Assembly (NCBI GenBank): GCA_044220955.1
Contig: JBGAQA010000020.1
Span: forward strand, 1 to 64,000
Reading direction: 5' to 3'
Source: Sandaracinaceae bacterium
GTDB lineage: Bacteria > Myxococcota_A > Polyangia > Polyangiales > Sandaracinaceae
Length of the DNA stretch: 64,000 bases
Shown: positions 1 through 64,000 of the stretch, piece after piece
Layout of the letters: each line of letters opens with the position of its first letter
How positions within the stretch are numbered: position 1 is the stretch's first letter
The notes under the pieces: generated by a model
Database searches by the model: none
What the model was told of the DNA's origin: nothing
Seen by the model: the letters and a program-made list of their open reading frames with translations, nothing else
Position numbers and translations under genes: made by a program

Positions 1-1155
1 TTGCACGCGTCCGTGGTGCTCGATGCGGCGGCTGCTCCGACCGCACGCGCAGGGCTCCTCGACGATGCGGCCGACGTCGCCCGGCTCGAGGCGCACGATG
101 GGCATCGCGCGGCCGTGCAGGTTCGTGACGACGACGTTGCCGAGCTCGCCCGGCGCACAAGGCGCTCCGTCCGCGCGCACCGTCTCGACGCACGCGTAGC
201 TCTCCGCCAGGTGCATGCGGTCCGGGTCGGCCGTGCACGAGGCGCCGTAGCGCGCGAACTCGCAACCCCCACAGCTCTGGGCCGTGCGCGCGCCGAACGT
301 CTCGGAGAGGTAACCGCGCATGCGCGGCGTGCACAGCCCTCCGGAGAATTCGAGGATCCCCGTGATGACGGGCGGCGCCTGGCCAGTCCGCCGCATGAAG
401 CGCGCGAGCAGCATCGCGTACAGCGAGTACACGGTGAGGACCACGGGCTCCGAGCTCCGGAGCTGCGCGAGGTAGCGTCCGTGGTCGACGGGCCCGATCG
501 GTCCTCCTCCCGGCCAGAACGGCGGGAGCATGTCGCGCCGATGGAAGACCGGGTTCAGGATCCGACGCTCGAGCAGCAGGAACGCCGCCGCGCGCCGCGT
601 CGCCGTGCTCGCGTCGGGAGAGAGAGGTACCAGAGAGGAGGTCTCGCCGCTCGGCAGGCAGGGCTGGCACTCGTTGGGGGTCAGGCGCGTCTGGCGGCTC
701 ATCGGCGGCACGTCCGCCAGACTCCTCGAGCGGAGGATCGACGCGTACTTCCAGGCGATGTCCGTGGCGTCCTGGACGAGCACGAGCGGCTTGCCCGTGG
801 TGCCCGACGTGTTCGAGAAGCGGAGCCACGCGTTGCGGTACGAGCGAGCGAGCTGCCGATCCGGGAAGCCGCTGCGCAGGTCGCTCTTGCTGGTGATGGG
901 CAGCCTCGCGAGCGCAGCCACGCTCGTCACGTCGCCAGGCGCGACCCCGGCCGCGTCGAGCAGGTCGCGATGGAGCGCCGTCTCGTCGTACGCGTGGGAC
1001 AGCAGAGCGCGCACGAGCGCGAGCTGGTCCGATCGCTGCGCCGCGAGCGGGGCTCGCTCCGCGGCACACATCTGCTCGTGGTAGGTCCAGCTCTTGAGGG
1101 GCGTGAGCGCCGCCGCCGCCGGCATCACGAGTTCGGACAGGACGCGTTCGCGCAT
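1..1155 (-). CDS. Phenylacetate-CoA ligase (PaaK/CapK)-like adenylate-forming enzyme, truncated by the window edge
   Basis: Not in the ORF track because no stop lies in the window. Manual minus-strand translation from ATG 1155 gives MRERVLSELV...LPITSKSDLR...NTSGTTGKP...GELGNVVVTNLHGRAMPIVRLEPGDVG...CACGR...GRVQ, which are PaaK-family motifs. Confidence 0.85.
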   Translation of the reverse strand, partial: MRERVLSELVMPAAAALTPLKSWTYHEQMCAAERAPLAAQRSDQLALVRALLSHAYDETALHRDLLDAAGVAPGDVTSVAALARLPITSKSDLRSGFPDRQLARSYRNAWLRFSNTSGTTGKPLVLVQDATDIAWKYASILRSRSLADVPPMSRQTRLTPNECQPCLPSGETSSLVPLSPDASTATRRAAAFLLLERRILNPVFHRRDMLPPFWPGGGPIGPVDHGRYLAQLRSSEPVVLTVYSLYAMLLARFMRRTGQAPPVITGILEFSGGLCTPRMRGYLSETFGARTAQSCGGCEFARYGASCTADPDRMHLAESYACVETVRADGAPCAPGELGNVVVTNLHGRAMPIVRLEPGDVGRIVEEPCACGRSSRRIEHHGRVQ

Positions 1156-1253
1156 GCCCGACACGTAGCATCCCGCCCTCTGTCGAGTGAACCGCCCCGT
1201 GAGCGGGGTAGCGCGACGCAAGTTGACGTTCGTCTCGGCTCGTCGATAGTAGG

Positions 1254-1925
1254 GTGGTGAGCGCAGCTCGACCGGCGCCATGGATCGACGAGCGCACGAG
1301 CCTGGTCGCCGTGACCGGCCTGGCCGTGCTCTGGGCGCTCGCCATCCTCGCGTTTCCGAGCGTCATCGAGTGGATGCGCGTCGATGCGGACCAGAAGTTG
1401 ACCTCGGAGGGTCCCTGCGAGTGGGCGGAGGACGCGCTGCTCGTGAGCTGCCTCGCCTTCTGGGCCGCCACCGGATGGTGGATGAAGCGCGATCCAGCGC
1501 GCCTGGCGGTGGCCCTGGCGATGACGCTCCAGGTCGCGATCGTCCTCGGTGAGGAGCTCGACTGGGGTCGCGAGCTGGGCCTGGCGGGCTTGGTCGGCGA
1601 GCGCAACCTCCGGCGCATCGGCTTCACCGAGCTCGGCGTCTCGGAGAGCACCTGCGCGGTCGTGCTGATGGGTGTGCTCGGGCTCTTCTTCGCGTGGCCG
1701 CTGGTGCCGGGCGCTCGTCCCGCGCGATGGCTCGAGCGAGTCGCGCCGCTGCGCGCGGCGCCCGGTGACGCGCTCGCCCTCTTCGCGCTCCCCCTCATCT
1801 GCCTCGTGATGGACCGGGTCGGCGCGCCGCCGTCCGTGGAGTTCGTGCAGATCTCGGGCTACCTCGTGCTCACGCTGGTCTCGCTCCGGATCGTGCTGGC
1901 CACCCGCCGCGCCAGCGACGGCTGA
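1254..1925 (+). CDS. Integral membrane protein with EELDWG motif (paralog of 2564-3205)
   Basis: About 6 hydrophobic segments; motifs SEGPCE, GEELDWGR and RNLR shared with the convergent paralog. Confidence 0.75.
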   Translation: MVSAARPAPWIDERTSLVAVTGLAVLWALAILAFPSVIEWMRVDADQKLTSEGPCEWAEDALLVSCLAFWAATGWWMKRDPARLAVALAMTLQVAIVLGEELDWGRELGLAGLVGERNLRRIGFTELGVSESTCAVVLMGVLGLFFAWPLVPGARPARWLERVAPLRAAPGDALALFALPLICLVMDRVGAPPSVEFVQISGYLVLTLVSLRIVLATRRASDG

Positions 1926-1989
1926 CTTTCCCGCGGCGGATGCCGTCGAGCCCGGGACAGGCTCGAGGCCCCGGCAATCGCCGGCGAGA

Positions 1990-2517
1990 TCAGGGCGTCT
2001 CGGCAGGCCCCGTCGGCTCCGCGTCCACCGCCGCCGCGAGCCGCGTCAGTGCCTGATCGAGATCGTGGCCGATGCGCCCGGCGAGGTTCATCAAGAGCCC
2101 GAGCCCGCCCTCGCCGAAGGACGAGCTCGAGTCGTACGACCACGTCACCTCCGTGCCTTCCTCGACGGGAGCGAGGACCACGGACAGCGTTGCCGTCTCG
2201 GTCGAGTGCGCCGGGAAGTCCACGCTCATGTCGACGCGTCGGTCCGGCTCCACGTCGACGATCGTGATGCGCGCGGTGGGCCCGTGGCACGACGCGCCCG
2301 GGCCGCTCGAGGGGCTCGAGCAGGTCCCGGTGAGGCCGCGCCACGGGCTCCACGCCTCCCAGCGCGCGAAGTCCGCGAGGTACGGGTAGAGGCGCTCGGG
2401 CGGCGCCGCGATGCGCGCCGAGCGCTCGACGTGCACGCGCGCCGGACGCGTCCACCACAGGAGCGCGGTGCCGCACGCCACCAGGACAAATCCCATCGCG
2501 AGGGTCGAGCGCTTCAC
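1990..2517 (-). CDS. SRPBCC (START/polyketide cyclase-like) family protein
   Basis: N-terminal TM, then VERSARIAAPPERLYPYLADFARWEAWSPW and C-terminal IGHDLDQALTRL. Confidence 0.85.
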   Translation of the reverse strand: MKRSTLAMGFVLVACGTALLWWTRPARVHVERSARIAAPPERLYPYLADFARWEAWSPWRGLTGTCSSPSSGPGASCHGPTARITIVDVEPDRRVDMSVDFPAHSTETATLSVVLAPVEEGTEVTWSYDSSSSFGEGGLGLLMNLAGRIGHDLDQALTRLAAAVDAEPTGPAETP

Positions 2518-2563
2518 GCGCGCGATGGTACGCGGTCCCCGTGACGTCGTCCGCTCGCTCGCC

Positions 2564-3205
2564 TCATGCCCGACGCGTGGCCCTCGCGATCCGCCACGTC
2601 GCCGCCGCGAGCACCAGGTACTCGCAGCTCTGGAGCAGCTCGAACGACGCGCGCTCGTGGAGCGCGAGCCGAAACCCGAGGAAGACCCCCATCGCGACGA
2701 CCGCCGCGATGGCGTCGGAGCGCTCCGCGCGCACGGGCGCAGCGCCCTCCCACCACGCGCGATAGCGCGCGCTCGGGACCAGGGGCGAGAGCATGAAGAC
2801 GACGAGGAACGCGACGAACGCGTCGGGGTCCATCCCGGGCGACAAGAGGCCCATCGAGCGCAGGGTCATCCTCAGGTTTCGCTGCGGAAGGACGGGTGGC
2901 AGACCGAACACCCGACCCCAGTCGAGCTCCTCGACCAGGATGAGCGCGAGCTGCGCGATCATCGCGCACGCGATGACGAGCGGACGGCGCCGGTCTCGCA
3001 CGCGCCGGGCGATACCGATCCAAGAGAGCGCGCACGCGAGCACGAGGAGGTTCTCGAAGATCTCGATGCGCCCCTCGTCGGAGAGCGCCGGCTGGAGGTC
3101 GAAGAGCCACGCCGACGACGCCGGAAAGACGAAGGTCGAGATCATCCAGAGGACGAGGGCGATCGCGACCGCGATCATGCTGGGGGCGCGCAGCAGCTTC
3201 GTCAT
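2564..3205 (-). CDS. Integral membrane protein with EELDWG motif (paralog of 1254-1925)
   Basis: Real coding part of shadow ORF 2564..7951. Starts MTKLLRAP at ATG 3205, overlapping the upstream stop (ATGA). Motifs DEGRIE, VEELDWGR, RNLR. Confidence 0.75.
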   Translation of the reverse strand: MTKLLRAPSMIAVAIALVLWMISTFVFPASSAWLFDLQPALSDEGRIEIFENLLVLACALSWIGIARRVRDRRRPLVIACAMIAQLALILVEELDWGRVFGLPPVLPQRNLRMTLRSMGLLSPGMDPDAFVAFLVVFMLSPLVPSARYRAWWEGAAPVRAERSDAIAAVVAMGVFLGFRLALHERASFELLQSCEYLVLAAATWRIARATRRA

Positions 3206-4500
3206 CGCGGAGCGATCAGCTCGAGGAGCGCGGCCCGCACCTCGCGATCGCACTCTCCTTGTCGGTCCGGGTACGCCGCGTCGAATCGCGCGAAGCGCCG
3301 GGCCCACCCCGGGTCCTCGTAGAACGCCGCGATCTGTCCGGGCGTCGGCCGCGGCTCCGCGCTCAGGCTCGGGAGCAGGCGCGCCGCGACGAATCCGTAG
3401 TAGTCGTCGGGCACCTCGTCGAGCGCGCCGACGTACACCGAGGGGACGCCGAGCTTGAGGGCGGTGAGGTGCGCGCTCGAGTTGCCGGCCGCCACGAGCT
3501 CGCAGCGCGCGGCGTCGTCCTCGAGCGGACGCGTCGCGTCGGAGACCTCGACGCCTCGCAGGTCGACGCCGCGATCCCAGCGTGGGTCGCGCATCTGGTG
3601 GTTCGGGTGGAGACGGAGCAGGAGCCGGCGCGGGCCGAGCGCCTCCCGCAGCTCGGTGATCGCGCGCGCGAGCTTCGCCGGGTCGACGAGGATCGACAGG
3701 AACACGCCCACCGTCCCGATCTCGCCGCGCAGGGGCGCCGTTCGCATGGGTCGGGCGCTTCCCTGCGCGCCGCGGAAGACGACGCGTCCGCGAACGGGTC
3801 CGGCGCGCGCGTACACGTCGCGTACGGCAGCCCCGTCGACGATGGCGAGGTCGAACGCGAGGGGCGGAGGATCCTCGGCCACGTGCCCGTGCGTCACGAA
3901 GCACGTGCGGCGGCCCGCGCACTCGGCGGCGTGCGTGAGCGCGACCGCGTAAGGGTTCGTGTCGCTCGAGACCCACACGGCGCGCGCGCTCGACCGCTCG
4001 AGGGCGGGCAGGAGCCGCTGGAAATACCCCACGGTGCTCGCGACGCGCGCGGCCACGAGGAAGTCGCCCCTGCCGGCGTACTCCGAGAGGATGCGCCACG
4101 CGCGACGATCGACAGGACGCGGGGCGGCTCCCAGGGCCTCGAGGACCGGCCTCGGGCCGAAACCGAACGTGACCGGCGCGAGCCGGAGCGCCGGATCGAG
4201 CCGGGCGAGCGAGGACAGCGCGCGCTCCTCGTTCTCGTACTGCCATGCCGCCCAGATCGGCGCGTCGCTCCTCGGGAGCCGGGTCTCGACGAAGCTCGCG
4301 GCGGCGTAGGCGGCGACGTATGCCGCTGCCGCGCTCGAGGTGCCGAGCACGCGCCAGGTGGCGAGTGCGGCGCGGATCGCGGGCGTGCGCTCGGCCTTGC
4401 GTCGGAACAGAGCACGGCGCAGCGGCTGCGAGTCCTTGTGGGCGACGATGGCACAGGCCCGCGCGAGGGCGTCGTCGACCCGGGAGGCCATCGCGCTCAC
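3202..4500 (-). CDS. Putative GT-B fold surface-glycan biosynthesis protein (capsule/sialyl-/Kdo-/glycerophosphotransferase-like)
   Basis: C-terminal motifs FVTHG, LLLRLHPNH and AGNSSAHLTALKLGVPSV resemble the HP and S(S/T)xxxxAxxxGxP motifs of CMP/CDP-sugar-using GT-B enzymes. Start is GTG 4500 or ATG 4491. Confidence 0.55.
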   Translation of the reverse strand: MSAMASRVDDALARACAIVAHKDSQPLRRALFRRKAERTPAIRAALATWRVLGTSSAAAAYVAAYAAASFVETRLPRSDAPIWAAWQYENEERALSSLARLDPALRLAPVTFGFGPRPVLEALGAAPRPVDRRAWRILSEYAGRGDFLVAARVASTVGYFQRLLPALERSSARAVWVSSDTNPYAVALTHAAECAGRRTCFVTHGHVAEDPPPLAFDLAIVDGAAVRDVYARAGPVRGRVVFRGAQGSARPMRTAPLRGEIGTVGVFLSILVDPAKLARAITELREALGPRRLLLRLHPNHQMRDPRWDRGVDLRGVEVSDATRPLEDDAARCELVAAGNSSAHLTALKLGVPSVYVGALDEVPDDYYGFVAARLLPSLSAEPRPTPGQIAAFYEDPGWARRFARFDAAYPDRQGECDREVRAALLELIAPR

Positions 4501-4509
4501 CGTACCAGA

Positions 4510-7500
4510 TCAGCGCGGCAGGGCGTCCTCGTGACGCGCGAGCGCAGGAGCGTCGGGCCCGTGACGTCCGCTCCGCATCCACGACACGAAGCTCGCCAGG
4601 ACCCGGGCCGCATCCCGGCTGCGCTCGCCCACGGCCTCTCCATCTTCGTGGTCGTCGAGACAGTGCCGGTCGATGTTCGTGCAGTCCTCGAGACGCGCGC
4701 GCACCCGACCCCCGGTGGCGATCGTCGCGTCCCACGTGACGCCGATCTCCCGGCGAGGATCGACGGTGCGCCCTGCCTCGAGGTTGGTCAGCTCCACGCG
4801 GGCGCCGCGTGACCACCGACGCCGCAGCTCCTCCCCGATGGTCAGCAGATCCGCGGCGAGCGCCGAGCGCGCACTCGCCGACCAGCGCTGGCTCGGCGCG
4901 AGCTCGAGGCGAATTGCCTCGTAGCCGAGCTCCACGGCGGAGAAGAGGTCGCGCGCGACCTCGGCCGCCCGACCGGGCGCGATCGCCAGCACGGCGGGGA
5001 CCGCCGGTCGTGCGGCGTGTGCGCGCACGGCGCTCACGTCCTCGAGATACACCTCGACCACCGCTCCGTGCCGTCCCAGGCGGGTCACGAGCTCCGCATC
5101 CAGCGCGGGCTCGTCGGGGCGCATCAGGACGCGGAGCCTGCGCCCCCGCTCGGCGGCGCAGCGCGCCGCGTTCTCGAGCTCGGCCGAGAGCTCCGCCCGC
5201 GGCAGGGGCGCGTCGCGCACCCGCAGCGCCAGCTCGACGCGCTCGCTCGAGAGCAGGAGCTCCGTCGCCTGCCGCAGCGTGTCCGCGGAGGCGGGCTGCT
5301 CGGCGGCTCCCGCGCCGATCACGACGCACGGAGTATGGGCGTCCAGGAACGACCGGAACGCGCGGACCCACGCAGCGGCGGGTCCGAGGATGGCCTCCGC
5401 AGACGCGAGGACCTGCTGCTCCGCGTCGCGATCGAGCGGGCCCCCCGCTGCCGTGGAGCGCGCCTCGCGCAGTGCGTCGAACGCCAGACGCCGCGGCAGG
5501 TCGTCGAGGCGCCGCAGCACGCGCGCGTCGGCGCGTCGCGCCTCGGGATCCTCGGCGCGCCCCCGGTGTGCCTGGACGACCGCCGCGATGGCCTCGAGCG
5601 AGGCCGTGTAGCGGCGCGCGTCGGTGAAGAAGCCCGCGGCGACGACCGCCTCGACGCGCGGGTCCGCCGACACGTCGTGCTCCACGAACGTGTAGTCGAT
5701 CTCCGGATGCGAAGGCACGCTCGCGTGCGCGCGGATCACCATCTTCGCCCCCTCGCCGCGCTGGATCATCCGCCGGTGGCTCGCGCTGGTCCCGTACGAG
5801 ACGAGCCGCGGGACGATCGGGAAGCGGACGTGGAAGTGCTCGGGGTGTCGGATCTTGAGGCGGCAGACCTCCTCGACCGACGCGATCAGGTCGTCGACGT
5901 CGGTCTCGGCGTTGGAGGCGATGAAGTACGCGTCGAGGTGGATGCGCTTCCGGGCGAGCACGCGCACGACCTCGCGAACGTGCTCGAGCCGGTAGCCCTT
6001 GCCGAGGCGCCGGAGCTCGGCCTCCGCGAACGTCTCGACGCCGATCGCGAGGTAGGCGCTCCAGCGGCGCGAGCGGTGGTCCGACACGTAGTCGCGCGAG
6101 GGGATCGGCGCGCGCGCGTCCGCGAAGCACTCGGGGACGATGGCGTCGACGATCGCCGGGTCGGGCTCCGGCAGCAGCACTCCGTCCACGCGCCGGCACA
6201 GGTCCGCGACCGACACCTGGAACGACGAGAGGCGAAACTTCGTCCCAGGCAGCGCGCGCAGGAAGCTCGACGCGCGCTCCTTGTCGCACGCGAAGTCGTC
6301 GTCCGAGATGTGGAGGCGGTGAGCGCTCGTGGGCACGTCGTCGCCGAAGAGCGCGCGGAACCGGCCTTCGTAGCGCTCGAGGAGCGCGAGCACGCCCGCC
6401 GCGCTGCGGGCCTGGTAGCTCTGTCGCCCGAGGATCGAGCAGAACGTGCACTTGTGGATGCAGCCGCGCGCGGTCGAGATCTCGACGCCGTGCACCAGGT
6501 GGCGCGGCTCCAGAAGGTCGAGATCGAGGTCCACGGCGTCGAGATCCTCGACGCTGACGGTCTCGCTCGAGCACGCCGACACGAGCGTGCGCGCGGCGCG
6601 ATCGATGGCGACGAGGCCTCGCATGGACAACAGGGCCTCGAGCTGTGCCTCGTCGAGCGCGCGGTCGATCGACGCGCCGGCCCCGAGGATCTGCGCCAGG
6701 CGCGGCACGAAGTACTCGCCGGCTCCCCTGCAGACGAACGAGACGTCCGGCAGGTGCGCGGCCGAGGCCTCCGGCGCGAGCGAGGCCATCACGCCGCCGA
6801 CGGCGACGTGCGCGCGGCACCCGAGGCGGCGAAGCGTCGCGATCAGCTCGACCACGCCCTCCCAGTAGCCCTCGAGGAGCGTGATGCAGACGAGCTCGAT
6901 CGGACCACGCTCGAGCGCGCGGTCGAGCGAGTCGAGCCCGACGTGACGGCGGGTGCGATCCGTGATGGACATCTTCACGTTCGCCAGCACGACCTCCGTG
7001 CCCGTGCCCGTCAGGGTGCTCGCCATGTGGAGCACCCCCTGCGAGAGCTCGCCGTCGTTGTGCGGCATGTCCGTGTTCATGAGCGACTCGAAGAACAGGA
7101 CACGCCGCGCGGGTGGCCCCGCCGCGCGCAGCGCCTCGAGCGTGGGCTCCGCGCGCGGGGTCGGGCCGAGCACGCGGAGCGAGCGCCCCGCGTCGGCCAG
7201 CGCGCCGAGCGCGGCGTTCACCGGATGGCGGGTGGGCTGCGCCGCGATCCACGGACCGTCGAGCGTCAGCCGCCGACCCTCGCGGACGTGCTCGGTGCCC
7301 GCGGGGCCGAGGTGCACGTCCCAGGGCACGGGGCTCTCGGGCAGCGCGGCCGCGGTCCTGAGCAGCGTGGCGACCGGAAGCGCCGCGCCGCTCCGGTCGC
7401 GAACGATCGCGCGCGTCGGCGTGCCGTGCCCCCGCCGGGTGAGGAATCGGCCGTCGGGCGTGCGGATGGAGCCGGGCGCGGAGCCGTCTGGCTCCACGAC

Positions 7501-7530
7501 CCAGAACCAGCTTCCGTCCGGCCGTCCCAT
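4510..7530 (-). CDS. B12-binding radical SAM protein with N-terminal extension and C-terminal degenerate radical-SAM-like domain
   Basis: Cobalamin-binding-like region (ELVCITLL...VAVGGVMAS...VCRGAGE), STARGCIHKCTFC (CxxxCxxC), SDDDF and IGVET...LGKG. Confidence 0.85.
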   Translation of the reverse strand: MGRPDGSWFWVVEPDGSAPGSIRTPDGRFLTRRGHGTPTRAIVRDRSGAALPVATLLRTAAALPESPVPWDVHLGPAGTEHVREGRRLTLDGPWIAAQPTRHPVNAALGALADAGRSLRVLGPTPRAEPTLEALRAAGPPARRVLFFESLMNTDMPHNDGELSQGVLHMASTLTGTGTEVVLANVKMSITDRTRRHVGLDSLDRALERGPIELVCITLLEGYWEGVVELIATLRRLGCRAHVAVGGVMASLAPEASAAHLPDVSFVCRGAGEYFVPRLAQILGAGASIDRALDEAQLEALLSMRGLVAIDRAARTLVSACSSETVSVEDLDAVDLDLDLLEPRHLVHGVEISTARGCIHKCTFCSILGRQSYQARSAAGVLALLERYEGRFRALFGDDVPTSAHRLHISDDDFACDKERASSFLRALPGTKFRLSSFQVSVADLCRRVDGVLLPEPDPAIVDAIVPECFADARAPIPSRDYVSDHRSRRWSAYLAIGVETFAEAELRRLGKGYRLEHVREVVRVLARKRIHLDAYFIASNAETDVDDLIASVEEVCRLKIRHPEHFHVRFPIVPRLVSYGTSASHRRMIQRGEGAKMVIRAHASVPSHPEIDYTFVEHDVSADPRVEAVVAAGFFTDARRYTASLEAIAAVVQAHRGRAEDPEARRADARVLRRLDDLPRRLAFDALREARSTAAGGPLDRDAEQQVLASAEAILGPAAAWVRAFRSFLDAHTPCVVIGAGAAEQPASADTLRQATELLLSSERVELALRVRDAPLPRAELSAELENAARCAAERGRRLRVLMRPDEPALDAELVTRLGRHGAVVEVYLEDVSAVRAHAARPAVPAVLAIAPGRAAEVARDLFSAVELGYEAIRLELAPSQRWSASARSALAADLLTIGEELRRRWSRGARVELTNLEAGRTVDPRREIGVTWDATIATGGRVRARLEDCTNIDRHCLDDHEDGEAVGERSRDAARVLASFVSWMRSGRHGPDAPALARHEDALPR

Positions 7531-7568
7531 CTCCGTCGAATCCTACGCCATGGCCGCGCGCCGAGCGC

Positions 7569-9047
7569 TCATCGGTGATCTTCGTCGGGAAGGACGTGGA
7601 GCCGGGTCCGCGCGTCGGGCGGCGCCGCGCGCGCCTCGGCGCGTCCCGCCGCATCGAAACCGTCGAGCGGAGCGAGCCACTCGTCCTCCGACGGCGCACG
7701 TTGCCTCGCGGCGTCCGGCAGGACGGAATACGGAGCCAGCCCCCGCGCGCCGAAGCGCTCCACGTACTCGCGCCGCAGGCCGACGCAGTGCCCGCGCGCG
7801 GCGCACGTCTTGCAGCCCTCCGGCTCGTGGCTCCGGCCCGACGCGTGCGCTGCGTCGCGCGCCTCGTTGGGGCGCCAGGCCACGACGTGCGGCACCTCGG
7901 TGACGACGCACGACGGGAACCCGCACGTGCCGGTGATCTCGAGCTGCACACCCGCGTCGTGGAGCAGGCGAGCGGCCGCCGTGAGGTGCGGGCGCGCCTC
8001 GTCGAGCGGCACCATGCGCTCGAGGAAGGCCGTGGCGTCGTAGTAGCGACCGGGCTGGCTGTAGTTCACCACCCGCACGGGGTTGCGCGGATGGCGCGTG
8101 ACGAAGTGATCGCGGACGAAGCGCGCGTGCTGCTCGAGGCTCAGGACGTTGGCCCGCTCGACGACGCAGTTCAGCGCCACGACGAGGCCCTCCGAGAGCG
8201 CCGTGTGGATGCCCTCGACCGTTCGGCTCCACGTCCCGCGCGCGCGCGTCATCCGGTCGGAGACGTCCGCGTCGGCGGAGTGAAACGACACGAGCACGGT
8301 CGCGAGGCCGCTCTCGCGCAGCGCGCGGGCGAACGTGGGGTCGCGCAGACGGATCGCGTTCGTGTCGAGGTGCACGCGCATCCCGTGCGTGAGCGTGGCG
8401 CGCGCGACGAGCTCGGGGAGGCGGCGGAAGAGCGTCGGCTCCCCGCCGCAGATCGTGAGCCTCCGGGCTCCGGTCCGTGCGAGCTCGTCGAGCCAGGTGA
8501 ACACCAGCTCGTCGGGCGGATCGGGCCAGTCGCGCCCCTCCCAGCAGAAGTGGCAGTCCTGGTTGCACCGGAACGAAGGGCGCAGGAACGCGCTGAGGCC
8601 GCTCGTCGAGTGCTCGAAGTGCCGGTAGTCCCGATCGTCGATCGCGCTGAGCGTCGCCCAGCGGTGGTGCACCGCGGCCAGCGCCGCGCCTCGCTCGACG
8701 CGCTCGGCCGCGCTCGCGCTCTCGAACCAGTCCGCGAGCCGCGCGAGCCAGCGCCGGCTGAGGGCGTGATGCGCAGGCGTCCGGCCCTCGACGTCGGGCT
8801 CGACGGTGAACGCGAGCGGGCCGGCCTGCCAGCGCGCGCCTGTCTCGACGCGCACCACGAGGCCCAGCACCGCGCCGGCCTCGCGCACGCGCAGGTGCGT
8901 GGGTCCAGGGGTCGCGATCGACACACGACGCTCGGGCTGGACCGCGGCGCCAGGAGCGTCGAGCCAGGCGCGGATAGCGTCGGCGAGCGCGGCGGCGGCC
9001 TCGTGGCGCAGCGGGCCGACGAACCCGGAGAGCTCGGTGGTCGCCAT
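7569..9047 (-). CDS. Radical SAM protein with C-terminal Cys-rich (SPASM/twitch, HxsC-like) domain
   Basis: CNQDCHFC, ICGGEP, DTNA and VSFHS; C-terminal CGFPSC and CKTCAARGHCVGLRREYVERFG. Start set at ATG 9047. Confidence 0.88.
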   Translation of the reverse strand: MATTELSGFVGPLRHEAAAALADAIRAWLDAPGAAVQPERRVSIATPGPTHLRVREAGAVLGLVVRVETGARWQAGPLAFTVEPDVEGRTPAHHALSRRWLARLADWFESASAAERVERGAALAAVHHRWATLSAIDDRDYRHFEHSTSGLSAFLRPSFRCNQDCHFCWEGRDWPDPPDELVFTWLDELARTGARRLTICGGEPTLFRRLPELVARATLTHGMRVHLDTNAIRLRDPTFARALRESGLATVLVSFHSADADVSDRMTRARGTWSRTVEGIHTALSEGLVVALNCVVERANVLSLEQHARFVRDHFVTRHPRNPVRVVNYSQPGRYYDATAFLERMVPLDEARPHLTAAARLLHDAGVQLEITGTCGFPSCVVTEVPHVVAWRPNEARDAAHASGRSHEPEGCKTCAARGHCVGLRREYVERFGARGLAPYSVLPDAARQRAPSEDEWLAPLDGFDAAGRAEARAAPPDARTRLHVLPDEDHR

Positions 9048-9132
9048 GCTCGACGATACCACGCAGGCGCCGGCAGCCCGCGCGGCGCGGGGGGACGGGA
9101 CACCCTGCCGGAGAGTGGAGTAAGAGGCTCGC

Positions 9133-10482
9133 ATGGGTGCTGCGCCGTCTCCGCCATCCCAGAGGGTCGGGCGCTCGGCGATCCTGCTCGTCGCGCTGGT
9201 CGCGGGGTGCGAGTGCGGCTCGCGCGGCCCGTCCGAGCCGGCGGGCCCGAGGGTCGCGTGGACCTACGCGCCCGCGAGCGTGGACTGGGACGTGCCCGCC
9301 GCGGTCGCCGCGTCGCCCGACGGCGTCGTGCTGCTCGCGTGGTCCTGGGCACCGGACGAGGCCGATCGCGGGAGCGCACCGCCGCGCATGCCGCGGACGG
9401 CGAGCCTGAGCCTGGTGAAGCTCGACCTCGCCGGCGATCCGGTCTGGACGCGCACGTTCGGCGGACATCCCGGAGATCTCGCGTTCGACCTGCTCGTCAC
9501 GCCTGCGGGCGAGATCGTCGTCGTGGGCGAGACGCGCGGCCTCGCGCTCGACGGGCTCGCGCCCCTCGCCGCCAGCGGTCGCGACGGCTTCGTCGCGTGG
9601 TTCGACCGCGAGGGCCGCCCGCTCCGGGTGGTGCGAGTCGGCGGGAGCGGCGACGAGCGTCTCCTCGGGCTCGCGCGGCGAGACGACGGCTCGCTCCTCG
9701 TCGCCGGGGGCACGTCGTCCTCCGACCTCGTCCCGGGCCGCGCGGTCGCGGGATCGATGGACGGCCTGCTCGTCGCCCTGGCGCCAGACGGCGACGTGCT
9801 CTGGCAGCGGGCGTTCGGCGGCGAAGGAGTCGAGATCGCCACGGCCGCGGGCGACGGCTTCGTGGGCGGGATCGCGTCGTCGAGCGCGCTGGACCTCGAC
9901 GGCGCGCGCGCGGACGGGCTCGGTCGCTTCGACACGTGGGTTGCGCGGCTCGACGCGAGCGGAGGCGCGCGCTGGCTGGAGAGCCTCGGCGGACCCGGGG
10001 ACGACTACGCGTACGATCTCGTCGCGGACGCCGACGGAATCCTGCTCGGTGGAGTGACGCAACGGGACGACCTGCTCGCGCGGGGCCTCTGGCAGTCGTT
10101 CGTGGAGCGCGTCGCGCCGGATGGCGCGCGGACGCCCGTCTGGTCCGCGTGCTGCGTGCACTACGACTACGCGGTCGCGCTCGCGCCCGCGGGCGACCGG
10201 CTCGTGATCGCGTCGTCCTTCGACGGTCCCTCGTTCGACGTCGGCGGCGTCACGCTCCGGGTGACGGCGGCAGAGGACGACGTCACGGCGTACGCCGCGG
10301 AGATCGACGCAGGCGGACGCGCGCGCTGGGCGCTGGCGCTGGGGCACGAGTCGCCGACGCGACGCGACTTCAACGTGCACGCGGTCCGCGTGGGCGGCGG
10401 CGACGTCGTCGTCGCGATGCCCTCGTGGCGCGACGGCGGATACGACGTCCGCGTCGTGCGCCTCGTGCCCCCGTCTCGTTGA
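9133..10482 (+). CDS. Putative lipoprotein with beta-propeller-like (SBBP-type) repeats
   Basis: Lipobox LVAGC; repeated units such as LVKLDLAGDPVWTRTFGG, LVALAPDGDVLWQRAFGG and VARLDASGGARWLESLGG. Confidence 0.75.
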   Translation: MGAAPSPPSQRVGRSAILLVALVAGCECGSRGPSEPAGPRVAWTYAPASVDWDVPAAVAASPDGVVLLAWSWAPDEADRGSAPPRMPRTASLSLVKLDLAGDPVWTRTFGGHPGDLAFDLLVTPAGEIVVVGETRGLALDGLAPLAASGRDGFVAWFDREGRPLRVVRVGGSGDERLLGLARRDDGSLLVAGGTSSSDLVPGRAVAGSMDGLLVALAPDGDVLWQRAFGGEGVEIATAAGDGFVGGIASSSALDLDGARADGLGRFDTWVARLDASGGARWLESLGGPGDDYAYDLVADADGILLGGVTQRDDLLARGLWQSFVERVAPDGARTPVWSACCVHYDYAVALAPAGDRLVIASSFDGPSFDVGGVTLRVTAAEDDVTAYAAEIDAGGRARWALALGHESPTRRDFNVHAVRVGGGDVVVAMPSWRDGGYDVRVVRLVPPSR

Positions 10483-10523
10483 GGACGGTTCGCCGCGCAG
10501 AGGGACGCGGGTAGAGTGGGGGG

Positions 10524-11459
10524 ATGGAGCGGGTCGGGCCCGACGAGCGCGTGGGGGGGGTGCCTCCGGAGGCCGTGCGCGCGCTGCTCGCGAGCGTCGA
10601 TGCGTGCGCCGGCCACGCAACCCACGCCTCGGACCTCGTCGACGTGCCCCTCACTGCGGAGCGCGCGCGCTGGTTCAAGCTCGACGTGTCGTTCGCCCTC
10701 ACGGCGGCCCGCCACGCGCGCTTCTCGGTCAACGACAAGGGCGAGCCGATCGCCTTCCGCGATCGCGCCGAGCGCCTGCTCCCGCGCCTCGGTCTACCGG
10801 CCGGAGCGATCCGTCGCTTCTTCGACGTCGCGGCGCCGGGGCGCGTCCAGACGACGCTCGCGGTGAAGTGGAGCGCCGCGAGAGAGGCGCCCGATCGCAT
10901 CACGCTCTATCTCGAAGAGCTCGCGCGCGATCGACACCATGCTCAGATCCGGAGGGACGTCTTCGGTCTCGGCGGCCTCGCGGCGCCTGCCGTGCCCGAC
11001 GGAGCCGTGCCCGTGGCCGTCTGCATCGACTACGCGCGCGGGGTGCCCGTGGCGTTCAAGTCCTACGACATGTTCGTGGACGGGCCGGGGGCGGCGAACC
11101 ACGCCGTGCCGCCCGCGCTCGTCGATGCCCTCGCGGCGCTTCCCGCCCATCCGGTGAGCGGCACGCGACGCTACATGCTCGCGTCGCGCACGGCCCCCGA
11201 CGGAACCGCGCTCGGGCACAAGCTGCTCTGGATCACCGAAGTGCACCGCCCCGAGCTGGGGCAGTGGGCGTGGGCCCACGTGGACGCGTGGAGAGCGAGC
11301 TGGGCGCAGCACGCTCACCCGGCCGTCGCGCGTGCGCTCGACGAGCTGCGGGCGCGATGGGCGTACGGCCCCGGCGCGTTCCTGAGCCCCGATCTCGTCT
11401 GCCTGAACGCGGACGCGTCGGGCGAGCGCGAGCTCATCGTCTACGTCTCGCTAAGGTGA
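10524..11459 (+). CDS. Hypothetical protein, possible ABBA (PT-barrel) prenyltransferase-like fold
   Basis: 311 aa soluble protein with recurring beta-hairpins ending in RITLY, FKSY, HKLLW and LIVY. The CDS is well supported but the fold call is inference. Confidence 0.55.
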   Translation: MERVGPDERVGGVPPEAVRALLASVDACAGHATHASDLVDVPLTAERARWFKLDVSFALTAARHARFSVNDKGEPIAFRDRAERLLPRLGLPAGAIRRFFDVAAPGRVQTTLAVKWSAAREAPDRITLYLEELARDRHHAQIRRDVFGLGGLAAPAVPDGAVPVAVCIDYARGVPVAFKSYDMFVDGPGAANHAVPPALVDALAALPAHPVSGTRRYMLASRTAPDGTALGHKLLWITEVHRPELGQWAWAHVDAWRASWAQHAHPAVARALDELRARWAYGPGAFLSPDLVCLNADASGERELIVYVSLR

Positions 11460-11490
11460 GCAGCGGGATGCGCTACCGTCGCGTCGAGCG

Positions 11491-12504
11491 ATGACACGGA
11501 GGCCAGCCGCGAAGCTCGAGTGGCTGGAGGGCATGCGCGGTCTGGCCGCGCTCTGGGTGGCGTGCCACCACGGCGTGCTGGCGGTTCGCCGCCCGCTCGA
11601 CCTGCGCGACGCTCCCCACGCGCTCGCGAACGGCTCGCTGGGGGTCGACTTCTTCTTCGTCCTCTCCGGCTTCATCATCGCCTACTCGAGCGAGCACCTC
11701 GCGCGCGCGGGCGGGACGCTCCGCGACTACGCGTTGGCTCGTGCGGTCCGCGTGTACGTGCCCTATCTCCCGGTCGGCCTGCTCATGCTCGCGATCTACT
11801 GGGGGCTGCGGCTGTTCGCGTCTTCGAGCCCCCACACCAGCACGCTCTCGTCGATCACGCTGCTCCCGGCCGAGGACCCGCCGGCCCTCGTCGTCGCGTG
11901 GACGCTCGTCCACGAGGTCCTCTTCTACGCGGTCTTCTCGCTCTACTTCGTCCATCGTGGCGTGCTCTGGCTGACCCTCTGCGCCTGGGCGCTGGGGATC
12001 GCCTTCGTGGCGCTCGCTGGGGTGCCGCTCACGCACTTCGCGGAGTACCTCCTTTCGCCGGTGAACCTGGGCTTCCTCGCGGGCGTCCTGGCGTTCCAGG
12101 TGTCGAAGCGGTGGCGCCCGCCTCGCCTCGTGTCGCCGGTGCTCGGCGCCGCGGGCATCGTCGCGGTCGCGATCGAGGCCGGCCATGCAGGACCGGATCG
12201 CGTGATCGTGACGCTCGGCTTCGTGGCGCTGGTGATGGCCGTCGCGGTCGCGAGCTCCCCGCGCCGCGAGCCGCTGCCGCTGCTCGGGGCCCTCGGTGCC
12301 GCGTCGTACTCGGTGTACCTGGTCCACAAGCCCGTCGAGCTGCTCGTGGCTGGGCTGATCGCGCCGGCCTTCCGAGGCAACTGGGCGGGCTTCGTTCTGG
12401 TGGTGGTCGTGTCCGTCCTGGTGGGCCTGGCCTACTACCGGTTCTACGAGCGCCCCGCGCTCGTCCGCGCGCGTGCGTGGGTGAGCGGCGTCTCGGGCGC
12501 GTGA
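11491..12504 (+). CDS. Acyltransferase 3 (OafA-like) membrane O-acyltransferase
   Basis: LEGMRGLAALWV..HH, GVDFFFVLSGFII, WTLVHEVLFY, SYSVYLVH, YRFYERP. Confidence 0.93.
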   Translation: MTRRPAAKLEWLEGMRGLAALWVACHHGVLAVRRPLDLRDAPHALANGSLGVDFFFVLSGFIIAYSSEHLARAGGTLRDYALARAVRVYVPYLPVGLLMLAIYWGLRLFASSSPHTSTLSSITLLPAEDPPALVVAWTLVHEVLFYAVFSLYFVHRGVLWLTLCAWALGIAFVALAGVPLTHFAEYLLSPVNLGFLAGVLAFQVSKRWRPPRLVSPVLGAAGIVAVAIEAGHAGPDRVIVTLGFVALVMAVAVASSPRREPLPLLGALGAASYSVYLVHKPVELLVAGLIAPAFRGNWAGFVLVVVVSVLVGLAYYRFYERPALVRARAWVSGVSGA

Positions 12505-12539
12505 GGCTCCGAGCCGAGCGCCCGGACGCCGTCAGCGCA

Positions 12540-14402
12540 TCAGGGCCAGGCGCGCAAGCCGAGGTCGGGCGCCGGGAGCGCGCCGTGGACGAGCTCGTCG
12601 GCCCATGCTGCGGCCGATGCCGTCTGCGCCCGGCGGCGCGCGCCCTCGGCGAGGCGTGCTCGCAGCGCGTCGTCCTCGTGCATCCGGCGGATCGCGTCGG
12701 CCATGCCCTCGGCGTCGTCCGGGTCGACGAGGATCGAGTCGACGCCGTCGCGCAGGTGATCGAGCACCATCGGCACGCGCGTCGCGATCAAAGGCCGACC
12801 GAACGCGAGGGCGAGCGCCATCACCGAGCCGCCGGCGCAGACGTTCCGGTCCCAGACGATCGGCAGCACCACGAATCGCGCGCGGGCGAGCTCGTCCATG
12901 AAGTCGTCGAACGCGACGAGGCCGAGCGGCTCGAGCCCCCCGATCCGCGCCACCTCGACCTCGCGGGCGTGCGCGACGCGGATCGGCGGGCACGCGGAGC
13001 CGAGCCGCCGGGCCGCGCCCTCGAGCACGCCCCAGGCGCGGGCGTGGTTTCCGCCCGCGAAGCCGGCGGGGCCCGTCTCGCGCGGCGCGATCGGACCGAC
13101 GGGATAGGGCCGGAACGTCAGGCGGTCGAGCGGTACGCCGCTGCGTGAGTAGAGGTGCGGAAACGAGGGGTAGGCGCTCACGACCTCGAGCCGCTCGTCC
13201 GGCCAGCCGTCGCGCGACCGCGAAACGAGCCGCTCGCGTCCCTCCAGCATGTGGAAGTCACCGACGATCACGCGGGCGCTCGGCGAGAGCGCCTTCGCGT
13301 CGAGCACCTCGAAGGCCTGCGCATAGCCCCACGCCAGCACGACGTCGTCGTCGGAGCGAACCTCGTCGCCGCTCCGCACGTCGCAGCCGAGGGCCACGAG
13401 CCGCGCGGCCATCGGGGGAACGCCGAAGCGCGCGATCACCTCGTCGCGGGTTCGGCAGATCCGGACGCGGGCGCCGAGGGCGAGGCCACGCCAGCCGCGG
13501 CGCGGTCCGAGCTCGCGCGCTCCGCGAGGCGCGAGCCCGCTCGCGAGGCCGCCGCATCGCGTGCGCAACGCGCAGGGCTCGCACGCGGGCGAGTGCGACG
13601 CCGGCCCGAGCGCCTCCCCACGCCCCCCCATGCAGAACGGGAGGTCGCGCGCCGTCGCGCCCATGCACTCGAGCAGCCCCCCGAGCGCGCGCAGACCGCC
13701 GGCTCGCTCGATGGCTTGCGGCAGGGCGGGGCTCTCCCGAGCGAGCGTCCCCGCCTCGTAGCGCGGCACGCGGACGGCGCGGCGGGCGGTGTGCACGAGC
13801 ATCGCATCGATGGCCACGGGCGCGCCGCCGGGCGCGGGTCCGTGCAGCCCGAAGCCCACGAAGTCGGCCCGCTCGAAGCGCGCCGTCGTGGCCACGACCC
13901 GCTCGCGCGTGTCGGCGTCGAGCGCGCCCGACTCGATCACGCGCACGTCGCTCGCGACGCGATCGAGCACGTCGAGGAGCGCCGCGAGCGTGCCCGCCAC
14001 GTCGGCATCGACGTGCAGTCGGGCGCGCGACGGGAGCCCGCTCTCTCGGCAGGCGTGCAGCGAGGCCACGCGTGCGCGCCAGGTGCCTCTGCCTTCGCGC
14101 GCGTCGTGGCGCGCCTCGTCGCCGTGGAGATCCACCTCGATGCCCGCGACGCCGATCTCGCGCAGCCGGCTCGCCAGCGCGCGGGTCACGCGCTCGTCCC
14201 GTACCCGCACTCGGGGTGGGACGCCTCTGCGCGCGAGATCTCCGACGATCGCGGGCAGGTCCGGGTGCTGGAGCGCGTGCGTCAGCACGATCTCCCGGCC
14301 TCGCGCCGCGTCGAGTCGTGCCGCGACGTCGGCGCGCGAGCTCGGGCGAGGAGGCGGACCGGCATCGGCCAGCGCGATCTGCGCAGCCTCGCCCGCCCTC
14401 AC
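12540..14402 (-). CDS. Fusion of a degenerate radical-SAM/SPASM-like domain and a GT4-like glycosyltransferase domain
   Basis: GTG 14402 overlaps the gpx stop (GTGA). The N-half resembles an rSAM barrel (IEVDLHG..RHD...GRGTW) with no CxxxCxxC, followed by LPFC...CEPCALRTRCGGL. The C-terminus ALAFGRPLIATR...LRDGVDSILVDPDDAEGMADAI is GT4-like. Confidence 0.75.
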   Translation of the reverse strand: MRAGEAAQIALADAGPPPRPSSRADVAARLDAARGREIVLTHALQHPDLPAIVGDLARRGVPPRVRVRDERVTRALASRLREIGVAGIEVDLHGDEARHDAREGRGTWRARVASLHACRESGLPSRARLHVDADVAGTLAALLDVLDRVASDVRVIESGALDADTRERVVATTARFERADFVGFGLHGPAPGGAPVAIDAMLVHTARRAVRVPRYEAGTLARESPALPQAIERAGGLRALGGLLECMGATARDLPFCMGGRGEALGPASHSPACEPCALRTRCGGLASGLAPRGARELGPRRGWRGLALGARVRICRTRDEVIARFGVPPMAARLVALGCDVRSGDEVRSDDDVVLAWGYAQAFEVLDAKALSPSARVIVGDFHMLEGRERLVSRSRDGWPDERLEVVSAYPSFPHLYSRSGVPLDRLTFRPYPVGPIAPRETGPAGFAGGNHARAWGVLEGAARRLGSACPPIRVAHAREVEVARIGGLEPLGLVAFDDFMDELARARFVVLPIVWDRNVCAGGSVMALALAFGRPLIATRVPMVLDHLRDGVDSILVDPDDAEGMADAIRRMHEDDALRARLAEGARRRAQTASAAAWADELVHGALPAPDLGLRAWP

Positions 14403-14899
14403 ACGGCGCCCGGCTCGAGGGCGGCCTCGATCGCCGCCGTGACCGCTGCGCTCGTCGGGTCCTGGGTCGGAGCGAAGCGCGCGAGGACGGCGCCATCCCG
14501 GCCGACCAGGAACTTCCCGAAGTTCCAGCTCACCTCGCCGGGTCCCTCCGGTCTCGTCGGCGCGGCGGTGAGGAAGGCGTAGAGCGGGTGCGCCGTGGGG
14601 CCGTTCACGTGGACCTTGGAGAACATCGGAAACGTCACGTCGTACTTCGTCGAGCAGAACGTCTTGATCTGCTCCTCGGTGCCCGGCTCCTGTGCGCCGA
14701 ACTGGTTGCAGGGGAAGCCCAGCACGACGAGGCCGCGCCCCTCGTAGCGCCGGTGCAGCGCCTCGAGCTTGGCGTACTGGGGCGTGAGGCCGCAGCGGCT
14801 GGCGACGTTGACGATCAGGAGCGCCTTGCCCCGGTAGCCGGCGAACGAGCAGGTCGCCCCGTCGATCGTGTTGGCCTCGAAGTCGTGCACGGTGGTCAT
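14399..14899 (-). CDS. gpx: Glutathione peroxidase
   Basis: VNVASRCGLTPQY, GFPCNQFGAQEPG, WNFGKFLV; start ATG 14899. Confidence 0.96.
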   Translation of the reverse strand: MTTVHDFEANTIDGATCSFAGYRGKALLIVNVASRCGLTPQYAKLEALHRRYEGRGLVVLGFPCNQFGAQEPGTEEQIKTFCSTKYDVTFPMFSKVHVNGPTAHPLYAFLTAAPTRPEGPGEVSWNFGKFLVGRDGAVLARFAPTQDPTSAAVTAAIEAALEPGAV

Positions 14900-14961
14900 G
14901 ACTGCGCGTACCGTCGGACCGAGGCCGCCCGACGTCAAGGTGCGTGGTAAGCAGATCCTCG

Positions 14962-15552
14962 ATGATCACGGGTGAGGGTCGGCTCGGGTGGACCGACACG
15001 CTCGGCGGCAAGAGCGCGCTCTTCCCCGTCGCGGCCGGCCTGATGGCGATCGGCGCCCTCGGCGTCTCCGATCGCACCACGTCGTGGGCGCTGGCGATCG
15101 GGGCGCTGGTGCCGATCTGGCTCGCGTGGCGCATCGGGATCCCACGCGCGTTCGTGCGCGCGCTGCGGCACGGGCGCCCGTCCTACCGGGTCGAGCTGGA
15201 CGACGTCGGCGTGCGGCAGTTCGACCCGAAGGGCACGTGCACGGCGGAGCTCGAATGGTTCGAGCTGGAGCGCTTCTGGCCCGCCGACCACGGGATCGTG
15301 CTGATGATGCGCGTCGCGAAGAACGGCGCGAACGCCGTCTTCGTTCCCAGGGCGTTCTTCCCGGCGGACAGCTGGCCCAGGGTCGTGGCGCTGGTGCGCG
15401 AGAAGCTGCCTTCCTCCGCGCGCGCGAACGACGAGATGCTCGCGGCGACGAAGGCCCAGCGCCAGCACAGCCTGCCGCGCACCCTCGGGCTCTGGCTGCT
15501 CCTCGTCCTCTTGCTCGGCGGCGTCTACTGGATCGTGCGAGACGCGCCGTGA
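14962..15552 (+). CDS. YcxB-like membrane protein
   Basis: Two N-terminal TMs, then YRVELDDVGV...LEW...VFVPRAF; additional C-terminal TM. Confidence 0.6.
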   Translation: MITGEGRLGWTDTLGGKSALFPVAAGLMAIGALGVSDRTTSWALAIGALVPIWLAWRIGIPRAFVRALRHGRPSYRVELDDVGVRQFDPKGTCTAELEWFELERFWPADHGIVLMMRVAKNGANAVFVPRAFFPADSWPRVVALVREKLPSSARANDEMLAATKAQRQHSLPRTLGLWLLLVLLLGGVYWIVRDAP

Positions 15553-16388
15553 GCGGCGAGGACGATCCGCTCACGGACGACGCGATCACCTCGCGCTTTC
15601 GCGTCTGGCAGCGCGTGCGCGGGCATCGATACTCGCTCGACGACGTCGTCGTGGCGTGGGAGGCCGCGCGCGCGCGGCCGGAGGCGCGGCGCGTGATCGA
15701 CCTGGGCACGGGGATCGGATCGGTCGCGCTGATGCTCGCGCACGCGCTCCCCGAGTCGACGCTCTGCGCGGTCGAGGCGCAGGAGGTCTCGTTCGCCCTG
15801 CTCGCGCGCAACGTCGCGCGCAACGCCCTCGGCGATCGCATCGCGATCCACCTCGGCGATCTGCGGGAGGTCGACGCGTACGCGCACGGTGAGCGCTTCG
15901 AGCTCGTGACGGGCACGCCGCCCTACTTCCCGCGCGGGGCGGTCACGCTCCCGCCCGACTCGCAGCGCGCGCACGCGCGGGTCGAGCTGCGCGGCGGCGT
16001 CGAGGACTACTTGCGCGCTGCATCACGGCTCGTCACCGAGACCGGCTGCGTCGTCGTGTGCGCCGATGCGCGCCGGCCGGAGCGCGTGATCGAGGGCGCG
16101 AGAGAGGTCGGCCTCGCGCCCCGGACGCGCCGCGACGTCGTGCCGCGCGAGGGCAAGGGCCCGCTCGTCGGCGTCTGGACGCTCACTTCACAGGAGCGCG
16201 CGCCCGGCAGGTCCCGGACCGAAGCGCTCACGCCGGCGCAGGGTGTGCTCGAACGCTTGCCCGATCTCGTCGCCCGCGACGCCGCCGGCGCCCGGACGCC
16301 GATCCAGCACGAGCTGCGCGGCTTCTTCGGGCTCACGATCGGGCCCGAGGACGCGAGCCCCGGCGGCAGGACGGGCTCGAAGCTTTGA
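15549..16388 (+). CDS. tRNA1(Val) A37 N6-methyltransferase (TrmN6/YfiC)-like SAM methyltransferase
   Basis: GTG 15549 overlaps the upstream stop; QRVRGHRYSLDD, DLGTGIGSV, GTPPYF, ARVELRG. Confidence 0.85.
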   Translation: MSGEDDPLTDDAITSRFRVWQRVRGHRYSLDDVVVAWEAARARPEARRVIDLGTGIGSVALMLAHALPESTLCAVEAQEVSFALLARNVARNALGDRIAIHLGDLREVDAYAHGERFELVTGTPPYFPRGAVTLPPDSQRAHARVELRGGVEDYLRAASRLVTETGCVVVCADARRPERVIEGAREVGLAPRTRRDVVPREGKGPLVGVWTLTSQERAPGRSRTEALTPAQGVLERLPDLVARDAAGARTPIQHELRGFFGLTIGPEDASPGGRTGSKL

Positions 16389-16419
16389 CCGCGCACGCGC
16401 GCCGTGGGACAGGGCCGCC

Positions 16420-17664
16420 GTGACCGAAGGCCCCCGGATCCGTCGTGCGCTCACCAACGTCGGCGGCGCCGTGCGGACCCACGGCGATCCGAAGCTCGGT
16501 GCGATCTTCGCCTCCGCCCTCGAGCGTACCGCGCACGAGCCGCCGGACGTCGGCACGCACGGCTTCCACGCCTGGCCCGCGCGCATGCACTGGGCGCTGC
16601 CGGCGGCGATCTTCGAGGCGCTCGGCGTGGGAGGCTCCCGCGTGCTCGATCCCTTCGCCGGGGGCGGCACCGTCCTCGTGGAGGCGATGCGCGCGGGCGC
16701 GCTCGGCACGGGCATCGACCTGAACCCGCTCTCGGCGCTCGTCGTGGAGACGAAGTGCTCGCTCCGGCACGAGCGGGACATCGACGGGTTCCTCGAGACG
16801 GCGGCCAGCGTCGTCGAGGCGTCGCTGGAGCGCGTGCAGACGCGCACCATGGTCACGGCGCGGCTCTCGCGCGACGATGCGGCGCTCTATGCGCCGCACG
16901 TGCTCAAGGAGCTCGCGGGGCTGCTCGCCGAGATCGACTCGGTCGAGGGAGAGCGCGACCGGCGCGCGCTCGCCGCGATCTTCTCGTCGCTGGTGGTGAA
17001 GCTCTCGAAGAAGAAGGCGGACACCTCGGAGGAGATCGTCGACAAGCGGCTCCGCAAGGGCCTCGCGAGCGAGCTCTTCGCGCGCAAGGCCGAGGAGCTC
17101 TCGCGCCGCTGGCAGGAGCTGCGCGCGCACGCGCCGCGCGACGCCGAGGAGCCACGCCTGTTCACGGGCGACGTGCGGCGTGCGCCCGACCTGCTCGGGT
17201 CGAGCTACCGCGCCGATCTGGTGCTCACGTCGCCGCCCTACGGCGGCACGTACGACTACCACGCGCACCACGCGCTCCGGCTCGCGTGGCTCGAGCTCGA
17301 CGACCGCGCCTTCGCGCGGGGCGAGCTGGGCGCGCGGCGCTCGCTGCGCGGCCCGGACGCGCAGCGCCGCTTCGACGCCGAGGTCGGCCAGATGCTCACG
17401 TCGATCCGTCGCGTCGTGAGGGACGACGGCCTCGTCGTGCTCGTGGTGGGCGACGCCGAGCTCGGCCGCCAGCGCATCTCGCCCATCGCGCAGCTCGACG
17501 CCCTCGCCGCGCGCGCGGGCCTCTCGCTGATCGCCGGCGCGTCCGAGGAGAAGCCGGACTTCCGCGGCGGCCCCCCGCGCGAAGAGCACGTCCTCGGGCT
17601 GGCCCCCCTGCGGGGTCACTCCAAGCCTTCCAACCGCGCGAGATCACGTCGATCTGGCGGGTAG
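16420..17664 (+). CDS. N4/N6 amino-methyltransferase (DNA methylase-like), orphan
   Basis: THGFHAWPARMH; motif I DPFAGGGT precedes motif IV TSPPY. Start GTG 16420. Confidence 0.8.
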   Translation: MTEGPRIRRALTNVGGAVRTHGDPKLGAIFASALERTAHEPPDVGTHGFHAWPARMHWALPAAIFEALGVGGSRVLDPFAGGGTVLVEAMRAGALGTGIDLNPLSALVVETKCSLRHERDIDGFLETAASVVEASLERVQTRTMVTARLSRDDAALYAPHVLKELAGLLAEIDSVEGERDRRALAAIFSSLVVKLSKKKADTSEEIVDKRLRKGLASELFARKAEELSRRWQELRAHAPRDAEEPRLFTGDVRRAPDLLGSSYRADLVLTSPPYGGTYDYHAHHALRLAWLELDDRAFARGELGARRSLRGPDAQRRFDAEVGQMLTSIRRVVRDDGLVVLVVGDAELGRQRISPIAQLDALAARAGLSLIAGASEEKPDFRGGPPREEHVLGLAPLRGHSKPSNRARSRRSGG

Positions 17665-17686
17665 TTGCGCGTCTTGCCGCCTGCCC

Positions 17687-18751
17687 TTACCGGGCGGCCT
17701 TGGCGAGGCGCTCCTCGACCATCCGGTCGGCCACGCGCGCGGTCGTCTCGCCGCTCTTCTTCGCGCGCTCGCCGATCTCGTAGATGGTGTCGAAGATCCT
17801 CGAGACGCGCTGCCGCACCTTCTCCGGCTCGTAGGGAGCGCGGGTGCGCGCGAGCTCGTGCTCGGCGGCGACGTTGTAGAGCCCGCCCGCGTTGATCGCG
17901 TAGTCGGGCGCGTAGAAGATGCCGCGCGCGAGCAGCATCTCGCCATGGCGCGTCTCGGCGAGCTGGTTGTTCGCGGCGCCCGCGACCGCCTTGACCCGGA
18001 GCTGGGGGATCGTCGCGTCGTCGAGCACCGCGCCGAGCGCGCAGGGCGCGAAGACGTCCGCTTCGACCGCGAAGATCTCCTCGCTGGTCACGACGTTCGC
18101 GCCGAGCTCCTGCTTCACGCGGTCCGTGCGCGCCTTGTCCACGTCCGTGACCGTGAGCCGTGCGCCCAGCTGGTGGAGCTCCTTGCAGAGGTAGTATCCG
18201 ACGTGCCCCACGCCCTGCACGGCGACGTGGACGCCGTCGAGCGACTTGCGGCCCATCGAGAGCTGCACCGCCGCCTCGAGCCCGCGCCGCACGCCGAACG
18301 CGGTGAACGGCGACGGATCGCCCGACCCGCCGTTCTCCGCCCTCACGCCCGTCACGTGCGCGGTGACGGACCGGATCGTCTCCATGTCGGGCACGCCGGT
18401 GCCGCTGTCCTCCGCCGTGATGTAGCGGCCGCTCAGGCCGTCGACGAAGCGACCGAACGCGCGGAAGAGCGCCTCGCGATCGAACTTGCCCGCCGGCCTC
18501 AGGATCACGCTCTTGCCGCCGCCGTGGGGAATGTTCGAGATCGCCGCCTTGTACGTCATGCCGCGCGCGAGCCGCAGTGCGTCGATCAGCGCGAGCTCCT
18601 CGTGCGGGTACGGGATGAACCGGCAGCCTCCGAGGGAGGGTCCGAGGCGCGTGTCGTGGATCGCGACGATGGCGCGAAGGCCCGTCGCCGCGTCGCGCGC
18701 GAAGTGCGCCTCACCGAAATCGAGCGACGTCAGGTGCGAGAAGACGTTCAC
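17687..18751 (-). CDS. ldh: Leucine dehydrogenase (Glu/Leu/Phe/Val dehydrogenase)
   Basis: LGGCR, LARGMTYK, GGGKSVI, TAEDSGT, GDPSPFTA, QGVGHVG, GAANNQL, DYAINAGG. GGAGG RBS before GTG 18751. Confidence 0.93.
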   Translation of the reverse strand: MNVFSHLTSLDFGEAHFARDAATGLRAIVAIHDTRLGPSLGGCRFIPYPHEELALIDALRLARGMTYKAAISNIPHGGGKSVILRPAGKFDREALFRAFGRFVDGLSGRYITAEDSGTGVPDMETIRSVTAHVTGVRAENGGSGDPSPFTAFGVRRGLEAAVQLSMGRKSLDGVHVAVQGVGHVGYYLCKELHQLGARLTVTDVDKARTDRVKQELGANVVTSEEIFAVEADVFAPCALGAVLDDATIPQLRVKAVAGAANNQLAETRHGEMLLARGIFYAPDYAINAGGLYNVAAEHELARTRAPYEPEKVRQRVSRIFDTIYEIGERAKKSGETTARVADRMVEERLAKAAR

Positions 18752-18885
18752 GACGCAGCCTCCCTTGGACCGTCGGCGCTTACTCGGCGCGCGGATCGGC
18801 CGCAACGACGCAACGCGTCGGGCGATCCCTCGGGCCTGCCATCCAGGCATCGCGATTTTCCGCGAACCTGTGTAGCGTCGCCGCC

Positions 18886-19680
18886 GTGGTGCGCTCCGGA
18901 CTGTCGATCTTCGCGGCCCTGGTCCTGTGCGCAGTCGCACCCCACGCCGCCTGGGCGCAGAGCTCGGTCGCGGACGTCGTCCGCTGCCAGGACTTCGGCC
19001 TGGACGACGGGGACGTGAGCGCGCGCATCCACGACATCCGCGCGCGCATCGCGCACCACGAGCCGGACATGCGGCACTGGGTGACGGCGGTCGGCGTGCT
19101 GCACGGCGCGCTGATCGGCGCCGAGCTCGTGCTCACGTTCACCGCGAGCGGTGACGGCCCGCGCAACGAGGGCATCATCGGCACGCTCAGCTCGACCCTC
19201 GGGCTGGTCACGCTGCTCGCGTCGTTCCCGCCGCTCGTCGGGGCAGGCGGCACGCTCGACGGGATGCCCGAGGACACGCCGGAGCAGCGCGTCGCCAAGC
19301 TCGTGCGCGCCGAGCAGCTGCTGCGCGTGTCGGCCGAGGGCGTCGCGTTCGTGCGCGGGCCCGTCGCGTCGCTGCTCTCGGCCGGCTACGTCGGCGTCGT
19401 GGCGGGTGTGCTCCTGGCGTTGCCGCTGATCCCCTCGCTCCAGCTCTCGCCGCGCCCGACGGGCGCGTACGTCCTGGCCGCGGGTGGCGTCGTCCTCGGG
19501 CAGGGGCGCATCCTCGTGCATCCCGACGGCATCCTGCACGAGTGGCGACGCTACCGCGCGCTGCATCCGGACGCGGGGTGCGCCGCCCCCGTGGCGGCCC
19601 CGACGGCGTCCGTGCGCTGGGAGATCGGTCCCGCGGCCCTGCCGGCGGGGGGTGGCCTGGGCCTCTCGCTCACCTTCTGA
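18886..19680 (+). CDS. Hypothetical exported/membrane protein
   Basis: Signal peptide (AWA-Q), hydrophobic segments and C-terminal GLGLSLTF. Confidence 0.7.
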   Translation: MVRSGLSIFAALVLCAVAPHAAWAQSSVADVVRCQDFGLDDGDVSARIHDIRARIAHHEPDMRHWVTAVGVLHGALIGAELVLTFTASGDGPRNEGIIGTLSSTLGLVTLLASFPPLVGAGGTLDGMPEDTPEQRVAKLVRAEQLLRVSAEGVAFVRGPVASLLSAGYVGVVAGVLLALPLIPSLQLSPRPTGAYVLAAGGVVLGQGRILVHPDGILHEWRRYRALHPDAGCAAPVAAPTASVRWEIGPAALPAGGGLGLSLTF

Positions 19681-19700
19681 TGCGCGCTAGGCTGGGCTCG

Positions 19701-20375
19701 ATGGTGCGCTCGTGTTCGTCCGCGTTGGTCCTGGTCCTGCTCGTCGTCCTGCCGGCCTGCGCCTCGCACACCCGCCCGGGCCCGCTCTACGCCGGCCGCG
19801 CCGACGCCGAGCCCTCGATGGAGTGCCTGCCCGACCCCGACGTGACGGACGACCAGTTCACCGGGCACATGCAGCGAGGGCGCGAGCTTGCCCAGGCGTC
19901 GTTCGAGGTCCCGGACCCGGTCCTGCCACCCGACCACTCCGCGGGCGCGCTCACCGACTGGGCCGAGGGTCCGCTCCGCGCGTGGATCCAGCAGAAGACG
20001 CACGCCGTCGACGCGGCCCGTGAAGAGCTCGATCTCGCCGCGGAGGAGAACCATCGCCAGCGCATCATCGGAGGCGCGCTCGTGGGCCTGATGCACGAGG
20101 ACGTGGGGCGTGTGATCTCCTCCGTTCCAGCGCCCGACGATCTCGCGAGCGAGCCCGAGATCCTCGACGCGTTCCGGCTGGTCATCGACGGGCAAGCAGA
20201 GCCGTACTATCGGCTCGCGCGACAGGCGTACCGCGCGTGCGCCCTGAACGCGGTCTCGCCCGAGACGATGCAGCACTGGTCGTCGTTCTGCAGGCAGCGC
20301 ATGGACGGCCTGCCGGACGACGGCTCGATCGAGGACGCGCCCGAGGGCACGACCGTCGAGGTCATGCGCGAGTGA
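19701..20375 (+). CDS. Hypothetical lipoprotein
   Basis: Lipobox LPAC. ATG 19701 is preceded by TAGGCT; alternative ATG at 19680. Confidence 0.7.
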   Translation: MVRSCSSALVLVLLVVLPACASHTRPGPLYAGRADAEPSMECLPDPDVTDDQFTGHMQRGRELAQASFEVPDPVLPPDHSAGALTDWAEGPLRAWIQQKTHAVDAAREELDLAAEENHRQRIIGGALVGLMHEDVGRVISSVPAPDDLASEPEILDAFRLVIDGQAEPYYRLARQAYRACALNAVSPETMQHWSSFCRQRMDGLPDDGSIEDAPEGTTVEVMRE

Positions 20376-20472
20376 GCGGGTCCAGTGGGTCGGCTCGCCG
20401 CTCCGGCCCCTCCCGTCCGCGGGCTCTGCCCGCTCCCGTCCGGGACCTCCGTGGCGAGCACTCTCGCCGAGG

Positions 20473-21153
20473 TCAGAACACGTAGCGGAGGTACGGCCCG
20501 CCGTAGATCCCGATCGCGGTCTCGCCGTCGGCGCCGTTCAGGTTCGGCGCGAGGCGCGCGCCCGCGAGCAGGCCGAGCGAGGTGTGCCGGCTGTGGAAGT
20601 GAGCGTCGACCCCGATCTCGCCCCCGTAGGCGATGCCCGTGGTCGCGGCGTTCTGGATGCCGTAGATGGCCGGCGCGGGCGTCGTCGCGACGAGGACACC
20701 GACCTGCCCGGAGAGCCAGAGCCCGAGCTCCGCGCTCGGATTCACCTGCAGCTTCACCTCGCCCATGCCGCCCATGAGCTCGAAGACCGAGCGCGCCGGT
20801 GGCGCCGGAGCGTCCGTCTGGTGGATGGACATCTCGAAGAGGGCGCCCACCCAGAGCCAGTCGAAGATCTCGTAGCTCACGCGGCCGCCGAGCAAGAGGC
20901 CCGGGTCCGAGATGCGCCCGATGCCCCCGAGGAATCCGCGCGCCCCGAGGAGCACCTCGATCGTCAGGCCGTGCGCGTAGAGATCCCGCGTGACGTGGAT
21001 CGCCTCGGGCGGCAGCCGCTCGACGTCGAGGCGCGTGGCGTCGGGCTCCTCGGCGGACTCGGTCCGCGCCGCACCGTCCGGCGCGACGTCCTGCGCGAGC
21101 GCGGGTGCCGCGGTCAGGGCCGCGAGCGCGAGCACGAGGAACGGGATCCGCAC
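20473..21153 (-). CDS. Small outer-membrane beta-barrel protein
   Basis: Signal peptide ALA-Q, alternating amphipathic strands and terminal YLRYVF. Confidence 0.7.
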   Translation of the reverse strand: MRIPFLVLALAALTAAPALAQDVAPDGAARTESAEEPDATRLDVERLPPEAIHVTRDLYAHGLTIEVLLGARGFLGGIGRISDPGLLLGGRVSYEIFDWLWVGALFEMSIHQTDAPAPPARSVFELMGGMGEVKLQVNPSAELGLWLSGQVGVLVATTPAPAIYGIQNAATTGIAYGGEIGVDAHFHSRHTSLGLLAGARLAPNLNGADGETAIGIYGGPYLRYVF

Positions 21154-21185
21154 GGCGCGAGCCTATCGTCGGGCTCGAAGCCGGG

Positions 21186-22421
21186 TCAACGCGGAACCGC
21201 CGCGAGGCGCAGCTCCGGAACGAGGATCTTGCGGCGCCGCTCGCTCGCCATGAGCTTCTGCTGGAACGGGTTGTCCTCGCGCCACACGTCGCCCGCGAGG
21301 ACGCTCGTGAGGCCCTTGCGGAGGCTCGGATCCTGGTCGCGCGCGAAGAAGAGCCCGTGCAAGAGGCTCGTGTGGTACCAGCTGTTGATCAGCGTCGCGA
21401 ACACGTTGTAGGCGTGAGCGAGGTGCGTCGCGTGCGCGTCCATCAGGTCCGGGCGCGCCTCGCTCCCTTCGCGCAGCGCCGGGACCAGGCGATCGACGAG
21501 GTCCGCCGCGCCCACCATCCCGAGCGAGACGCCGCTCGAGAAGACCGGGTCGAGGAAGCACGCTGCGTCGCCCGCACAGGACCAGCGCGCTCCGTGCTGC
21601 ACGCGGTTGTGGAAGCTGAAGCTCGAGATCACACCCGGCTTGCGCGGCTGCGTCGCGCCACGCGTGACGCGCGAGAGCCAGGGCGAGCTCGCGATCATCT
21701 CGGGCAGCCACTCGGTCTTGATCCCCTTGCGGCGCGTGACGAGGCCCACGCTGATGCGTCGGTCGCCGAGCGGGATGCCCCAGCACCAGCCGTCGTCGAC
21801 GAAGATGACCTTGATGTTCCCGCGCGCCGTCTCGCACAGCTCGCGATCGATCCCCGGGTCGAGGTCGACGAAGTGCGAGAAGGTCGCGGCGAGCCCGAAG
21901 TCCTCGATCATGGTGTTGGTGCGGTCTCGCCGCCCGAAGAGCGCGTCCTGGCCCGTCGCGTCGACGACGTAGCGCGCGCGGTAGCTGCCGGCGGCGGAGC
22001 GTACGAGCACGTGATCGTCGGCGATCGTCACCTCCGTGACGCGCTCGCCCTGGCGGACCTCGGCCCCGAGCGTGTGCGCGTGCTCGAGCAGCCAGTGATC
22101 GAAGCGGGCGCGCTCGACCTGATACGCGTGGTCGGGCGTGCCGGGCAGGGCGTCGTCGAAGAGGTAGGCGGTGTGGCCGCCCACGCGCTCGTCGAGGAAC
22201 TCGGCCCCGGCTTTGTGCAGGTAGCCGGCCGCCTTCGGGTCGAGGCCGAGCCGCGCGAAGACCGCGAGGTCGCAGGGCAGCAGCGACTCGCCGATGTGGA
22301 AGCGCGGAAACGTCTCGCGCTCCAGGATCAGCGCCGAGACTCCCGCCTTCGCGAGCAGGCCTCCGACCGACGACCCCGCGGGGCCACCACCGACCACGAC
22401 CACGTCGACGCTGCGTTCCAC
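21186..22421 (-). CDS. FAD-dependent oxidoreductase, flavin-dependent halogenase family
   Basis: GGGPAG, FPRFHIGESLLP, YLHKAGA, WCWGIP (WxWxIP), GDAACFLDPVFSSGV. Start GTG 22421 or ATG 22466. Confidence 0.85.
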   Translation of the reverse strand: MERSVDVVVVGGGPAGSSVGGLLAKAGVSALILERETFPRFHIGESLLPCDLAVFARLGLDPKAAGYLHKAGAEFLDERVGGHTAYLFDDALPGTPDHAYQVERARFDHWLLEHAHTLGAEVRQGERVTEVTIADDHVLVRSAAGSYRARYVVDATGQDALFGRRDRTNTMIEDFGLAATFSHFVDLDPGIDRELCETARGNIKVIFVDDGWCWGIPLGDRRISVGLVTRRKGIKTEWLPEMIASSPWLSRVTRGATQPRKPGVISSFSFHNRVQHGARWSCAGDAACFLDPVFSSGVSLGMVGAADLVDRLVPALREGSEARPDLMDAHATHLAHAYNVFATLINSWYHTSLLHGLFFARDQDPSLRKGLTSVLAGDVWREDNPFQQKLMASERRRKILVPELRLAAVPR

Positions 22422-22497
22422 CCGCCAGATATGCAACACGCCGGGTCTTTGCGCATCGCCCGCCATGCGTTCACGATCGCCTTCCTCCGGAGGGGCC

Positions 22498-23778
22498 ATG
22501 CATCGCTTCATCGTGTCGTTCGCTCTCGTGCTCGGGCTCGTCCTGGGCGCGCCCTCGCTCGGCGCCGCGCAAGAGACCGAGCTGCCTCGGCTCCGTGAGG
22601 CGGCGCGCACGCAGGCGCGCGACTACGCGGCGCAGCGCGCCCTCGGAATCGCCCTGCTGCGGGCGGGGCACTACCGCGAGGCGACCACCCAGCTGCAGCG
22701 CGCCTCCCGGCTCCAGGCGCGCTCGCTCGAGGCGCTCTACGACGTCGCCCGCGTGCCCTTCGCGCAGGGCGATCACCGCGCGAGCGAGGCAGCGTGCCGG
22801 GCGATGGGCCGCCTGCAGAAGGCGGCCGTGCTCACTCAGGTCTGCAACGCGCGCGCGGATCTGGTCTGGAACCGCAGCGCGCGCGCTTTCGAGCAGCTCG
22901 AGGCCGCGCTCGCGCAGGAGGGGACGAACTACGAGGCGCTCCTCGCCCTCGGCGACGCGCACCGGCTCCGCGCGGCCGTGCCCGAGGCCGAGAGCGCCTA
23001 CCAGCGCGCGATCAGCGCGCGCTCGACCGAGCCCGACCCGCACCTGGGTCTCGGGCGGCTCTACGCGGCCGCCGGACGCCGCGACGACGCGCTCCGCGAG
23101 CTGCGCGCAGCGCTCGCGATCGACGCCGCCCACCCCGAGGTGCAGTTCGAGCTCGGGCGCTTGCTCACCGGCTCGGACGAGGGCCGCACGTTCCTGCAGG
23201 CGGCGGTCGCGGGCAGACCCGGCTGGCCCGAGGCCGACACGGCGCTCGGGGAGTCCATGCTCGCGTCGGGCTCGCTCGACGCGGCGGAGGCGGCGTTCCG
23301 CGCCGCGATCACCGCGCGCGCCGATCACGCCCCCGCCCACACGGGCCTCGGGCGCGTGCTGGTCGCGAGGGCCGACTTCGCGGGCGCGGAGCCCGAGCTG
23401 CGGCGCGCCATCGAGCTCGTTCCCAACGACCCGGCAGCGGCGCTCGCGCTCGGCGACGTGCTCGCGCACACGGAGAGGGAGGAGGAAGCGTTCGAGCAGT
23501 ACGATCACGCCGCCGATCTCGACCCCCACGGCTCGCAGGCGCTGATGCGCGCCGCAGCGCTCGCGCACACGATGCACCGCGACAGCCTGGCGTCGGCGTT
23601 CCTCGACCGACTCCTCGAGGGCCAGCCTACGTCGGCCTCGGCCCTCTCGCTCTACGGCGACATCGCGCGGGCACGGCACGAGACGTCGGCGGCGCGCGAC
23701 TACTACACACGCGCCCTCGCCGGTACGGGCGAGGTGGACCGATCCCACGTGGAACAGGCGCTTCGAGAGATTCATTAG
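22498..23778 (+). CDS. Exported tetratricopeptide repeat protein
   Basis: GGAGG RBS, signal peptide and multiple TPR-like repeats (ALLALGDAH, PHLGLGRLY, AHTGLGRVL). Confidence 0.88.
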   Translation: MHRFIVSFALVLGLVLGAPSLGAAQETELPRLREAARTQARDYAAQRALGIALLRAGHYREATTQLQRASRLQARSLEALYDVARVPFAQGDHRASEAACRAMGRLQKAAVLTQVCNARADLVWNRSARAFEQLEAALAQEGTNYEALLALGDAHRLRAAVPEAESAYQRAISARSTEPDPHLGLGRLYAAAGRRDDALRELRAALAIDAAHPEVQFELGRLLTGSDEGRTFLQAAVAGRPGWPEADTALGESMLASGSLDAAEAAFRAAITARADHAPAHTGLGRVLVARADFAGAEPELRRAIELVPNDPAAALALGDVLAHTEREEEAFEQYDHAADLDPHGSQALMRAAALAHTMHRDSLASAFLDRLLEGQPTSASALSLYGDIARARHETSAARDYYTRALAGTGEVDRSHVEQALREIH

Positions 23779-23825
23779 TCGAGAGATCCCGGGCGAGATC
23801 GATCTACAATCGGAGCCCTGTCACG

Positions 23826-24530
23826 ATGGACGACCGCACCAAGCAGATCCTCTCGCTCGGCCGTGAGCACTACGACAAGCGCGAGTTCGACAAGGCGGAG
23901 CACTACCTGCGGCAGGTCCTGGACCGCGGCGACAAGGGCTTCGCCGACGTCTACAACATGCTCGGCGTGATCCACCACGACCGCGGACGCTTCGACGAGG
24001 CGCAGGCGTCCTTCGAGGAAGCGCTCCAGATCAACCCGAATTACACGGAGGCGGCGCTCAACCTCGCGGTGACGTACAACGACCTCGGTCGATACGACGA
24101 GGCCAAGCGCATCTACGGCGCGGCCCTCTCGCGCGGAGACGCGACGCCCGGGCAGCTCGACCCCTTCGTGAAGGGCAAGATCGCGAACCTCCACGCGGAG
24201 GTGGCGCAGGCCTACGTCGATGCGGGGATGCCGGGCGACGCGATGCACGAGCTCCGCAAGGCCATCCTGCTCTGTCCGACGTTCGCCGATCTCCGGCTGA
24301 AGCTCAGCAACCTCTATCGGCAGACGGGCGATCTCGACGCGGCGAAGTTCGAGCTCGACGAGGCGATCGCGGCACGGCCGCGCTACCTTCCGGCCCACGT
24401 CGCGCTCGGCGTCACGCTGCTCAGCCAGGGCAACGCCAAGGCCGCGATCGCGGCCTGGGAGAAGGCCCTCGAGATCGACCCCGACCACAAGGCCGCCCAG
24501 ATGTACCTGCGCATGGCCAAGGGTGCGTAG
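23826..24530 (+). CDS. Cytoplasmic tetratricopeptide repeat protein
   Basis: MDDRTKQILSLGREHY...ADVYNMLGVI...ALQINPNYTEAALNLA, a TPR pattern. Confidence 0.9.
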   Translation: MDDRTKQILSLGREHYDKREFDKAEHYLRQVLDRGDKGFADVYNMLGVIHHDRGRFDEAQASFEEALQINPNYTEAALNLAVTYNDLGRYDEAKRIYGAALSRGDATPGQLDPFVKGKIANLHAEVAQAYVDAGMPGDAMHELRKAILLCPTFADLRLKLSNLYRQTGDLDAAKFELDEAIAARPRYLPAHVALGVTLLSQGNAKAAIAAWEKALEIDPDHKAAQMYLRMAKGA

Positions 24531-24594
24531 CGACGCAAAGGCGTCGAGCCGGACGAGGCACGTTCCCTCTCGCACTCGGTGGGAGAGGGCCGGG

Positions 24595-27138
24595 GTGAGG
24601 GCTCTGATCGCTCTGCTCGCGGTGACACCCACGGCGCTCGCCCACGCCCAGGACGAAGCCCGCCCGAACGTCGTCATCCTGCTCGCAGACGACCTCGGGG
24701 TCGGCGACCTCGGCTGCTACGGGCAGACGCGCATCCGCACGCCGCACATCGACGCGCTCGCGTCCGAAGGGGTTCGCATGCAGCGCGCGTACGCGGCCGG
24801 GCCGGTGTGCGCCCCGTCGCGCTGCGCGCTGCTCACGGGCTTGCACTCGGGACACTGCTCGGTCGATCACAACGACGAGCCGAACCTCCCGATCGGGCTC
24901 TCCGATCCGACGCTGGCCGAGATCCTCGCTCGCGCAGGCTATCGGACGGGGCTGGTCGGCAAGTGGGGGCTCGGCGGGGAGACCGACGAGGGTGCGCCCT
25001 TCGCGACCTTCTCGCTGCCGACGGAGATGGGATTCGAGCACGCGCTCGCGGTGCTCGACCAGGAGCGCGCGCAGGACCACTACCCCGAGCGCGTGTTCGA
25101 GGATGGGGCGTGGCGCGAGCTGCCCGGCAACGCCGGCGGGGCGCGCGGCACCTGGGACGACGACCTGTTCATCGAGGACGCCCTCTCGTTCGTCGACGCC
25201 GCGCGCGACGACGAGCGCCCGTTCTTGCTCTACTTCGCCAGCACGCTTCCACATCGCGAGCTCGATCCGCCGGTGATCTCGCGCGACGACGCGGGATGGC
25301 CCGACGCCGAGCGCGCGTACGCGACCATGGTCGAGCGCTTCGACGCCGACGTCGGGAGGATCGTCGAGCGCGTCGACGCCCTCTCCGGTCGCGACACGAT
25401 CGTGATCGTCGCCAGCGACAACGGCCCCGTCGGGGTCGACGGGCACGACACGGCCTTCTTCGGCTCGACCGCCGGCCTGCGCGGCCAGAAGCGGGATCTC
25501 TACGAGGGCGGCCTGCGGGTGCCGCTCGTCGTGCGCTGGCGCGGGCACCTCGAGCCGCGTGCACCCGCGGTGCCCGTCGCCCTCTACGACATCTTCCCGA
25601 CGATCGGCGACCTCGTCCGCGTGCCGGCGCCCGCCGGAATGGACGGCGTCGCGATCGGGCCGTGGCTGCGTGGCGAGCGCTGGGATGCGGTGCATCCACG
25701 GCTCTTCTTCTCGGCGCACGAGGCGAGCGGCGGCACCGAGTCGGTGACGCGCTTCGCCCTGCACGAGGGTGCCCTGGTCTTGATCGAACGCGCCGACGGT
25801 GTGCGCGAGCTCTACGACCTCGACGTCGATCCGGGTCAAGCGCACGACCTCGCGGGAGCGCGACCGGGCGACGTCGAGCGCCTGCACGAGGCGCGGCTCG
25901 CCGAGACCACGGGGCCGGTCGCGCGCGCGTTCCCGATCCTCGACGTGCGGGACGAGCAGGGCCACGCGATGAGCGGAGCCACGGCGGTCTCGTGCATGCA
26001 GGTGCTCGATCTGCGCGGCAGCGGCGACCCGCTCACGCTCGCGTCGGAGGCCCCGATCGAGCTCGCGATCACGGGCCACCTCGCCCGTGCCTCGGACGAC
26101 GCGATCGAGCTCCCGTCGGGCGCGTACGTGACCGTCGCCGCGCACCCGGCGCTCTCGCTCGGCCAGGAGACCTTCACGGTGCGGGCGCGCGTGCGCCTGG
26201 ACCACGTCGTGACCGGCGTGGCGACCACGCGGCAGGCACGCCGCTACCTCGCGTTGTCCAAGCCGGCGGGCACGCCGGACGCGTGGCTCGACTGGGGGCT
26301 GCTCGTGCAGGCGGGCGATCTGGCGCTCGCCGGCGACGCGGATGCGTCCGGCCACGAGCTCGCCTTCGTCTTCGCCAACCCCGACGTCGGCGGCCACGGT
26401 ACGTGGACCATCGTCACCCGCACGCTCGCGATCACCGACGGCGCGTGGCACGACGTGACGTTCCAGTACGACGCCGCTCGGGGCAGCGCGCTCGTCCAGC
26501 TCGATGGCCAGCGCGAGACCATCCCCGTCGTCGATCGCGGCCACGTACGGAGCGACGGTCCGCTCGTCGTCGGCGCGCACCACGACCTCCACGGGGCCTT
26601 CGACGGTTTCCTCGACGGCGCCATCGGCCGGCTCGAGGTCGCGCGAGGCCTCGCGGCCGCCGCCGAGGGGTGTCCCGGGCTCGCGGCGGCACGCACGCTG
26701 CGGGTCGACCTCGGCACGATCCCCGTCGGCGCCGAGGTGCATCGGCGCTTCGAGATCCAGAACGCAGCGCTCGCCCCAGCGCTCGCGATGGACGTCGTCG
26801 TGGACGTCGAACCGGACGACGATCGGATCCTCCTCGAGCTGCCGCGGGCGCACGCGCTCACTCCCGAGGCCGCCCCGTTGCCGCTGCTCGTCCGCGTCCG
26901 CGCGGATCGACCCGGACCCATCGACGCCTTCGTGCGGATCTCGGGGACGACCACGCACACGGCGCTCGATCCCAACCCTCGCGGCAGGGCGCCCCGCCTG
27001 GAGATCGTGGGGGAGGTCGTCGCCGCGGACCCGGACGCGAGCGAGGTCCCCGTGTGGCTGCCCTTCGTCGCGGCCGCGCTCATCGCGCTCGGGATCCGGA
27101 TGACGTTCGCCGCGCGCAAGACCGATCGCCCACGCTGA
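24595..27138 (+). CDS. Secreted Cys-type sulfatase with LamG-like domain and C-terminal membrane anchor
   Basis: Signal peptide, PNVVILLADDLG, CAPSRCALLTG, GKWGLG, SDNG, KRDLYEGG. LamG-like ITDGAWHDV...FDGFLDG, then a C-terminal TM and basic tail. Confidence 0.9.
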   Translation: MRALIALLAVTPTALAHAQDEARPNVVILLADDLGVGDLGCYGQTRIRTPHIDALASEGVRMQRAYAAGPVCAPSRCALLTGLHSGHCSVDHNDEPNLPIGLSDPTLAEILARAGYRTGLVGKWGLGGETDEGAPFATFSLPTEMGFEHALAVLDQERAQDHYPERVFEDGAWRELPGNAGGARGTWDDDLFIEDALSFVDAARDDERPFLLYFASTLPHRELDPPVISRDDAGWPDAERAYATMVERFDADVGRIVERVDALSGRDTIVIVASDNGPVGVDGHDTAFFGSTAGLRGQKRDLYEGGLRVPLVVRWRGHLEPRAPAVPVALYDIFPTIGDLVRVPAPAGMDGVAIGPWLRGERWDAVHPRLFFSAHEASGGTESVTRFALHEGALVLIERADGVRELYDLDVDPGQAHDLAGARPGDVERLHEARLAETTGPVARAFPILDVRDEQGHAMSGATAVSCMQVLDLRGSGDPLTLASEAPIELAITGHLARASDDAIELPSGAYVTVAAHPALSLGQETFTVRARVRLDHVVTGVATTRQARRYLALSKPAGTPDAWLDWGLLVQAGDLALAGDADASGHELAFVFANPDVGGHGTWTIVTRTLAITDGAWHDVTFQYDAARGSALVQLDGQRETIPVVDRGHVRSDGPLVVGAHHDLHGAFDGFLDGAIGRLEVARGLAAAAEGCPGLAAARTLRVDLGTIPVGAEVHRRFEIQNAALAPALAMDVVVDVEPDDDRILLELPRAHALTPEAAPLPLLVRVRADRPGPIDAFVRISGTTTHTALDPNPRGRAPRLEIVGEVVAADPDASEVPVWLPFVAAALIALGIRMTFAARKTDRPR

Positions 27139-27162
27139 GCCTTCTCGGCTCGCCGCTGCGGA

Positions 27163-27912
27163 TCAGCGCGCGCAGCGGAAGCCGACGTGCATCAGCGAGC
27201 TGTCCGGCGTCACGCCCTCGCGCGCGTCGATGCGGTAGCCGTGGCACACGTCGTGATCGCAGAGATACGAGCCGCCACGGATGACGCGCTGAGTCGCGTC
27301 GAACGCGCTGCTCGTCCACTGCCAGACGTTGCCGACCATGTCGACGAGGCCGATGGGCGTCGGCGGGAACGCGCCGACGGGCGACGCGTAGAGCCAGCCG
27401 TCCTCCATCGTGTTGGCGGTGGGGAACGGCCCCTGCCAGACGTTGGCGCGCCAGCGGCCGCCCTCGCGCAGGTCGTCGCCCCAGGGATACCTCGTGGCGT
27501 CACCCCGGCCGTTGCGCGCCGCGTGTTCCCACTCTCGTTCGGTCGGCAGGCGCGCGCCACGGGCGGCGCAGAAGGCGCTCGCGTCGTCCCACGAGATCTG
27601 TGTCGCGGGCTCGTCGTCCTCGGCGGGCTCGGCGTCCCTTCCGTGCGGGTGCTCGTACGTCGCTCCTTGCACGATGCGCCAGGTGCCCGTGCGCAGGTCG
27701 AGCACCGAGCCGCCGAGACGCTCCGCCGTCGTGGTCCGCCCGCTCGCGCGGAAGGCCGCGACCGTGACGGGCGTGCGATCGAGGAAGAACCTCGCGCCGG
27801 GGATCGCGATCATCCCCTGGGGCGCGGGCTCGGGCGGGGCCGGGGGCTCGGGCGCGGCCGCCTCGCCGCAGCCGAGCCCGAGCGCGACCACGATGAGTGC
27901 GAGACGCCTCAC
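27163..27912 (-). CDS. Formylglycine-generating enzyme (SUMF1/FGE), lipoprotein
   Basis: GTG 27912 overlaps the ABC stop; lipobox LGLGC; RLPTEREWEHAAR, ANVWQGPFP, DMVGNVWQW, RGGSYLCDHDVC, HVGFRC. Confidence 0.9.
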   Translation of the reverse strand: MRRLALIVVALGLGCGEAAAPEPPAPPEPAPQGMIAIPGARFFLDRTPVTVAAFRASGRTTTAERLGGSVLDLRTGTWRIVQGATYEHPHGRDAEPAEDDEPATQISWDDASAFCAARGARLPTEREWEHAARNGRGDATRYPWGDDLREGGRWRANVWQGPFPTANTMEDGWLYASPVGAFPPTPIGLVDMVGNVWQWTSSAFDATQRVIRGGSYLCDHDVCHGYRIDAREGVTPDSSLMHVGFRCAR

Positions 27913-29876
27913 GCTTCCGACTGCAGCGTCCGGTGCTTGCCGCTGTCGTCCGGGCGCCGGATCTCGGGGTTGCTGCGGTCCCCCGCCGAGCCGACGTAGC
28001 CCGCGGCCTGGAGCTCGAACAGACGCGCATAGTGGCCGTGCGCGCCCATCAGGGACTCGTGCGTCCCCTGCTCGATCACCTTGCCGCGGTCCAGGACCAC
28101 GATGCGATCGGCGACGCGCACCGAGCCGAAGCGGTGCGAGATCAAGAGCACCGCCTGGTGGCCGCGGATCTGCTCCACGTGCTCGACGATGCCGTGCTCG
28201 GCGTCGGGGTCGAGCGCCGCCGTGGGCTCGTCGAGCACGACGATCTGGTTGTCCTCGCGCATGAACGCGCGCGAGAGGGCGATCTTCTGCCACTGGCCAC
28301 CGCTGAGCTCGGTTCCGCCGCGGAACCACTTGCCGAGCTGAGCGTGGTAGCCGTCCGGCAGCGCCGCGAGGAACTCGTGCGCCAGGCCCTTGCGCGCCGC
28401 GCGCTCCCAGCGCTCCTCGTCGCTCCAGTGGTCCACGTCGCCGGCGCCGATGTTCTCGCCGGCCTTCATCTTGAGGCGCGCGAAGTCCTGGAACACGAGC
28501 GCGAAGCGGCGCCGCAGCGCGTCCGGCTGCCACTGCCGGATGTCGAGCCCGTCGAGCTTGATGCGCCCCTTGGTCGGGTCGTAGAGGCGGGTGATCAGCT
28601 TGAGCAGGGTGGTCTTGCCCGATCCGTTCTGGCCCACGAGCGCGAGCATCTGCCCCGGCCGGACCGCGAAGCTCACGTCGTCGAGGGCGGGGCGCGGGGC
28701 GTCGAGGTACGTGAACGAGACGTGCTCGACCTCGAGGCCCGCCTCCGGGGTCGGCCCCTCCGTCGCCGTCCCGGCCTCGGTGGCCACCGGCATCGCGAGG
28801 AAGGACTGCAGATCGCGCAGGTAGAGCTGGTCGTCGAGCATGAGCCCGAGGCTCGCGAGGCCGGTCGTCACGCCGCCCTGCGCCTGGCGGAAGATCGCGA
28901 TGTACATCGTCATCTCGCCGAGGCTCAGGTGCTCGTGCACCGTCTTGCGCACGATCCAGAAGTACGCTCCGTAGAACGCGGCCGTGCCGAGGAGGTTGAA
29001 CACGAAACCCCAGAAGTTGCGGTTGATCGAGATCGTCCGCTCCTCCTCCTCGGAGCGCTTCGTGATGCCCCGCAGCCGGTCGAGCAGGCGCGCGCCGAGC
29101 GCGTAGAGCTTCACTTCCTTGGCGTAGTCTTCGCGCGTCAGGATCGCCTCGAGGTACGCCTGCTCCCGCTGCTCGGGGGAGCGCTTGCGCTGCTGGTCGA
29201 ACACGCGCTGCGAGTAGCGGAGCTCGGCGATGAACACCGGCAGGCCCGCGATCACCACGATCAGCACCGCCCACACCGAGAGCTGCGCGAGCACCACGAT
29301 GCACGACGCGAAGGTCACGAAGTTCCGCGCGACCGTGAACAGACCGTTCACGAGGTTGAGCGGGCGCACCGAGGCGTCCCGCCGCGCGCGCATCAGCCGG
29401 TCGTGGATGTCCGGATCCTCGAAGTGCTCGAGGCTCAGCGTCAGCGACTTCTCGACGATCAGCTCGGTCACGCCGTTCGCCAGGCGAACACGCAGGATGG
29501 ACTGCGCCGCGGAGAGGCCGCGCTGCGCGGCGAGCAAGAGGACCACGAGCGCGCACTCGAGCCCGATGAGCTCGGAGATCTGCTGCTTGTGCCCGTCCCA
29601 GCCCTCGCCCGGCTCGGCGAGCGCGACGACGACGGCGTCGACGATGAGCCGGCCGACGTAGGCGACACCGGCGGGCAGCACGCCGGCGAGCAGCGTGCAG
29701 AACGCCATCGCGCCGATCGCCCATGGCGCGGCGTGGAACGCGAGCTCGAGGATCCAGAGGGTCTTCTTGGCGTAGCCGTCGGAGCTGGGCGGCTCGGGCG
29801 GAGCGGCCTTCGGAGTCGGGCGCGTCGGGCCGTCCTCCTTCTTCCGCTTCGTCGAGTCGCGTCCCTCCTTGGCCAT
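27909..29876 (-). CDS. ABC exporter, fused permease and ATPase
   Basis: N-terminal TMD; Walker A GQNGSGKT, signature LSGGQ, Walker B VVLDE, H-loop ISHR. Confidence 0.95.
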   Translation of the reverse strand: MAKEGRDSTKRKKEDGPTRPTPKAAPPEPPSSDGYAKKTLWILELAFHAAPWAIGAMAFCTLLAGVLPAGVAYVGRLIVDAVVVALAEPGEGWDGHKQQISELIGLECALVVLLLAAQRGLSAAQSILRVRLANGVTELIVEKSLTLSLEHFEDPDIHDRLMRARRDASVRPLNLVNGLFTVARNFVTFASCIVVLAQLSVWAVLIVVIAGLPVFIAELRYSQRVFDQQRKRSPEQREQAYLEAILTREDYAKEVKLYALGARLLDRLRGITKRSEEEERTISINRNFWGFVFNLLGTAAFYGAYFWIVRKTVHEHLSLGEMTMYIAIFRQAQGGVTTGLASLGLMLDDQLYLRDLQSFLAMPVATEAGTATEGPTPEAGLEVEHVSFTYLDAPRPALDDVSFAVRPGQMLALVGQNGSGKTTLLKLITRLYDPTKGRIKLDGLDIRQWQPDALRRRFALVFQDFARLKMKAGENIGAGDVDHWSDEERWERAARKGLAHEFLAALPDGYHAQLGKWFRGGTELSGGQWQKIALSRAFMREDNQIVVLDEPTAALDPDAEHGIVEHVEQIRGHQAVLLISHRFGSVRVADRIVVLDRGKVIEQGTHESLMGAHGHYARLFELQAAGYVGSAGDRSNPEIRRPDDSGKHRTLQSEA

Positions 29877-29881
29877 GTGCC

Positions 29882-31354
29882 TCAGTCGTCGACCTCAAGA
29901 TTGCCCATCTTCTCGGCCATGCGCTCGCTCAAACGCTTGCCCTTGTGCGGGAAGGGGGAGGGCGGAACGGGAACGCCGAGGAAGGGCGCGAGCTTCTCGT
30001 ACCCCTCGCCTGCTGCGACGTTCAGCACGAGCAGGTCGCTCGGTCGGTCCGCGAAGTAGCGCCTCACGTTGGCTTCGTGCTGCTTGTAGGCGCGCGAGAA
30101 CCGCTCGGCGTGGAACGCGTAGCCCGCGTAGACGGCGGCCCGCAAGAAGCGCCGGATCTCCATGTGGATCCGGTGCTCGTCGTCGGTGCCGCCCTCGTAC
30201 GCGTCGCGCCCCGTCCAGTGGTTCTGGCACGACTTCAGCCACCCCGGCTCCTCGCGGACGGTCAGCACGAACTTGCTGCCGGGGTAGTTCTTGTCGAGAT
30301 CCTCGAAGTAGGGCGAGACGGTGATGTCCGTCAGCCCGTCGAAGTGCTCGAGCTGCGGGAAGCGCGCATCGCCACGGATCAGCGTGTCCAGCGTCTGCTG
30401 ATCGGTGGGGTAATGCAGGGTGTCGAACCCGAGCACGTGCAGCGCCGCGGTCAGCGAGCGCGTCCCCGTGCGCGAGAGTCCGAGTCCGAAGATCTTCGGC
30501 TTGTTCTTGGTGGGTCCCAGGTTGGTCGGGTCTGCGTTCACGGCGGCCATCACCTCTTCCATGTCGAGCTTCCCCGTCTGGGTGAGCCCGAGCTTCTCGA
30601 TCTCGACGTGTGCGATGTAGGGCAGGTTGCGGATGTAGGCGTCGACGTCCTTGGGCTTGGCGTCCACCGAGACGAACCTCGCGGCGTGCTGCACGGCGCG
30701 GCGAGCGACGTCGGTGTCGGGTCCGGGCAGCCACTTGCCCATCGCGCCCTCGAGGCGCTTCTTGTGGTGCCCGTCGCGGCTCCGCAGCTCGCGCAGCGCG
30801 TACTTGCAGAAGATGTCGTCGTAGCGCTGGAAGTGGTCGTGCAGGATGTGGAAGGTCTTGAGGTACTTCTCCGCGCTGGCCTCGGCGAGCGCGAGGTTGC
30901 GCAGGCGGCTCTCGGGGCGCAGGACGAACGCGAGGTCGTCGTCGGGCGGCGGGATGCTCGCCATGCGCCGCACGATGTCCATCGAGGTGATGTGGACGCC
31001 GCAGTGGATCCGCCCGCGGAACCGGTCGCGCACGTAGCAGTCCACGTAGGGCTTGTCGTTGAAGTCGAGGAAGGGGCGCATGTCCTCGAGGATCAAGCAG
31101 TCGGCGTCCATGTGGACGACGTGCGAGCAGTCGTGCGGCAGCGTGAGCATGCGCCGCACCGCGTAGGCGAAGGGCTTGACGTTCTTGAGGACGAAGACCC
31201 GGTTCGGCCGCACGTTCTTGATCGCGAGCTCGAGCGCGAGGTCGCTCGTCCGCTCCTCGACCGTCCGGAACACCAGATCGATCTTCCGCCCGCCCGGGGG
31301 CGCCCAGCTCCCGTCCAGGGTCAGGATCTCGCCCTCTTCGACGCCGTGGCTCAC
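29882..31354 (-). CDS. Fusion of a GT-A-like N-terminal domain and a sulfotransferase domain
   Basis: GTG 31354 overlaps the upstream stop. N-terminal VVHMDADC (DxD); C-terminal KIFGLGLSRTGTRSL, KFVLTVRE..WLKS, YEKLAPFLG...FPH. Confidence 0.82.
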   Translation of the reverse strand: MSHGVEEGEILTLDGSWAPPGGRKIDLVFRTVEERTSDLALELAIKNVRPNRVFVLKNVKPFAYAVRRMLTLPHDCSHVVHMDADCLILEDMRPFLDFNDKPYVDCYVRDRFRGRIHCGVHITSMDIVRRMASIPPPDDDLAFVLRPESRLRNLALAEASAEKYLKTFHILHDHFQRYDDIFCKYALRELRSRDGHHKKRLEGAMGKWLPGPDTDVARRAVQHAARFVSVDAKPKDVDAYIRNLPYIAHVEIEKLGLTQTGKLDMEEVMAAVNADPTNLGPTKNKPKIFGLGLSRTGTRSLTAALHVLGFDTLHYPTDQQTLDTLIRGDARFPQLEHFDGLTDITVSPYFEDLDKNYPGSKFVLTVREEPGWLKSCQNHWTGRDAYEGGTDDEHRIHMEIRRFLRAAVYAGYAFHAERFSRAYKQHEANVRRYFADRPSDLLVLNVAAGEGYEKLAPFLGVPVPPSPFPHKGKRLSERMAEKMGNLEVDD

Positions 31355-32232
31355 GCGCGCACCTCGCTGACTTCGGTCCCGCCAGCCTCGGAGCCCGCGT
31401 CCGGCCACGCATGAGCGACGTTGGTCTCTCCGGCGACGCGCTCGAAGGCGGTGAGCGCCTCCGGCGAGAGCTCCTGCTTCCAGCGGACGTCCAGCACGAA
31501 ACCGCGCGGGTGCTCTCGGTAGTAGCCCGCCTTGTCGCCGCCGATCGCGAGCTCACCGCCGGGCCGCGTGCGCGCACCTTCGAGCAGCGACTGCGTGCCG
31601 GCGTTACCGCCGATCGGGTGTTGCTCGGTGCTCCAGGGCTCGAGCATCTCCGGCACGAGCGTGAGGCCCAGCGCGGCCGCGGCCACGGCGAGCGTCTCGC
31701 GCGGCTGCGTCGCGAGCGCCTCGTAGCGCAGGCGCGTGACACCGCCCGGGAAGCGCGAAGCGAGGGCCTCGGTGGCGCGGATCTGCTCGACCCAGCGCTG
31801 CGCGTGCTCCGCGGCGCCCGTCTCCGGGCGCTTGCGGAGGCTCGACGCGATCACGGCGCGTCCATCGCGCCCGAGGAAGAAGAGGTGCAGCGCCACCCCC
31901 GCTCGCGCGAGCTTCGTGCTCTGCTGGTCGATCCACGAGATGCTCTTGGTGGAGTCGCAGATCACCGGCCGTCCCGTCCTCTCCGAGAGCGCCTCGTAGA
32001 GATCCGTGTCTCCGAGGCGCTGCTCGATCCCCGACCACACGCGGCAGCTCTCACCACACACCTTGCACGTACGCTTGCGGGCCTTCGTTCCTTCGTCCCC
32101 GAGGTGCGCGCTCTTGTTCGCCTCGCCCGCGTAGAAGACCCGGGGGTGTGCGCCGAGCGCGAGACCGAGCAGCGTCGAGCCGGAGTGCCCCGCACCTCCG
32201 ACGAAGCACACGCTCGCGTTCGCGCGGGTCAT
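31351..32232 (-). CDS. Sulfotransferase family protein
   Basis: GAGHSGSTLL, CKVCGESC insert, DSTK, RDGRAVIASS, RYEALATQP. ATG 32232 overlaps the upstream stop. Confidence 0.9.
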   Translation of the reverse strand: MTRANASVCFVGGAGHSGSTLLGLALGAHPRVFYAGEANKSAHLGDEGTKARKRTCKVCGESCRVWSGIEQRLGDTDLYEALSERTGRPVICDSTKSISWIDQQSTKLARAGVALHLFFLGRDGRAVIASSLRKRPETGAAEHAQRWVEQIRATEALASRFPGGVTRLRYEALATQPRETLAVAAAALGLTLVPEMLEPWSTEQHPIGGNAGTQSLLEGARTRPGGELAIGGDKAGYYREHPRGFVLDVRWKQELSPEALTAFERVAGETNVAHAWPDAGSEAGGTEVSEVRA

Positions 32233-33161
32233 CCGATGCGGCGCTCTTTGCGCTGATGGGAGACCCACCACTCGGCGTAGTTCTTCGTGCGGAGCGCGCG
32301 GTACCTGGCGCGCGCGGCGAGGTTCGTGGTCTTGCCCTTGCTGCGCGCGTAGCCGTTCGCCTCGAGCTCCGCGCCGGCGATGCCCTCCACGATCTCGAGC
32401 TGCGCGCCGGTGAGCTTCTCCTTCCACTCGTCCACGAAGCTCGTCGTGATCGCCTGGTAGGTCTCGGCGTGCGTGGTGTCCGTGGTGTGGCGGATCGCGT
32501 CGTTGGTGCGGTAGTTCGCGAGCATCTCCGGGGCGTAGGGGAGATCGAGGAAGCTGCAAAGCGCGCGGCTCAGCTTCTCGGGCTCTGCGACGAGCTCCTC
32601 GTAGCGAAGCACGAAGACGTCGTTCGGCAGCTTCTCCTTGAGCTCGCGGATGCGCTGCGCCTTCAGGGTCCAGGTCAGCGTCGCCGAGTAGACGTCGTGC
32701 TCGGGCTGGGTCTCGAGCATCGAGGCGACCGCGCCGCGTCCGTCGCGCAGCAGGTAGATGAGCCTGCATCCGGGGAAGATCTTCAGGATCAGATCCCCCT
32801 CCTTGCAGTAGCAGCCCTTCTTGTTGCCCACGTACTTCGCGCCCGGCTTCGTCTGGTCGCGGAAGAACGTCATGAGGTCGCGGGCGACCGCGTGCGGCGA
32901 CTGGCCGACGTAGCGATCGAAGCCGTCCAAGAACTTCGCGTGGTCGACGCGCCACGCCTTGAACTTGCGGTCTTTCTGCATCGTGGCGCGGATGTCGCGG
33001 ACGCTCTCCGCGTCGAGCGGGACCTTGCCCGGCATCGCGTAGAGCAGACGCCCGATCACCTTCGTCCCCGGGCTGATCGTGACGTCGGGATGGCTAGAGA
33101 GGATGAGCTGGGCCAGCGTCTTTCCCGAGCGCTGGTTCCCCGAGAGGAACACGTGAGGCAT
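32229..33161 (-). CDS. Sulfotransferase family protein
   Basis: GNQRSGKTL, LSSHPD, RDGRGAVAS, LRYEELVAEPE...LCSFLDLPY; start ATG 33161. Confidence 0.9.
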   Translation of the reverse strand: MPHVFLSGNQRSGKTLAQLILSSHPDVTISPGTKVIGRLLYAMPGKVPLDAESVRDIRATMQKDRKFKAWRVDHAKFLDGFDRYVGQSPHAVARDLMTFFRDQTKPGAKYVGNKKGCYCKEGDLILKIFPGCRLIYLLRDGRGAVASMLETQPEHDVYSATLTWTLKAQRIRELKEKLPNDVFVLRYEELVAEPEKLSRALCSFLDLPYAPEMLANYRTNDAIRHTTDTTHAETYQAITTSFVDEWKEKLTGAQLEIVEGIAGAELEANGYARSKGKTTNLAARARYRALRTKNYAEWWVSHQRKERRIG

Positions 33162-33297
33162 GCGGACTCCGGAGGATACACGCCCATCGACCGTGCTCGA
33201 AGCGCGACCGTCGAGCGGCGTGAGACTGTCGATCGGCGTGAGACCGACGTGGGATGGCGCTGCATCGAGCGCGGCCGCCACGTCCGGCGCGCCGCTC

Positions 33298-34488
33298 TCA
33301 CCCTCGGTCTGGCTTACGCACGGCGCCCCCGAAGCTGCCCCCGGTGACGGGTGTCGCCCGTCTCCGCCGCCCGCGGCGGACGAGCCACGCCATCGCGAGC
33401 GCGAGCCCGCCGGGCACGCCGCAGGCCACGATGCGGGCGATCGTCTCGCGCAGCTGCCCCACGGAGAGCCGCGGAGGCAGGGGCTGGGGCGGTGGCAGTG
33501 GCGGCGCCGGGAGGGAGTCGTCGATCGCGGCGCGCGCGATCACGGGCACCTCCGGCGGCGCGGGCGCGAGGATCCCGAGGTGGTTGATCACCTCCTGCTC
33601 GCGCCCGCGCGTCAGCACCTCGCGGCCGTGCGGCGTCTCGCGCACGATCTGCCCTTCCCCGATCAGCTCGTCGACGGCGATCTCCCAGCGCCCACGGCTG
33701 GGGATGCTCACGATCCCGCCGAGCTCCTCGACGACCATCTCGCTCGAGGCACCGCCGTCGAGGTTCATCGCCTCGTAGGCGCCGAGCTCGGCCATCAAGC
33801 GACCCATCTCGTAGAGCGTCATGCCCCGGCTCTCGGGCTGGCGGCCGTCGACCACCGCGAGATAGAGGAGGCGCCCGTCGCGCGAGAGCCCGACGGCCGT
33901 GCGCGGGGCGCGGTCGTTGGCGGTCTCGAACGTGTCGAGCGTCTCGGTGACGAGCGCGCCTTCGTGCACGAGCCAGGGCCGGCCGCTCACCGCCTCGGAG
34001 ATCTGCTCCATCTCCTCCGGCGCGATCGGCTCGCCCGGCGCGACGAGGCGGACGTGACCCTCGCGGTCGACGACGAGCTCGCCGAGCTCGGGGTCGAGCT
34101 CGGCGTTGTTCGTCCAGACGGCCCCGCCTCCGGCCGCGAGGCCGCGCGCGCCCTGCATCATCGCCCAGAACCCGCCGTTGACCGCGACCTGCACGTGCTC
34201 GGCCGCGGCGAACGAAGAGACGGTGCGCCAGCGCTCGCGGTGGGGCGTCGCGATCACCCGCACGCCCGGCGCGTCGAGCTGGACGACCACGGCGTGGATG
34301 CGAGCGGGCGTCGTCGTGCGGCGGTCGAGGTAGCGGATGCCGGGGTTCGGATCCGACCACACGTCGATCGCCTCCCCGGTCTCGCGGGGCCGCTCCTGCG
34401 CGAGCGCCGGCGACGTCCTCCCCATCGAGACCCCGACCGAGACCCCGACCGAGACCAGGCACAGCCCGAGAGTCCAAGCGCGCAGCAT
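33298..34488 (-). CDS. Phosphodiester glycosidase (NAGPA/DUF2233) family protein, exported and membrane-anchored
   Basis: Signal peptide, AVNGGF, RAPRTAVG, VVDGR, MNLDGGAS and a C-terminal TM. Confidence 0.88.
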   Translation of the reverse strand: MLRAWTLGLCLVSVGVSVGVSMGRTSPALAQERPRETGEAIDVWSDPNPGIRYLDRRTTTPARIHAVVVQLDAPGVRVIATPHRERWRTVSSFAAAEHVQVAVNGGFWAMMQGARGLAAGGGAVWTNNAELDPELGELVVDREGHVRLVAPGEPIAPEEMEQISEAVSGRPWLVHEGALVTETLDTFETANDRAPRTAVGLSRDGRLLYLAVVDGRQPESRGMTLYEMGRLMAELGAYEAMNLDGGASSEMVVEELGGIVSIPSRGRWEIAVDELIGEGQIVRETPHGREVLTRGREQEVINHLGILAPAPPEVPVIARAAIDDSLPAPPLPPPQPLPPRLSVGQLRETIARIVACGVPGGLALAMAWLVRRGRRRRATPVTGGSFGGAVRKPDRG

Positions 34489-34753
34489 GTCGAGCGGGTC
34501 CTCGAGCAAGCCCGGTCCCGCCCTGCGCCGCGTCCGATCCCACGTCGATCGGCCCGCGCGCGGGTCGGACCACCCACGCGGGCCGTGTTCGGGTCGCCAC
34601 TTCCACGCCGGGCCGGGCACGGTCACGCTGGACCCCAGCGGGTCGAGGGCGATCGTGCCGTTTGGTCGCGCTCGCTGGGGACGCCGTTCCCCAGGGCCGA
34701 GCGAAGCTCCCCGGATCACGCGCGAATCGGACCCGATTGACCTCCGGGGTCCG

Positions 34754-34769
34754 GGGCACGCAACATGCT
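34754..34769 (+). promoter_or_regulatory. Putative sigma54 (-24/-12) promoter upstream of the Tad-like operon
   Basis: GGGCACGCAACATGCT: GG (34755-56), N10, GC (34767-68), close to the TGGCACGnnnnTTGCW consensus. It lies 37 nt before the ATG, which has a GGAGG RBS. Confidence 0.65.
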
Positions 34770-34805
34770 CAGGCAACCCCGGCGGGTTCCCTTTCGGAGG
34801 TGCCG

Positions 34806-36047
34806 ATGACGACCGCGAGCATAGACAGCCCCGGCAGTGCGCGCCCCGGCAAGAGGCGCAGCCTCCTCTCGGACGACTCCGGCGCCACGATGGTGATGGG
34901 CGTCTTCATGGCCATGATGGTCGTGGGGATGATCTATTACGTCTGGGGCCTCGGCGGGACGATCATCCACCGCGAGCGCATGCAGGACGCCGCCGACGCG
35001 GCCGCCTTCGGCGCCAGCGTCTTCCAGGCGCGCGGCATGAACATCATCGCGATGCTCAACGTGCTGATGAGCGTCTTCGCCATCATCGGCACCGCGTGCC
35101 GCCTGCTCTACACGTTCATCGAGGCGACCGCGATCGCCGACGACGCCGCGTGCGTCGCGTGTCTGGCCTCGGTCGTGTGCATCCCGGCGTCGGCGGAGTT
35201 CTGCGAGCCGGCGGCCGTCCACGACATCCAGTGGGCCGAGTCGGGCTGGCTGAACGACGTGGCGGACCTCTGCGACACCGTCGCCCAGGGCATCCACGGC
35301 GTGCAGGTGGTGGTGCGCGTCGGCGCGATGGCCGGCGCCGAGGGCTACGTCCTCACCATGCTCCCCGCGCGGTATCGCCCGACGGTGACCGAGGGCGTGT
35401 TCATCCCCGGCTCGCTCCAGCTGTCCATCCAGAGCGAGGACGACGACAGCACCTGGGCGTGCCACCACGGCTGGACGGGGATGTTCGTACGCGGGCCGGC
35501 GCTGCTGCTGGTCGCGGTCGGCGAGCTCGTGCTCTTCGAGCCCATCAGCGTCGGCTGGATCGCAGGTGAGATCGCCGTCGGCATCCAGGAGTTCGCGACG
35601 AGCGACGGCTCGGAGCACTACTGCGCCGAGAACGGGGGCAGCGGCCTGACGTTCCAGCGCGTCCCGACCGACTCGTGGCTCGGCGAGACGAACTTCCAGA
35701 ACTACTCCGTCGTGTACGGCACGCCGCCCTGGGGCTGGGCCCGCGACAGCGTGGCCGCCGCGAACTGGGGGCGGCTCGGCAACTCGGCCCCGCAGGTGTT
35801 CGGCCTCGACGTCTCGATGGTCGCCGAGCTGCACCGGCTGAGCTTCGCGCAGAGCGAGTACTACTACGAGCAGGCCGAGGGCGACTGCGGCGCGTCGATC
35901 CCCGACACGGCGGCGATGTGCGCGCACGAAGAGTGGCTCTGGCACACGCGATGGCGCGCGCGGATGCGCCGCTTCCACGTCGGCGGCGGTGTCGCCGGCA
36001 TGCTCGGAACCGTCATCCAGGGGGTGGCCAGTGTCGTCGTGCATTGA
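34806..36047 (+). CDS. TadG-like Flp pilus pseudopilin
   Basis: DDSG|ATMV followed by a TM and RERMQDAADAAA (Tad N-terminal motif); Cys-rich periplasmic part. Confidence 0.8.
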   Translation: MTTASIDSPGSARPGKRRSLLSDDSGATMVMGVFMAMMVVGMIYYVWGLGGTIIHRERMQDAADAAAFGASVFQARGMNIIAMLNVLMSVFAIIGTACRLLYTFIEATAIADDAACVACLASVVCIPASAEFCEPAAVHDIQWAESGWLNDVADLCDTVAQGIHGVQVVVRVGAMAGAEGYVLTMLPARYRPTVTEGVFIPGSLQLSIQSEDDDSTWACHHGWTGMFVRGPALLLVAVGELVLFEPISVGWIAGEIAVGIQEFATSDGSEHYCAENGGSGLTFQRVPTDSWLGETNFQNYSVVYGTPPWGWARDSVAAANWGRLGNSAPQVFGLDVSMVAELHRLSFAQSEYYYEQAEGDCGASIPDTAAMCAHEEWLWHTRWRARMRRFHVGGGVAGMLGTVIQGVASVVVH

Positions 36048-36537
36048 CGTCGAGCGCGCGCGAGCGCGCGGCAAGCGTGGCTTCGTGCGCCGGCTCCTCG
36101 CGGACACGCGCGGTACGGCGACCACCGAGACCGTCATCATGATCCCGATGTTCGCGATCGTGTGGGGCTGCATCTTCTACGTGTTCGTCTTCTTCCAGAG
36201 GACGATCGCGATGCGCTCCATGACGCGCGGTCACACCTGGGCGTACGCGTACGTCGGGTGCAGCGGGACCGGCCCGGGCACGACGCTCAACCGCGAGGGC
36301 GGGGGCATCATCCCGGGCGGCAGCTCGGGCGACAGCGGCGTCGACTCGATCGTCGCGGGTCTGTTCGGGCTCTCGACCGGCCACGGCAGCCGCAGCTCGT
36401 CGGTCACGCGGCCCCGCGTGCTCGGCGACGGCAGCATCGCCATCCGCGACGAGCTCTACGTCATGTGCAACGACGTCCCGGCCGGGATGGGCTCGTACCT
36501 CGCGGACTTCGCGGGGCGCCTGCTCGGGTTCAGCTGA
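36031..36537 (+). CDS. TadE-like pseudopilin
   Basis: DTRG|TATTETVIMIP prepilin motif (G-x4-E) followed by a TM. Confidence 0.8.
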   Translation: MSSCIDVERARARGKRGFVRRLLADTRGTATTETVIMIPMFAIVWGCIFYVFVFFQRTIAMRSMTRGHTWAYAYVGCSGTGPGTTLNREGGGIIPGGSSGDSGVDSIVAGLFGLSTGHGSRSSSVTRPRVLGDGSIAIRDELYVMCNDVPAGMGSYLADFAGRLLGFS

Positions 36538-36557
36538 GCATGGAAGAGGAGACCGCC

Positions 36558-37538
36558 ATGTCGAACGAGGCACCGCTTCCGGGACCGATGACGCGCCGCG
36601 GGAAGGGCGTCAGCGTGCTGAAGCTGCGCTTCCCGCGCCTCGTCAAGACGCTCCGCGTGCTCGCCTTCGCGGCCACCATCCTGGTCCTGATGGGCGGCCT
36701 CTACGTCCACCGCGCGAGCAGTCAGCTCGGCGAGCAGCTCGTCGAGGTCGGCGACCTGCTCATGCAGTACGACCGCGCCGAGCACCAGGACGGCGTGCGG
36801 ACGGTGCTCGTCAACGGACAGCAGATGCACTTCTCGTCGGGCGTGTCCCACGACGATCCGCACACCGTGCTCGAGCACTTCACGTCGATCTGCGACGCGC
36901 ACGACGCCGGCCTCGTCGAGCAGTTCACGGCGCTCCCGCAGCGCTTCGGTCACCGCAGCGGCCGGTTCCTCGATCCGGTCTACCGGTTCGAGGGGCCCGA
37001 GGGCGGCGTCGTCGCCTGCCTCGACATGGGCGAGGAAGAGATGACCATGCGCGAGCTCGGCGAGCGCATCGACCGCTTCGACCACTCGCACGACGTCCAC
37101 GACGTCGGCGACATCCGCTACGTCATGGCCCGGCCCTCCGAGGGCGGTGGCTCGCACTTCGTGACGTTCTGGACGGACGGCTCGTTCGACCTCGACGAGG
37201 TCGCGGCGCGCGACGGGCACGACGCCGGCGGCACCGATCTCGAGGGTGTGCCGCGTCCGCCGGGCGCCTACCGCACGATGAGCGCGAGCGAGCACGGAAA
37301 CCCCGACTGCGCGGTGCAGTACATGGGCTCCTCGATGACCGAATGGGAGCTCGAGCACTTCTACGAGCAGCAGCTCGTGGCGCAAGGCTGGACGCTCGTC
37401 CCGGTCCCCGAGGAGAACCAGCCGACACAGCTCCGATTCGTCGAGGGCACGCGCGACGACGCGTCCGAGATCGTGTTCGTCGCGCTCGACACCGACGCGA
37501 GCGGTCGGGGCACGGCGACGATTGCGCTGTCGCGCTGA
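36558..37538 (+). CDS. Hypothetical membrane-anchored periplasmic protein in the Tad-like operon
   Basis: GAGGAG RBS, single N-terminal TM and strong GC3 coding bias. Confidence 0.75.
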   Translation: MSNEAPLPGPMTRRGKGVSVLKLRFPRLVKTLRVLAFAATILVLMGGLYVHRASSQLGEQLVEVGDLLMQYDRAEHQDGVRTVLVNGQQMHFSSGVSHDDPHTVLEHFTSICDAHDAGLVEQFTALPQRFGHRSGRFLDPVYRFEGPEGGVVACLDMGEEEMTMRELGERIDRFDHSHDVHDVGDIRYVMARPSEGGGSHFVTFWTDGSFDLDEVAARDGHDAGGTDLEGVPRPPGAYRTMSASEHGNPDCAVQYMGSSMTEWELEHFYEQQLVAQGWTLVPVPEENQPTQLRFVEGTRDDASEIVFVALDTDASGRGTATIALSR

Positions 37539-37566
37539 GCCCTCATCCACGCTAGCCTGGGCCACG

Positions 37567-38268
37567 ATGCGCGCCCTGCTCCGACATGCCTGCGTGCTCG
37601 CGCTCGCGGTCGGCTCCGCGTCCTTCACGGCCGGCTGCGGCGGGGACGAGGAGCCCTCGGGCCCCCATCCGGGAGGCAGCTCCGCGTCGCACCCGACGGC
37701 CAGCGGGACCTCGACCGGGTTCACGCCAGGCCCGCCCTCCGGCGGTGGCAGCGGGGGCGGCTTCTCGGCGGGACCGTCCTTCGGTGGCGGCGGTGGCGGC
37801 GGTGGCGGTCACGGCCGCCTCGGGGGCATCGGGGGTGTCCTGCACGACCGCGAGGCGCGGCGCCGCGCGGCGATCGAGCGCGCGCACCGGCCGCCGGGCC
37901 CCGTTCGCCTCGGGAGCCTCGACGACACGGCCCAGCGCACGGCGGACTGGGCCTCGGCCTCGGCCTCGGCGCACCCGGTCACGTCGGTCGACGACGACCA
38001 GTGCGAGCGGCTCTGGGCACAGCACGTCGCGACGACCGAGGCGTATCACACGACGCGCCACGACGGCCTGCACTCGGCCATCAGCGACTCCGAGCAGCGG
38101 CGCTTCCTGCGCAACTGCCGCGCACAGTCCCCCGCGATGCAGCAGTGCCTGGATCGTGCGTACCTCGAGGCGCACCAGGACGAGTGCACCGAGGCGCGCG
38201 CGCAGGACCCGTCACGCCGCGCGGCGCACCGCGCCGCCGAGGCCTCGCGCGAGCCGATGCAGTTCTGA
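37567..38268 (+). CDS. Hypothetical lipoprotein with Gly-rich linker and small Cys-containing helical domain
   Basis: Lipobox TAGC; Gly/Ser/Pro linker; C-terminal QCERLW...FLRNC...QCLD...EC. Confidence 0.7.
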   Translation: MRALLRHACVLALAVGSASFTAGCGGDEEPSGPHPGGSSASHPTASGTSTGFTPGPPSGGGSGGGFSAGPSFGGGGGGGGGHGRLGGIGGVLHDREARRRAAIERAHRPPGPVRLGSLDDTAQRTADWASASASAHPVTSVDDDQCERLWAQHVATTEAYHTTRHDGLHSAISDSEQRRFLRNCRAQSPAMQQCLDRAYLEAHQDECTEARAQDPSRRAAHRAAEASREPMQF

Positions 38269-38334
38269 TCGCCTCCGAGCGCCCGGCTCGCCGGGTGCTC
38301 CAACCCTGATCCGCCGACGTAGGGAGCTCGACGC

Positions 38335-40365
38335 ATGTGGAACAAGACGTTGATGGTCTGGCTCGCCGCGCTCACCGGCACGATCGCCGGGTGCCACTGC
38401 GCGAAGGCCACGCACAACGAGGCGGGCGTCGGGGACATGGACACGGGCATCGGCGAGCCGTGCAGCGACACGATGCCCTGCCGTGCGGGTCTGTACTGCC
38501 TCGGGGGCATGTGCACGGCCGACTGCTCGCACACGATGCCCTGCGACAACGGCGCGGAGTGCACGACGGACGGCCGCTGCGTGAGCGGCGCCTGCACGTC
38601 CTCGCCTCCGCTGGCCGGCTGCGGTGACCTCTGCAGCGTGATGACCCCGTGCGATGCGGGTCTGTACTGCCTCGACGGCCTCTGCACCGCCGACTGCTCG
38701 AGCTCGGTCGCCTGCTCGAACGGACGGATGTGCTCGGCCGACGGCCACTGCGTCGGCGGCGGCGTGGACGCGGGCGTCTGCTCCAGCATCGGCGCGCCGA
38801 CGGGGTGTGGCGACGCGTGCAGCGCGTCCTCGCCCTGTCCGAGCGGGCTCTACTGTCTCGGCGGCAGCTGCACGGCGGACTGCACGGCCTCGCTCCAGTG
38901 CAGCGGCGGCCGGACCTGCTCCACGGACGGTCACTGCGTCACCGGCGGCAGCGGCAGCGACGCCGGGATCTGCGGAACCGCCAGCGCGCCCGGCGGCTGT
39001 GGCTCGAGCTGCAGCGGCAGCACGCCGTGTCCGAGCGGGCTCTACTGCCTCGGCGGCATCTGCACCTTGGACTGCACGCCCTCCGTGCCGTGCGCGAACG
39101 GCGGGACGTGCTCGAGCGACGGGCACTGCGTCGGCGGTCCCGGTTGCACCGGGAGCAGCGCTCCGGCCGGGTGCGGCACGACGTGCAGCGGCAGCCAGCC
39201 CTGCCCGAGCGGGACCTACTGCTCGAGCGGCATCTGCACGGCGGACTGCAACGTCGCGGTCGCGTGTGTCGGCGGCGGCACCTGCTCGGCCGATGGCCAC
39301 TGCACCGGCGGCGGCGGCGACGGCGGGACGCCCGTCACGTGCAACGTGCTGCTCCGCGAGCAGGACTGCGGCGGCGTGTGCGTCGCGACGCTCAGCGACC
39401 CCGCGAACTGCGGCTCGTGCGGTCACGCGTGCCCCGGCTCCGAGGTCTGCTCCACCGGCACGTGCGCCGTGATGTGCATGTCGACGCGCCTGACGAACTG
39501 CTCGCGCGCGTGCGTCGACACGATGACGGACCCCGACAACTGCGGCACGTGCGGCCACGCCTGCCCCAACAACCAGCAGTGCCTGAGCGGCGTGTGCGGG
39601 TGCGCCACGTCGCGCGGCCAGACGCTCTGCGACGAGCACTGCGTGAACGTCGACAGCGATCGGCTGCACTGCGGGACGTGCGGACACGAGTGCGTCACGA
39701 CCTGCCCCTCGCGGGCCGCGACGTGCGAGTCCCAGGGCATCGGCTGCGGCCCCGCGGGCGACGGCTGCGGCAACCTGCTCGACTGCAACGGCTGCACGGC
39801 GCCCGACACCTGCGGCGGCGGCGGCGTCCTCGGGCAGTGCGGCCATCGCGACGGCGGCACGTGCGTCCCGACGAGCTGCGACGCGCTCGGGATCACGTGC
39901 GGCCCGATCGGCGACGGCTGCGGCGGCATGCTCTTCTGCGGTAGCTGCACGGCGCCCGACACCTGCGGCGGCGGCGGCGTGCTCGGTCGCTGCGGGCGAC
40001 CGGTGTGCTCGCACGAGGCCTGCATGGACCAGTGCCCGGGCACGACGCTGTGCTTCACCGAGCAAGGGGGCGATCGCATCGACAGCATCTGCTTCGACAC
40101 GGGCTCCGATTCCCGCAACTGTGGCGGCTGCGGCATCACCTGCGGGCTCGGGACCTGCGGCGGCGGCAGCTGTCACTGCCCGGCGGCCGCCGTCGACGCG
40201 AACGGCTCCGACGCCGGCCGGGCGATGTGCCCGCCCGAGGGCTGCATCAACTGCGGCCCGTCCATCGGCTGCGTCAACCAGGCCGTCGATCGGCAGCACT
40301 GCGGCAACTGCTCGACGGTGTGCAGCTCCACGCAGTCGTGCACGAACGGTCGATGCACCCCCTGA
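38335..40365 (+). CDS. Cys-rich repeat lipoprotein (myxobacterial Cys-rich/Stig1-like repeats)
   Basis: Lipobox IAGC; five GLYCLGGxCTADC-type repeats, five DxxNCGxCGxxC-type repeats and two CGPxGDGCG...CTAPDTCGGGGVLG repeats. Confidence 0.9.
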   Translation: MWNKTLMVWLAALTGTIAGCHCAKATHNEAGVGDMDTGIGEPCSDTMPCRAGLYCLGGMCTADCSHTMPCDNGAECTTDGRCVSGACTSSPPLAGCGDLCSVMTPCDAGLYCLDGLCTADCSSSVACSNGRMCSADGHCVGGGVDAGVCSSIGAPTGCGDACSASSPCPSGLYCLGGSCTADCTASLQCSGGRTCSTDGHCVTGGSGSDAGICGTASAPGGCGSSCSGSTPCPSGLYCLGGICTLDCTPSVPCANGGTCSSDGHCVGGPGCTGSSAPAGCGTTCSGSQPCPSGTYCSSGICTADCNVAVACVGGGTCSADGHCTGGGGDGGTPVTCNVLLREQDCGGVCVATLSDPANCGSCGHACPGSEVCSTGTCAVMCMSTRLTNCSRACVDTMTDPDNCGTCGHACPNNQQCLSGVCGCATSRGQTLCDEHCVNVDSDRLHCGTCGHECVTTCPSRAATCESQGIGCGPAGDGCGNLLDCNGCTAPDTCGGGGVLGQCGHRDGGTCVPTSCDALGITCGPIGDGCGGMLFCGSCTAPDTCGGGGVLGRCGRPVCSHEACMDQCPGTTLCFTEQGGDRIDSICFDTGSDSRNCGGCGITCGLGTCGGGSCHCPAAAVDANGSDAGRAMCPPEGCINCGPSIGCVNQAVDRQHCGNCSTVCSSTQSCTNGRCTP

Positions 40366-40392
40366 GCGAGAGAAGCTGACCTCGCGGGGCCC

Positions 40393-41046
40393 CTACTCGG
40401 GCGTCGCGAGGTTCCCGAACACCAAGCGGTAGCCGCCCGGCGTGCGCATCTCGGCCACGAGCCGGTGCGCCGCCGCGTCGTAGTGCGCCTCGAGCAGCTC
40501 CCAGCCCGAGCAGAGCGAGGCGCTGCCTGCGATGTGGCTCATGCCTTCTGCGCAGATGGTCGCCTGCTCCATCGCGAGCACCAGCTGCTGTCCCGCGCGG
40601 GCGGGGTCGCGCGGCTGATGGATCGACACGACCACGGGCGCGGACGATGCGTTGATCGCGCCGTCGAACGAGAGCACCGGCCCGATGCGCGTGAAGCGGC
40701 TCCCCGCCATCGCGCCGTGAACCTCCGCGGGCGCGAAGGGCGCGCGGCTCTCGGCGAAGGTCATCCGTCGCGCCGAGCCGATCGGCAGGTGTGGCGGGAT
40801 GAAGAGGCGAGCCTTGCTGTGCAGCTCGAACGTCATCCCGTCCTGGCCGACGGCGGCGGTGACGTCGCGCGTCCCAGTGCGCGTCGGCGGTCCGGTCGGA
40901 GCGGGCGGCGTGGCCTCCGCCTCCGACGTCTCCGCCTCGTCGTCCTCCGCTTCGTCCTGGGCGTCGAGCGTCTGGACGAGCGTGGTCCCGAACGAGATCG
41001 TGATGGCGACCAGGAGGATCAGGCGGAGCGTGCGGGCGACCGGCAT
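40393..41046 (-). CDS. Exported hypothetical protein with ZU5-like beta-sandwich
   Basis: Signal peptide, acidic linker, then VGQDGMTFEL...LFIPP...IGPVLSF...PVVVSI...W. Confidence 0.55.
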   Translation of the reverse strand: MPVARTLRLILLVAITISFGTTLVQTLDAQDEAEDDEAETSEAEATPPAPTGPPTRTGTRDVTAAVGQDGMTFELHSKARLFIPPHLPIGSARRMTFAESRAPFAPAEVHGAMAGSRFTRIGPVLSFDGAINASSAPVVVSIHQPRDPARAGQQLVLAMEQATICAEGMSHIAGSASLCSGWELLEAHYDAAAHRLVAEMRTPGGYRLVFGNLATPE

Positions 41047-41141
41047 CCGGGGATCATGCAACGCCAGACGGCGTGTGAACAACGCACCCTTTGGGATCGT
41101 CCTCACGTCTGCTACTACACCCCCGCGAGGCGCGAGATCGC

Positions 41142-41723
41142 ATGTTCGGCATTGGTTTCTGGGAGATGCTGATGATCGGCGGGCTGGTCCTCGTCGCGGT
41201 CGGTCCGGAGCGTCTTCCGAGCATGATCAAGTCGATCGCGCGTCTCTACCGGCAGGCGCGCCGCGCGGCGACGGACATCCGGCAGTCCACCGGCATCGAC
41301 GACGTGCTGCGGGACGACGAGCTCAAGGAGCTCGCGGCGCTTCGGAACCAGAAGATCCAGCTCCTCGGCGGCCCGGCGAGCGCCAAGCCCACGGCCGCCA
41401 AGCCCGTCCCTGGCAAGCCCGGCACGCCCGACGGCGCGCTCGCCAAGCCGGTCGCGGGCGACGCCAACGCGGCCCCGGTCGAGGGCAAGCCCATGCCGAT
41501 CGAGGGCAAGCCCATGCCGATCGAGGGCAAGCCCATGCCTGTCGAGGGCAAGCCCTTCGGCAAGCCGAGCGTGCCCGTCACGGGCGCCATGGACGCGCCC
41601 GTCGTGCTCCGCGGCCTCTCGCTCGAGGATCGTCGCCGCGAGCTGCCCATCGAGGGGGTCGACGTGCTCTGGGCTCGCGCGCACACGACCCACGCGTCCG
41701 TCCGGGACGGGGAGGCAGCGTGA
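41142..41723 (+). CDS. tatB: Twin-arginine translocase TatB (TatA/B family)
   Basis: MFGIGFWEMLMI...VGPERLP; directly upstream of tatC. Confidence 0.88.
   Translation: MFGIGFWEMLMIGGLVLVAVGPERLPSMIKSIARLYRQARRAATDIRQSTGIDDVLRDDELKELAALRNQKIQLLGGPASAKPTAAKPVPGKPGTPDGALAKPVAGDANAAPVEGKPMPIEGKPMPIEGKPMPVEGKPFGKPSVPVTGAMDAPVVLRGLSLEDRRRELPIEGVDVLWARAHTTHASVRDGEAA
41475..41558 (+). repeat. Four tandem 21-bp repeats encoding P(V/I)EGKP(M/F) in tatB
   Basis: Unit ccg-gtc/atc-gagggcaagccc-atg, four near-perfect copies. Confidence 0.9.
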
Positions 41724-42679
41724 TGGCGGAGCCGGCTGCATCGGTGGACGAGTCGGTCACCTCGAAGAGCCGCCCGGGCACGCGCGCCGAGGAGAAGCAG
41801 GCCGCCTACGTCGCGGCGCAGAAGGCCGCCGCGGCCGGGAAGAAGCCCAAGAGCGGCGACGACCCCGAGGACGACGTCGAGATGTCGTTCATGGAGCACC
41901 TCGTCGAGCTCCGGAAGTACCTCGTCCGCTCGGTGTGGGGCTTCATCCCGGGGATCATCGTCGCGTGGCTCTACCGCGAGGAGATCCTCATCTTCCTCGC
42001 ATACCCGTTCGTGCACGCGTACGAGGAGCTGCACCTCGGCCAGGCGCAGCTGCACTTCGCCAACCCCGCCGACCTGCTCGTGCAGTACATGCTCATCGCG
42101 CTCGTCTGCGGCGGCATCTTCGGCAGCCCGTGGGCCTTCGCCCAGCTCTGGCAGTTCATCTCGCCCGGCCTCTACCGGCGCGAGAAGATGATGGCGATCC
42201 CCTTCGTCTTCATGAGCACCCTCTTCTTCGTGGGCGGCGCGTTCTTCGGCTACTGGTTCGTCCTGCCGCCCGCGTTCACGGCGCTGCTCTCGTTCGCCGG
42301 TGACCTCACCGACGTCGGGCTCGGAGGAGCGGGCGCGCTGCGCCTCGAGCCGACGATCATGATCGATCAGTACATCGAGGTCTCGCTGCGCCTCCTGATC
42401 GCGCTCGGCGTCGTCTTCGAGGAGCCCATCCTCATCGGCTTCATCTCCTACATCGGCCTGGTGAACTGGAGGCAGCTGCTCGAGTTCAGCCGCTGGTGGG
42501 TCGTGATCGCGTCGGTGGTCGCCGCGATCCTCACCCCCACCCCCGACATCGCCACGATGATGCTCGTGATGGTGCCGCTCGTCGTGCTCTACTATCTGGG
42601 TATCCTGTTCGCGTACCTCTTCGGCCCGAAGGCGCCCACGGCCGCGGAGCTCGCTGCGCAGAAAGCCCGAGAAGAGTGA
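41723..42679 (+). CDS. tatC: Twin-arginine translocase TatC
   Basis: EMSFMEHLVELR, WQFISPGLYRRE, FEEP, AILTPTPD. ATG 41723 overlaps the tatB stop. Confidence 0.96.
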   Translation: MAEPAASVDESVTSKSRPGTRAEEKQAAYVAAQKAAAAGKKPKSGDDPEDDVEMSFMEHLVELRKYLVRSVWGFIPGIIVAWLYREEILIFLAYPFVHAYEELHLGQAQLHFANPADLLVQYMLIALVCGGIFGSPWAFAQLWQFISPGLYRREKMMAIPFVFMSTLFFVGGAFFGYWFVLPPAFTALLSFAGDLTDVGLGGAGALRLEPTIMIDQYIEVSLRLLIALGVVFEEPILIGFISYIGLVNWRQLLEFSRWWVVIASVVAAILTPTPDIATMMLVMVPLVVLYYLGILFAYLFGPKAPTAAELAAQKAREE

Positions 42680-43092
42680 TGAGCAAGGAAGTACGCAAGC
42701 CCATCCTCGTGGTCGACGACGACCGCGACCTCGCCACCATGATGAAGAAGTTCCTCGAGCACCACGGCTGGCGCGTCGTGGTGGTCACCGATCCTCGCTC
42801 GGCGATCACCCGCGTGATCGACGCGGGTCCGGCGCTCGTGCTCGTCGATCTGATGATGCCCTACCTCGATGGCGAGGATCTCGTGCGCCAGCTGCGCGGC
42901 GTCCTGCACCGCGAGACGCCTGCCGTCGTGCTCGTGAGCGCGTCGCACCAGCGCACCGAAGTGCAGAAGCGGCTGGGTCTGCCGGCGAGCCTGGCCAAGC
43001 CCTTCCCGATGGAGGATCTGCTCGACCTCTGCATTCGCTTCGCGAGCGAGCACCGCGAGACGCCGGGCTCGACGCCGCCGGCCGTGAGCTGA
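42679..43092 (+). CDS. Single-domain response regulator (CheY-like)
   Basis: ILVVDDD, VDLMMPYLDG, VSA, KPF. Confidence 0.92.
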   Translation: MSKEVRKPILVVDDDRDLATMMKKFLEHHGWRVVVVTDPRSAITRVIDAGPALVLVDLMMPYLDGEDLVRQLRGVLHRETPAVVLVSASHQRTEVQKRLGLPASLAKPFPMEDLLDLCIRFASEHRETPGSTPPAVS

Positions 43093-43214
43093 GCCTGCTC
43101 TGCCCTTCGGCGCCGACTTTGTGCGCTCAGCACCGGTCACTCCGCTCGGCCGCCGATTTTTTTACGTAACCCGCGCGGCGGACGACGATCTCCCGGCTAC
43201 CCAGGAGATCGACC

Positions 43215-43922
43215 ATGAACCGCAAGCTCTCGTCCCTCGGCCTCGCTCTGGCCCTCGCGGCAGCCCTCGTCGCCGCCACCGCACCGAGCCGCGTGTATGC
43301 CCACGACCAGAGCGGCGCGGGCATCGGCGCCAACGTCACGCTCGGCGGCATCAGCGGCCTCAACCTGAACTACTGGCTCGCGAGCAGCATGATGCTCGAG
43401 TTCATGCTGGCGACGAGCATGAACTTCCCGCGGCCGGACGGCACGGTGGTCGGCTTCAACCTCGGCGGCTCGATCGGCTTCTTCGGCACGCTCGCCGGCA
43501 ACGACACCACGAACCTGATGCTGGGTGGCCGCTTCGCCGTGCTCGCGAACATCAACACCACCAACGCCGCCGACTTCCCGGACGACGCCGTGACGCTCGA
43601 GATCGACGTCCCGCTGCGCGTCGAGCACTGGTTCGATCCCAACTTCTCGTTCAACTGTCAGGTCGGCTTCGCGCTCGTGATCACGCCCGACGTCAACGGC
43701 GATCCGGGCGCGCACGTCCCGAACTCGGCCGCCGGTGGTATCGGCGGTACCGGTCTCTTCGGTGGGGCCGGCTTCACGTACTACTTCGACGGCGGTGACG
43801 TCGGCGGTGGCGGCGGCGGGGGCGGCGGCGGCGGTGGCGGCGGCGGTGGGGGCGGGACCGGGCCCTCGACGCCCCCGCCGAGCGGCGACGCCCCGGATCA
43901 GGAGTCTGGCGCGGGCTGGTAG
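43215..43922 (+). CDS. Outer-membrane beta-barrel-like protein with poly-Gly tail
   Basis: AGGAG RBS, signal peptide and amphipathic strands ending GFTYYF, then Gly18 and a short Pro/acidic tail. Confidence 0.75.
   Translation: MNRKLSSLGLALALAAALVAATAPSRVYAHDQSGAGIGANVTLGGISGLNLNYWLASSMMLEFMLATSMNFPRPDGTVVGFNLGGSIGFFGTLAGNDTTNLMLGGRFAVLANINTTNAADFPDDAVTLEIDVPLRVEHWFDPNFSFNCQVGFALVITPDVNGDPGAHVPNSAAGGIGGTGLFGGAGFTYYFDGGDVGGGGGGGGGGGGGGGGGGTGPSTPPPSGDAPDQESGAGW
43803..43856 (+). repeat. Poly-glycine tract (18 GGN codons)
   Basis: Direct codon count in the sequence. Confidence 0.9.
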
Positions 43923-43946
43923 ACCCCGCGCTCGAGTACAGGGAGG

Positions 43947-43984
43947 GGTCGCGCGGCGTGAGCCTCGCGACCTTTCGCCTTTTT
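43947..43984 (+). terminator. Rho-independent terminator
   Basis: Stem GGTCGCGcGGC-GTGA-GCCtCGCGACC followed by TTTCGCCTTTTT, 25 nt after the stop at 43922. Confidence 0.7.
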
Positions 43985-44110
43985 CCGGCACTCTCGCGCG
44001 GACACGTTTCTTCACTTCCCCTGGCGATGCGTCGCAACACGGGGCGTCCATGTTCCTGCTCGCAAGACGACGCGCCGGCGCGACGCCGGCCGCGAGGAAA
44101 GGACGCCAAC

Positions 44111-44644
44111 ATGCTGGGTTTCGTCATCGGGTTCCTGTGCCTGTTCGGGCTGATCAAGGTGATGCGCTACGGACGCGCGGGCGCGTGCGGCGGCGGCTAC
44201 GGGATGCACGGCGGCTGGGGCCACCACGGCCATCACGGCGGCTGGGGCCGGCGCGGTGGGTGGCGCGAAGGCGGCGGCGACTTCTGGCTCCGTGGTCTCT
44301 ACGAGAAGCTCGACGCGACGCCGGGTCAGGAGAAGGTGATCCGCGCCGCCGCCGACGAGATCAAGGCGGCGATGGCCGGCGCCCGCGGGGAGCTCGAGGC
44401 GAGCCGCCGCGACGTAGCCAAGGCGGTGCGCTCGGGCGCGGTGGACGAAGTGCAGCTCGGCGAGCTCTTCGCCCGGCACGACGAGAAGCTGCGCGAGGTC
44501 CGCAAGGCCTTCGTCGGCGCGCTGGCGAAGGTGAACGAGGCGCTCGACGAGGATCAGCGCAAGCGCCTCGCGGACATGCTCGAGGGCGGCCTCGGCCGCT
44601 TCGGCGGCTTCGGCGGCCCCTACCGCGAAGGCCACTGGGCCTGA
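44111..44644 (+). CDS. Spy/CpxP/periplasmic heavy-metal-sensor family protein
   Basis: N-terminal TM, His/Gly-rich linker, and LDATPGQ and LDEDQR (LTxxQ-like) motifs. Confidence 0.8.
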   Translation: MLGFVIGFLCLFGLIKVMRYGRAGACGGGYGMHGGWGHHGHHGGWGRRGGWREGGGDFWLRGLYEKLDATPGQEKVIRAAADEIKAAMAGARGELEASRRDVAKAVRSGAVDEVQLGELFARHDEKLREVRKAFVGALAKVNEALDEDQRKRLADMLEGGLGRFGGFGGPYREGHWA

Positions 44645-44683
44645 ACGAGAACCTGAAGCGACGAATTGAAGGAGACGACGACA

Positions 44684-45028
44684 ATGCATCCGATCAAGCG
44701 TGGAGTTCTCGTGGTGCTTCTCTCGCTCGGGGCCATCGGTGGGTTCACCCACGGCTTCGCGCGCATGGCCCAGTGCCACCAAGGTGGCTGCGCGGCGTCG
44801 AGCCGCCGTGACGAGTTCGAAGAGCACATCGCCGACGTCTGCACGCGCTCCGCGCAGCGCGTCTACGACGAGCAGCAGGGCGACCGCCACCCGCAGGGCG
44901 GGTGGGGAGGCCCGCAGCAGCAGTGGGGTGGCCCGCCCCCCTCGTGGGGCCCGCCGCCGCAGTACTGGGGCGCCCCGCCGCCCGCAGCGGCGGTCGCGCC
45001 CCCCGCGCCCGCAGCTCCTTCCGAGTGA
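44684..45028 (+). CDS. Small hypothetical membrane/exported protein with WG/Pro-rich tail
   Basis: AAGGAG RBS, TM, three Cys and WGGP repeats. Confidence 0.65.
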   Translation: MHPIKRGVLVVLLSLGAIGGFTHGFARMAQCHQGGCAASSRRDEFEEHIADVCTRSAQRVYDEQQGDRHPQGGWGGPQQQWGGPPPSWGPPPQYWGAPPPAAAVAPPAPAAPSE

Positions 45029-45112
45029 CGCGATGACGACGGGGCAGGACGGCTGGCTCGATGCGTCGAGCGGCCGTCCTGCGCGCGTTCGTGTGTAGAC
45101 TGCGAGGCCACG

Positions 45113-45820
45113 ATGATCCGCGTCCTGCTCGTCGACGACGACCGCCGCCTCTTCGAGCTCCTCGAGGAGTACATGTCCCAGAACGGCGTCTCGCTGACGT
45201 ACGCGCCGGACGGCAAGAGCGGCCTCGAGAAGCTCCGGCCCGCGGCGCAGGGCGGCTCGGGCGGCGCCTTCGATGCCGTGCTGCTCGACGTGATGATGCC
45301 GCAGGTGGACGGGCTCGAGGTGCTGCGTCGGATCCGCGCCGACAGCCGTGTGCCGGTGCTCATGTTGACCGCCCGAGGCGACGAGACCGATCGCGTCGTC
45401 GGCCTCGAGCTGGGCGCCGACGACTACGTGCCCAAGCCCTTCTCGCCGCGCGAGCTGCTCGCACGCCTGCGCGCGGTGCTGCGGCGCGCGTCGCCCGACG
45501 CGACGGGCGAGCGCCTGAGCGCCGCGGGCATCATGGCCGACGTCGGTACGCGCGAAGTGACGGTCGAGGGCAAGCCCGTCGAGCTCACGGGCCTCGAGTT
45601 CGACATCCTCGTCGCGCTCCTGCGCCGTGCCGGGCGTGTGATCCCGCGCAACGCTCTGCTCGCGGAGGCTGGCCGCGACGACGTGGTCGTCGGCGAGCGC
45701 ACGGTCGACGTCCACATCTCGCGCCTCCGCAAGAAGATCGGGGACGACGGGCAGGACCGCATCAAGACGGTGCGCGGCGTCGGCTACGTGCTCTCGAAGG
45801 AGCCGGTCCCCGGAACGTAG
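45113..45820 (+). CDS. OmpR/CpxR-family response regulator
   Basis: REC domain (LLDVMMP, GADDYVPKPFSPREL) and winged helix (RTVDVHISRLRKK, TVRGVGY). Confidence 0.96.
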   Translation: MIRVLLVDDDRRLFELLEEYMSQNGVSLTYAPDGKSGLEKLRPAAQGGSGGAFDAVLLDVMMPQVDGLEVLRRIRADSRVPVLMLTARGDETDRVVGLELGADDYVPKPFSPRELLARLRAVLRRASPDATGERLSAAGIMADVGTREVTVEGKPVELTGLEFDILVALLRRAGRVIPRNALLAEAGRDDVVVGERTVDVHISRLRKKIGDDGQDRIKTVRGVGYVLSKEPVPGT

Positions 45821-47146
45821 ATGGGCCTCGGTCACTACGTCCGCGCGCGCCTGCATCGCCGCATCTTCGTCTGGTTCGGCGCATCGATCGTCATGACGGG
45901 CGCGACCGTGTGGGTCGTGCTCTCCCTCTTCTCGCCGGAGGCGAACGAAGCGCGCGAGCACTGGGAGGACTTCCACAGCTTCGTCGGCGACCGCTTCGCC
46001 CACGTCTGGGAGGAGCCGGCGGAGCGTGACGAGCTCGCGGCCGCCATCGCCGAGGGCCTGCGCATGGGCGTCGTCCTGCGCGATGCGCACGGCGAGCGCA
46101 TCGACGCCTTCGGGCCCGACTGCGATCGCGTCCAGTTCGACACCGACGTTCGCCTCGCCAGCGGGATCGTCGGACGCGTCGAGCTCTGCTCGCCGCGCCA
46201 CGATCGGGTCCGCGGCATCGCCATGTTGATCGTCGTCCTCGTCGTCGCGTGCGGGACCCTCTGGGCCGCCGCGGGCCTCATCGCGCGCCGCATCGGGCGC
46301 CCGCTCTGGCAGGTCGCGCGTGTCGCGTCCGACATCGGCAACGGGCAGCTCGGCAGCCGTGTGCGCCTGCATCGCCACCACCGCAAGGACGAGATCGGCA
46401 TGCTCGCCGAGGCGATCAACGACATGGCGGCGCGCATCGAGAAGCAGCTCAAGGACCAGCGCGAGCTGCTCGCGGCCGTCTCGCACGAACTGCGCACGCC
46501 TCTGGGCCACGCGCGCGTTCTGCTCGAGATGCTCCGCGAGCGTGGCGCGGGCGACGGACACGCGTCCGACGACAAGACGATCGACGAGATCGAGCGCGAG
46601 ATCCTGGAGATCGACGACCTCGTCGGCGAGCTGCTCGCGAGCTCGCGGCTCTCGTTCGAGACGCTCAGCTACACCAAGCTCGAGGCCCTCGACGTGGCCG
46701 CGCGCGCGCTCGAGCGCGTCGGCCTGCCGCTCGACCTGCTCTCGAGCGACGACGAGACGATCGCCTTCGAGGGTGACGCGACGCTTCTCGGTCGTGCGCT
46801 GGCGAACCTCCTCGAGAACGCCAAGCGCCACGGTGGTGGCCTCACGCGCCTACGCATCGATGCCACGTCGGACGAGGTCAGCTTCGTCGCCGAGGACCGT
46901 GGCCCCGGCTTCACCGAGGCGGAGCGCGACAAGGTCTTCGATGCGTTCTACCGCGGCGACCACCGCGCGGGCGCGGCGCACGGCTCGCTCGGCCTCGGGC
47001 TCTCGCTCGTCCGCCGCATCGCGCTCGCGCACGGCGGGCGCGCGTGGGCGGAGAACGAGCCGGGCGGCGGTGCCCGCGTGGGCATTCGCATCGCCCGCAC
47101 GAGGCGCGCCGACCCCGCGCGCAAGACGGCCGCCGAGAGCGTCTGA
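45821..47146 (+). CDS. HAMP-domain sensor histidine kinase
   Basis: Two TMs, HAMP, SHELRTPL, NLLENA, DRGPG, GLGLSLV. Confidence 0.96.
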   Translation: MGLGHYVRARLHRRIFVWFGASIVMTGATVWVVLSLFSPEANEAREHWEDFHSFVGDRFAHVWEEPAERDELAAAIAEGLRMGVVLRDAHGERIDAFGPDCDRVQFDTDVRLASGIVGRVELCSPRHDRVRGIAMLIVVLVVACGTLWAAAGLIARRIGRPLWQVARVASDIGNGQLGSRVRLHRHHRKDEIGMLAEAINDMAARIEKQLKDQRELLAAVSHELRTPLGHARVLLEMLRERGAGDGHASDDKTIDEIEREILEIDDLVGELLASSRLSFETLSYTKLEALDVAARALERVGLPLDLLSSDDETIAFEGDATLLGRALANLLENAKRHGGGLTRLRIDATSDEVSFVAEDRGPGFTEAERDKVFDAFYRGDHRAGAAHGSLGLGLSLVRRIALAHGGRAWAENEPGGGARVGIRIARTRRADPARKTAAESV

Positions 47147-47170
47147 GCGCCGCGCCGCGCGCCGGCGATC

Positions 47171-47881
47171 CTACTTCGCCGGGGCGTGGACCAGCTTCTT
47201 CTTGGTGCCGTCGGCGAGCTCGACCTCGATCGACGTCGCCTCGGCCTGGACGACCTTCACGAGCCCGAACTTCTTGTGCTCGAGGCGTTGCCCGACGACG
47301 AAGCGTCCGCTCGCCGCGTAGGGCACGGGCGTCGTGTCCACGGCGAGCGGCGCCGCGGCCGCGGGGGCCGCGATCGGCGGGCAGAGCACCCGGCGCAAGG
47401 TCGAGACGATGAGCGCGCGCTGTGCGGGACCGCGCTCGTACTCGCCGACCAGCACGATGCGCGCGAGCAGCTCGCCCTCCGTCGACTCGAGCGCGTCGAA
47501 CAGGTGCGTGCCGTCGAGCGCCCCCGCGGCCCGCGCCACGGCGCGCGCCGCCTCGGGTACGCGGTGGCCCCGGCCGAAGGTGTCGTTGCGCGCGGCGGTG
47601 CAGGCCTTCGCGCATGCCTTCGCGTGGGCGAGCGCCTCGTCGCTTGGCTGGGCCAGCCACGCTTCGGCAGCCTCGACCGCGCGACGGGCGCGCAGATCGC
47701 CCGATTGCTCGGCCTCCCAGTCGGGCACGACGATCTTCACGACCTCGATCACCGCTCGCATCAGCGGGTCGCGCTCGACGTCGCCGAGCACCTCTGCCCA
47801 GTGCAGTGACGCCAGGCCGGTCGTCGAGAGCCGGTAGGTGACCAGCCGATCGAGCTTGCTCTCGAGCAGCGCGCGTTCCAC
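47171..47881 (-). CDS. Imm5-like domain protein with C-terminal Tudor-like (HxKFG) domain
   Basis: GDLRARRAVEAAEAWL resembles Imm5-like immunity domains; C-terminal FVVGQRLEHKKFG...KKLVH. Confidence 0.6.
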   Translation of the reverse strand: MERALLESKLDRLVTYRLSTTGLASLHWAEVLGDVERDPLMRAVIEVVKIVVPDWEAEQSGDLRARRAVEAAEAWLAQPSDEALAHAKACAKACTAARNDTFGRGHRVPEAARAVARAAGALDGTHLFDALESTEGELLARIVLVGEYERGPAQRALIVSTLRRVLCPPIAAPAAAAPLAVDTTPVPYAASGRFVVGQRLEHKKFGLVKVVQAEATSIEVELADGTKKKLVHAPAK

Positions 47882-47887
47882 GTGCGA

Positions 47888-48745
47888 CTACGCGCTCGAC
47901 CGCGAGCGCTTGGGCGCGCCACGCGTCGCGGTCGCCTCGGGCTTGCGGGCTGCGCGCTGCTTGCGGGCCGGCGGTGGCGGAGGAGGCGGAGGCGCGTTGA
48001 TCTCGAAGAAGCGGATGGCGCTCTCCATCGACGACACGATCGCGTCGCGCACGATCGATGCGAGCGCGTTGTCGCTCGTCTTGAGCGCGTCGTAGTAGCG
48101 CTGCCGCTCGGTCGAGTGGATGACCGCCGGTGGGTAGTCCCCCGTGAGCAGGATCAGGTTCATCACGAGGCGGGCGAGCTTCCCGCTGTGCTTCGGGAAC
48201 GGGTAGATGTGAAGCAGCTGGAAGTGGGCCTTGGCCGCGAGCCGGGTGACGTGTGTCGTGCGCCACGTCTCGGTCGCGTTCACCCACTGCATGAATTGCC
48301 GGAGCTTGTACGAGATCTTGTCGGGCGTGGCGATCTCGTGGAAGTAGAGCCGGTGGATGGGCATGTCCTTCCGGTAGGCCGGAGGCTTCTTGCCCTCGAC
48401 GTCCTCGGGCGCGAGGCGCTCGTAGAGCTCCTTGAGCGTGTCGAGGTCGATCTTGATCTTCTTGCGCGTCGCCATCTCGCGCACGAGGTCGATCGCGGCC
48501 TTGTTCTGGCGGATCTCGTCGAAGATCGGGACGAGCGCGGGATCGGAGGGCGCCTCGCCGCGAAGCGCCGCGGCCAGCTCGGGCGGCTGGTACACCACGC
48601 CCTCGAGCGCCCCGTCGTGGTGGATCCACGACAGATCCATGCGGTCGATGTACTCGCGCTTGGTCTGTTCGGAGGCGCCCTCCATGAGGGCCTTGAGGAC
48701 CGAGAGCCGCTGGTCGAGCTGCTGCGCCTGCTGCTGCTGCTGCAC
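47888..48745 (-). CDS. Fic-family protein with degenerate catalytic motif
   Basis: SWIHHDGALEG, AAKAHFQLLHIYPFPKHSGKLARLVMNLILL...YPPAVI...RQRYYDAL. GGAGG RBS before GTG 48745. Confidence 0.85.
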   Translation of the reverse strand: MQQQQQAQQLDQRLSVLKALMEGASEQTKREYIDRMDLSWIHHDGALEGVVYQPPELAAALRGEAPSDPALVPIFDEIRQNKAAIDLVREMATRKKIKIDLDTLKELYERLAPEDVEGKKPPAYRKDMPIHRLYFHEIATPDKISYKLRQFMQWVNATETWRTTHVTRLAAKAHFQLLHIYPFPKHSGKLARLVMNLILLTGDYPPAVIHSTERQRYYDALKTSDNALASIVRDAIVSSMESAIRFFEINAPPPPPPPPARKQRAARKPEATATRGAPKRSRSSA

Positions 48746-48844
48746 TCGAGAACCTCCGGAAAAACCAAGCTCCACCGCGAGCACGCCCCCGGCGCGCCCA
48801 CTCCGCGGTCTCCGCCGGCAGATACAACTCGGCGAGAGGCGCCG

Positions 48845-48873
48845 AGCATACCGTACGGTCCAGAGGTCGTCAA
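48845..48873 (-). promoter_or_regulatory. Sigma70/sigmaA-type promoter of the fic-like gene
   Basis: Minus strand TTGACG (48873-48868), 17 nt spacer, TATGCT (48850-48845). Confidence 0.7.
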
Positions 48874-48964
48874 CGAGGGTCAGGACGAATTGATCAGCCG
48901 GAGTGCCGGCGAAGCCGGGCCGACACCGTGGTGTCGCGTCCGCGGAGCGGACGCCTCCGGTCGA

Positions 48965-49519
48965 TCAGCGGCTCAGCGCGTCGATCCAGCCATCGAGCGT
49001 GCCCTCGTCGGGCACGCCCGCGTGCACGTGCCGCACGACGCCCTCGCGATCGACGATCACGAGGGTCGGGAGCGCTTGCACGTCGAACGCCGACTGCGCG
49101 GCGTACGAGCGATCGACGAGTGTGGGGATCATCACCCGGAGCGCCCGGTGCGCGGCGACGACCCGCTCCGTGGGCTGCTCCGACTCCACGTTCACGGCGT
49201 ACGAGAGCAGGCCCGCGCTCGCGTGCCGGGCCGCGACGCGACCGAGGATCGGGAGCGACTCCCGGCACGGTGGGCACCAGCTCGCCCAGAAGTCGAGCAT
49301 CACGACGTGTCCACGCAGCGCCGAGAGCGAGACGCGATCGCCGGCACCTTCGCCCGCGACGATCTCGGCGGTGAAGTCCGGCGCCGCCGAGCCCACGAGC
49401 GGGCTGTCCTCCGCACCCCCGCCCATCCAGCGGGGCGCGCCGAACGCCATCACGGCGACGAACACGAGCGCGCCGATCCCGGCCGCCCGCATCATCGCCC
49501 TGCGTTCCTCGTCGTTCAC
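48965..49519 (-). CDS. TlpA/ResA-family thiol-disulfide oxidoreductase
   Basis: TM anchor, APDF, DFWASWCPPC, LPTLVIVDREG. GTG 49519 overlaps the kinase stop. Confidence 0.92.
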   Translation of the reverse strand: MNDEERRAMMRAAGIGALVFVAVMAFGAPRWMGGGAEDSPLVGSAAPDFTAEIVAGEGAGDRVSLSALRGHVVMLDFWASWCPPCRESLPILGRVAARHASAGLLSYAVNVESEQPTERVVAAHRALRVMIPTLVDRSYAAQSAFDVQALPTLVIVDREGVVRHVHAGVPDEGTLDGWIDALSR

Positions 49520-51126
49520 GCTCCCTTGATGGGGCTCGCGAGGCGCAGCGGCAAGCGGATCCGGAAGACCGCGCCGCCCTCGGCCGCGCTCGCGCACGCG
49601 ATCGAGCCGCCGTGCTCGAGCACGATCTTCTTCACGATCGCGAGGCCCAGACCCGTGCCCTCGCTCTTGGTCGTGAAGTACGGGTCGAACACGCGCTCAC
49701 GGTCGCTCTCCGGCACGCCCGGGCCATCGTCGCGAACCTCGAGGATCGCGTCGTGGTCGTCCCCGCGCGTCTCGAGGATCACGTGTCCGCCTCCACCGTG
49801 CTCGGCGAGCGCCTGCACCGCGTTGCGCACGAGGTTGTCCACGCAGCGCCGGAGCATCTGAGCGTCGACCACCACCGGCAGGGGCTCGGCCGCGCGCACC
49901 TCGATCGACACGCCCGCGCCCGACTGTCCTTCGAGCACCATCGCCGCGGGGTCCATCGTCCGCGCCCACTCCGTGGTGAGCGCGCTCAGCTCGCCCGGCG
50001 TGACCTCCGGCACCGGCAAGCGCGCGAAGCCGCTGAACTCGGAGACGAGGCGGCGGAGCGTCTCGACCTCCTCCTCGACGATGGCCTTCGCGTCGTCGAG
50101 CGTCTTGGCGAACTTCGGATCTGCGCCGTCGTACTTCCGGTGCAGCTCCTGCACCGCGAGCTGGATGGGCGTCAGCGGGTTCTTGATCTCGTGGGCGAGG
50201 CGCCGCGCGACCTCCTGCCACGCGCCGATGCGTTGCAGGTACTCGATGCGATCGCGCGAGCTCCTGATGTCCCGGACCATCGCGTTGAAGGAGTCGACGA
50301 GCTCGGCGACCTCGTCGGCCTCGTCGGTGGGGATCTCGATGTTGAGGTCACCGCGGCCGACCTTGCGCGTCGCCTCCGCGAGCACGACCACGCGTCGCGT
50401 CACGCGCCGGGCCGCCACGATGCCGGCGGCGAGCGCCACGACGATCGCCGCGAGCAAGAGGCTGATGTACGCGAAGAGGTAGAAGCTCTGGACGTACTCG
50501 GCCTCCGCCTCGAGGTGTCGGTAGACCTCGATCGTCTCGCCCGCCTCGAGGTAGGCCTGGAACGGCTCGCGCGGCGTGCGCACGGTGACGGTGACCGTGT
50601 AGGGCGCTCCGTTCACCTCGATGGGCCGCTCCTCGTCGCGGCTCAGGTACTCCACGCCGTCCGCCGGCCGCTCCACCCGCGCGAGCTCGCCCGCCGGCCC
50701 CGAGACGGCGATTCCCGACACGTCGGTGATCTCCCGGAGGTCGGCGTCCAGGACGGCGCGGACGGCGGCAGCCGGTGGATCCGCGCGCAGGGCGTCGGCG
50801 AGCGCGGCGTCGTGCGCGACCATCGTCGCGGCGCGCTGCGCGGCGGCGCGCAGGCTCTCGAGGTGCTCGTGGTGTACCTCGAGCGAGCGCTCGAGGGTGC
50901 CCAGCACCCGCCGGTTGACGCCGATCTCGTACACCTCGTGGAGCGCCGCCCGCCCGAGCAGGAGCGCCGCGATCGCGGGCAGGAACGCCACGGCCGCCAT
51001 CGCCGTGAGGACGCGCCGCTCGAAGCGCCCGAAGCGCAGGTTGTCGGGCTTGGGTCCGCCGGGCGCGGGGGCCGGCGCCTGCAGCGCCTTCGTGGTGTCC
51101 GCCTTCGTCGCGTCCGCGCGGGTCAC
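49516..51126 (-). CDS. NtrY-like HAMP sensor histidine kinase
   Basis: AWQEVARRLAHEIKNPLTPIQL, NLVRNA, DDGPG, PYFTTK, GTGLGLAIV. Confidence 0.93.
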   Translation of the reverse strand: MTRADATKADTTKALQAPAPAPGGPKPDNLRFGRFERRVLTAMAAVAFLPAIAALLLGRAALHEVYEIGVNRRVLGTLERSLEVHHEHLESLRAAAQRAATMVAHDAALADALRADPPAAAVRAVLDADLREITDVSGIAVSGPAGELARVERPADGVEYLSRDEERPIEVNGAPYTVTVTVRTPREPFQAYLEAGETIEVYRHLEAEAEYVQSFYLFAYISLLLAAIVVALAAGIVAARRVTRRVVVLAEATRKVGRGDLNIEIPTDEADEVAELVDSFNAMVRDIRSSRDRIEYLQRIGAWQEVARRLAHEIKNPLTPIQLAVQELHRKYDGADPKFAKTLDDAKAIVEEEVETLRRLVSEFSGFARLPVPEVTPGELSALTTEWARTMDPAAMVLEGQSGAGVSIEVRAAEPLPVVVDAQMLRRCVDNLVRNAVQALAEHGGGGHVILETRGDDHDAILEVRDDGPGVPESDRERVFDPYFTTKSEGTGLGLAIVKKIVLEHGGSIACASAAEGGAVFRIRLPLRLASPIKGA

Positions 51127-51767
51127 GGGCACGTCAGCTCCTGCGAGCGGAAGCGCAGCGTGCGCTCGGCGTCGCCGATCTGACGCGTGACGAAGAGGCT
51201 GACGAACGAGCCGAAGAACGCGTCGTCGGGCGCCGCGCCACCCTCGGGTCGGGCCAGCCACCCGCGGATCCGCTGAACCATGTCGGGCGTCACGGGATTG
51301 AGCTCGACGACGACGCCGAACGTCACGTGCTCGCCGTGCCGCCGACGCCAGGCGGCCGCGTCGCCGACCACGACGTGATCGGCGACGAGACAGGTCTCGA
51401 TCACCCCCTCGAGGGTCGAGATCGTCGCGGAGCGCTCGGCGAGCTCGGTCCGGACGTCGACCGAGTAGCGCGCGTCCCAGATGTCGTAGACGACGTGGCA
51501 GCTGCGGACTGTGACGGCGATCGGCGCGGCGGCGTCGGTCCCGTAGGCGTACGTCCTCATCACGATCGTCTGAAGGAGGCCGTGCGAGAGCCGCCGCCGC
51601 ACCGCCTCGTCGGCGAAGTCGGCGGCCGAGAACGACACGTCGGGCGCGCCGTCGTGGAACGTCACCGACATCGTGCGCGTGCCGACCTGCGCGTGCGCGG
51701 GGAGCCCCAGCGCGAAGAGCGCGAAGAGGGTGGCGAGCAGGGCTCGCGTCGTGGTGCGCGCGCTCAT
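51123..51767 (-). CDS. DUF4390-like exported protein
   Basis: Signal peptide AHA-Q; RRRLSHGL...CHVVYDIWDARY...ELNP. Its position upstream of an ntrY-like kinase fits the family. Confidence 0.7.
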   Translation of the reverse strand: MSARTTTRALLATLFALFALGLPAHAQVGTRTMSVTFHDGAPDVSFSAADFADEAVRRRLSHGLLQTIVMRTYAYGTDAAAPIAVTVRSCHVVYDIWDARYSVDVRTELAERSATISTLEGVIETCLVADHVVVGDAAAWRRRHGEHVTFGVVVELNPVTPDMVQRIRGWLARPEGGAAPDDAFFGSFVSLFVTRQIGDAERTLRFRSQELTCP

Positions 51768-53407
51768 TCGAAGGAGATGAACCCGAGGAGGGTGGAGAAG
51801 CCGACCGCGAACACGCCGATGGGCGTCTCGAAGCGCAGGCCGACGTCGAAGGTGAGATCCCACGGGAACGCGTCGATCCCGGTGTAGCCGGCGATGGGAC
51901 GCGTGAAGAAGCTCGGCTGGGCGAGCACGTAGACGCCCGCGTTCGCGTACAGGAACCCGGAGCGAAGGACCGGATCGCCGCCGAAGATGCGCACCGCGTA
52001 CTCGAAGTCGAGCCGCGCGCCGAGGTGGGCGAAGCGCAGCTCGCGGATGGCGTTGCGGAAGAGGTTCGGCGGCCCGCGGTGATCGAGGTTCATCTCGAGC
52101 ATCCGGTTCGGGATCAGGTCGGAGAGGTCGGCCGCGTAGATCTGCGAGAAGAAGGGCACGTCGCCGAACGCCACGGCCCCGAAGAAGCCGACGCGCAGGC
52201 TGTGGTCCCACTCGGGCAGCGGCACCCACTGCCTGAAGACGAGCTCGCCCCGGAAGTAGTCGTAGCTCGAGCCGATGAGCTGCGACGAGAGATCGACCTG
52301 GCCGGTGACGAGCAGGCCGCGGCGAGTGATCGCGGGGTCGTCGCGGGTGTCGAGCGCGACCGAGAGCTCGAGGCGGGAGATCTCGCTCGTGCCGTCGTGG
52401 ATCGCGAAGTCGATCGGCACGACCTCCGAGCCGAGCAGCTCGCTGGCCGCGGCGGGGCGGTTGAGCACGTGGACCGCCTCGAACTGCCAGCGCGCGAAGA
52501 AGCGCAGCTCCGGGCTCACGGGGATGGCGGTACCTACGGAGCCGCCGCCTCGGAAGTAGTCGACGATGGCGTTGCGAGCCGCCTCGCACATGCCCATCTC
52601 CTCGGGACGGCAGACGCCCACGGGCGAGAAGAGCACGTCTTCGTCGCCGAAGAACTCGCGCGCGCGGTTGAAGAATCCCTGGATCGAGAGGCCGGCGATC
52701 GAGCCCGCGAGCGTCGGGTCGGTCAGCGCGAGCCGGAAGCCCTGCTGCGCGCCCGACACGAGCAGCGAGCCGCGCAGCGCGAGGCCGGCGCCGAATAGGT
52801 TCGTCTCGGCGGCGGTGAGACCGAAGTACGGGTCGATCCGGCTCGCCGCTCCCGTGCGCACGTCCACGATGCCTTCGGAGACGCCGAGCGCGATGTGCTC
52901 GAGCAGGAACGTGTTGCGCTCGACGACCTCGACCGCGAGGACGGCGCGCCCGCGCTGCGTGCCGCGCTCGATCGAGAGCTCGACGGACGAGAAGAAGCCC
53001 GTCCCGAGCAGCTGATAGCGGCCCTGCTCGAGGCGCGGGTCGGCGGGGTCGAGCGTCTCCCCGACGTGGATCGGAATCAGGTTGCGGATGACGTCCGTCG
53101 CGGTGCGACGGTTGCCGTGAACGCGAATGGACTCGAGGGTGTAGAGGACCTGGACCTCGCCCTCGGCGTCGATGTCGGCGTCGGCCGCGCTGTCGACCTC
53201 GCTGTCGACCTCGCTGTCGACCTCGACCTCGCTATCGACCTCGCTATCGACGTCGCTGTCGACGTCGCTCTCGACCTCGCTGTCGACCTCGCTATCGACC
53301 TCGCTGTCGACGTCGCTCTCGACCGGCGGCGGCTGCGCGTGCGCGACAACAGCCACGCCGAGCACGCCGGCGAGGACGGCCCAGCGCACGGGTGAGCGGG
53401 AGCGCAC
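51764..53407 (-). CDS. Omp85 (BamA/TamA-like) outer-membrane protein with single POTRA and acidic repeat linker
   Basis: Signal peptide, POTRA (IRVHGNRRT...LLGTGFFSSV...VVER), ETNLFGAG, DTRDD, GLRFETPIG. Confidence 0.85.
   Translation of the reverse strand: MRSRSPVRWAVLAGVLGVAVVAHAQPPPVESDVDSEVDSEVDSEVESDVDSDVDSEVDSEVEVDSEVDSEVDSAADADIDAEGEVQVLYTLESIRVHGNRRTATDVIRNLIPIHVGETLDPADPRLEQGRYQLLGTGFFSSVELSIERGTQRGRAVLAVEVVERNTFLLEHIALGVSEGIVDVRTGAASRIDPYFGLTAAETNLFGAGLALRGSLLVSGAQQGFRLALTDPTLAGSIAGLSIQGFFNRAREFFGDEDVLFSPVGVCRPEEMGMCEAARNAIVDYFRGGGSVGTAIPVSPELRFFARWQFEAVHVLNRPAAASELLGSEVVPIDFAIHDGTSEISRLELSVALDTRDDPAITRRGLLVTGQVDLSSQLIGSSYDYFRGELVFRQWVPLPEWDHSLRVGFFGAVAFGDVPFFSQIYAADLSDLIPNRMLEMNLDHRGPPNLFRNAIRELRFAHLGARLDFEYAVRIFGGDPVLRSGFLYANAGVYVLAQPSFFTRPIAGYTGIDAFPWDLTFDVGLRFETPIGVFAVGFSTLLGFISFE
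53189..53323 (-). repeat. About 11 degenerate 12-bp tandem repeats encoding V(D/E)S(E/D)
   Basis: The + strand shows an array of gctgtcgacctc / gctatcgacctc / gctctcgac variants. Confidence 0.9.
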
Positions 53408-53409
53408 GT

Positions 53410-54558
53410 TCAGCTCGCAGAGAGAAGGTGCGACAGCAGGTAGTACGCGGCAACTCCGGCAGCGATCACCGCGACCGTCCATCCGATGGGGCCCAGGCCG
53501 TCTCCGCCGGGTGGAGGAGCCGAGCGCACCGGTGGGGTGGGCGCCGCCTCCTCCTGCTCTCGCTCGACCGCGTCGTCGTCTCGTCGGTCGGGCTCCGGCG
53601 CGGACTTCTTCTCTGGCTTCTTCTCTGGCTTCTTCTCTGGCTCGTTCTCCGGCGCGAGCGGCTGCTCCGCGCTCGGCGGCTCGTGGCGCGTCTCGATGCT
53701 GGCGGCGTCGGGGGTGCTTCCGGTGCGTGCCTGCCGCGCCACGTGGTCGATCGCGGCGATGGCCGACTCGTCGTCGCCCGCGAGGTAGGCGATGCGCACG
53801 GTGTGCTCCCGCTGGCGGCGGGTCGGTGGCGTGATCTTCGGCATCGCGGCCGGCGGGCGGACGCTCGGGGTCGGCACGCGCGGCGGGCTCGTCCGCGTCT
53901 TGGGCCGCACACGCTCGCGCGTCTCGACGACGTCCGTCAGCGCCACCTCGAACACCTTCAGGAAGTGCTGGCCGGTGTTCTCGCGCGGGCGCACGAACTG
54001 CGTGGTGGGCTCGCGCTCCGAGGGGTCCTCGGCCACCGGAGCTCGCAGCGACGGCGGCACGAGCGCCTGCACGTCCTTGCCCACCCGGATGTCGAACGAT
54101 CCCTCTTCCCACGAGAAGACGCCGCTGAGGTCTGCGTCCTCCTTTCCGTCGAGCTTGATCGCGAGCAGCTCGCCCGCGTCGTACACCAGCTCGGCCAGGT
54201 TCCCTGCGTGGGCGAGCCGCAGCGTCCCGGTCACGCCCGACTGCTCGCAGTAGTTCATCAGGTCCGCGGGGACGTGCACCTCGAGCGAGCCGTTCTTGTG
54301 CTCGTCGTCGCCTTGCGACACCGGCAGCGAAGGCAGGCGCTGGTGCACGACGTAGTGCCCGCCGCGCGCCTTGAGCATGACCTCGACGGGGTCGGACCCG
54401 TCCGTCATCGCTTCCTGGTCCAGCGCGATCTGGCCTGCGATGATCGCGACCTCGCCCGCACGACCCGCCGTGGTGAACCGAAGGCGTCCGGTGATCCGGC
54501 GCGCCTCGATCTCCCTCAGGACGTCGAGCATCCCCCCGTCGGGGATCTCTCCGCTCAT
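53410..54558 (-). CDS. DUF4388 (PatA-N-like) domain protein with two domains and a C-terminal TM
   Basis: SGEIPDGGMLDVLREIEARRITGRL and NGSLEVHVPADLMNYCEQSGVTGTL...FSWEEGSF. Confidence 0.8.
   Translation of the reverse strand: MSGEIPDGGMLDVLREIEARRITGRLRFTTAGRAGEVAIIAGQIALDQEAMTDGSDPVEVMLKARGGHYVVHQRLPSLPVSQGDDEHKNGSLEVHVPADLMNYCEQSGVTGTLRLAHAGNLAELVYDAGELLAIKLDGKEDADLSGVFSWEEGSFDIRVGKDVQALVPPSLRAPVAEDPSEREPTTQFVRPRENTGQHFLKVFEVALTDVVETRERVRPKTRTSPPRVPTPSVRPPAAMPKITPPTRRQREHTVRIAYLAGDDESAIAAIDHVARQARTGSTPDAASIETRHEPPSAEQPLAPENEPEKKPEKKPEKKSAPEPDRRDDDAVEREQEEAAPTPPVRSAPPPGGDGLGPIGWTVAVIAAGVAAYYLLSHLLSAS
53605..53640 (-). repeat. Three perfect 12-bp repeats (PEKK)
   Basis: cttcttctctgg x3. 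Confidence 0.85.
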
Positions 54559-54630
54559 GGCAGGCTCGGACACCAGACGCGATTTGCGCCCGGGCTCGCC
54601 TCCCCTGTCAAGACGAGATACGACCCGTCC

Positions 54631-55179
54631 ATGCGCCTGGGCGTCGTTCTCCTGTGCCTGTCGCTCGCCGCATGCGGCGGCGCAACCGCGACCGCGTCGT
54701 CACCCCGACCGGCGGAGGGCACCGGCGGAGCCGAGCGCCCGGGGTGTGACCGGGTGGCGAGCGCGGCTCGGACGCTCGGAGGCTGCCGGGGGACACACGC
54801 CGCCGACCCAGGCTGGCCGGCGCGCGGCGCGTACGACGCCCTCGTCCCACGCCTGACGTCCCACCTCGCCTCGCTCGAGCCCGCGCGACCGGTCACGAGC
54901 GACGAGGTCGAGCCCCTGGCCGAGGCGAGCTGGGACCTGCTCGATCAGATCACGATCTCGCCCGGCACCGAGCCGGCGCGCGGTCGCGCGGAGACGGCCA
55001 TCGAGCGCCTGCTCCGCGAGCGCGAGCCGGACGCGGCTCCCGGCGCCGCGATCGAGGTGCTCGGCGCCGTGACCCAGCTCGCCGCGGTGGCCGACCCGAC
55101 GGGTGGCGCCGATCCCTGCGCCGCCGAAGCGCTCGCGCTGGCACAGGCTCGTGCCAGCGGGGATGTGTGCGAGGAATGA
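54631..55179 (+). CDS. Hypothetical lipoprotein
   Basis: MRLGVVLLCLSLAAC lipobox. Confidence 0.7.
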   Translation: MRLGVVLLCLSLAACGGATATASSPRPAEGTGGAERPGCDRVASAARTLGGCRGTHAADPGWPARGAYDALVPRLTSHLASLEPARPVTSDEVEPLAEASWDLLDQITISPGTEPARGRAETAIERLLREREPDAAPGAAIEVLGAVTQLAAVADPTGGADPCAAEALALAQARASGDVCEE

Positions 55180-55182
55180 CCC

Positions 55183-56064
55183 ATGCGTGAAGGAATCCCC
55201 AGCATCACGGCCGCCGCGGTCTCGCTCTTCCGCGGCATCGCGAGCCTGCCCGGCTCGCCCGTCGACTTCGCCAACGACCCGGGGATGCGCGCGCTCGTGC
55301 CGGGGCCAGCCCGGGTGATGCTCGGCGCGCTGGGGGCCCTGGCGGGTCGTCGTCCCCGCGTCCACGACGTGCTCGCGGCCTCGACCTTCGGGCTCCTGCA
55401 GCACGTGGCGCTGCGCACCGCGGCGATCGACGCGGCGATCCGCGAGGAGCGTGCGGCGGGGATCCCGCAGCTGGTGATCCTCGGTGCGGGCCTCGACGCG
55501 CGTGCGTTCCGCATGCCCGAGCTCTCGCAGAGCGTCGTGTTCGAGGTCGACTTCCCCTCGACGCAGGCGCTGAAGCGGGCCCGGGCGCGGGATCTGGTGC
55601 CCGCCGCGAAGGAGCTGCGCTGGGCCCCGATCGACTTCGAGAAGGATGCCCTGAGCGACGTGCTCGAGCGCGCCGGGCACCGGACCGACCAGCGCACGGT
55701 GTGGATCTGGGAGGGCGTGACGATGTACCTGCCGGAGGCCGCGCTCGACGCGACCTTGGCCGTCGTGCGCGATCGCACCCGTCCCGGCGGGGCGCTGCTC
55801 GTCACGTACGCGACGCAAGAGCTGGCCTCGATCCTCGAAGGCCCGCTCGCGCCCCTCGAGCCCGTCGTGGACTTCGCGTTCGGGCTGCTCGGCGAGCCCC
55901 TGCGCGGCCGCATGTCGTCCGAGCGCGCGAGAGAGAAGCTGGACGCGTTCGGGCTCGAGGTCGTGAGCGACACGGGCCCCGACGCCTGGGCGCGCGCACA
56001 CCTGCGCGGCCGACCCTCCCGCCTCACCGTGGGCGAGCGCCTCGCCCGGGCGCGGCGACGATGA
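55183..56064 (+). CDS. Class I SAM-dependent methyltransferase (LCM/YktD family)
   Basis: LRTAAID, QLVILGAGLDARAFR, FEVD, WEGVTMYL. Confidence 0.92.
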   Translation: MREGIPSITAAAVSLFRGIASLPGSPVDFANDPGMRALVPGPARVMLGALGALAGRRPRVHDVLAASTFGLLQHVALRTAAIDAAIREERAAGIPQLVILGAGLDARAFRMPELSQSVVFEVDFPSTQALKRARARDLVPAAKELRWAPIDFEKDALSDVLERAGHRTDQRTVWIWEGVTMYLPEAALDATLAVVRDRTRPGGALLVTYATQELASILEGPLAPLEPVVDFAFGLLGEPLRGRMSSERAREKLDAFGLEVVSDTGPDAWARAHLRGRPSRLTVGERLARARRR

Positions 56065-56681
56065 AGCTCGCGGGCCTCTATGCGATCCTCGACCCTGCCG
56101 CCTGCCGGGGCCGCGAGCCTCTGGTCGTGGCCGAGGCGATCCTGCGTGGCGGGTGCGCAGCCCTGCAGCTGCGCGACAAGACCGCGGGCGACGGCGAGGT
56201 GCTGGCGCTCGCTCGCGCGCTGCGGGCGCGTGCGCGTGCGGCGGGCGTGCCCTTCGTCGTGGACGATCGGCTCGACGTCGCGATCGCCTGCGAGGCCGAC
56301 GGCGTACACCTCGGGCAGGACGATCTGCCCATCGCGGTCGCGAGGGCCCAGGCGCCGTGGCTGCAGGTGGGGATCTCCACGCACGACGAGGCGCAGCGCG
56401 CGCGCGCCGAGCGGGAGGGCGCCGATCTCGTGGGCTTCGGCCCGGTCTTCCCGACGACCAGCAAGGAGCGCCCCGACGCGCTCGTGGGCCTCGCCGGCGT
56501 CGAGAGGGCCACGCGCGCATCTTCGATCCCGGTGGTGGCGATCGGCGGGATCGACCTGTCGCGCGCCCCGGCGCTGCGCGCGCATGGCGTCACGCTCGCG
56601 GCGGCGATCTCGGCGGTGTGCGCGGCCGACGACCCCGAGGCGAGCGCACGCGCGCTGCATCGCGCGCTCGGGGGCACGTGA
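56061..56681 (+). CDS. thiE: Thiamine-phosphate synthase
   Basis: LQLRDK, VDDRLD, GVHLGQDD, GISTH, GPVFPTTSK, VAIGGI. Confidence 0.95.
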   Translation: MKLAGLYAILDPAACRGREPLVVAEAILRGGCAALQLRDKTAGDGEVLALARALRARARAAGVPFVVDDRLDVAIACEADGVHLGQDDLPIAVARAQAPWLQVGISTHDEAQRARAEREGADLVGFGPVFPTTSKERPDALVGLAGVERATRASSIPVVAIGGIDLSRAPALRAHGVTLAAAISAVCAADDPEASARALHRALGGT

Positions 56682-57265
56682 TCGTCGAGCTCGCGCTGCT
56701 CGCGGCGGCCGGGAGCGCGCTGCTCGGTGTCGCGAGCGCCGTCCGTGCGCGCCGCTCGCGCACCGCCGCGAGCACGAGCGAGCTCGGCAAGGCGCTCGCG
56801 GCCGCGCGCGCGCTGGATCGGGGCCTCGTCAGCGGCGACGTCCTGATGATCCCGGGCGAGGAGCTCGCGCTCGGCGGCGCGCTCCACCTCCACGAGGGAG
56901 GCCCGGTGCTGCGAGCGTTCGCGCTGGTCGGCGGCGAGCGCGATCGATGGCTCGTGCAGCTGGACGAGGCCGGGCGCGACCTCGTGCTCGCCCGCGAGAC
57001 CGATCTCGTCGGGGACGGCCACGTCTCGTCCGAGCTCGCGGCGTTCGGGCGCGTGCTCACGCTGGAGCGGCGCGGCACGGCTCGCGTGTCGGCCACCGGC
57101 GAAGACGTACCGAGGGCCGACGGCGCGCTGGCCCCCTACGTCGTCCTCGGGGAGCGCGGCGGTCGCGCCGTGATCGTCCTGGACCTTCCGGGCCGCCGCG
57201 TCGCGCTCGCGGGGGAGCGGCTCGATCCGCGCGTCGTGGACCGCCTCGGCGGCGGCGCGCGCTGA
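56678..57265 (+). CDS. Hypothetical membrane-anchored protein
   Basis: GTG 56678 overlaps the thiE stop; N-terminal TM, then a beta-rich domain. Confidence 0.65.
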   Translation: MIVELALLAAAGSALLGVASAVRARRSRTAASTSELGKALAAARALDRGLVSGDVLMIPGEELALGGALHLHEGGPVLRAFALVGGERDRWLVQLDEAGRDLVLARETDLVGDGHVSSELAAFGRVLTLERRGTARVSATGEDVPRADGALAPYVVLGERGGRAVIVLDLPGRRVALAGERLDPRVVDRLGGGAR

Positions 57266-57311
57266 GCGGGCCTTGCCCGCCGGGCGGGGGTGCGTAGCTG
57301 ACGGGCAGATC

Positions 57312-57650
57312 ATGTCCACGAAGGCCGAACAGAAGCGGTATGCCGACGAGCGCAAGCACCCGAGCAAGCGGGACGCGAAGCCTGCACGCACCAGCCGGAG
57401 CGGCGAGCCCGGCGAGCACCCGAACGCGCACGCGGCCAAGAAGGCGGCCTACGCGCTCGAGGCACGCTCCGCCGACGGTCGGGCGTCGCGCGAGTCGACG
57501 CGCAAGAGCGCGAACCACCAGCGCAACGATCAGGGCAAGCTCACCCGCGAGGCCATCGCGGGGCGCTCACCGGAGAGCGTGCACGAGCGCGCCGCCGCGA
57601 AGGCACTGAAGACGACCGCCGCCCGCGTCCCGAAGAAGGGCCGGCGCTGA
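57312..57650 (+). CDS. Small Lys/Arg-rich hypothetical protein
   Basis: 112 aa, highly basic, with HAAKKAAYALE...SRESTRKSAN and typical codon bias. Confidence 0.7.
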   Translation: MSTKAEQKRYADERKHPSKRDAKPARTSRSGEPGEHPNAHAAKKAAYALEARSADGRASRESTRKSANHQRNDQGKLTREAIAGRSPESVHERAAAKALKTTAARVPKKGRR

Positions 57651-57690
57651 GCATCGATCGCGAGCGCCGGCCTCTCGGGCGGGGTCGGGA

Positions 57691-60636
57691 TCACTCCGTG
57701 ACGGTGACGGTCTCGTCGGCGCGCACGCGATAGGTGGTGTGCATGTAGGCGTCGAGATCGAGCAGGAACTGCTCCATCTGAGCCCCGTTCGGCGTGCTCT
57801 CGGGCGCGTCCGTGTAGAACGTGCCGCGCAGGCACTCGGAAGGCAGGCAGCGCCCGTCGGGGAAGACGAAGATCATCTTCGGCACGCGGCGCGCCTCCGG
57901 GATCGACGGCATGATCATGTAGTTCCACATGATGTTGCCGATCGCCTGCAGATCCATCGGCGCCATGCCGTAGCCGTGCAGGAAGTACACGATCGGGTAG
58001 CGCACGCCGGCGTTCTCGGGGTCGTGGTAGCCGGGCGGCAGCACGATCGTGACCTGGCCGGTGCGGCCGGTGGTCGGCGCGGTGAAGTCCTGCGTGAGCG
58101 TGTTGATGTGCGGACACGCGGGGCCGAGCGCCGTGCACACGCGATCGTTGACGATCGCGCGGTCCACGTTGGGCCATCGCGCGCTCATCATGCCGACGGA
58201 CGAGAAGAAGCGGTGCAGCAGCTGATTGGGCGTGCCGACGTGGCCACCGTCGCCTGCGATCAGCTCGTCCTCTGCCGCGTCGATCGAGCCGTAGCGCACC
58301 AGCGTGTAGCGCCCCGTCTCCTCCCAGGGGACCTCGTTGAACGCGAAGCTGGCCTCGCACGTCGAGCCGTTCCAGCTGCACAGCTCCTCCGCGTTGCACG
58401 TCGCCATCGACGCGAGCGCCGCGCACGTGCCCACGCGCCCGTCGAGGTGGAGCCCGGCGTGGTGGTTGTAGTAGCGCACCGGGATGTCGCGCGCCGCGAA
58501 GCCGCCCAGCGTGTGGTGCCCCTGCACGACCCAGTTGAAGAGGTCGCGGACGCCACCGTCGGCGAAGAAGTCGAGCTGGTCGAGCGTCGCGAGCGGATAG
58601 CCCGGGTGCACCACGTCGCCGTTGCCGCGGTAGCCGCGGGTCAGGCCGCGCGGGCTCGTCCCGATCATGCGGTCGGCGCCCATCGCCATGTCGAAGTGGC
58701 CGTTGCCCTCGCCGTGGTCGAACCCGCCCGCGCCGACCTGCGGCGTGCCGGCGATGCCGTCGAGCCCGACGTCGTCGTAGCTCTCCGAGCTGCCGCCGCC
58801 GCAGTCGTCGCGCTCCCAGTTCCCCTCGGTCCCGTTCGGGTTGTACTGGAAGTCGTAGTCGTCGCCGGCCGGGTCGCGGTTCGTCACGCCGTCGTAGCCG
58901 GCCTCTGCGCTCGAGGGCACGCCGTCGCATCCGGTGTCCTCGAAGGGCTCGTGGCCGTTGCGGATGACCGGCTCGCCGGGGTCGCGCACGCCGTTGCCGT
59001 TCACGTCGACCGCGAGCGCGACCTCCATCGGGACGCGCTGGGTCCCCGTGGGGTCCCAGTTGCCGGTGTCGCTCTGGCAGCGGGTCGAGCTCGCCGTGCA
59101 GTGTCCGAGCGTGTCCGGGTCGAAGTCGCGTCGCTCGGCGCCGTCGCAGAACGGGATGACGTCGTAGTGCCCGTCGGGGTTGTACTCGTCGTCGAAGAAC
59201 CCCGTCGCGTTGTCGGCGTCGCCGCCCGCGGGCTCGCCGTGGATCGTGAGCGGCGCGAGGTTCGCGGCCATGCAGCGCGCGTCGTCGCTCATCATGCGCG
59301 TCGAGTCGGGGATGCCGGGCGGCGTGAGATCGGGGAAGGTCGGATCGTCGCTCGTGTCGGTGTTGGCGTTACCGAACATCGCCGTGAGATCCCGGAAGAT
59401 CGAGATGTAGTCCTCGCGGTTGAAGTGCCCGCCCTGGCCGTCGTAGCCGTCCTCGTACCACCAGTTCTCGAAGTGCTGGGTGTGCTCGTAGAGCTCGCCC
59501 CGGTCCGGCGCGTGCGCGAGCGAGGCGCCGGCGGCGCACCCCGTGGGATCCGTGGCGCGCTCGGCCTCCGTGCAGAACCCGCCGATGTGGTAGCGGTGGA
59601 TGTACTCGAGCAGGTAGATCCAGTCGGTCGGTCCGCCGAGCGGCGCGACGAAGTCGAACATCTCCGGGTGGCCCATGCCGATGCGCCCCGAGCCGCTGCC
59701 GCCCATCGAGAAGCCCATGATGCCGCGGTAGTGGAAGGTGCGGCTGACGGTGCGGGGCACGTCGCTGCGCACGACGGCCTGGTAGGTGCCCAGGCGCGGT
59801 GCCTGGAAGCGGAACATGCCTCCGCCGGCGCTCCCTTCGAAGACGGGCGTCGCGATACCGACGACGCGCGGCGCCGAGATGCCGGGCCCGGTGTACGACA
59901 CCTCCACGTGCCCGCGGTGCGCGTCGGAGGGCAGGAGCGAGAGCGAGATCGGGATCGCGAAGTCGATCTCCCGGCGGAAGCGCGAGGCCGTCGCGCTCTG
60001 GAACGACACGGCCGGGCCGAGCGCGACGTAGCCGGACGGCAGCTGGTCGGCCGCGCACGCCACGCTCACGGCGAAAGGGTCGACGTGGTAGATGCCGTCG
60101 CGCGAGGCGCCGCTCACCATGCTCACGCCGGAGCCCGCGAGCGTCGTGCCGCTGGCGACGGCGACGGGCGCGCCGCCCGCCGTGACCATTCCGCTGGCGG
60201 TGCCGGCGCACGCGGGGAGCGTCGGCGAGGTCACGACGACCTCGATGTCCGCCGTGCACGGCGAGGCCCCCGGGCTCTCGGCGTGCAGCGTCACGGTGCC
60301 GACGGCGGTGCCGGTCACCCGCACCAGCACGCGCGAGCGACCCGCGGGGATCGTCACGCTCGATGGCACGTCGATGATGCCCGGCATGCTCGTGGTGAGG
60401 TTCACCGGGAAGTCGAAGGGCGCGTCCGCGCGGGAGTCGAGGTAGGTGTGGCGCGCGCTCGTCGGGACGACGCCGATCGTCGTGTGCGTGAACGAGAGCG
60501 AGTTGATGAGGTCGCGACAGCTCGAGGCTCCGGCATCCACGCCGGTGCCTGCGTCGCCGGCGGGGGGCGGCGGGTTGTTGCAGGACGGCAGGAGGAAGTG
60601 AGCGAGCGCGACGACGACCACACTGCGGATGCGCAT
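57691..60636 (-). CDS. Large lipoprotein: Ig-like and ZU5-like domains plus a circularly permuted esterase (alpha/beta-hydrolase)
   Basis: Lipobox LPSC from ATG 60636. GFSMGG, ADGGVRD and GDGGH come before the C-terminal VLPPGY...YPIVYFLHG...MIFVFPDG. Confidence 0.85.
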   Translation of the reverse strand: MRIRSVVVVALAHFLLPSCNNPPPPAGDAGTGVDAGASSCRDLINSLSFTHTTIGVVPTSARHTYLDSRADAPFDFPVNLTTSMPGIIDVPSSVTIPAGRSRVLVRVTGTAVGTVTLHAESPGASPCTADIEVVVTSPTLPACAGTASGMVTAGGAPVAVASGTTLAGSGVSMVSGASRDGIYHVDPFAVSVACAADQLPSGYVALGPAVSFQSATASRFRREIDFAIPISLSLLPSDAHRGHVEVSYTGPGISAPRVVGIATPVFEGSAGGGMFRFQAPRLGTYQAVVRSDVPRTVSRTFHYRGIMGFSMGGSGSGRIGMGHPEMFDFVAPLGGPTDWIYLLEYIHRYHIGGFCTEAERATDPTGCAAGASLAHAPDRGELYEHTQHFENWWYEDGYDGQGGHFNREDYISIFRDLTAMFGNANTDTSDDPTFPDLTPPGIPDSTRMMSDDARCMAANLAPLTIHGEPAGGDADNATGFFDDEYNPDGHYDVIPFCDGAERRDFDPDTLGHCTASSTRCQSDTGNWDPTGTQRVPMEVALAVDVNGNGVRDPGEPVIRNGHEPFEDTGCDGVPSSAEAGYDGVTNRDPAGDDYDFQYNPNGTEGNWERDDCGGGSSESYDDVGLDGIAGTPQVGAGGFDHGEGNGHFDMAMGADRMIGTSPRGLTRGYRGNGDVVHPGYPLATLDQLDFFADGGVRDLFNWVVQGHHTLGGFAARDIPVRYYNHHAGLHLDGRVGTCAALASMATCNAEELCSWNGSTCEASFAFNEVPWEETGRYTLVRYGSIDAAEDELIAGDGGHVGTPNQLLHRFFSSVGMMSARWPNVDRAIVNDRVCTALGPACPHINTLTQDFTAPTTGRTGQVTIVLPPGYHDPENAGVRYPIVYFLHGYGMAPMDLQAIGNIMWNYMIMPSIPEARRVPKMIFVFPDGRCLPSECLRGTFYTDAPESTPNGAQMEQFLLDLDAYMHTTYRVRADETVTVTE

Positions 60637-60722
60637 ATGCGTGCAGCATACGCGCCCCGGGCCGCGCGCTGGAAGGACGGCGGCGCGCGCTCGCGCAGGA
60701 GCGTGCGCGATCGCAGCCCCTT

Positions 60723-61658
60723 CTACATGCCAAGCGCCTTCTTGGCCTTGGCCTTCAGATCGTCGACCTTGAACGGCTTCGTCACGTAGATGCGCGCGCC
60801 CGCGTTCACGCCGTCGATCACGTCCTTGGGACCCTGCTTGGCCGTGAGCATGATGATGGGCACCCGCGACGTCCGGGCGTCCGCCTTGAGGCGCCGCGCG
60901 AGCTCGAGTCCGTCGACGTGGGGCATCATGACGTCGGTGATCACGAGCCGCGGGAGGGGATCCTTCGTGGCGATCTCGAGCGCCTCGCGGCCGTCCCGCG
61001 CCTCGCGCACGTCCCCGAGCTCCTGGAAGATGCGGACGAGCATCTTGCGCAGGGTGTCGTCGTCCTCGACCACGAGGATCGGGATGCGCGGCGCGGCGGG
61101 CTTCTCGGGCTCCGGAGGCTTCTCGGCGGGCTTCGGTGGCGTCGGCGGCGCCCCCGGTGCGCGGGCGTGCGGCACCACGGTGGGCGGGCGCAACTGCTCC
61201 ATCAGCCGGAGGGCCGCCGCCATCTGGTTCGCGCTCGGTGCGCGCGGGCGGCCGCCCGGGCTGACCGGCGCCGTGGCCGGCGTGCGGGGCGGCGCTGGCG
61301 GGGGCGGCCCCGGGCCCCTCTTCGGCGTCGGCCTCGACGACGGACGCGCGATGCCGCGGATCTCGTAGAGCGAGCGGTCGTAGTCGAGCTTGCGCCCCGG
61401 ATCGCGCAGAGCCTCGTAGGCCTCGGTGGCGCGGGCGAAGATCGCCTCCATCCGCTTGCGGTGCACACCCGAATCGCGCGCATGCCAGCGGTCGGGATGG
61501 AAGCGCTTGATGACCCGCAGGTACGCCGCCTTGATCTCGTCCGGGCTCGAGGCCTCGCTGATGCCCAGCAGCGCGTAGTGATCGAGCAGGGTCAGCTGCG
61601 GCGCGAGCCGATCGATGTCCGCCAGCAGATCGTCGGGGAGGGGGGGCTTGTCCGTCAC
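60723..61658 (-). CDS. J-domain (DnaJ) / response regulator receiver fusion
   Basis: DHYALLG...FHPD...AYEAL.D...YD, a Pro-rich linker, then REC (VVEDDD, TDVMMPHVDG, KPF). Confidence 0.92.
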   Translation of the reverse strand: MTDKPPLPDDLLADIDRLAPQLTLLDHYALLGISEASSPDEIKAAYLRVIKRFHPDRWHARDSGVHRKRMEAIFARATEAYEALRDPGRKLDYDRSLYEIRGIARPSSRPTPKRGPGPPPPAPPRTPATAPVSPGGRPRAPSANQMAAALRLMEQLRPPTVVPHARAPGAPPTPPKPAEKPPEPEKPAAPRIPILVVEDDDTLRKMLVRIFQELGDVREARDGREALEIATKDPLPRLVITDVMMPHVDGLELARRLKADARTSRVPIIMLTAKQGPKDVIDGVNAGARIYVTKPFKVDDLKAKAKKALGM

Positions 61659-62557
61659 GGCTGCGGTCTCGGCCCCGACAGCATACGCACCACGACGCTC
61701 GCGGCGACAAGCCCGAACGTGCCGGTGACGAAGCTCATCGAGCCGTCGATCCGCGCGCGGCGATCACAGGTCTGCTGGCCGTTGTCCTTGTTGGGGCAGA
61801 CGCAGACGAATCCTTCCCCCCCGTCGTAGGTGAGCGGGGAGGGATCGATCGGAGGCTCGAAGCTCGAGACCGCGGTGATTCCGGTGGGCCTGTTCCGCTC
61901 GATGGTGAACCCGTGCTTCTTGCGGAGGATGTTCCGCACGTCCCGGGCGAAGGGGCAGACCTCCGTGTCGGCCAGGTCCGTGGCGCGGACGCGCGTCGGG
62001 TCGAGGCGCGCGGCGGCGCCCATGCACGAGACGACCGGGATCCCGCGCGCGACGCAGGTCGCGAGCAGGTGCGCCTTGGCCGTGAGGTTGTCGATCGCGT
62101 CCACGACGAAGTCGACCTGGCCGGAGAGCAGCGCCTCGCTCGTGTCGGCGGCGTAGAACTTCGGCACCGCCTCGATCGTGGCCGTGGGCGAGACCAGCCG
62201 CAGGCGCTCGGCCATCACCTCCGCCTTGCTCTTGCCGATGTTGCCCTTCAGCGCGTGCAGCTGGCGGTTGGAGTTGGTCACACAGACGTCGTCGAAGTCG
62301 ACGAGCGAGAGCGATCCCACGCCCGAGCGCGCCAGCGACTCGGCCGCGAACGAGCCGACGCCGCCCATCCCGAAGATCACGACGCGGCTGGCCATGAGCG
62401 CGTGGAGCGCCGGCTCGCCGATCAGCCGCGCCGCGCGGTCGACGCGGCGGTGCGTCTTGTAGCCCGGCGGGAGCGCCGGGCGCGGCCCGGCCGTTGAATT
62501 CCGCTCGGCCGCTTCCGTGGCCGGGGCGGGCTCGTCACGCAACATCGGGAGCGGCAT
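61655..62557 (-). CDS. tcdA: tRNA threonylcarbamoyladenosine dehydratase (ThiF family)
   Basis: GMGGVGS, DFDDVCVTNSNRQLHA, VDAID, MGAAARLDP, VTGTFG. Confidence 0.9.
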   Translation of the reverse strand: MPLPMLRDEPAPATEAAERNSTAGPRPALPPGYKTHRRVDRAARLIGEPALHALMASRVVIFGMGGVGSFAAESLARSGVGSLSLVDFDDVCVTNSNRQLHALKGNIGKSKAEVMAERLRLVSPTATIEAVPKFYAADTSEALLSGQVDFVVDAIDNLTAKAHLLATCVARGIPVVSCMGAAARLDPTRVRATDLADTEVCPFARDVRNILRKKHGFTIERNRPTGITAVSSFEPPIDPSPLTYDGGEGFVCVCPNKDNGQQTCDRRARIDGSMSFVTGTFGLVAASVVVRMLSGPRPQP

Positions 62558-62592
62558 CGGAAGGAGGTATAGCAGTACCGAGGTCCGGTGCG

Positions 62593-62612
62593 ATGTGCTA
62601 CGAGTAGCACAT
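62593..62612 (+). promoter_or_regulatory. Putative toxin-antitoxin operator, perfect inverted repeat
   Basis: ATGTGCTAC-GA-GTAGCACAT, overlapping the antitoxin ATG. Confidence 0.8.
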
Positions 62613-62886
62613 GGACTCGGTGGGTGTCCGAGAGCTGCGTCAGCGTGCCAGTGAGCTCATTCGTCGCGTGGAAGCGGGCGAGACGCTCGAGGTGACCGAT
62701 CGTGGTCGCCCGGTCGCGCTGCTCGCGCCGATCGCTCGCGGCTCGCTGCTGGCGCAGTGGAGAGCCACGGGCGAGACGACGGGCAAGAGCAAGGGTCTCG
62801 CGGGGCTGCCGCCACCGCTCGTGTTGCCACGTGGGCACGAGCTCCCGTCGCGCAGGCTGGCGCGGCTTCGCGAGCACGAGCGCTGA
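62611..62886 (+). CDS. vapB: Phd/YefM-family antitoxin (VapB)
   Basis: VGVRELRQRASELIRRVEAGETLEVTDRGRPVALLAP. Confidence 0.93.
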   Translation: MDSVGVRELRQRASELIRRVEAGETLEVTDRGRPVALLAPIARGSLLAQWRATGETTGKSKGLAGLPPPLVLPRGHELPSRRLARLREHER

Positions 62887-62893
62887 CGTGTCG

Positions 62894-63277
62894 ATGATCT
62901 ACCTCGACTCCTCGGCGATCGTGAAGCTCGCGGTCGAGGAGCCGGAGTCTGCCGCGCTACGCAGGGCGCTTCGTGGACGAACGGAGCTCGTCTCGAGCGC
63001 GCTCGCGCGCACGGAGGTGGCGCGGACGTTGCTGGCGGACGGACAGGACGTGGTGAACCGAGGCGAGGCCGTCCTCGAACGAATCGAGCTCGCTCGCGTC
63101 AACGATCGCGTGCTTCGCCTCGCCGGACAGCTGACGCCTCATGGCCTGCGCTCGCTCGACGCGATCCATCTCGCGACGGCGAAGCTGCTCGAGCGCGTGA
63201 AGCTCGTCGTGACGTACGACGCTCGGATGGCCGAGGCGGCGCGCGCGATGAAGTGGAAGGTCAGCGCTCCGAGCTGA
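62894..63277 (+). CDS. vapC: PIN-domain toxin (VapC)
   Basis: IYLDSSAIVK, EV, RSLDAIHLATA, VTYDARM. Confidence 0.93.
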   Translation: MIYLDSSAIVKLAVEEPESAALRRALRGRTELVSSALARTEVARTLLADGQDVVNRGEAVLERIELARVNDRVLRLAGQLTPHGLRSLDAIHLATAKLLERVKLVVTYDARMAEAARAMKWKVSAPS

Positions 63278-63322
63278 CGTGACGCCGCGTCAGCCTTCCG
63301 CACTCGCATCAGTGCGTGGCGA

Positions 63323-64000
63323 TCAGTGCGCGCCCTTCTTCGGGCGCAGCCGCTTGCCCGCCTCGACGTGCTCGTTCCACGTCGCCGGGGCGAAGCCGTT
63401 GTCCACGGGCGTCATCGTGATGCAGCCCGAGACGGGGCACACGATCTGGCAGAGGTTGCAGCCGACGCACTCGCTCTCGTCGACGAAGGGGACGTGCGAG
63501 CCCTCGGTCTTGCTGGGGTAGACGCACTGGTGCGCGCCGTCCTGACAAGCCACCACGCAGAGCTGGCAGCCGATGCACTTCTTCGCGTCGATCTTCGCGA
63601 CCGTCTCGTAGTTGAGGTCGAGGTTGCCCCACTCGCTGAACGAGGGGACGGCCTTGCCGATCATGTCGTCGAGCTTCGCGAAGCCGTGGGTGCGCATGTA
63701 CTCCTCGAGCCCGTCGATCATGTCCTCGACGACGCGGAAGCCGCGCAGCATCACCTCGGTGCAGACCTGCACGTTGCTGGCGCCGAGCAGCATGAACTCG
63801 ACCGCGTCCCTCCAGTTGCTGACGCCGCCGATGGCCGAGATCGGCAGCGTGAAGTCCTCGCTCCGCGCCAGCGCACCGACCATGTGCATCGCGATGGGCT
63901 TCACCGCCGGCCCGCAGTAGCCGCCGTTGGTGCTCTTGCCGTTGACGACCGGCTTGAGCGTGAAGGCGTCGATGTCCACGCCGATGATGCTCTTGATGGT
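63323..64000 (-). CDS. preA: NAD-dependent dihydropyrimidine dehydrogenase subunit PreA, 5' truncated by the window edge
   Basis: GGYCGPAVKPIA, SAIGGVSNWRDAVEF, VQVCT, and two ferredoxin motifs (CIGCQLC, CVGCNLC). Confidence 0.93.
   Translation of the reverse strand, partial: TIKSIIGVDIDAFTLKPVVNGKSTNGGYCGPAVKPIAMHMVGALARSEDFTLPISAIGGVSNWRDAVEFMLLGASNVQVCTEVMLRGFRVVEDMIDGLEEYMRTHGFAKLDDMIGKAVPSFSEWGNLDLNYETVAKIDAKKCIGCQLCVVACQDGAHQCVYPSKTEGSHVPFVDESECVGCNLCQIVCPVSGCITMTPVDNGFAPATWNEHVEAGKRLRPKKGAH

Follow-up and report, generated by a model that had tools for sequence, protein, structure and literature searches.

Relation to described His-Xaa-Ser systems

The HXS anti-phage system HxsABCD stops the entry of phage DNA, and its description (Li et al. 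2026, PMC13128918) reports an HxsC-HxsD complex and, for SHRSS, a mass shift of +8 Da (+C/-4H-type). The chemistry of this shift is not understood even in the E. coli system. A type-4 form of the His-Xaa-Ser system is catalogued in NCBIfam (NF038313, TIGR03978, TIGR03976, NF038315 and NF038332). Its HxsA4, HxsB, HxsD and HxsD-like components were found, together with three more radical SAM (rSAM) proteins, on contig C225 of the genome from which the stretch of 64,000 nucleotides analysed here (the window) is taken. The HxsA4 precursor (NF038313; C225:41453-41839; 128 aa; 119.7 bits against a cut-off of 55) consists of a leader followed by HCS-HAS-(HGS)12-HGQW, and beside it lie the genes for HxsB (TIGR03978; 490/370 bits/cut-off), HxsD (TIGR03976; 54.8/50) and the HxsD-like protein (NF038315; 58.8/41). 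No HxsC4 (NF038332) exceeds the cut-off in this genome, the best score being 144.5 against 500; additional HxsC-like paralogs are encoded on C243, C263 and C276 and in the window, giving at least eight paralogs on five contigs. All twelve precursors examined have a C-terminal Trp and an N-terminal hydropathy of at most 0.72, and HxsA4 is without a hydrophobic N-terminus.

The anti-phage system has HxsB, HxsD, HxsC-like rSAMs and an HxS-repeat substrate in common with this genome. HxsA is described there with a signal peptide and a peptidoglycan-binding domain, whereas HxsA4 has neither (TIGR03979; 16.6 against 121.65). The described genes form a four-gene D-B-C-A locus, whereas here they are spread over several contigs and the C225 HxsC-like paralogs score 65-67 against 267.9 (TIGR03977). 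HxsA4 also differs in its 14 mostly neutral HGS repeats and in its candidate B12, prenyl- and glycosyl-transferase partners. The HxsA4 system is a catalogued but unstudied cousin of the HXS anti-phage system. Of 401 genomes sampled from the phylum, 141 have an HxsB-bearing system, yet no paper describing the type-4 form, or the sugar cassette discussed below, was found in literature searches that covered mainly open-access main texts. The source data of the HXS paper (PMC13128918) may list myxobacterial HxsA proteins.

Judged from sequence, the rSAM genes of an island at the start of the window appear on balance to form an arm of the type-4 His-Xaa-Ser system of myxobacteria that serves in tailoring and is detached from the core genes, and the glycosylation cassette of the island may serve the same product.

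Extent and variability of the island

All eleven genes called between positions 1 and 14402 (g1 to g11) are real, with a GC3 of 0.89-0.93 and tight spacing, and long alternative ORFs (e.g., 2564-7951, 5017-7578 and 7575-10514) were dismissed as high-GC shadow frames. Base 1 of the window is the start of the contig; the assembly holds no left flank, and none of its other contigs matches this contig end. An independent contig of 23,966 nt (run X2) covers 1-14723 with 113 differences and extends 9.2 kb further left. The eleven-gene set is therefore not an assembly chimera, and the cluster continues past the left edge, as the initial annotation had stated. On the right, the island is bordered by a glutathione peroxidase gene (14399..14899, minus strand), the first gene of a housekeeping block common to G003, and the start of g11 overlaps its stop by 4 nt.

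In G003 this chromosomal site is occupied by g6 and g7 with another accessory set, abutting the housekeeping block, and gene content differs among neighbours within the genus. Synteny, which the initial annotation had proposed as a check, is not conserved for the eleven genes as a whole; the same-genus G005 alone has seven of them in the same order. The 14 kb are a variable island. Within it, g7, g6, g5 and g4 share one orientation with gaps of 38, 18 and -4 nt. The absence of a precursor gene noted initially holds for the window, but the HxsA4 precursor is encoded on C225 of the same genome. A flavin halogenase-like gene at 21.2-22.5 kb was left out of the set, as it lies 6.7 kb away beyond housekeeping genes and has only about 30% identity to g6-linked halogenase-like genes.

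The radical SAM proteins g6 and g7

The g6 product (4510..7530, minus strand) had been annotated as a B12 radical SAM enzyme, which holds for its B12-binding domain (PF02310, 34.7 against 32.1 bits) and for an rSAM domain that matches PF04055 and carries CxxxCxxC as C357-C361-C364. A third domain had been missed. This is a second rSAM domain, which is degenerate here but remains intact in 23 of the 31 orthologs of full length, and which was inactivated about three times independently; it is 31% identical to the rSAM that adjoins HxsA4 on C225. The order of a B12-binding domain and a CxxxCxxC rSAM domain is shared with class B (cobalamin-dependent) rSAM methyltransferases (TIGR03975, PhpK, HpnJ/BchE-type), from which g6 differs by the second rSAM domain and by a 140-aa N-terminal domain (residues 1-140) for which no usable Atlas match was found. 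All named class B rSAM models of NCBIfam score at most 32 bits on g6 against cut-offs of 251-600. The B12-rSAM-rSAM tandem is an uncatalogued architecture without an NCBIfam model. From these domains g6 is likely to be the methyl or C1 transferase of the HxsA4 system, in which the B12 domain and the first rSAM domain would add methyl or C1 groups and the dead second rSAM domain would act as a docking module.

The neighbouring g7 (7569..9047, minus strand; frame open up to an ATG at 9134) encodes an HxsC-like rSAM with an N-terminal extension and five C-terminal cysteines. Its earlier assignment as an rSAM-SPASM protein does not stand: the Pfam SPASM domain was not matched at E<=0.05, the cysteines fall short of the full SPASM set, and the protein is not a canonical two-cluster SPASM enzyme. 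It scores well under the cut-offs of HxsC (TIGR03977; 68.2 against 267.9) and HxsC4 (NF038332; 59.5 against 500), no window gene exceeds the cut-off of any Hxs NCBIfam model, and the deep branches of the HxsC-like paralog tree are weakly supported. Relatives of g7 (E<=1e-22) were found in 15 of 25 g6-positive genomes and 17 of 28 genomes with HxsB and no g6, and in none of 27 control genomes lacking both, eight of which belong to one family. Most close g7 orthologs stand alone amid unrelated genes.

Linkage of g6 and g7 to Hxs loci

HxsA4-type repeats occur within 10 kb of g6 orthologs in seven of 33 GTDB loci, six of which look like one lineage and, being kin, are not independent. These 33 loci also contain HxsB and HxsD (four loci), HxsC-like proteins (15), PapB-like rSAMs (19) and ABBA-like proteins (nine). 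The same linkage was observed in G010 and beside a distant paralog in G204. Relatives of g6 and g7 thus flank type-4 loci elsewhere, whereas in this genome the island lies on another contig than the NCBIfam type-4 set, and its B12-rSAM-rSAM, ABBA enzyme, pseudo-rSAM-GT4 and cassette match no NCBIfam model. In the sample of 401 genomes of the phylum, g6 is rare (26 genomes), and HxsB is present in 24 of these 26 against 117 of the other 375 (Fisher p 5e-10). One exception, G384, has an HxsD-like gene at a contig edge; G194 has g6 with neither HxsB nor an HxsD-like gene. HxsB exceeds its cut-off in 26 of 33 g6 genomes. Near this lineage co-presence alone is weak evidence, because HxsB is common there (27 of 41 relatives). 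Since the rSAM genes adjoin the gene of an HGS-repeat peptide elsewhere and such a peptide is encoded on C225, the island likely attaches methyl, prenyl and possibly acidic-sugar groups to that peptide, and by these sequence comparisons g6 and g7 are quite probably linked to HxsA4.

The initial annotation had proposed radical tailoring of a surface glycan, glycolipid or glycopeptide by an undescribed pathway. The undescribed pathway, the glycosylation part and the glycopeptide option are retained, but the rSAM genes track HxsA4, HxsB and HxsD and not glycan loci. That the whole set tailors a surface glycan or glycolipid, with the tie to HxsB reflecting shared lineage, we regard as quite unlikely. 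Three of the eleven genes are of glycosyltransferase or glycan-acyltransferase types, a sugar cassette lies on the left, and three g5 loci (L088, L093 and L094) carry other rSAM genes. The rSAMs of such glycan-type loci, however, form a clade separate from g7 (support 100/99), g6 orthologs lie less than 10 kb from HxsA4, HxsB or HxsD in several lineages, and the third domain of g6, g7 and the N-terminus of g11 all resemble rSAMs of Hxs loci.

The prenyltransferase-fold protein g9 and the fusion protein g11

The possible PT-barrel protein of the initial annotation, g9 (10524..11459, plus strand), is without a signal or TM segment, and its predicted model (pLDDT 93) has the ten-stranded ABBA (PT-barrel) prenyltransferase fold (Foldseek E 5e-9). 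ABBA enzymes account for all of its best 19 VIA matches (Z 13.7-19.8, the next match having Z 8.7), with superpositions of 3.6-4.7 A rmsd over 252-293 residues. The fold is that of DMATS-type MpnD, CymD, TleC and IptA, of cyanobactin PatF/PagF, and of DciF and FunA, whereas identity to these enzymes is 7-18% and g9 matches no Pfam or NCBIfam family. K52, R66, K115, Y129, K179, Y181, R222 and K233 are conserved in all aligned rows, and Arg, Lys and Tyr residues are conserved on the barrel strands, where they may bind diphosphate. The g9 profile was found in seven of the 401 genomes, all with HxsB. Six other genomes have close homologs of g9 that do not adjoin g6, and g6 is absent from all six.

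The best matches of g9 are prenyltransferases of free Trp, indole and His, and g5 also matches natural-product GT1 enzymes (Z of about 15), which could suggest a diffusible small molecule unrelated to HxsA4, e.g., an indole or imidazole that bears prenyl and glycosyl groups and for which g1 would activate an acid. The window contains no scaffold synthase, gene content varies between same-genus neighbours and the Hxs linkage of g6 and g7 would stay unexplained, which makes this origin very unlikely.

The g11 product (12540..14402, minus strand) is a pseudo-rSAM-GT4 fusion as first described, with an HxsC-like, rSAM-like N-terminus that lacks CxxxCxxC, retains the auxiliary cysteines 257/274/277/283 and precedes a GT4-type domain. 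Its profile was found in six of the 401 genomes, five of which have both g6 and HxsB; four of the five other g11 genomes belong to one family. In G239, g11 is present without HxsB, g6 or an HxsD-like gene, and g11 homologs sit isolated amid unrelated genes. We lean slightly towards the reading, drawn from sequence comparison, that g9 and g11 modify the product on which g6 and g7 act. If they do, g9 would prenylate an aromatic residue, for which the terminal Trp is the most plausible candidate, and the dead HxsC-like domain of g11 would bring the GT4 domain to the same substrate.

The GT-B enzyme g5 and the CMP-sugar-acid cassette

The GT-B fold assigned earlier to g5 (3202..4491, minus strand) is confirmed by its predicted model, and g5 is a predicted CMP-sugar-acid (ulosonate) transferase. 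H295-P296 is invariant, with R-[LF]-H-P-N in 14 of 14 homologs; of the D/E-D/E-G motif only D219-G220 is invariant, the residue before it being hydrophobic. No sequence-family match and no sequence relative in the PDB were found. The GT-B fold, the HP motif and a neighbouring cytidylyltransferase are shared with bacterial CMP-sugar-acid transferases (GT38/GT52/GT80; PMC2169525); g5 differs from these in having no family match, at most a partial D/E-D/E-G motif and a cassette of HpcH aldolase, SIS and SerA-like genes. In structural comparison g5 matches UDP-GlcNAc 2-epimerases/NeuC best (Z 16-17) and polysialyltransferase less well (Z 14), and it could therefore instead be a precursor-forming enzyme.

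On a public contig this cassette, with its cytidylyltransferase, HpcH aldolase, SIS and SerA-like genes, lies at a distance of 3-7 kb to the left of base 1; a search of the assembly of this genome, which is 88% complete, did not find these genes, and they were recovered only indirectly. Genes g4 (2564..3205, minus strand; its start overlaps the g5 stop by 4 nt) and g2 (1254..1925, plus strand) encode paralogous EELDWG membrane proteins of about five TM segments each, in agreement with the initial annotation. Homologs of g2 adjoin g5 in G005 (two copies), L083 and G458 (E 9e-9), and the Atlas matches of g4 are unnamed clusters only.

These genes may form a module of their own, in which a surface glycan or glycolipid would receive an acylated sugar acid through g5, the cassette, g2/g4, g10 and g1, and only g6/g7, perhaps with g9 and g11, would tailor HxsA4; we consider this fairly doubtful. 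The g5 cassette keeps its own gene order with the cytidylyltransferase in 11 of 12 metagenome loci and in G008, and g6 was not seen within 10 kb on each side of g5 at the 12 metagenome loci, nor at the G008 locus. Two metagenome loci are glycan-locus-like, with 32-37% GC and carbamoyltransferase, DegT or other rSAM genes. A search of 32 genomes, including 31 of the 32 GTDB g6 genomes other than that of L014, gave no g5 match, and g5 is present in one of 80 chosen genomes, so most g6 carriers are without it. OafA and PaaK/CapK-like enzymes are typical of glycan loci. Against two modules, g5 follows g6 by only 18 nt in one co-oriented run, and both genes are rare, g5 having been seen in four genomes over two genome searches. 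Furthermore, g6, an ABBA-like gene, g5, an EELDWG homolog, the sugar cassette and g7 lie within about 24 kb in G458, which belongs to another family and whose g6 and g5 do not fall in clades with the copies of the window (p-AU 1e-4 and 1e-3). The cassette thus adjoins g6 in two unrelated lineages, and is more often found without g6. That it acts on the HxsA4 product is a tentative proposal from gene neighbourhood, slightly less credible to us than its opposite. The cassette would make a CMP-activated sugar acid and g5 would transfer it, possibly to Ser or hydroxylated His of the same product.

Proposed product of the type-4 system

Under the favoured reading of the rSAM genes as a detached tailoring arm, HxsB/HxsD and the HxsC-like enzymes, including g7, would act in the cytoplasm, where they would form crosslinks in the HGS repeats or oxidise them. 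A wider proposal, which we consider unlikely, is that in Myxococcota (HGS)n-Trp HxsA4 becomes a radical-crosslinked, methylated, Trp-prenylated and sugar-acid-glycosylated envelope polymer, with strains swapping tailoring genes via dead HxsC/HxsB-like docking tags; if true, an anti-phage barrier would in this way be diversified combinatorially, much like an antigen. The locus provides concrete enzymes and one short precursor as targets, namely the tandem B12-rSAM-rSAM, an ABBA family that has no sequence annotation and a GT-B family associated with an unexplained CMP-sugar-acid pathway. All three remain targets for discovery should the glycosylation cassette turn out to be separate.

Remaining genes of the island

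The remaining genes g1, g3, g8 and g10 were identified as initially described and are without a link to Hxs loci; homologs of g1, g3 and g10 were found in none of the other loci examined. The PaaK/CapK-like adenylate-forming enzyme g1 (1..1164, minus strand) is truncated at the contig end, the full-length protein having 498 aa, and its best NCBIfam match (E 5e-29) lies under every cut-off. As an Hxs partner g1 is unsupported, with homologs in none of 31 other genomes of the family and none of 40 chosen genomes, the second set being without a known positive. The SRPBCC/START-like protein g3 (1990..2517, minus strand) has an N-terminal hydrophobic segment and matches PF10604 (E 3e-17). The OafA/Acyl_transf_3 membrane acyltransferase g10 (11491..12504, plus strand; PF01757, E 3e-34) may acylate the sugar put on by g5, and g2/g4 and g8 may handle the product at the envelope. 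The last of these (9133..10482, plus strand), a beta-propeller lipoprotein with an LVAGC lipobox and a weak SBBP-type match, is common only to the window and G005.

Gene content and conservation of the island

The window forms the first 64 kb of C122, an 89-kb contig in a genome of 7.5 Mb (72% GC, 88% complete), and eleven genes (g1-g11) fill positions 1-14402 with GC3 values of 0.89-0.93 and intergenic gaps of -4 to 89 nt. Labels on the nearest homologs in trees assign the genome to Sandaracinaceae, Myxococcota. A contig of 23,966 nt from sequencing run X2 matches window 1-14723 apart from 113 differences and 4 gaps, and therefore the gene arrangement is real; it reaches 9,247 nt further left. 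Pfam and NCBIfam searches bore out the SRPBCC (g3), B12-binding plus radical SAM (rSAM; g6), rSAM (g7) and OafA (g10) assignments of the initial annotation; they also gave a GT4 match plus a weak rSAM match for g11, and a match below cut-off for the PaaK-like g1. The EELDWG membrane proteins g2 and g4 had no Pfam/NCBIfam matches, nor did g5 and g9, and the propeller lipoprotein g8 matched weakly. The earlier guesses of a GT-B enzyme for g5 and a PT-barrel for g9 were settled by AlphaFold models (pLDDT 92 and 93, respectively), the latter having the ABBA fold. The best 19 matches to the g9 model (VIA) are ABBA enzymes throughout, with Z of 13.7-19.8, and the 20th has 8.7.

The eleven genes had been put forward as one pathway, and synteny comparison of the fetched loci did not show them to be a conserved block. 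Full-length g6 relatives with 41-59% identity occur in most of the 33 GTDB loci and in 3/40 relatives. The order g9-g8-g7-g6-g5-g4-g2 is common to G005 only, a genome of the same genus and the only one among the fetched loci with a g8 homolog. In G003, also of this genus, g6 and g7 adjoin the same glutathione peroxidase block as in the window, and the remaining genes are replaced with PapB-like, MiaB-like and second HxsC-like rSAMs, an Asp/Asn beta-hydroxylase-like and a flavin halogenase-like gene. Homologs of g1, g3 and g10 were absent from all other fetched loci; 51 g1 homologs are known, but 31 family genomes and 40 chosen ones had no g1 homolog.

Association of g6 and g7 with the Hxs core

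In a phylum sample of 401 genomes, g6 was found in 26 (21 close, 5 distant) and HxsB in 141. Read off the two match lists of this sample, HxsB is present in 24 of the 26 genomes with g6 and 117 of the 375 without it (p 5e-10, kinship ignored), and in 19/21 with close g6 orthologs alone (p 1e-7, kinship ignored). As for the two exceptions, G384 has an HxsD-like gene at a contig edge and G194 is without one. At E<=1e-22, a threshold that also takes in HxsC-like paralogs, g7 relatives occur in 15/25 genomes with g6, 17/28 with HxsB and no g6, and 0/27 with neither, all hand-picked from the 401, 23 of the 27 controls being genomes not among the HxsB matches. Close g7 orthologs were found in 8 genomes, mostly isolated.

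The 33 g6 loci were annotated with a codon-model gene caller, which missed g6 in one of them (L033), and many end at contig edges. Their rSAM neighbours are PapB-like in 19, HxsC-like in 15 and MiaB-like in 5; other neighbours are ABBA-like in 9, beta-hydroxylase-like in 7 and halogenase-like in 4, with (HxS)n peptides in 7, and HxsB and HxsD, both over cut-off, in 4. In G010 a complete Hxs system, aKG-HExxH enzyme included, surrounds g6, and in G204 an HxsD-HxsB-HxsA4 cluster contains a distant g6 paralog. The window's own genome encodes such a core on contig C225 (bits/cut-off: HxsD 54.8/50, HxsD-like 58.8/41, HxsB 490/370, HxsA4 119.7/55), followed by one PapB-like and two HxsC-like rSAMs, with additional HxsC-like genes on C243, C263 and C276. 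The C225 HxsA4 precursor has 14 HxS triplets and a C-terminal HGQW; in each of the 12 precursors examined the last residue is Trp, and none has a hydrophobic N-terminus. The analysis establishes gene content, folds, motifs, linkage and a precursor encoded elsewhere in the genome. g6 and g7 probably work on HxsA4 together with the C225 core.

In three fetched loci (L025:16723-17448, L033:18292-19008, L040:14980-15705) the HxsA4 precursor runs to 49 HxS triplets with no interruption, as against 10-16 elsewhere. Upstream of HxsD, at C225:44284-44814 (L147:6287-6814, minus strand), a gene without annotation encodes 176 aa with a twin-arginine-like N-terminus; its product may help to export or anchor HxsA4. 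Similar genes, family F16, stand before HxsD in L025, L033, L038 and L040. Another Hxs-type satellite on C276 (15622-18563 and 25428-28139) includes an HxsC-like rSAM and a protein of 514 aa that has two pseudo-rSAM repeats, with HExxH-like and cupin-like genes 7 kb off. Inside the Hxs cluster of G010 are a 1,487-aa MXAN_6577-like cysteine-rich protein (L013:4977-9440) and an OmpA-domain protein. A 34-kb contig of G304 (C56; loci L068, L069) carries roughly twelve rSAM genes, and three of these are multi-domain fusions resembling g6.

Anatomy of g6, g9 and g11

The g6 protein consists of a B12-binding domain, an rSAM domain and a second rSAM domain, the last one 31% identical to the rSAM beside HxsA4. 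Its second CxxxCxxC is intact in 23/31 full-length orthologs and lost in 8/31, the window among them, and 7 of these 8 have a full-size ABBA-like neighbour. On a tree of 24 rows, which excludes 13 near-duplicate or truncated rows, the state of this motif requires three changes. A single clade of degenerate forms was rejected (17 rows, p-AU 2e-13).

The g9 profile matched 7/401 genomes, all HxsB-positive; the six besides the window's are without g6, and their g9 homologs are not beside it. In nine loci the genes flanking g6 include members of remoter g9-like families. Profile-profile comparison matched families F25 and F8 with 98% probability, and g9 and F8 with 66% (E 6e-5). The g11 profile, with two candidates scored per genome, matched 6/401 genomes, 5 of them with both g6 and HxsB, the genes being isolated. 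The dead rSAM domain of g11 retains the auxiliary cysteines of g7, and the N-terminal CxxxCxxC is kept in 8/83 long representatives of this fusion family. We somewhat favour a joint role for the two, with g9 prenylating the terminal Trp and g11 using a docking domain to glycosylate. The functions assigned here to class B rSAMs, ABBA enzymes, OafA, HpcH and NeuC are general background.

g5 and the putative sugar-acid cassette

A cytidylyltransferase accompanies g5 in 11/12 metagenome loci, the twelfth contig being 2.4 kb, and in G008; these loci usually add HpcH aldolase, Gfo/Idh/MocA, SIS and SerA-like genes. From general enzyme chemistry, the product of this cassette would be a CMP-activated ulosonic acid. 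In G005 the cassette comes after the EELDWG pair, and on the X2 contig the stretch 3.4-7.0 kb to the left of window base 1 matches the SIS, two SDR, cytidylyltransferase and SerA-like genes of G005; thus the cluster continues leftward, as had been proposed. The cassette is also found in L091 and L094, metagenome contigs of 32-37% GC with carbamoyltransferase, DegT-like and rSAM genes, and is therefore not confined to high-GC myxobacteria.

The invariant residues of g5 are D219-G220 and H295-P296. In bacterial sialyltransferases CMP-Neu5Ac is bound by the HP motif, according to PMC2169525. Structural matches of g5 to NeuC-type epimerases (Z 16-17) exceed that to polysialyltransferase (Z 14), which counts against a transferase role. 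g5 occurs in 3/32 family genomes and 1/80 chosen genomes, the latter being G458 of another family; there, g5, g6, g7 and the cassette share ~24 kb with an ABBA-like gene and an EEIHWG homolog. HxsA4 is present in 4/4 g5 genomes. No g6 was seen in the 12 metagenome g5 loci, viewed to 10 kb on each side, or in the G008 locus. Neither the g6 tree (p-AU 1e-4) nor the g5 tree (p-AU 1e-3) unites the window and G458, the g6 grouping having been named after viewing a tree and the G458 branches being long. The main rival, two separate modules within one island, is rather unlikely in our judgement. A joint scheme in which g5 attaches the sugar acid to the same product, g10 acylates it and g2, g4 and g8 handle it is put forward tentatively.

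Relation to known systems

The island set would function in the manner of accessory genes to a His-Xaa-Ser system. It falls outside HXS as PMC13128918 describes it: unlike in that account, the precursor here is without signal peptide or peptidoglycan domain, and HxsC over cut-off and the four-gene locus are absent. A +C/-4H-type change of E. coli HxsA is reported in that paper, and the proposal that g6 would methylate HxsA4 or supply C1 is in keeping with it. HxsB and HxsC are named as putative maturases in PMC9062424, and the literature searched yielded no papers on HxsA4 systems or the g5 cassette.

Other features of the window

A flavin-dependent halogenase-like gene (PF04820) lies at 21186-22466 on the minus strand, 6.7 kb right of the island; such genes, ~30% identical, adjoin g6 orthologs in 4/33 loci and in G010, a putative link to the island. 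A sulfatase-LamG protein is encoded at 24595-27138 (plus strand), three sulfotransferase genes stand in tandem at 29882-33161 (minus strand), and TadE/TadG-like pilus-assembly genes lie at 34806-37538 (plus strand; weak PF13400). A VapBC-like pair of a small gene and a PIN-domain gene (PF01850) occupies 62668-63277 on the plus strand, and a second such pair occurs on C122 near 66.6-67.3 kb, just past the window end.
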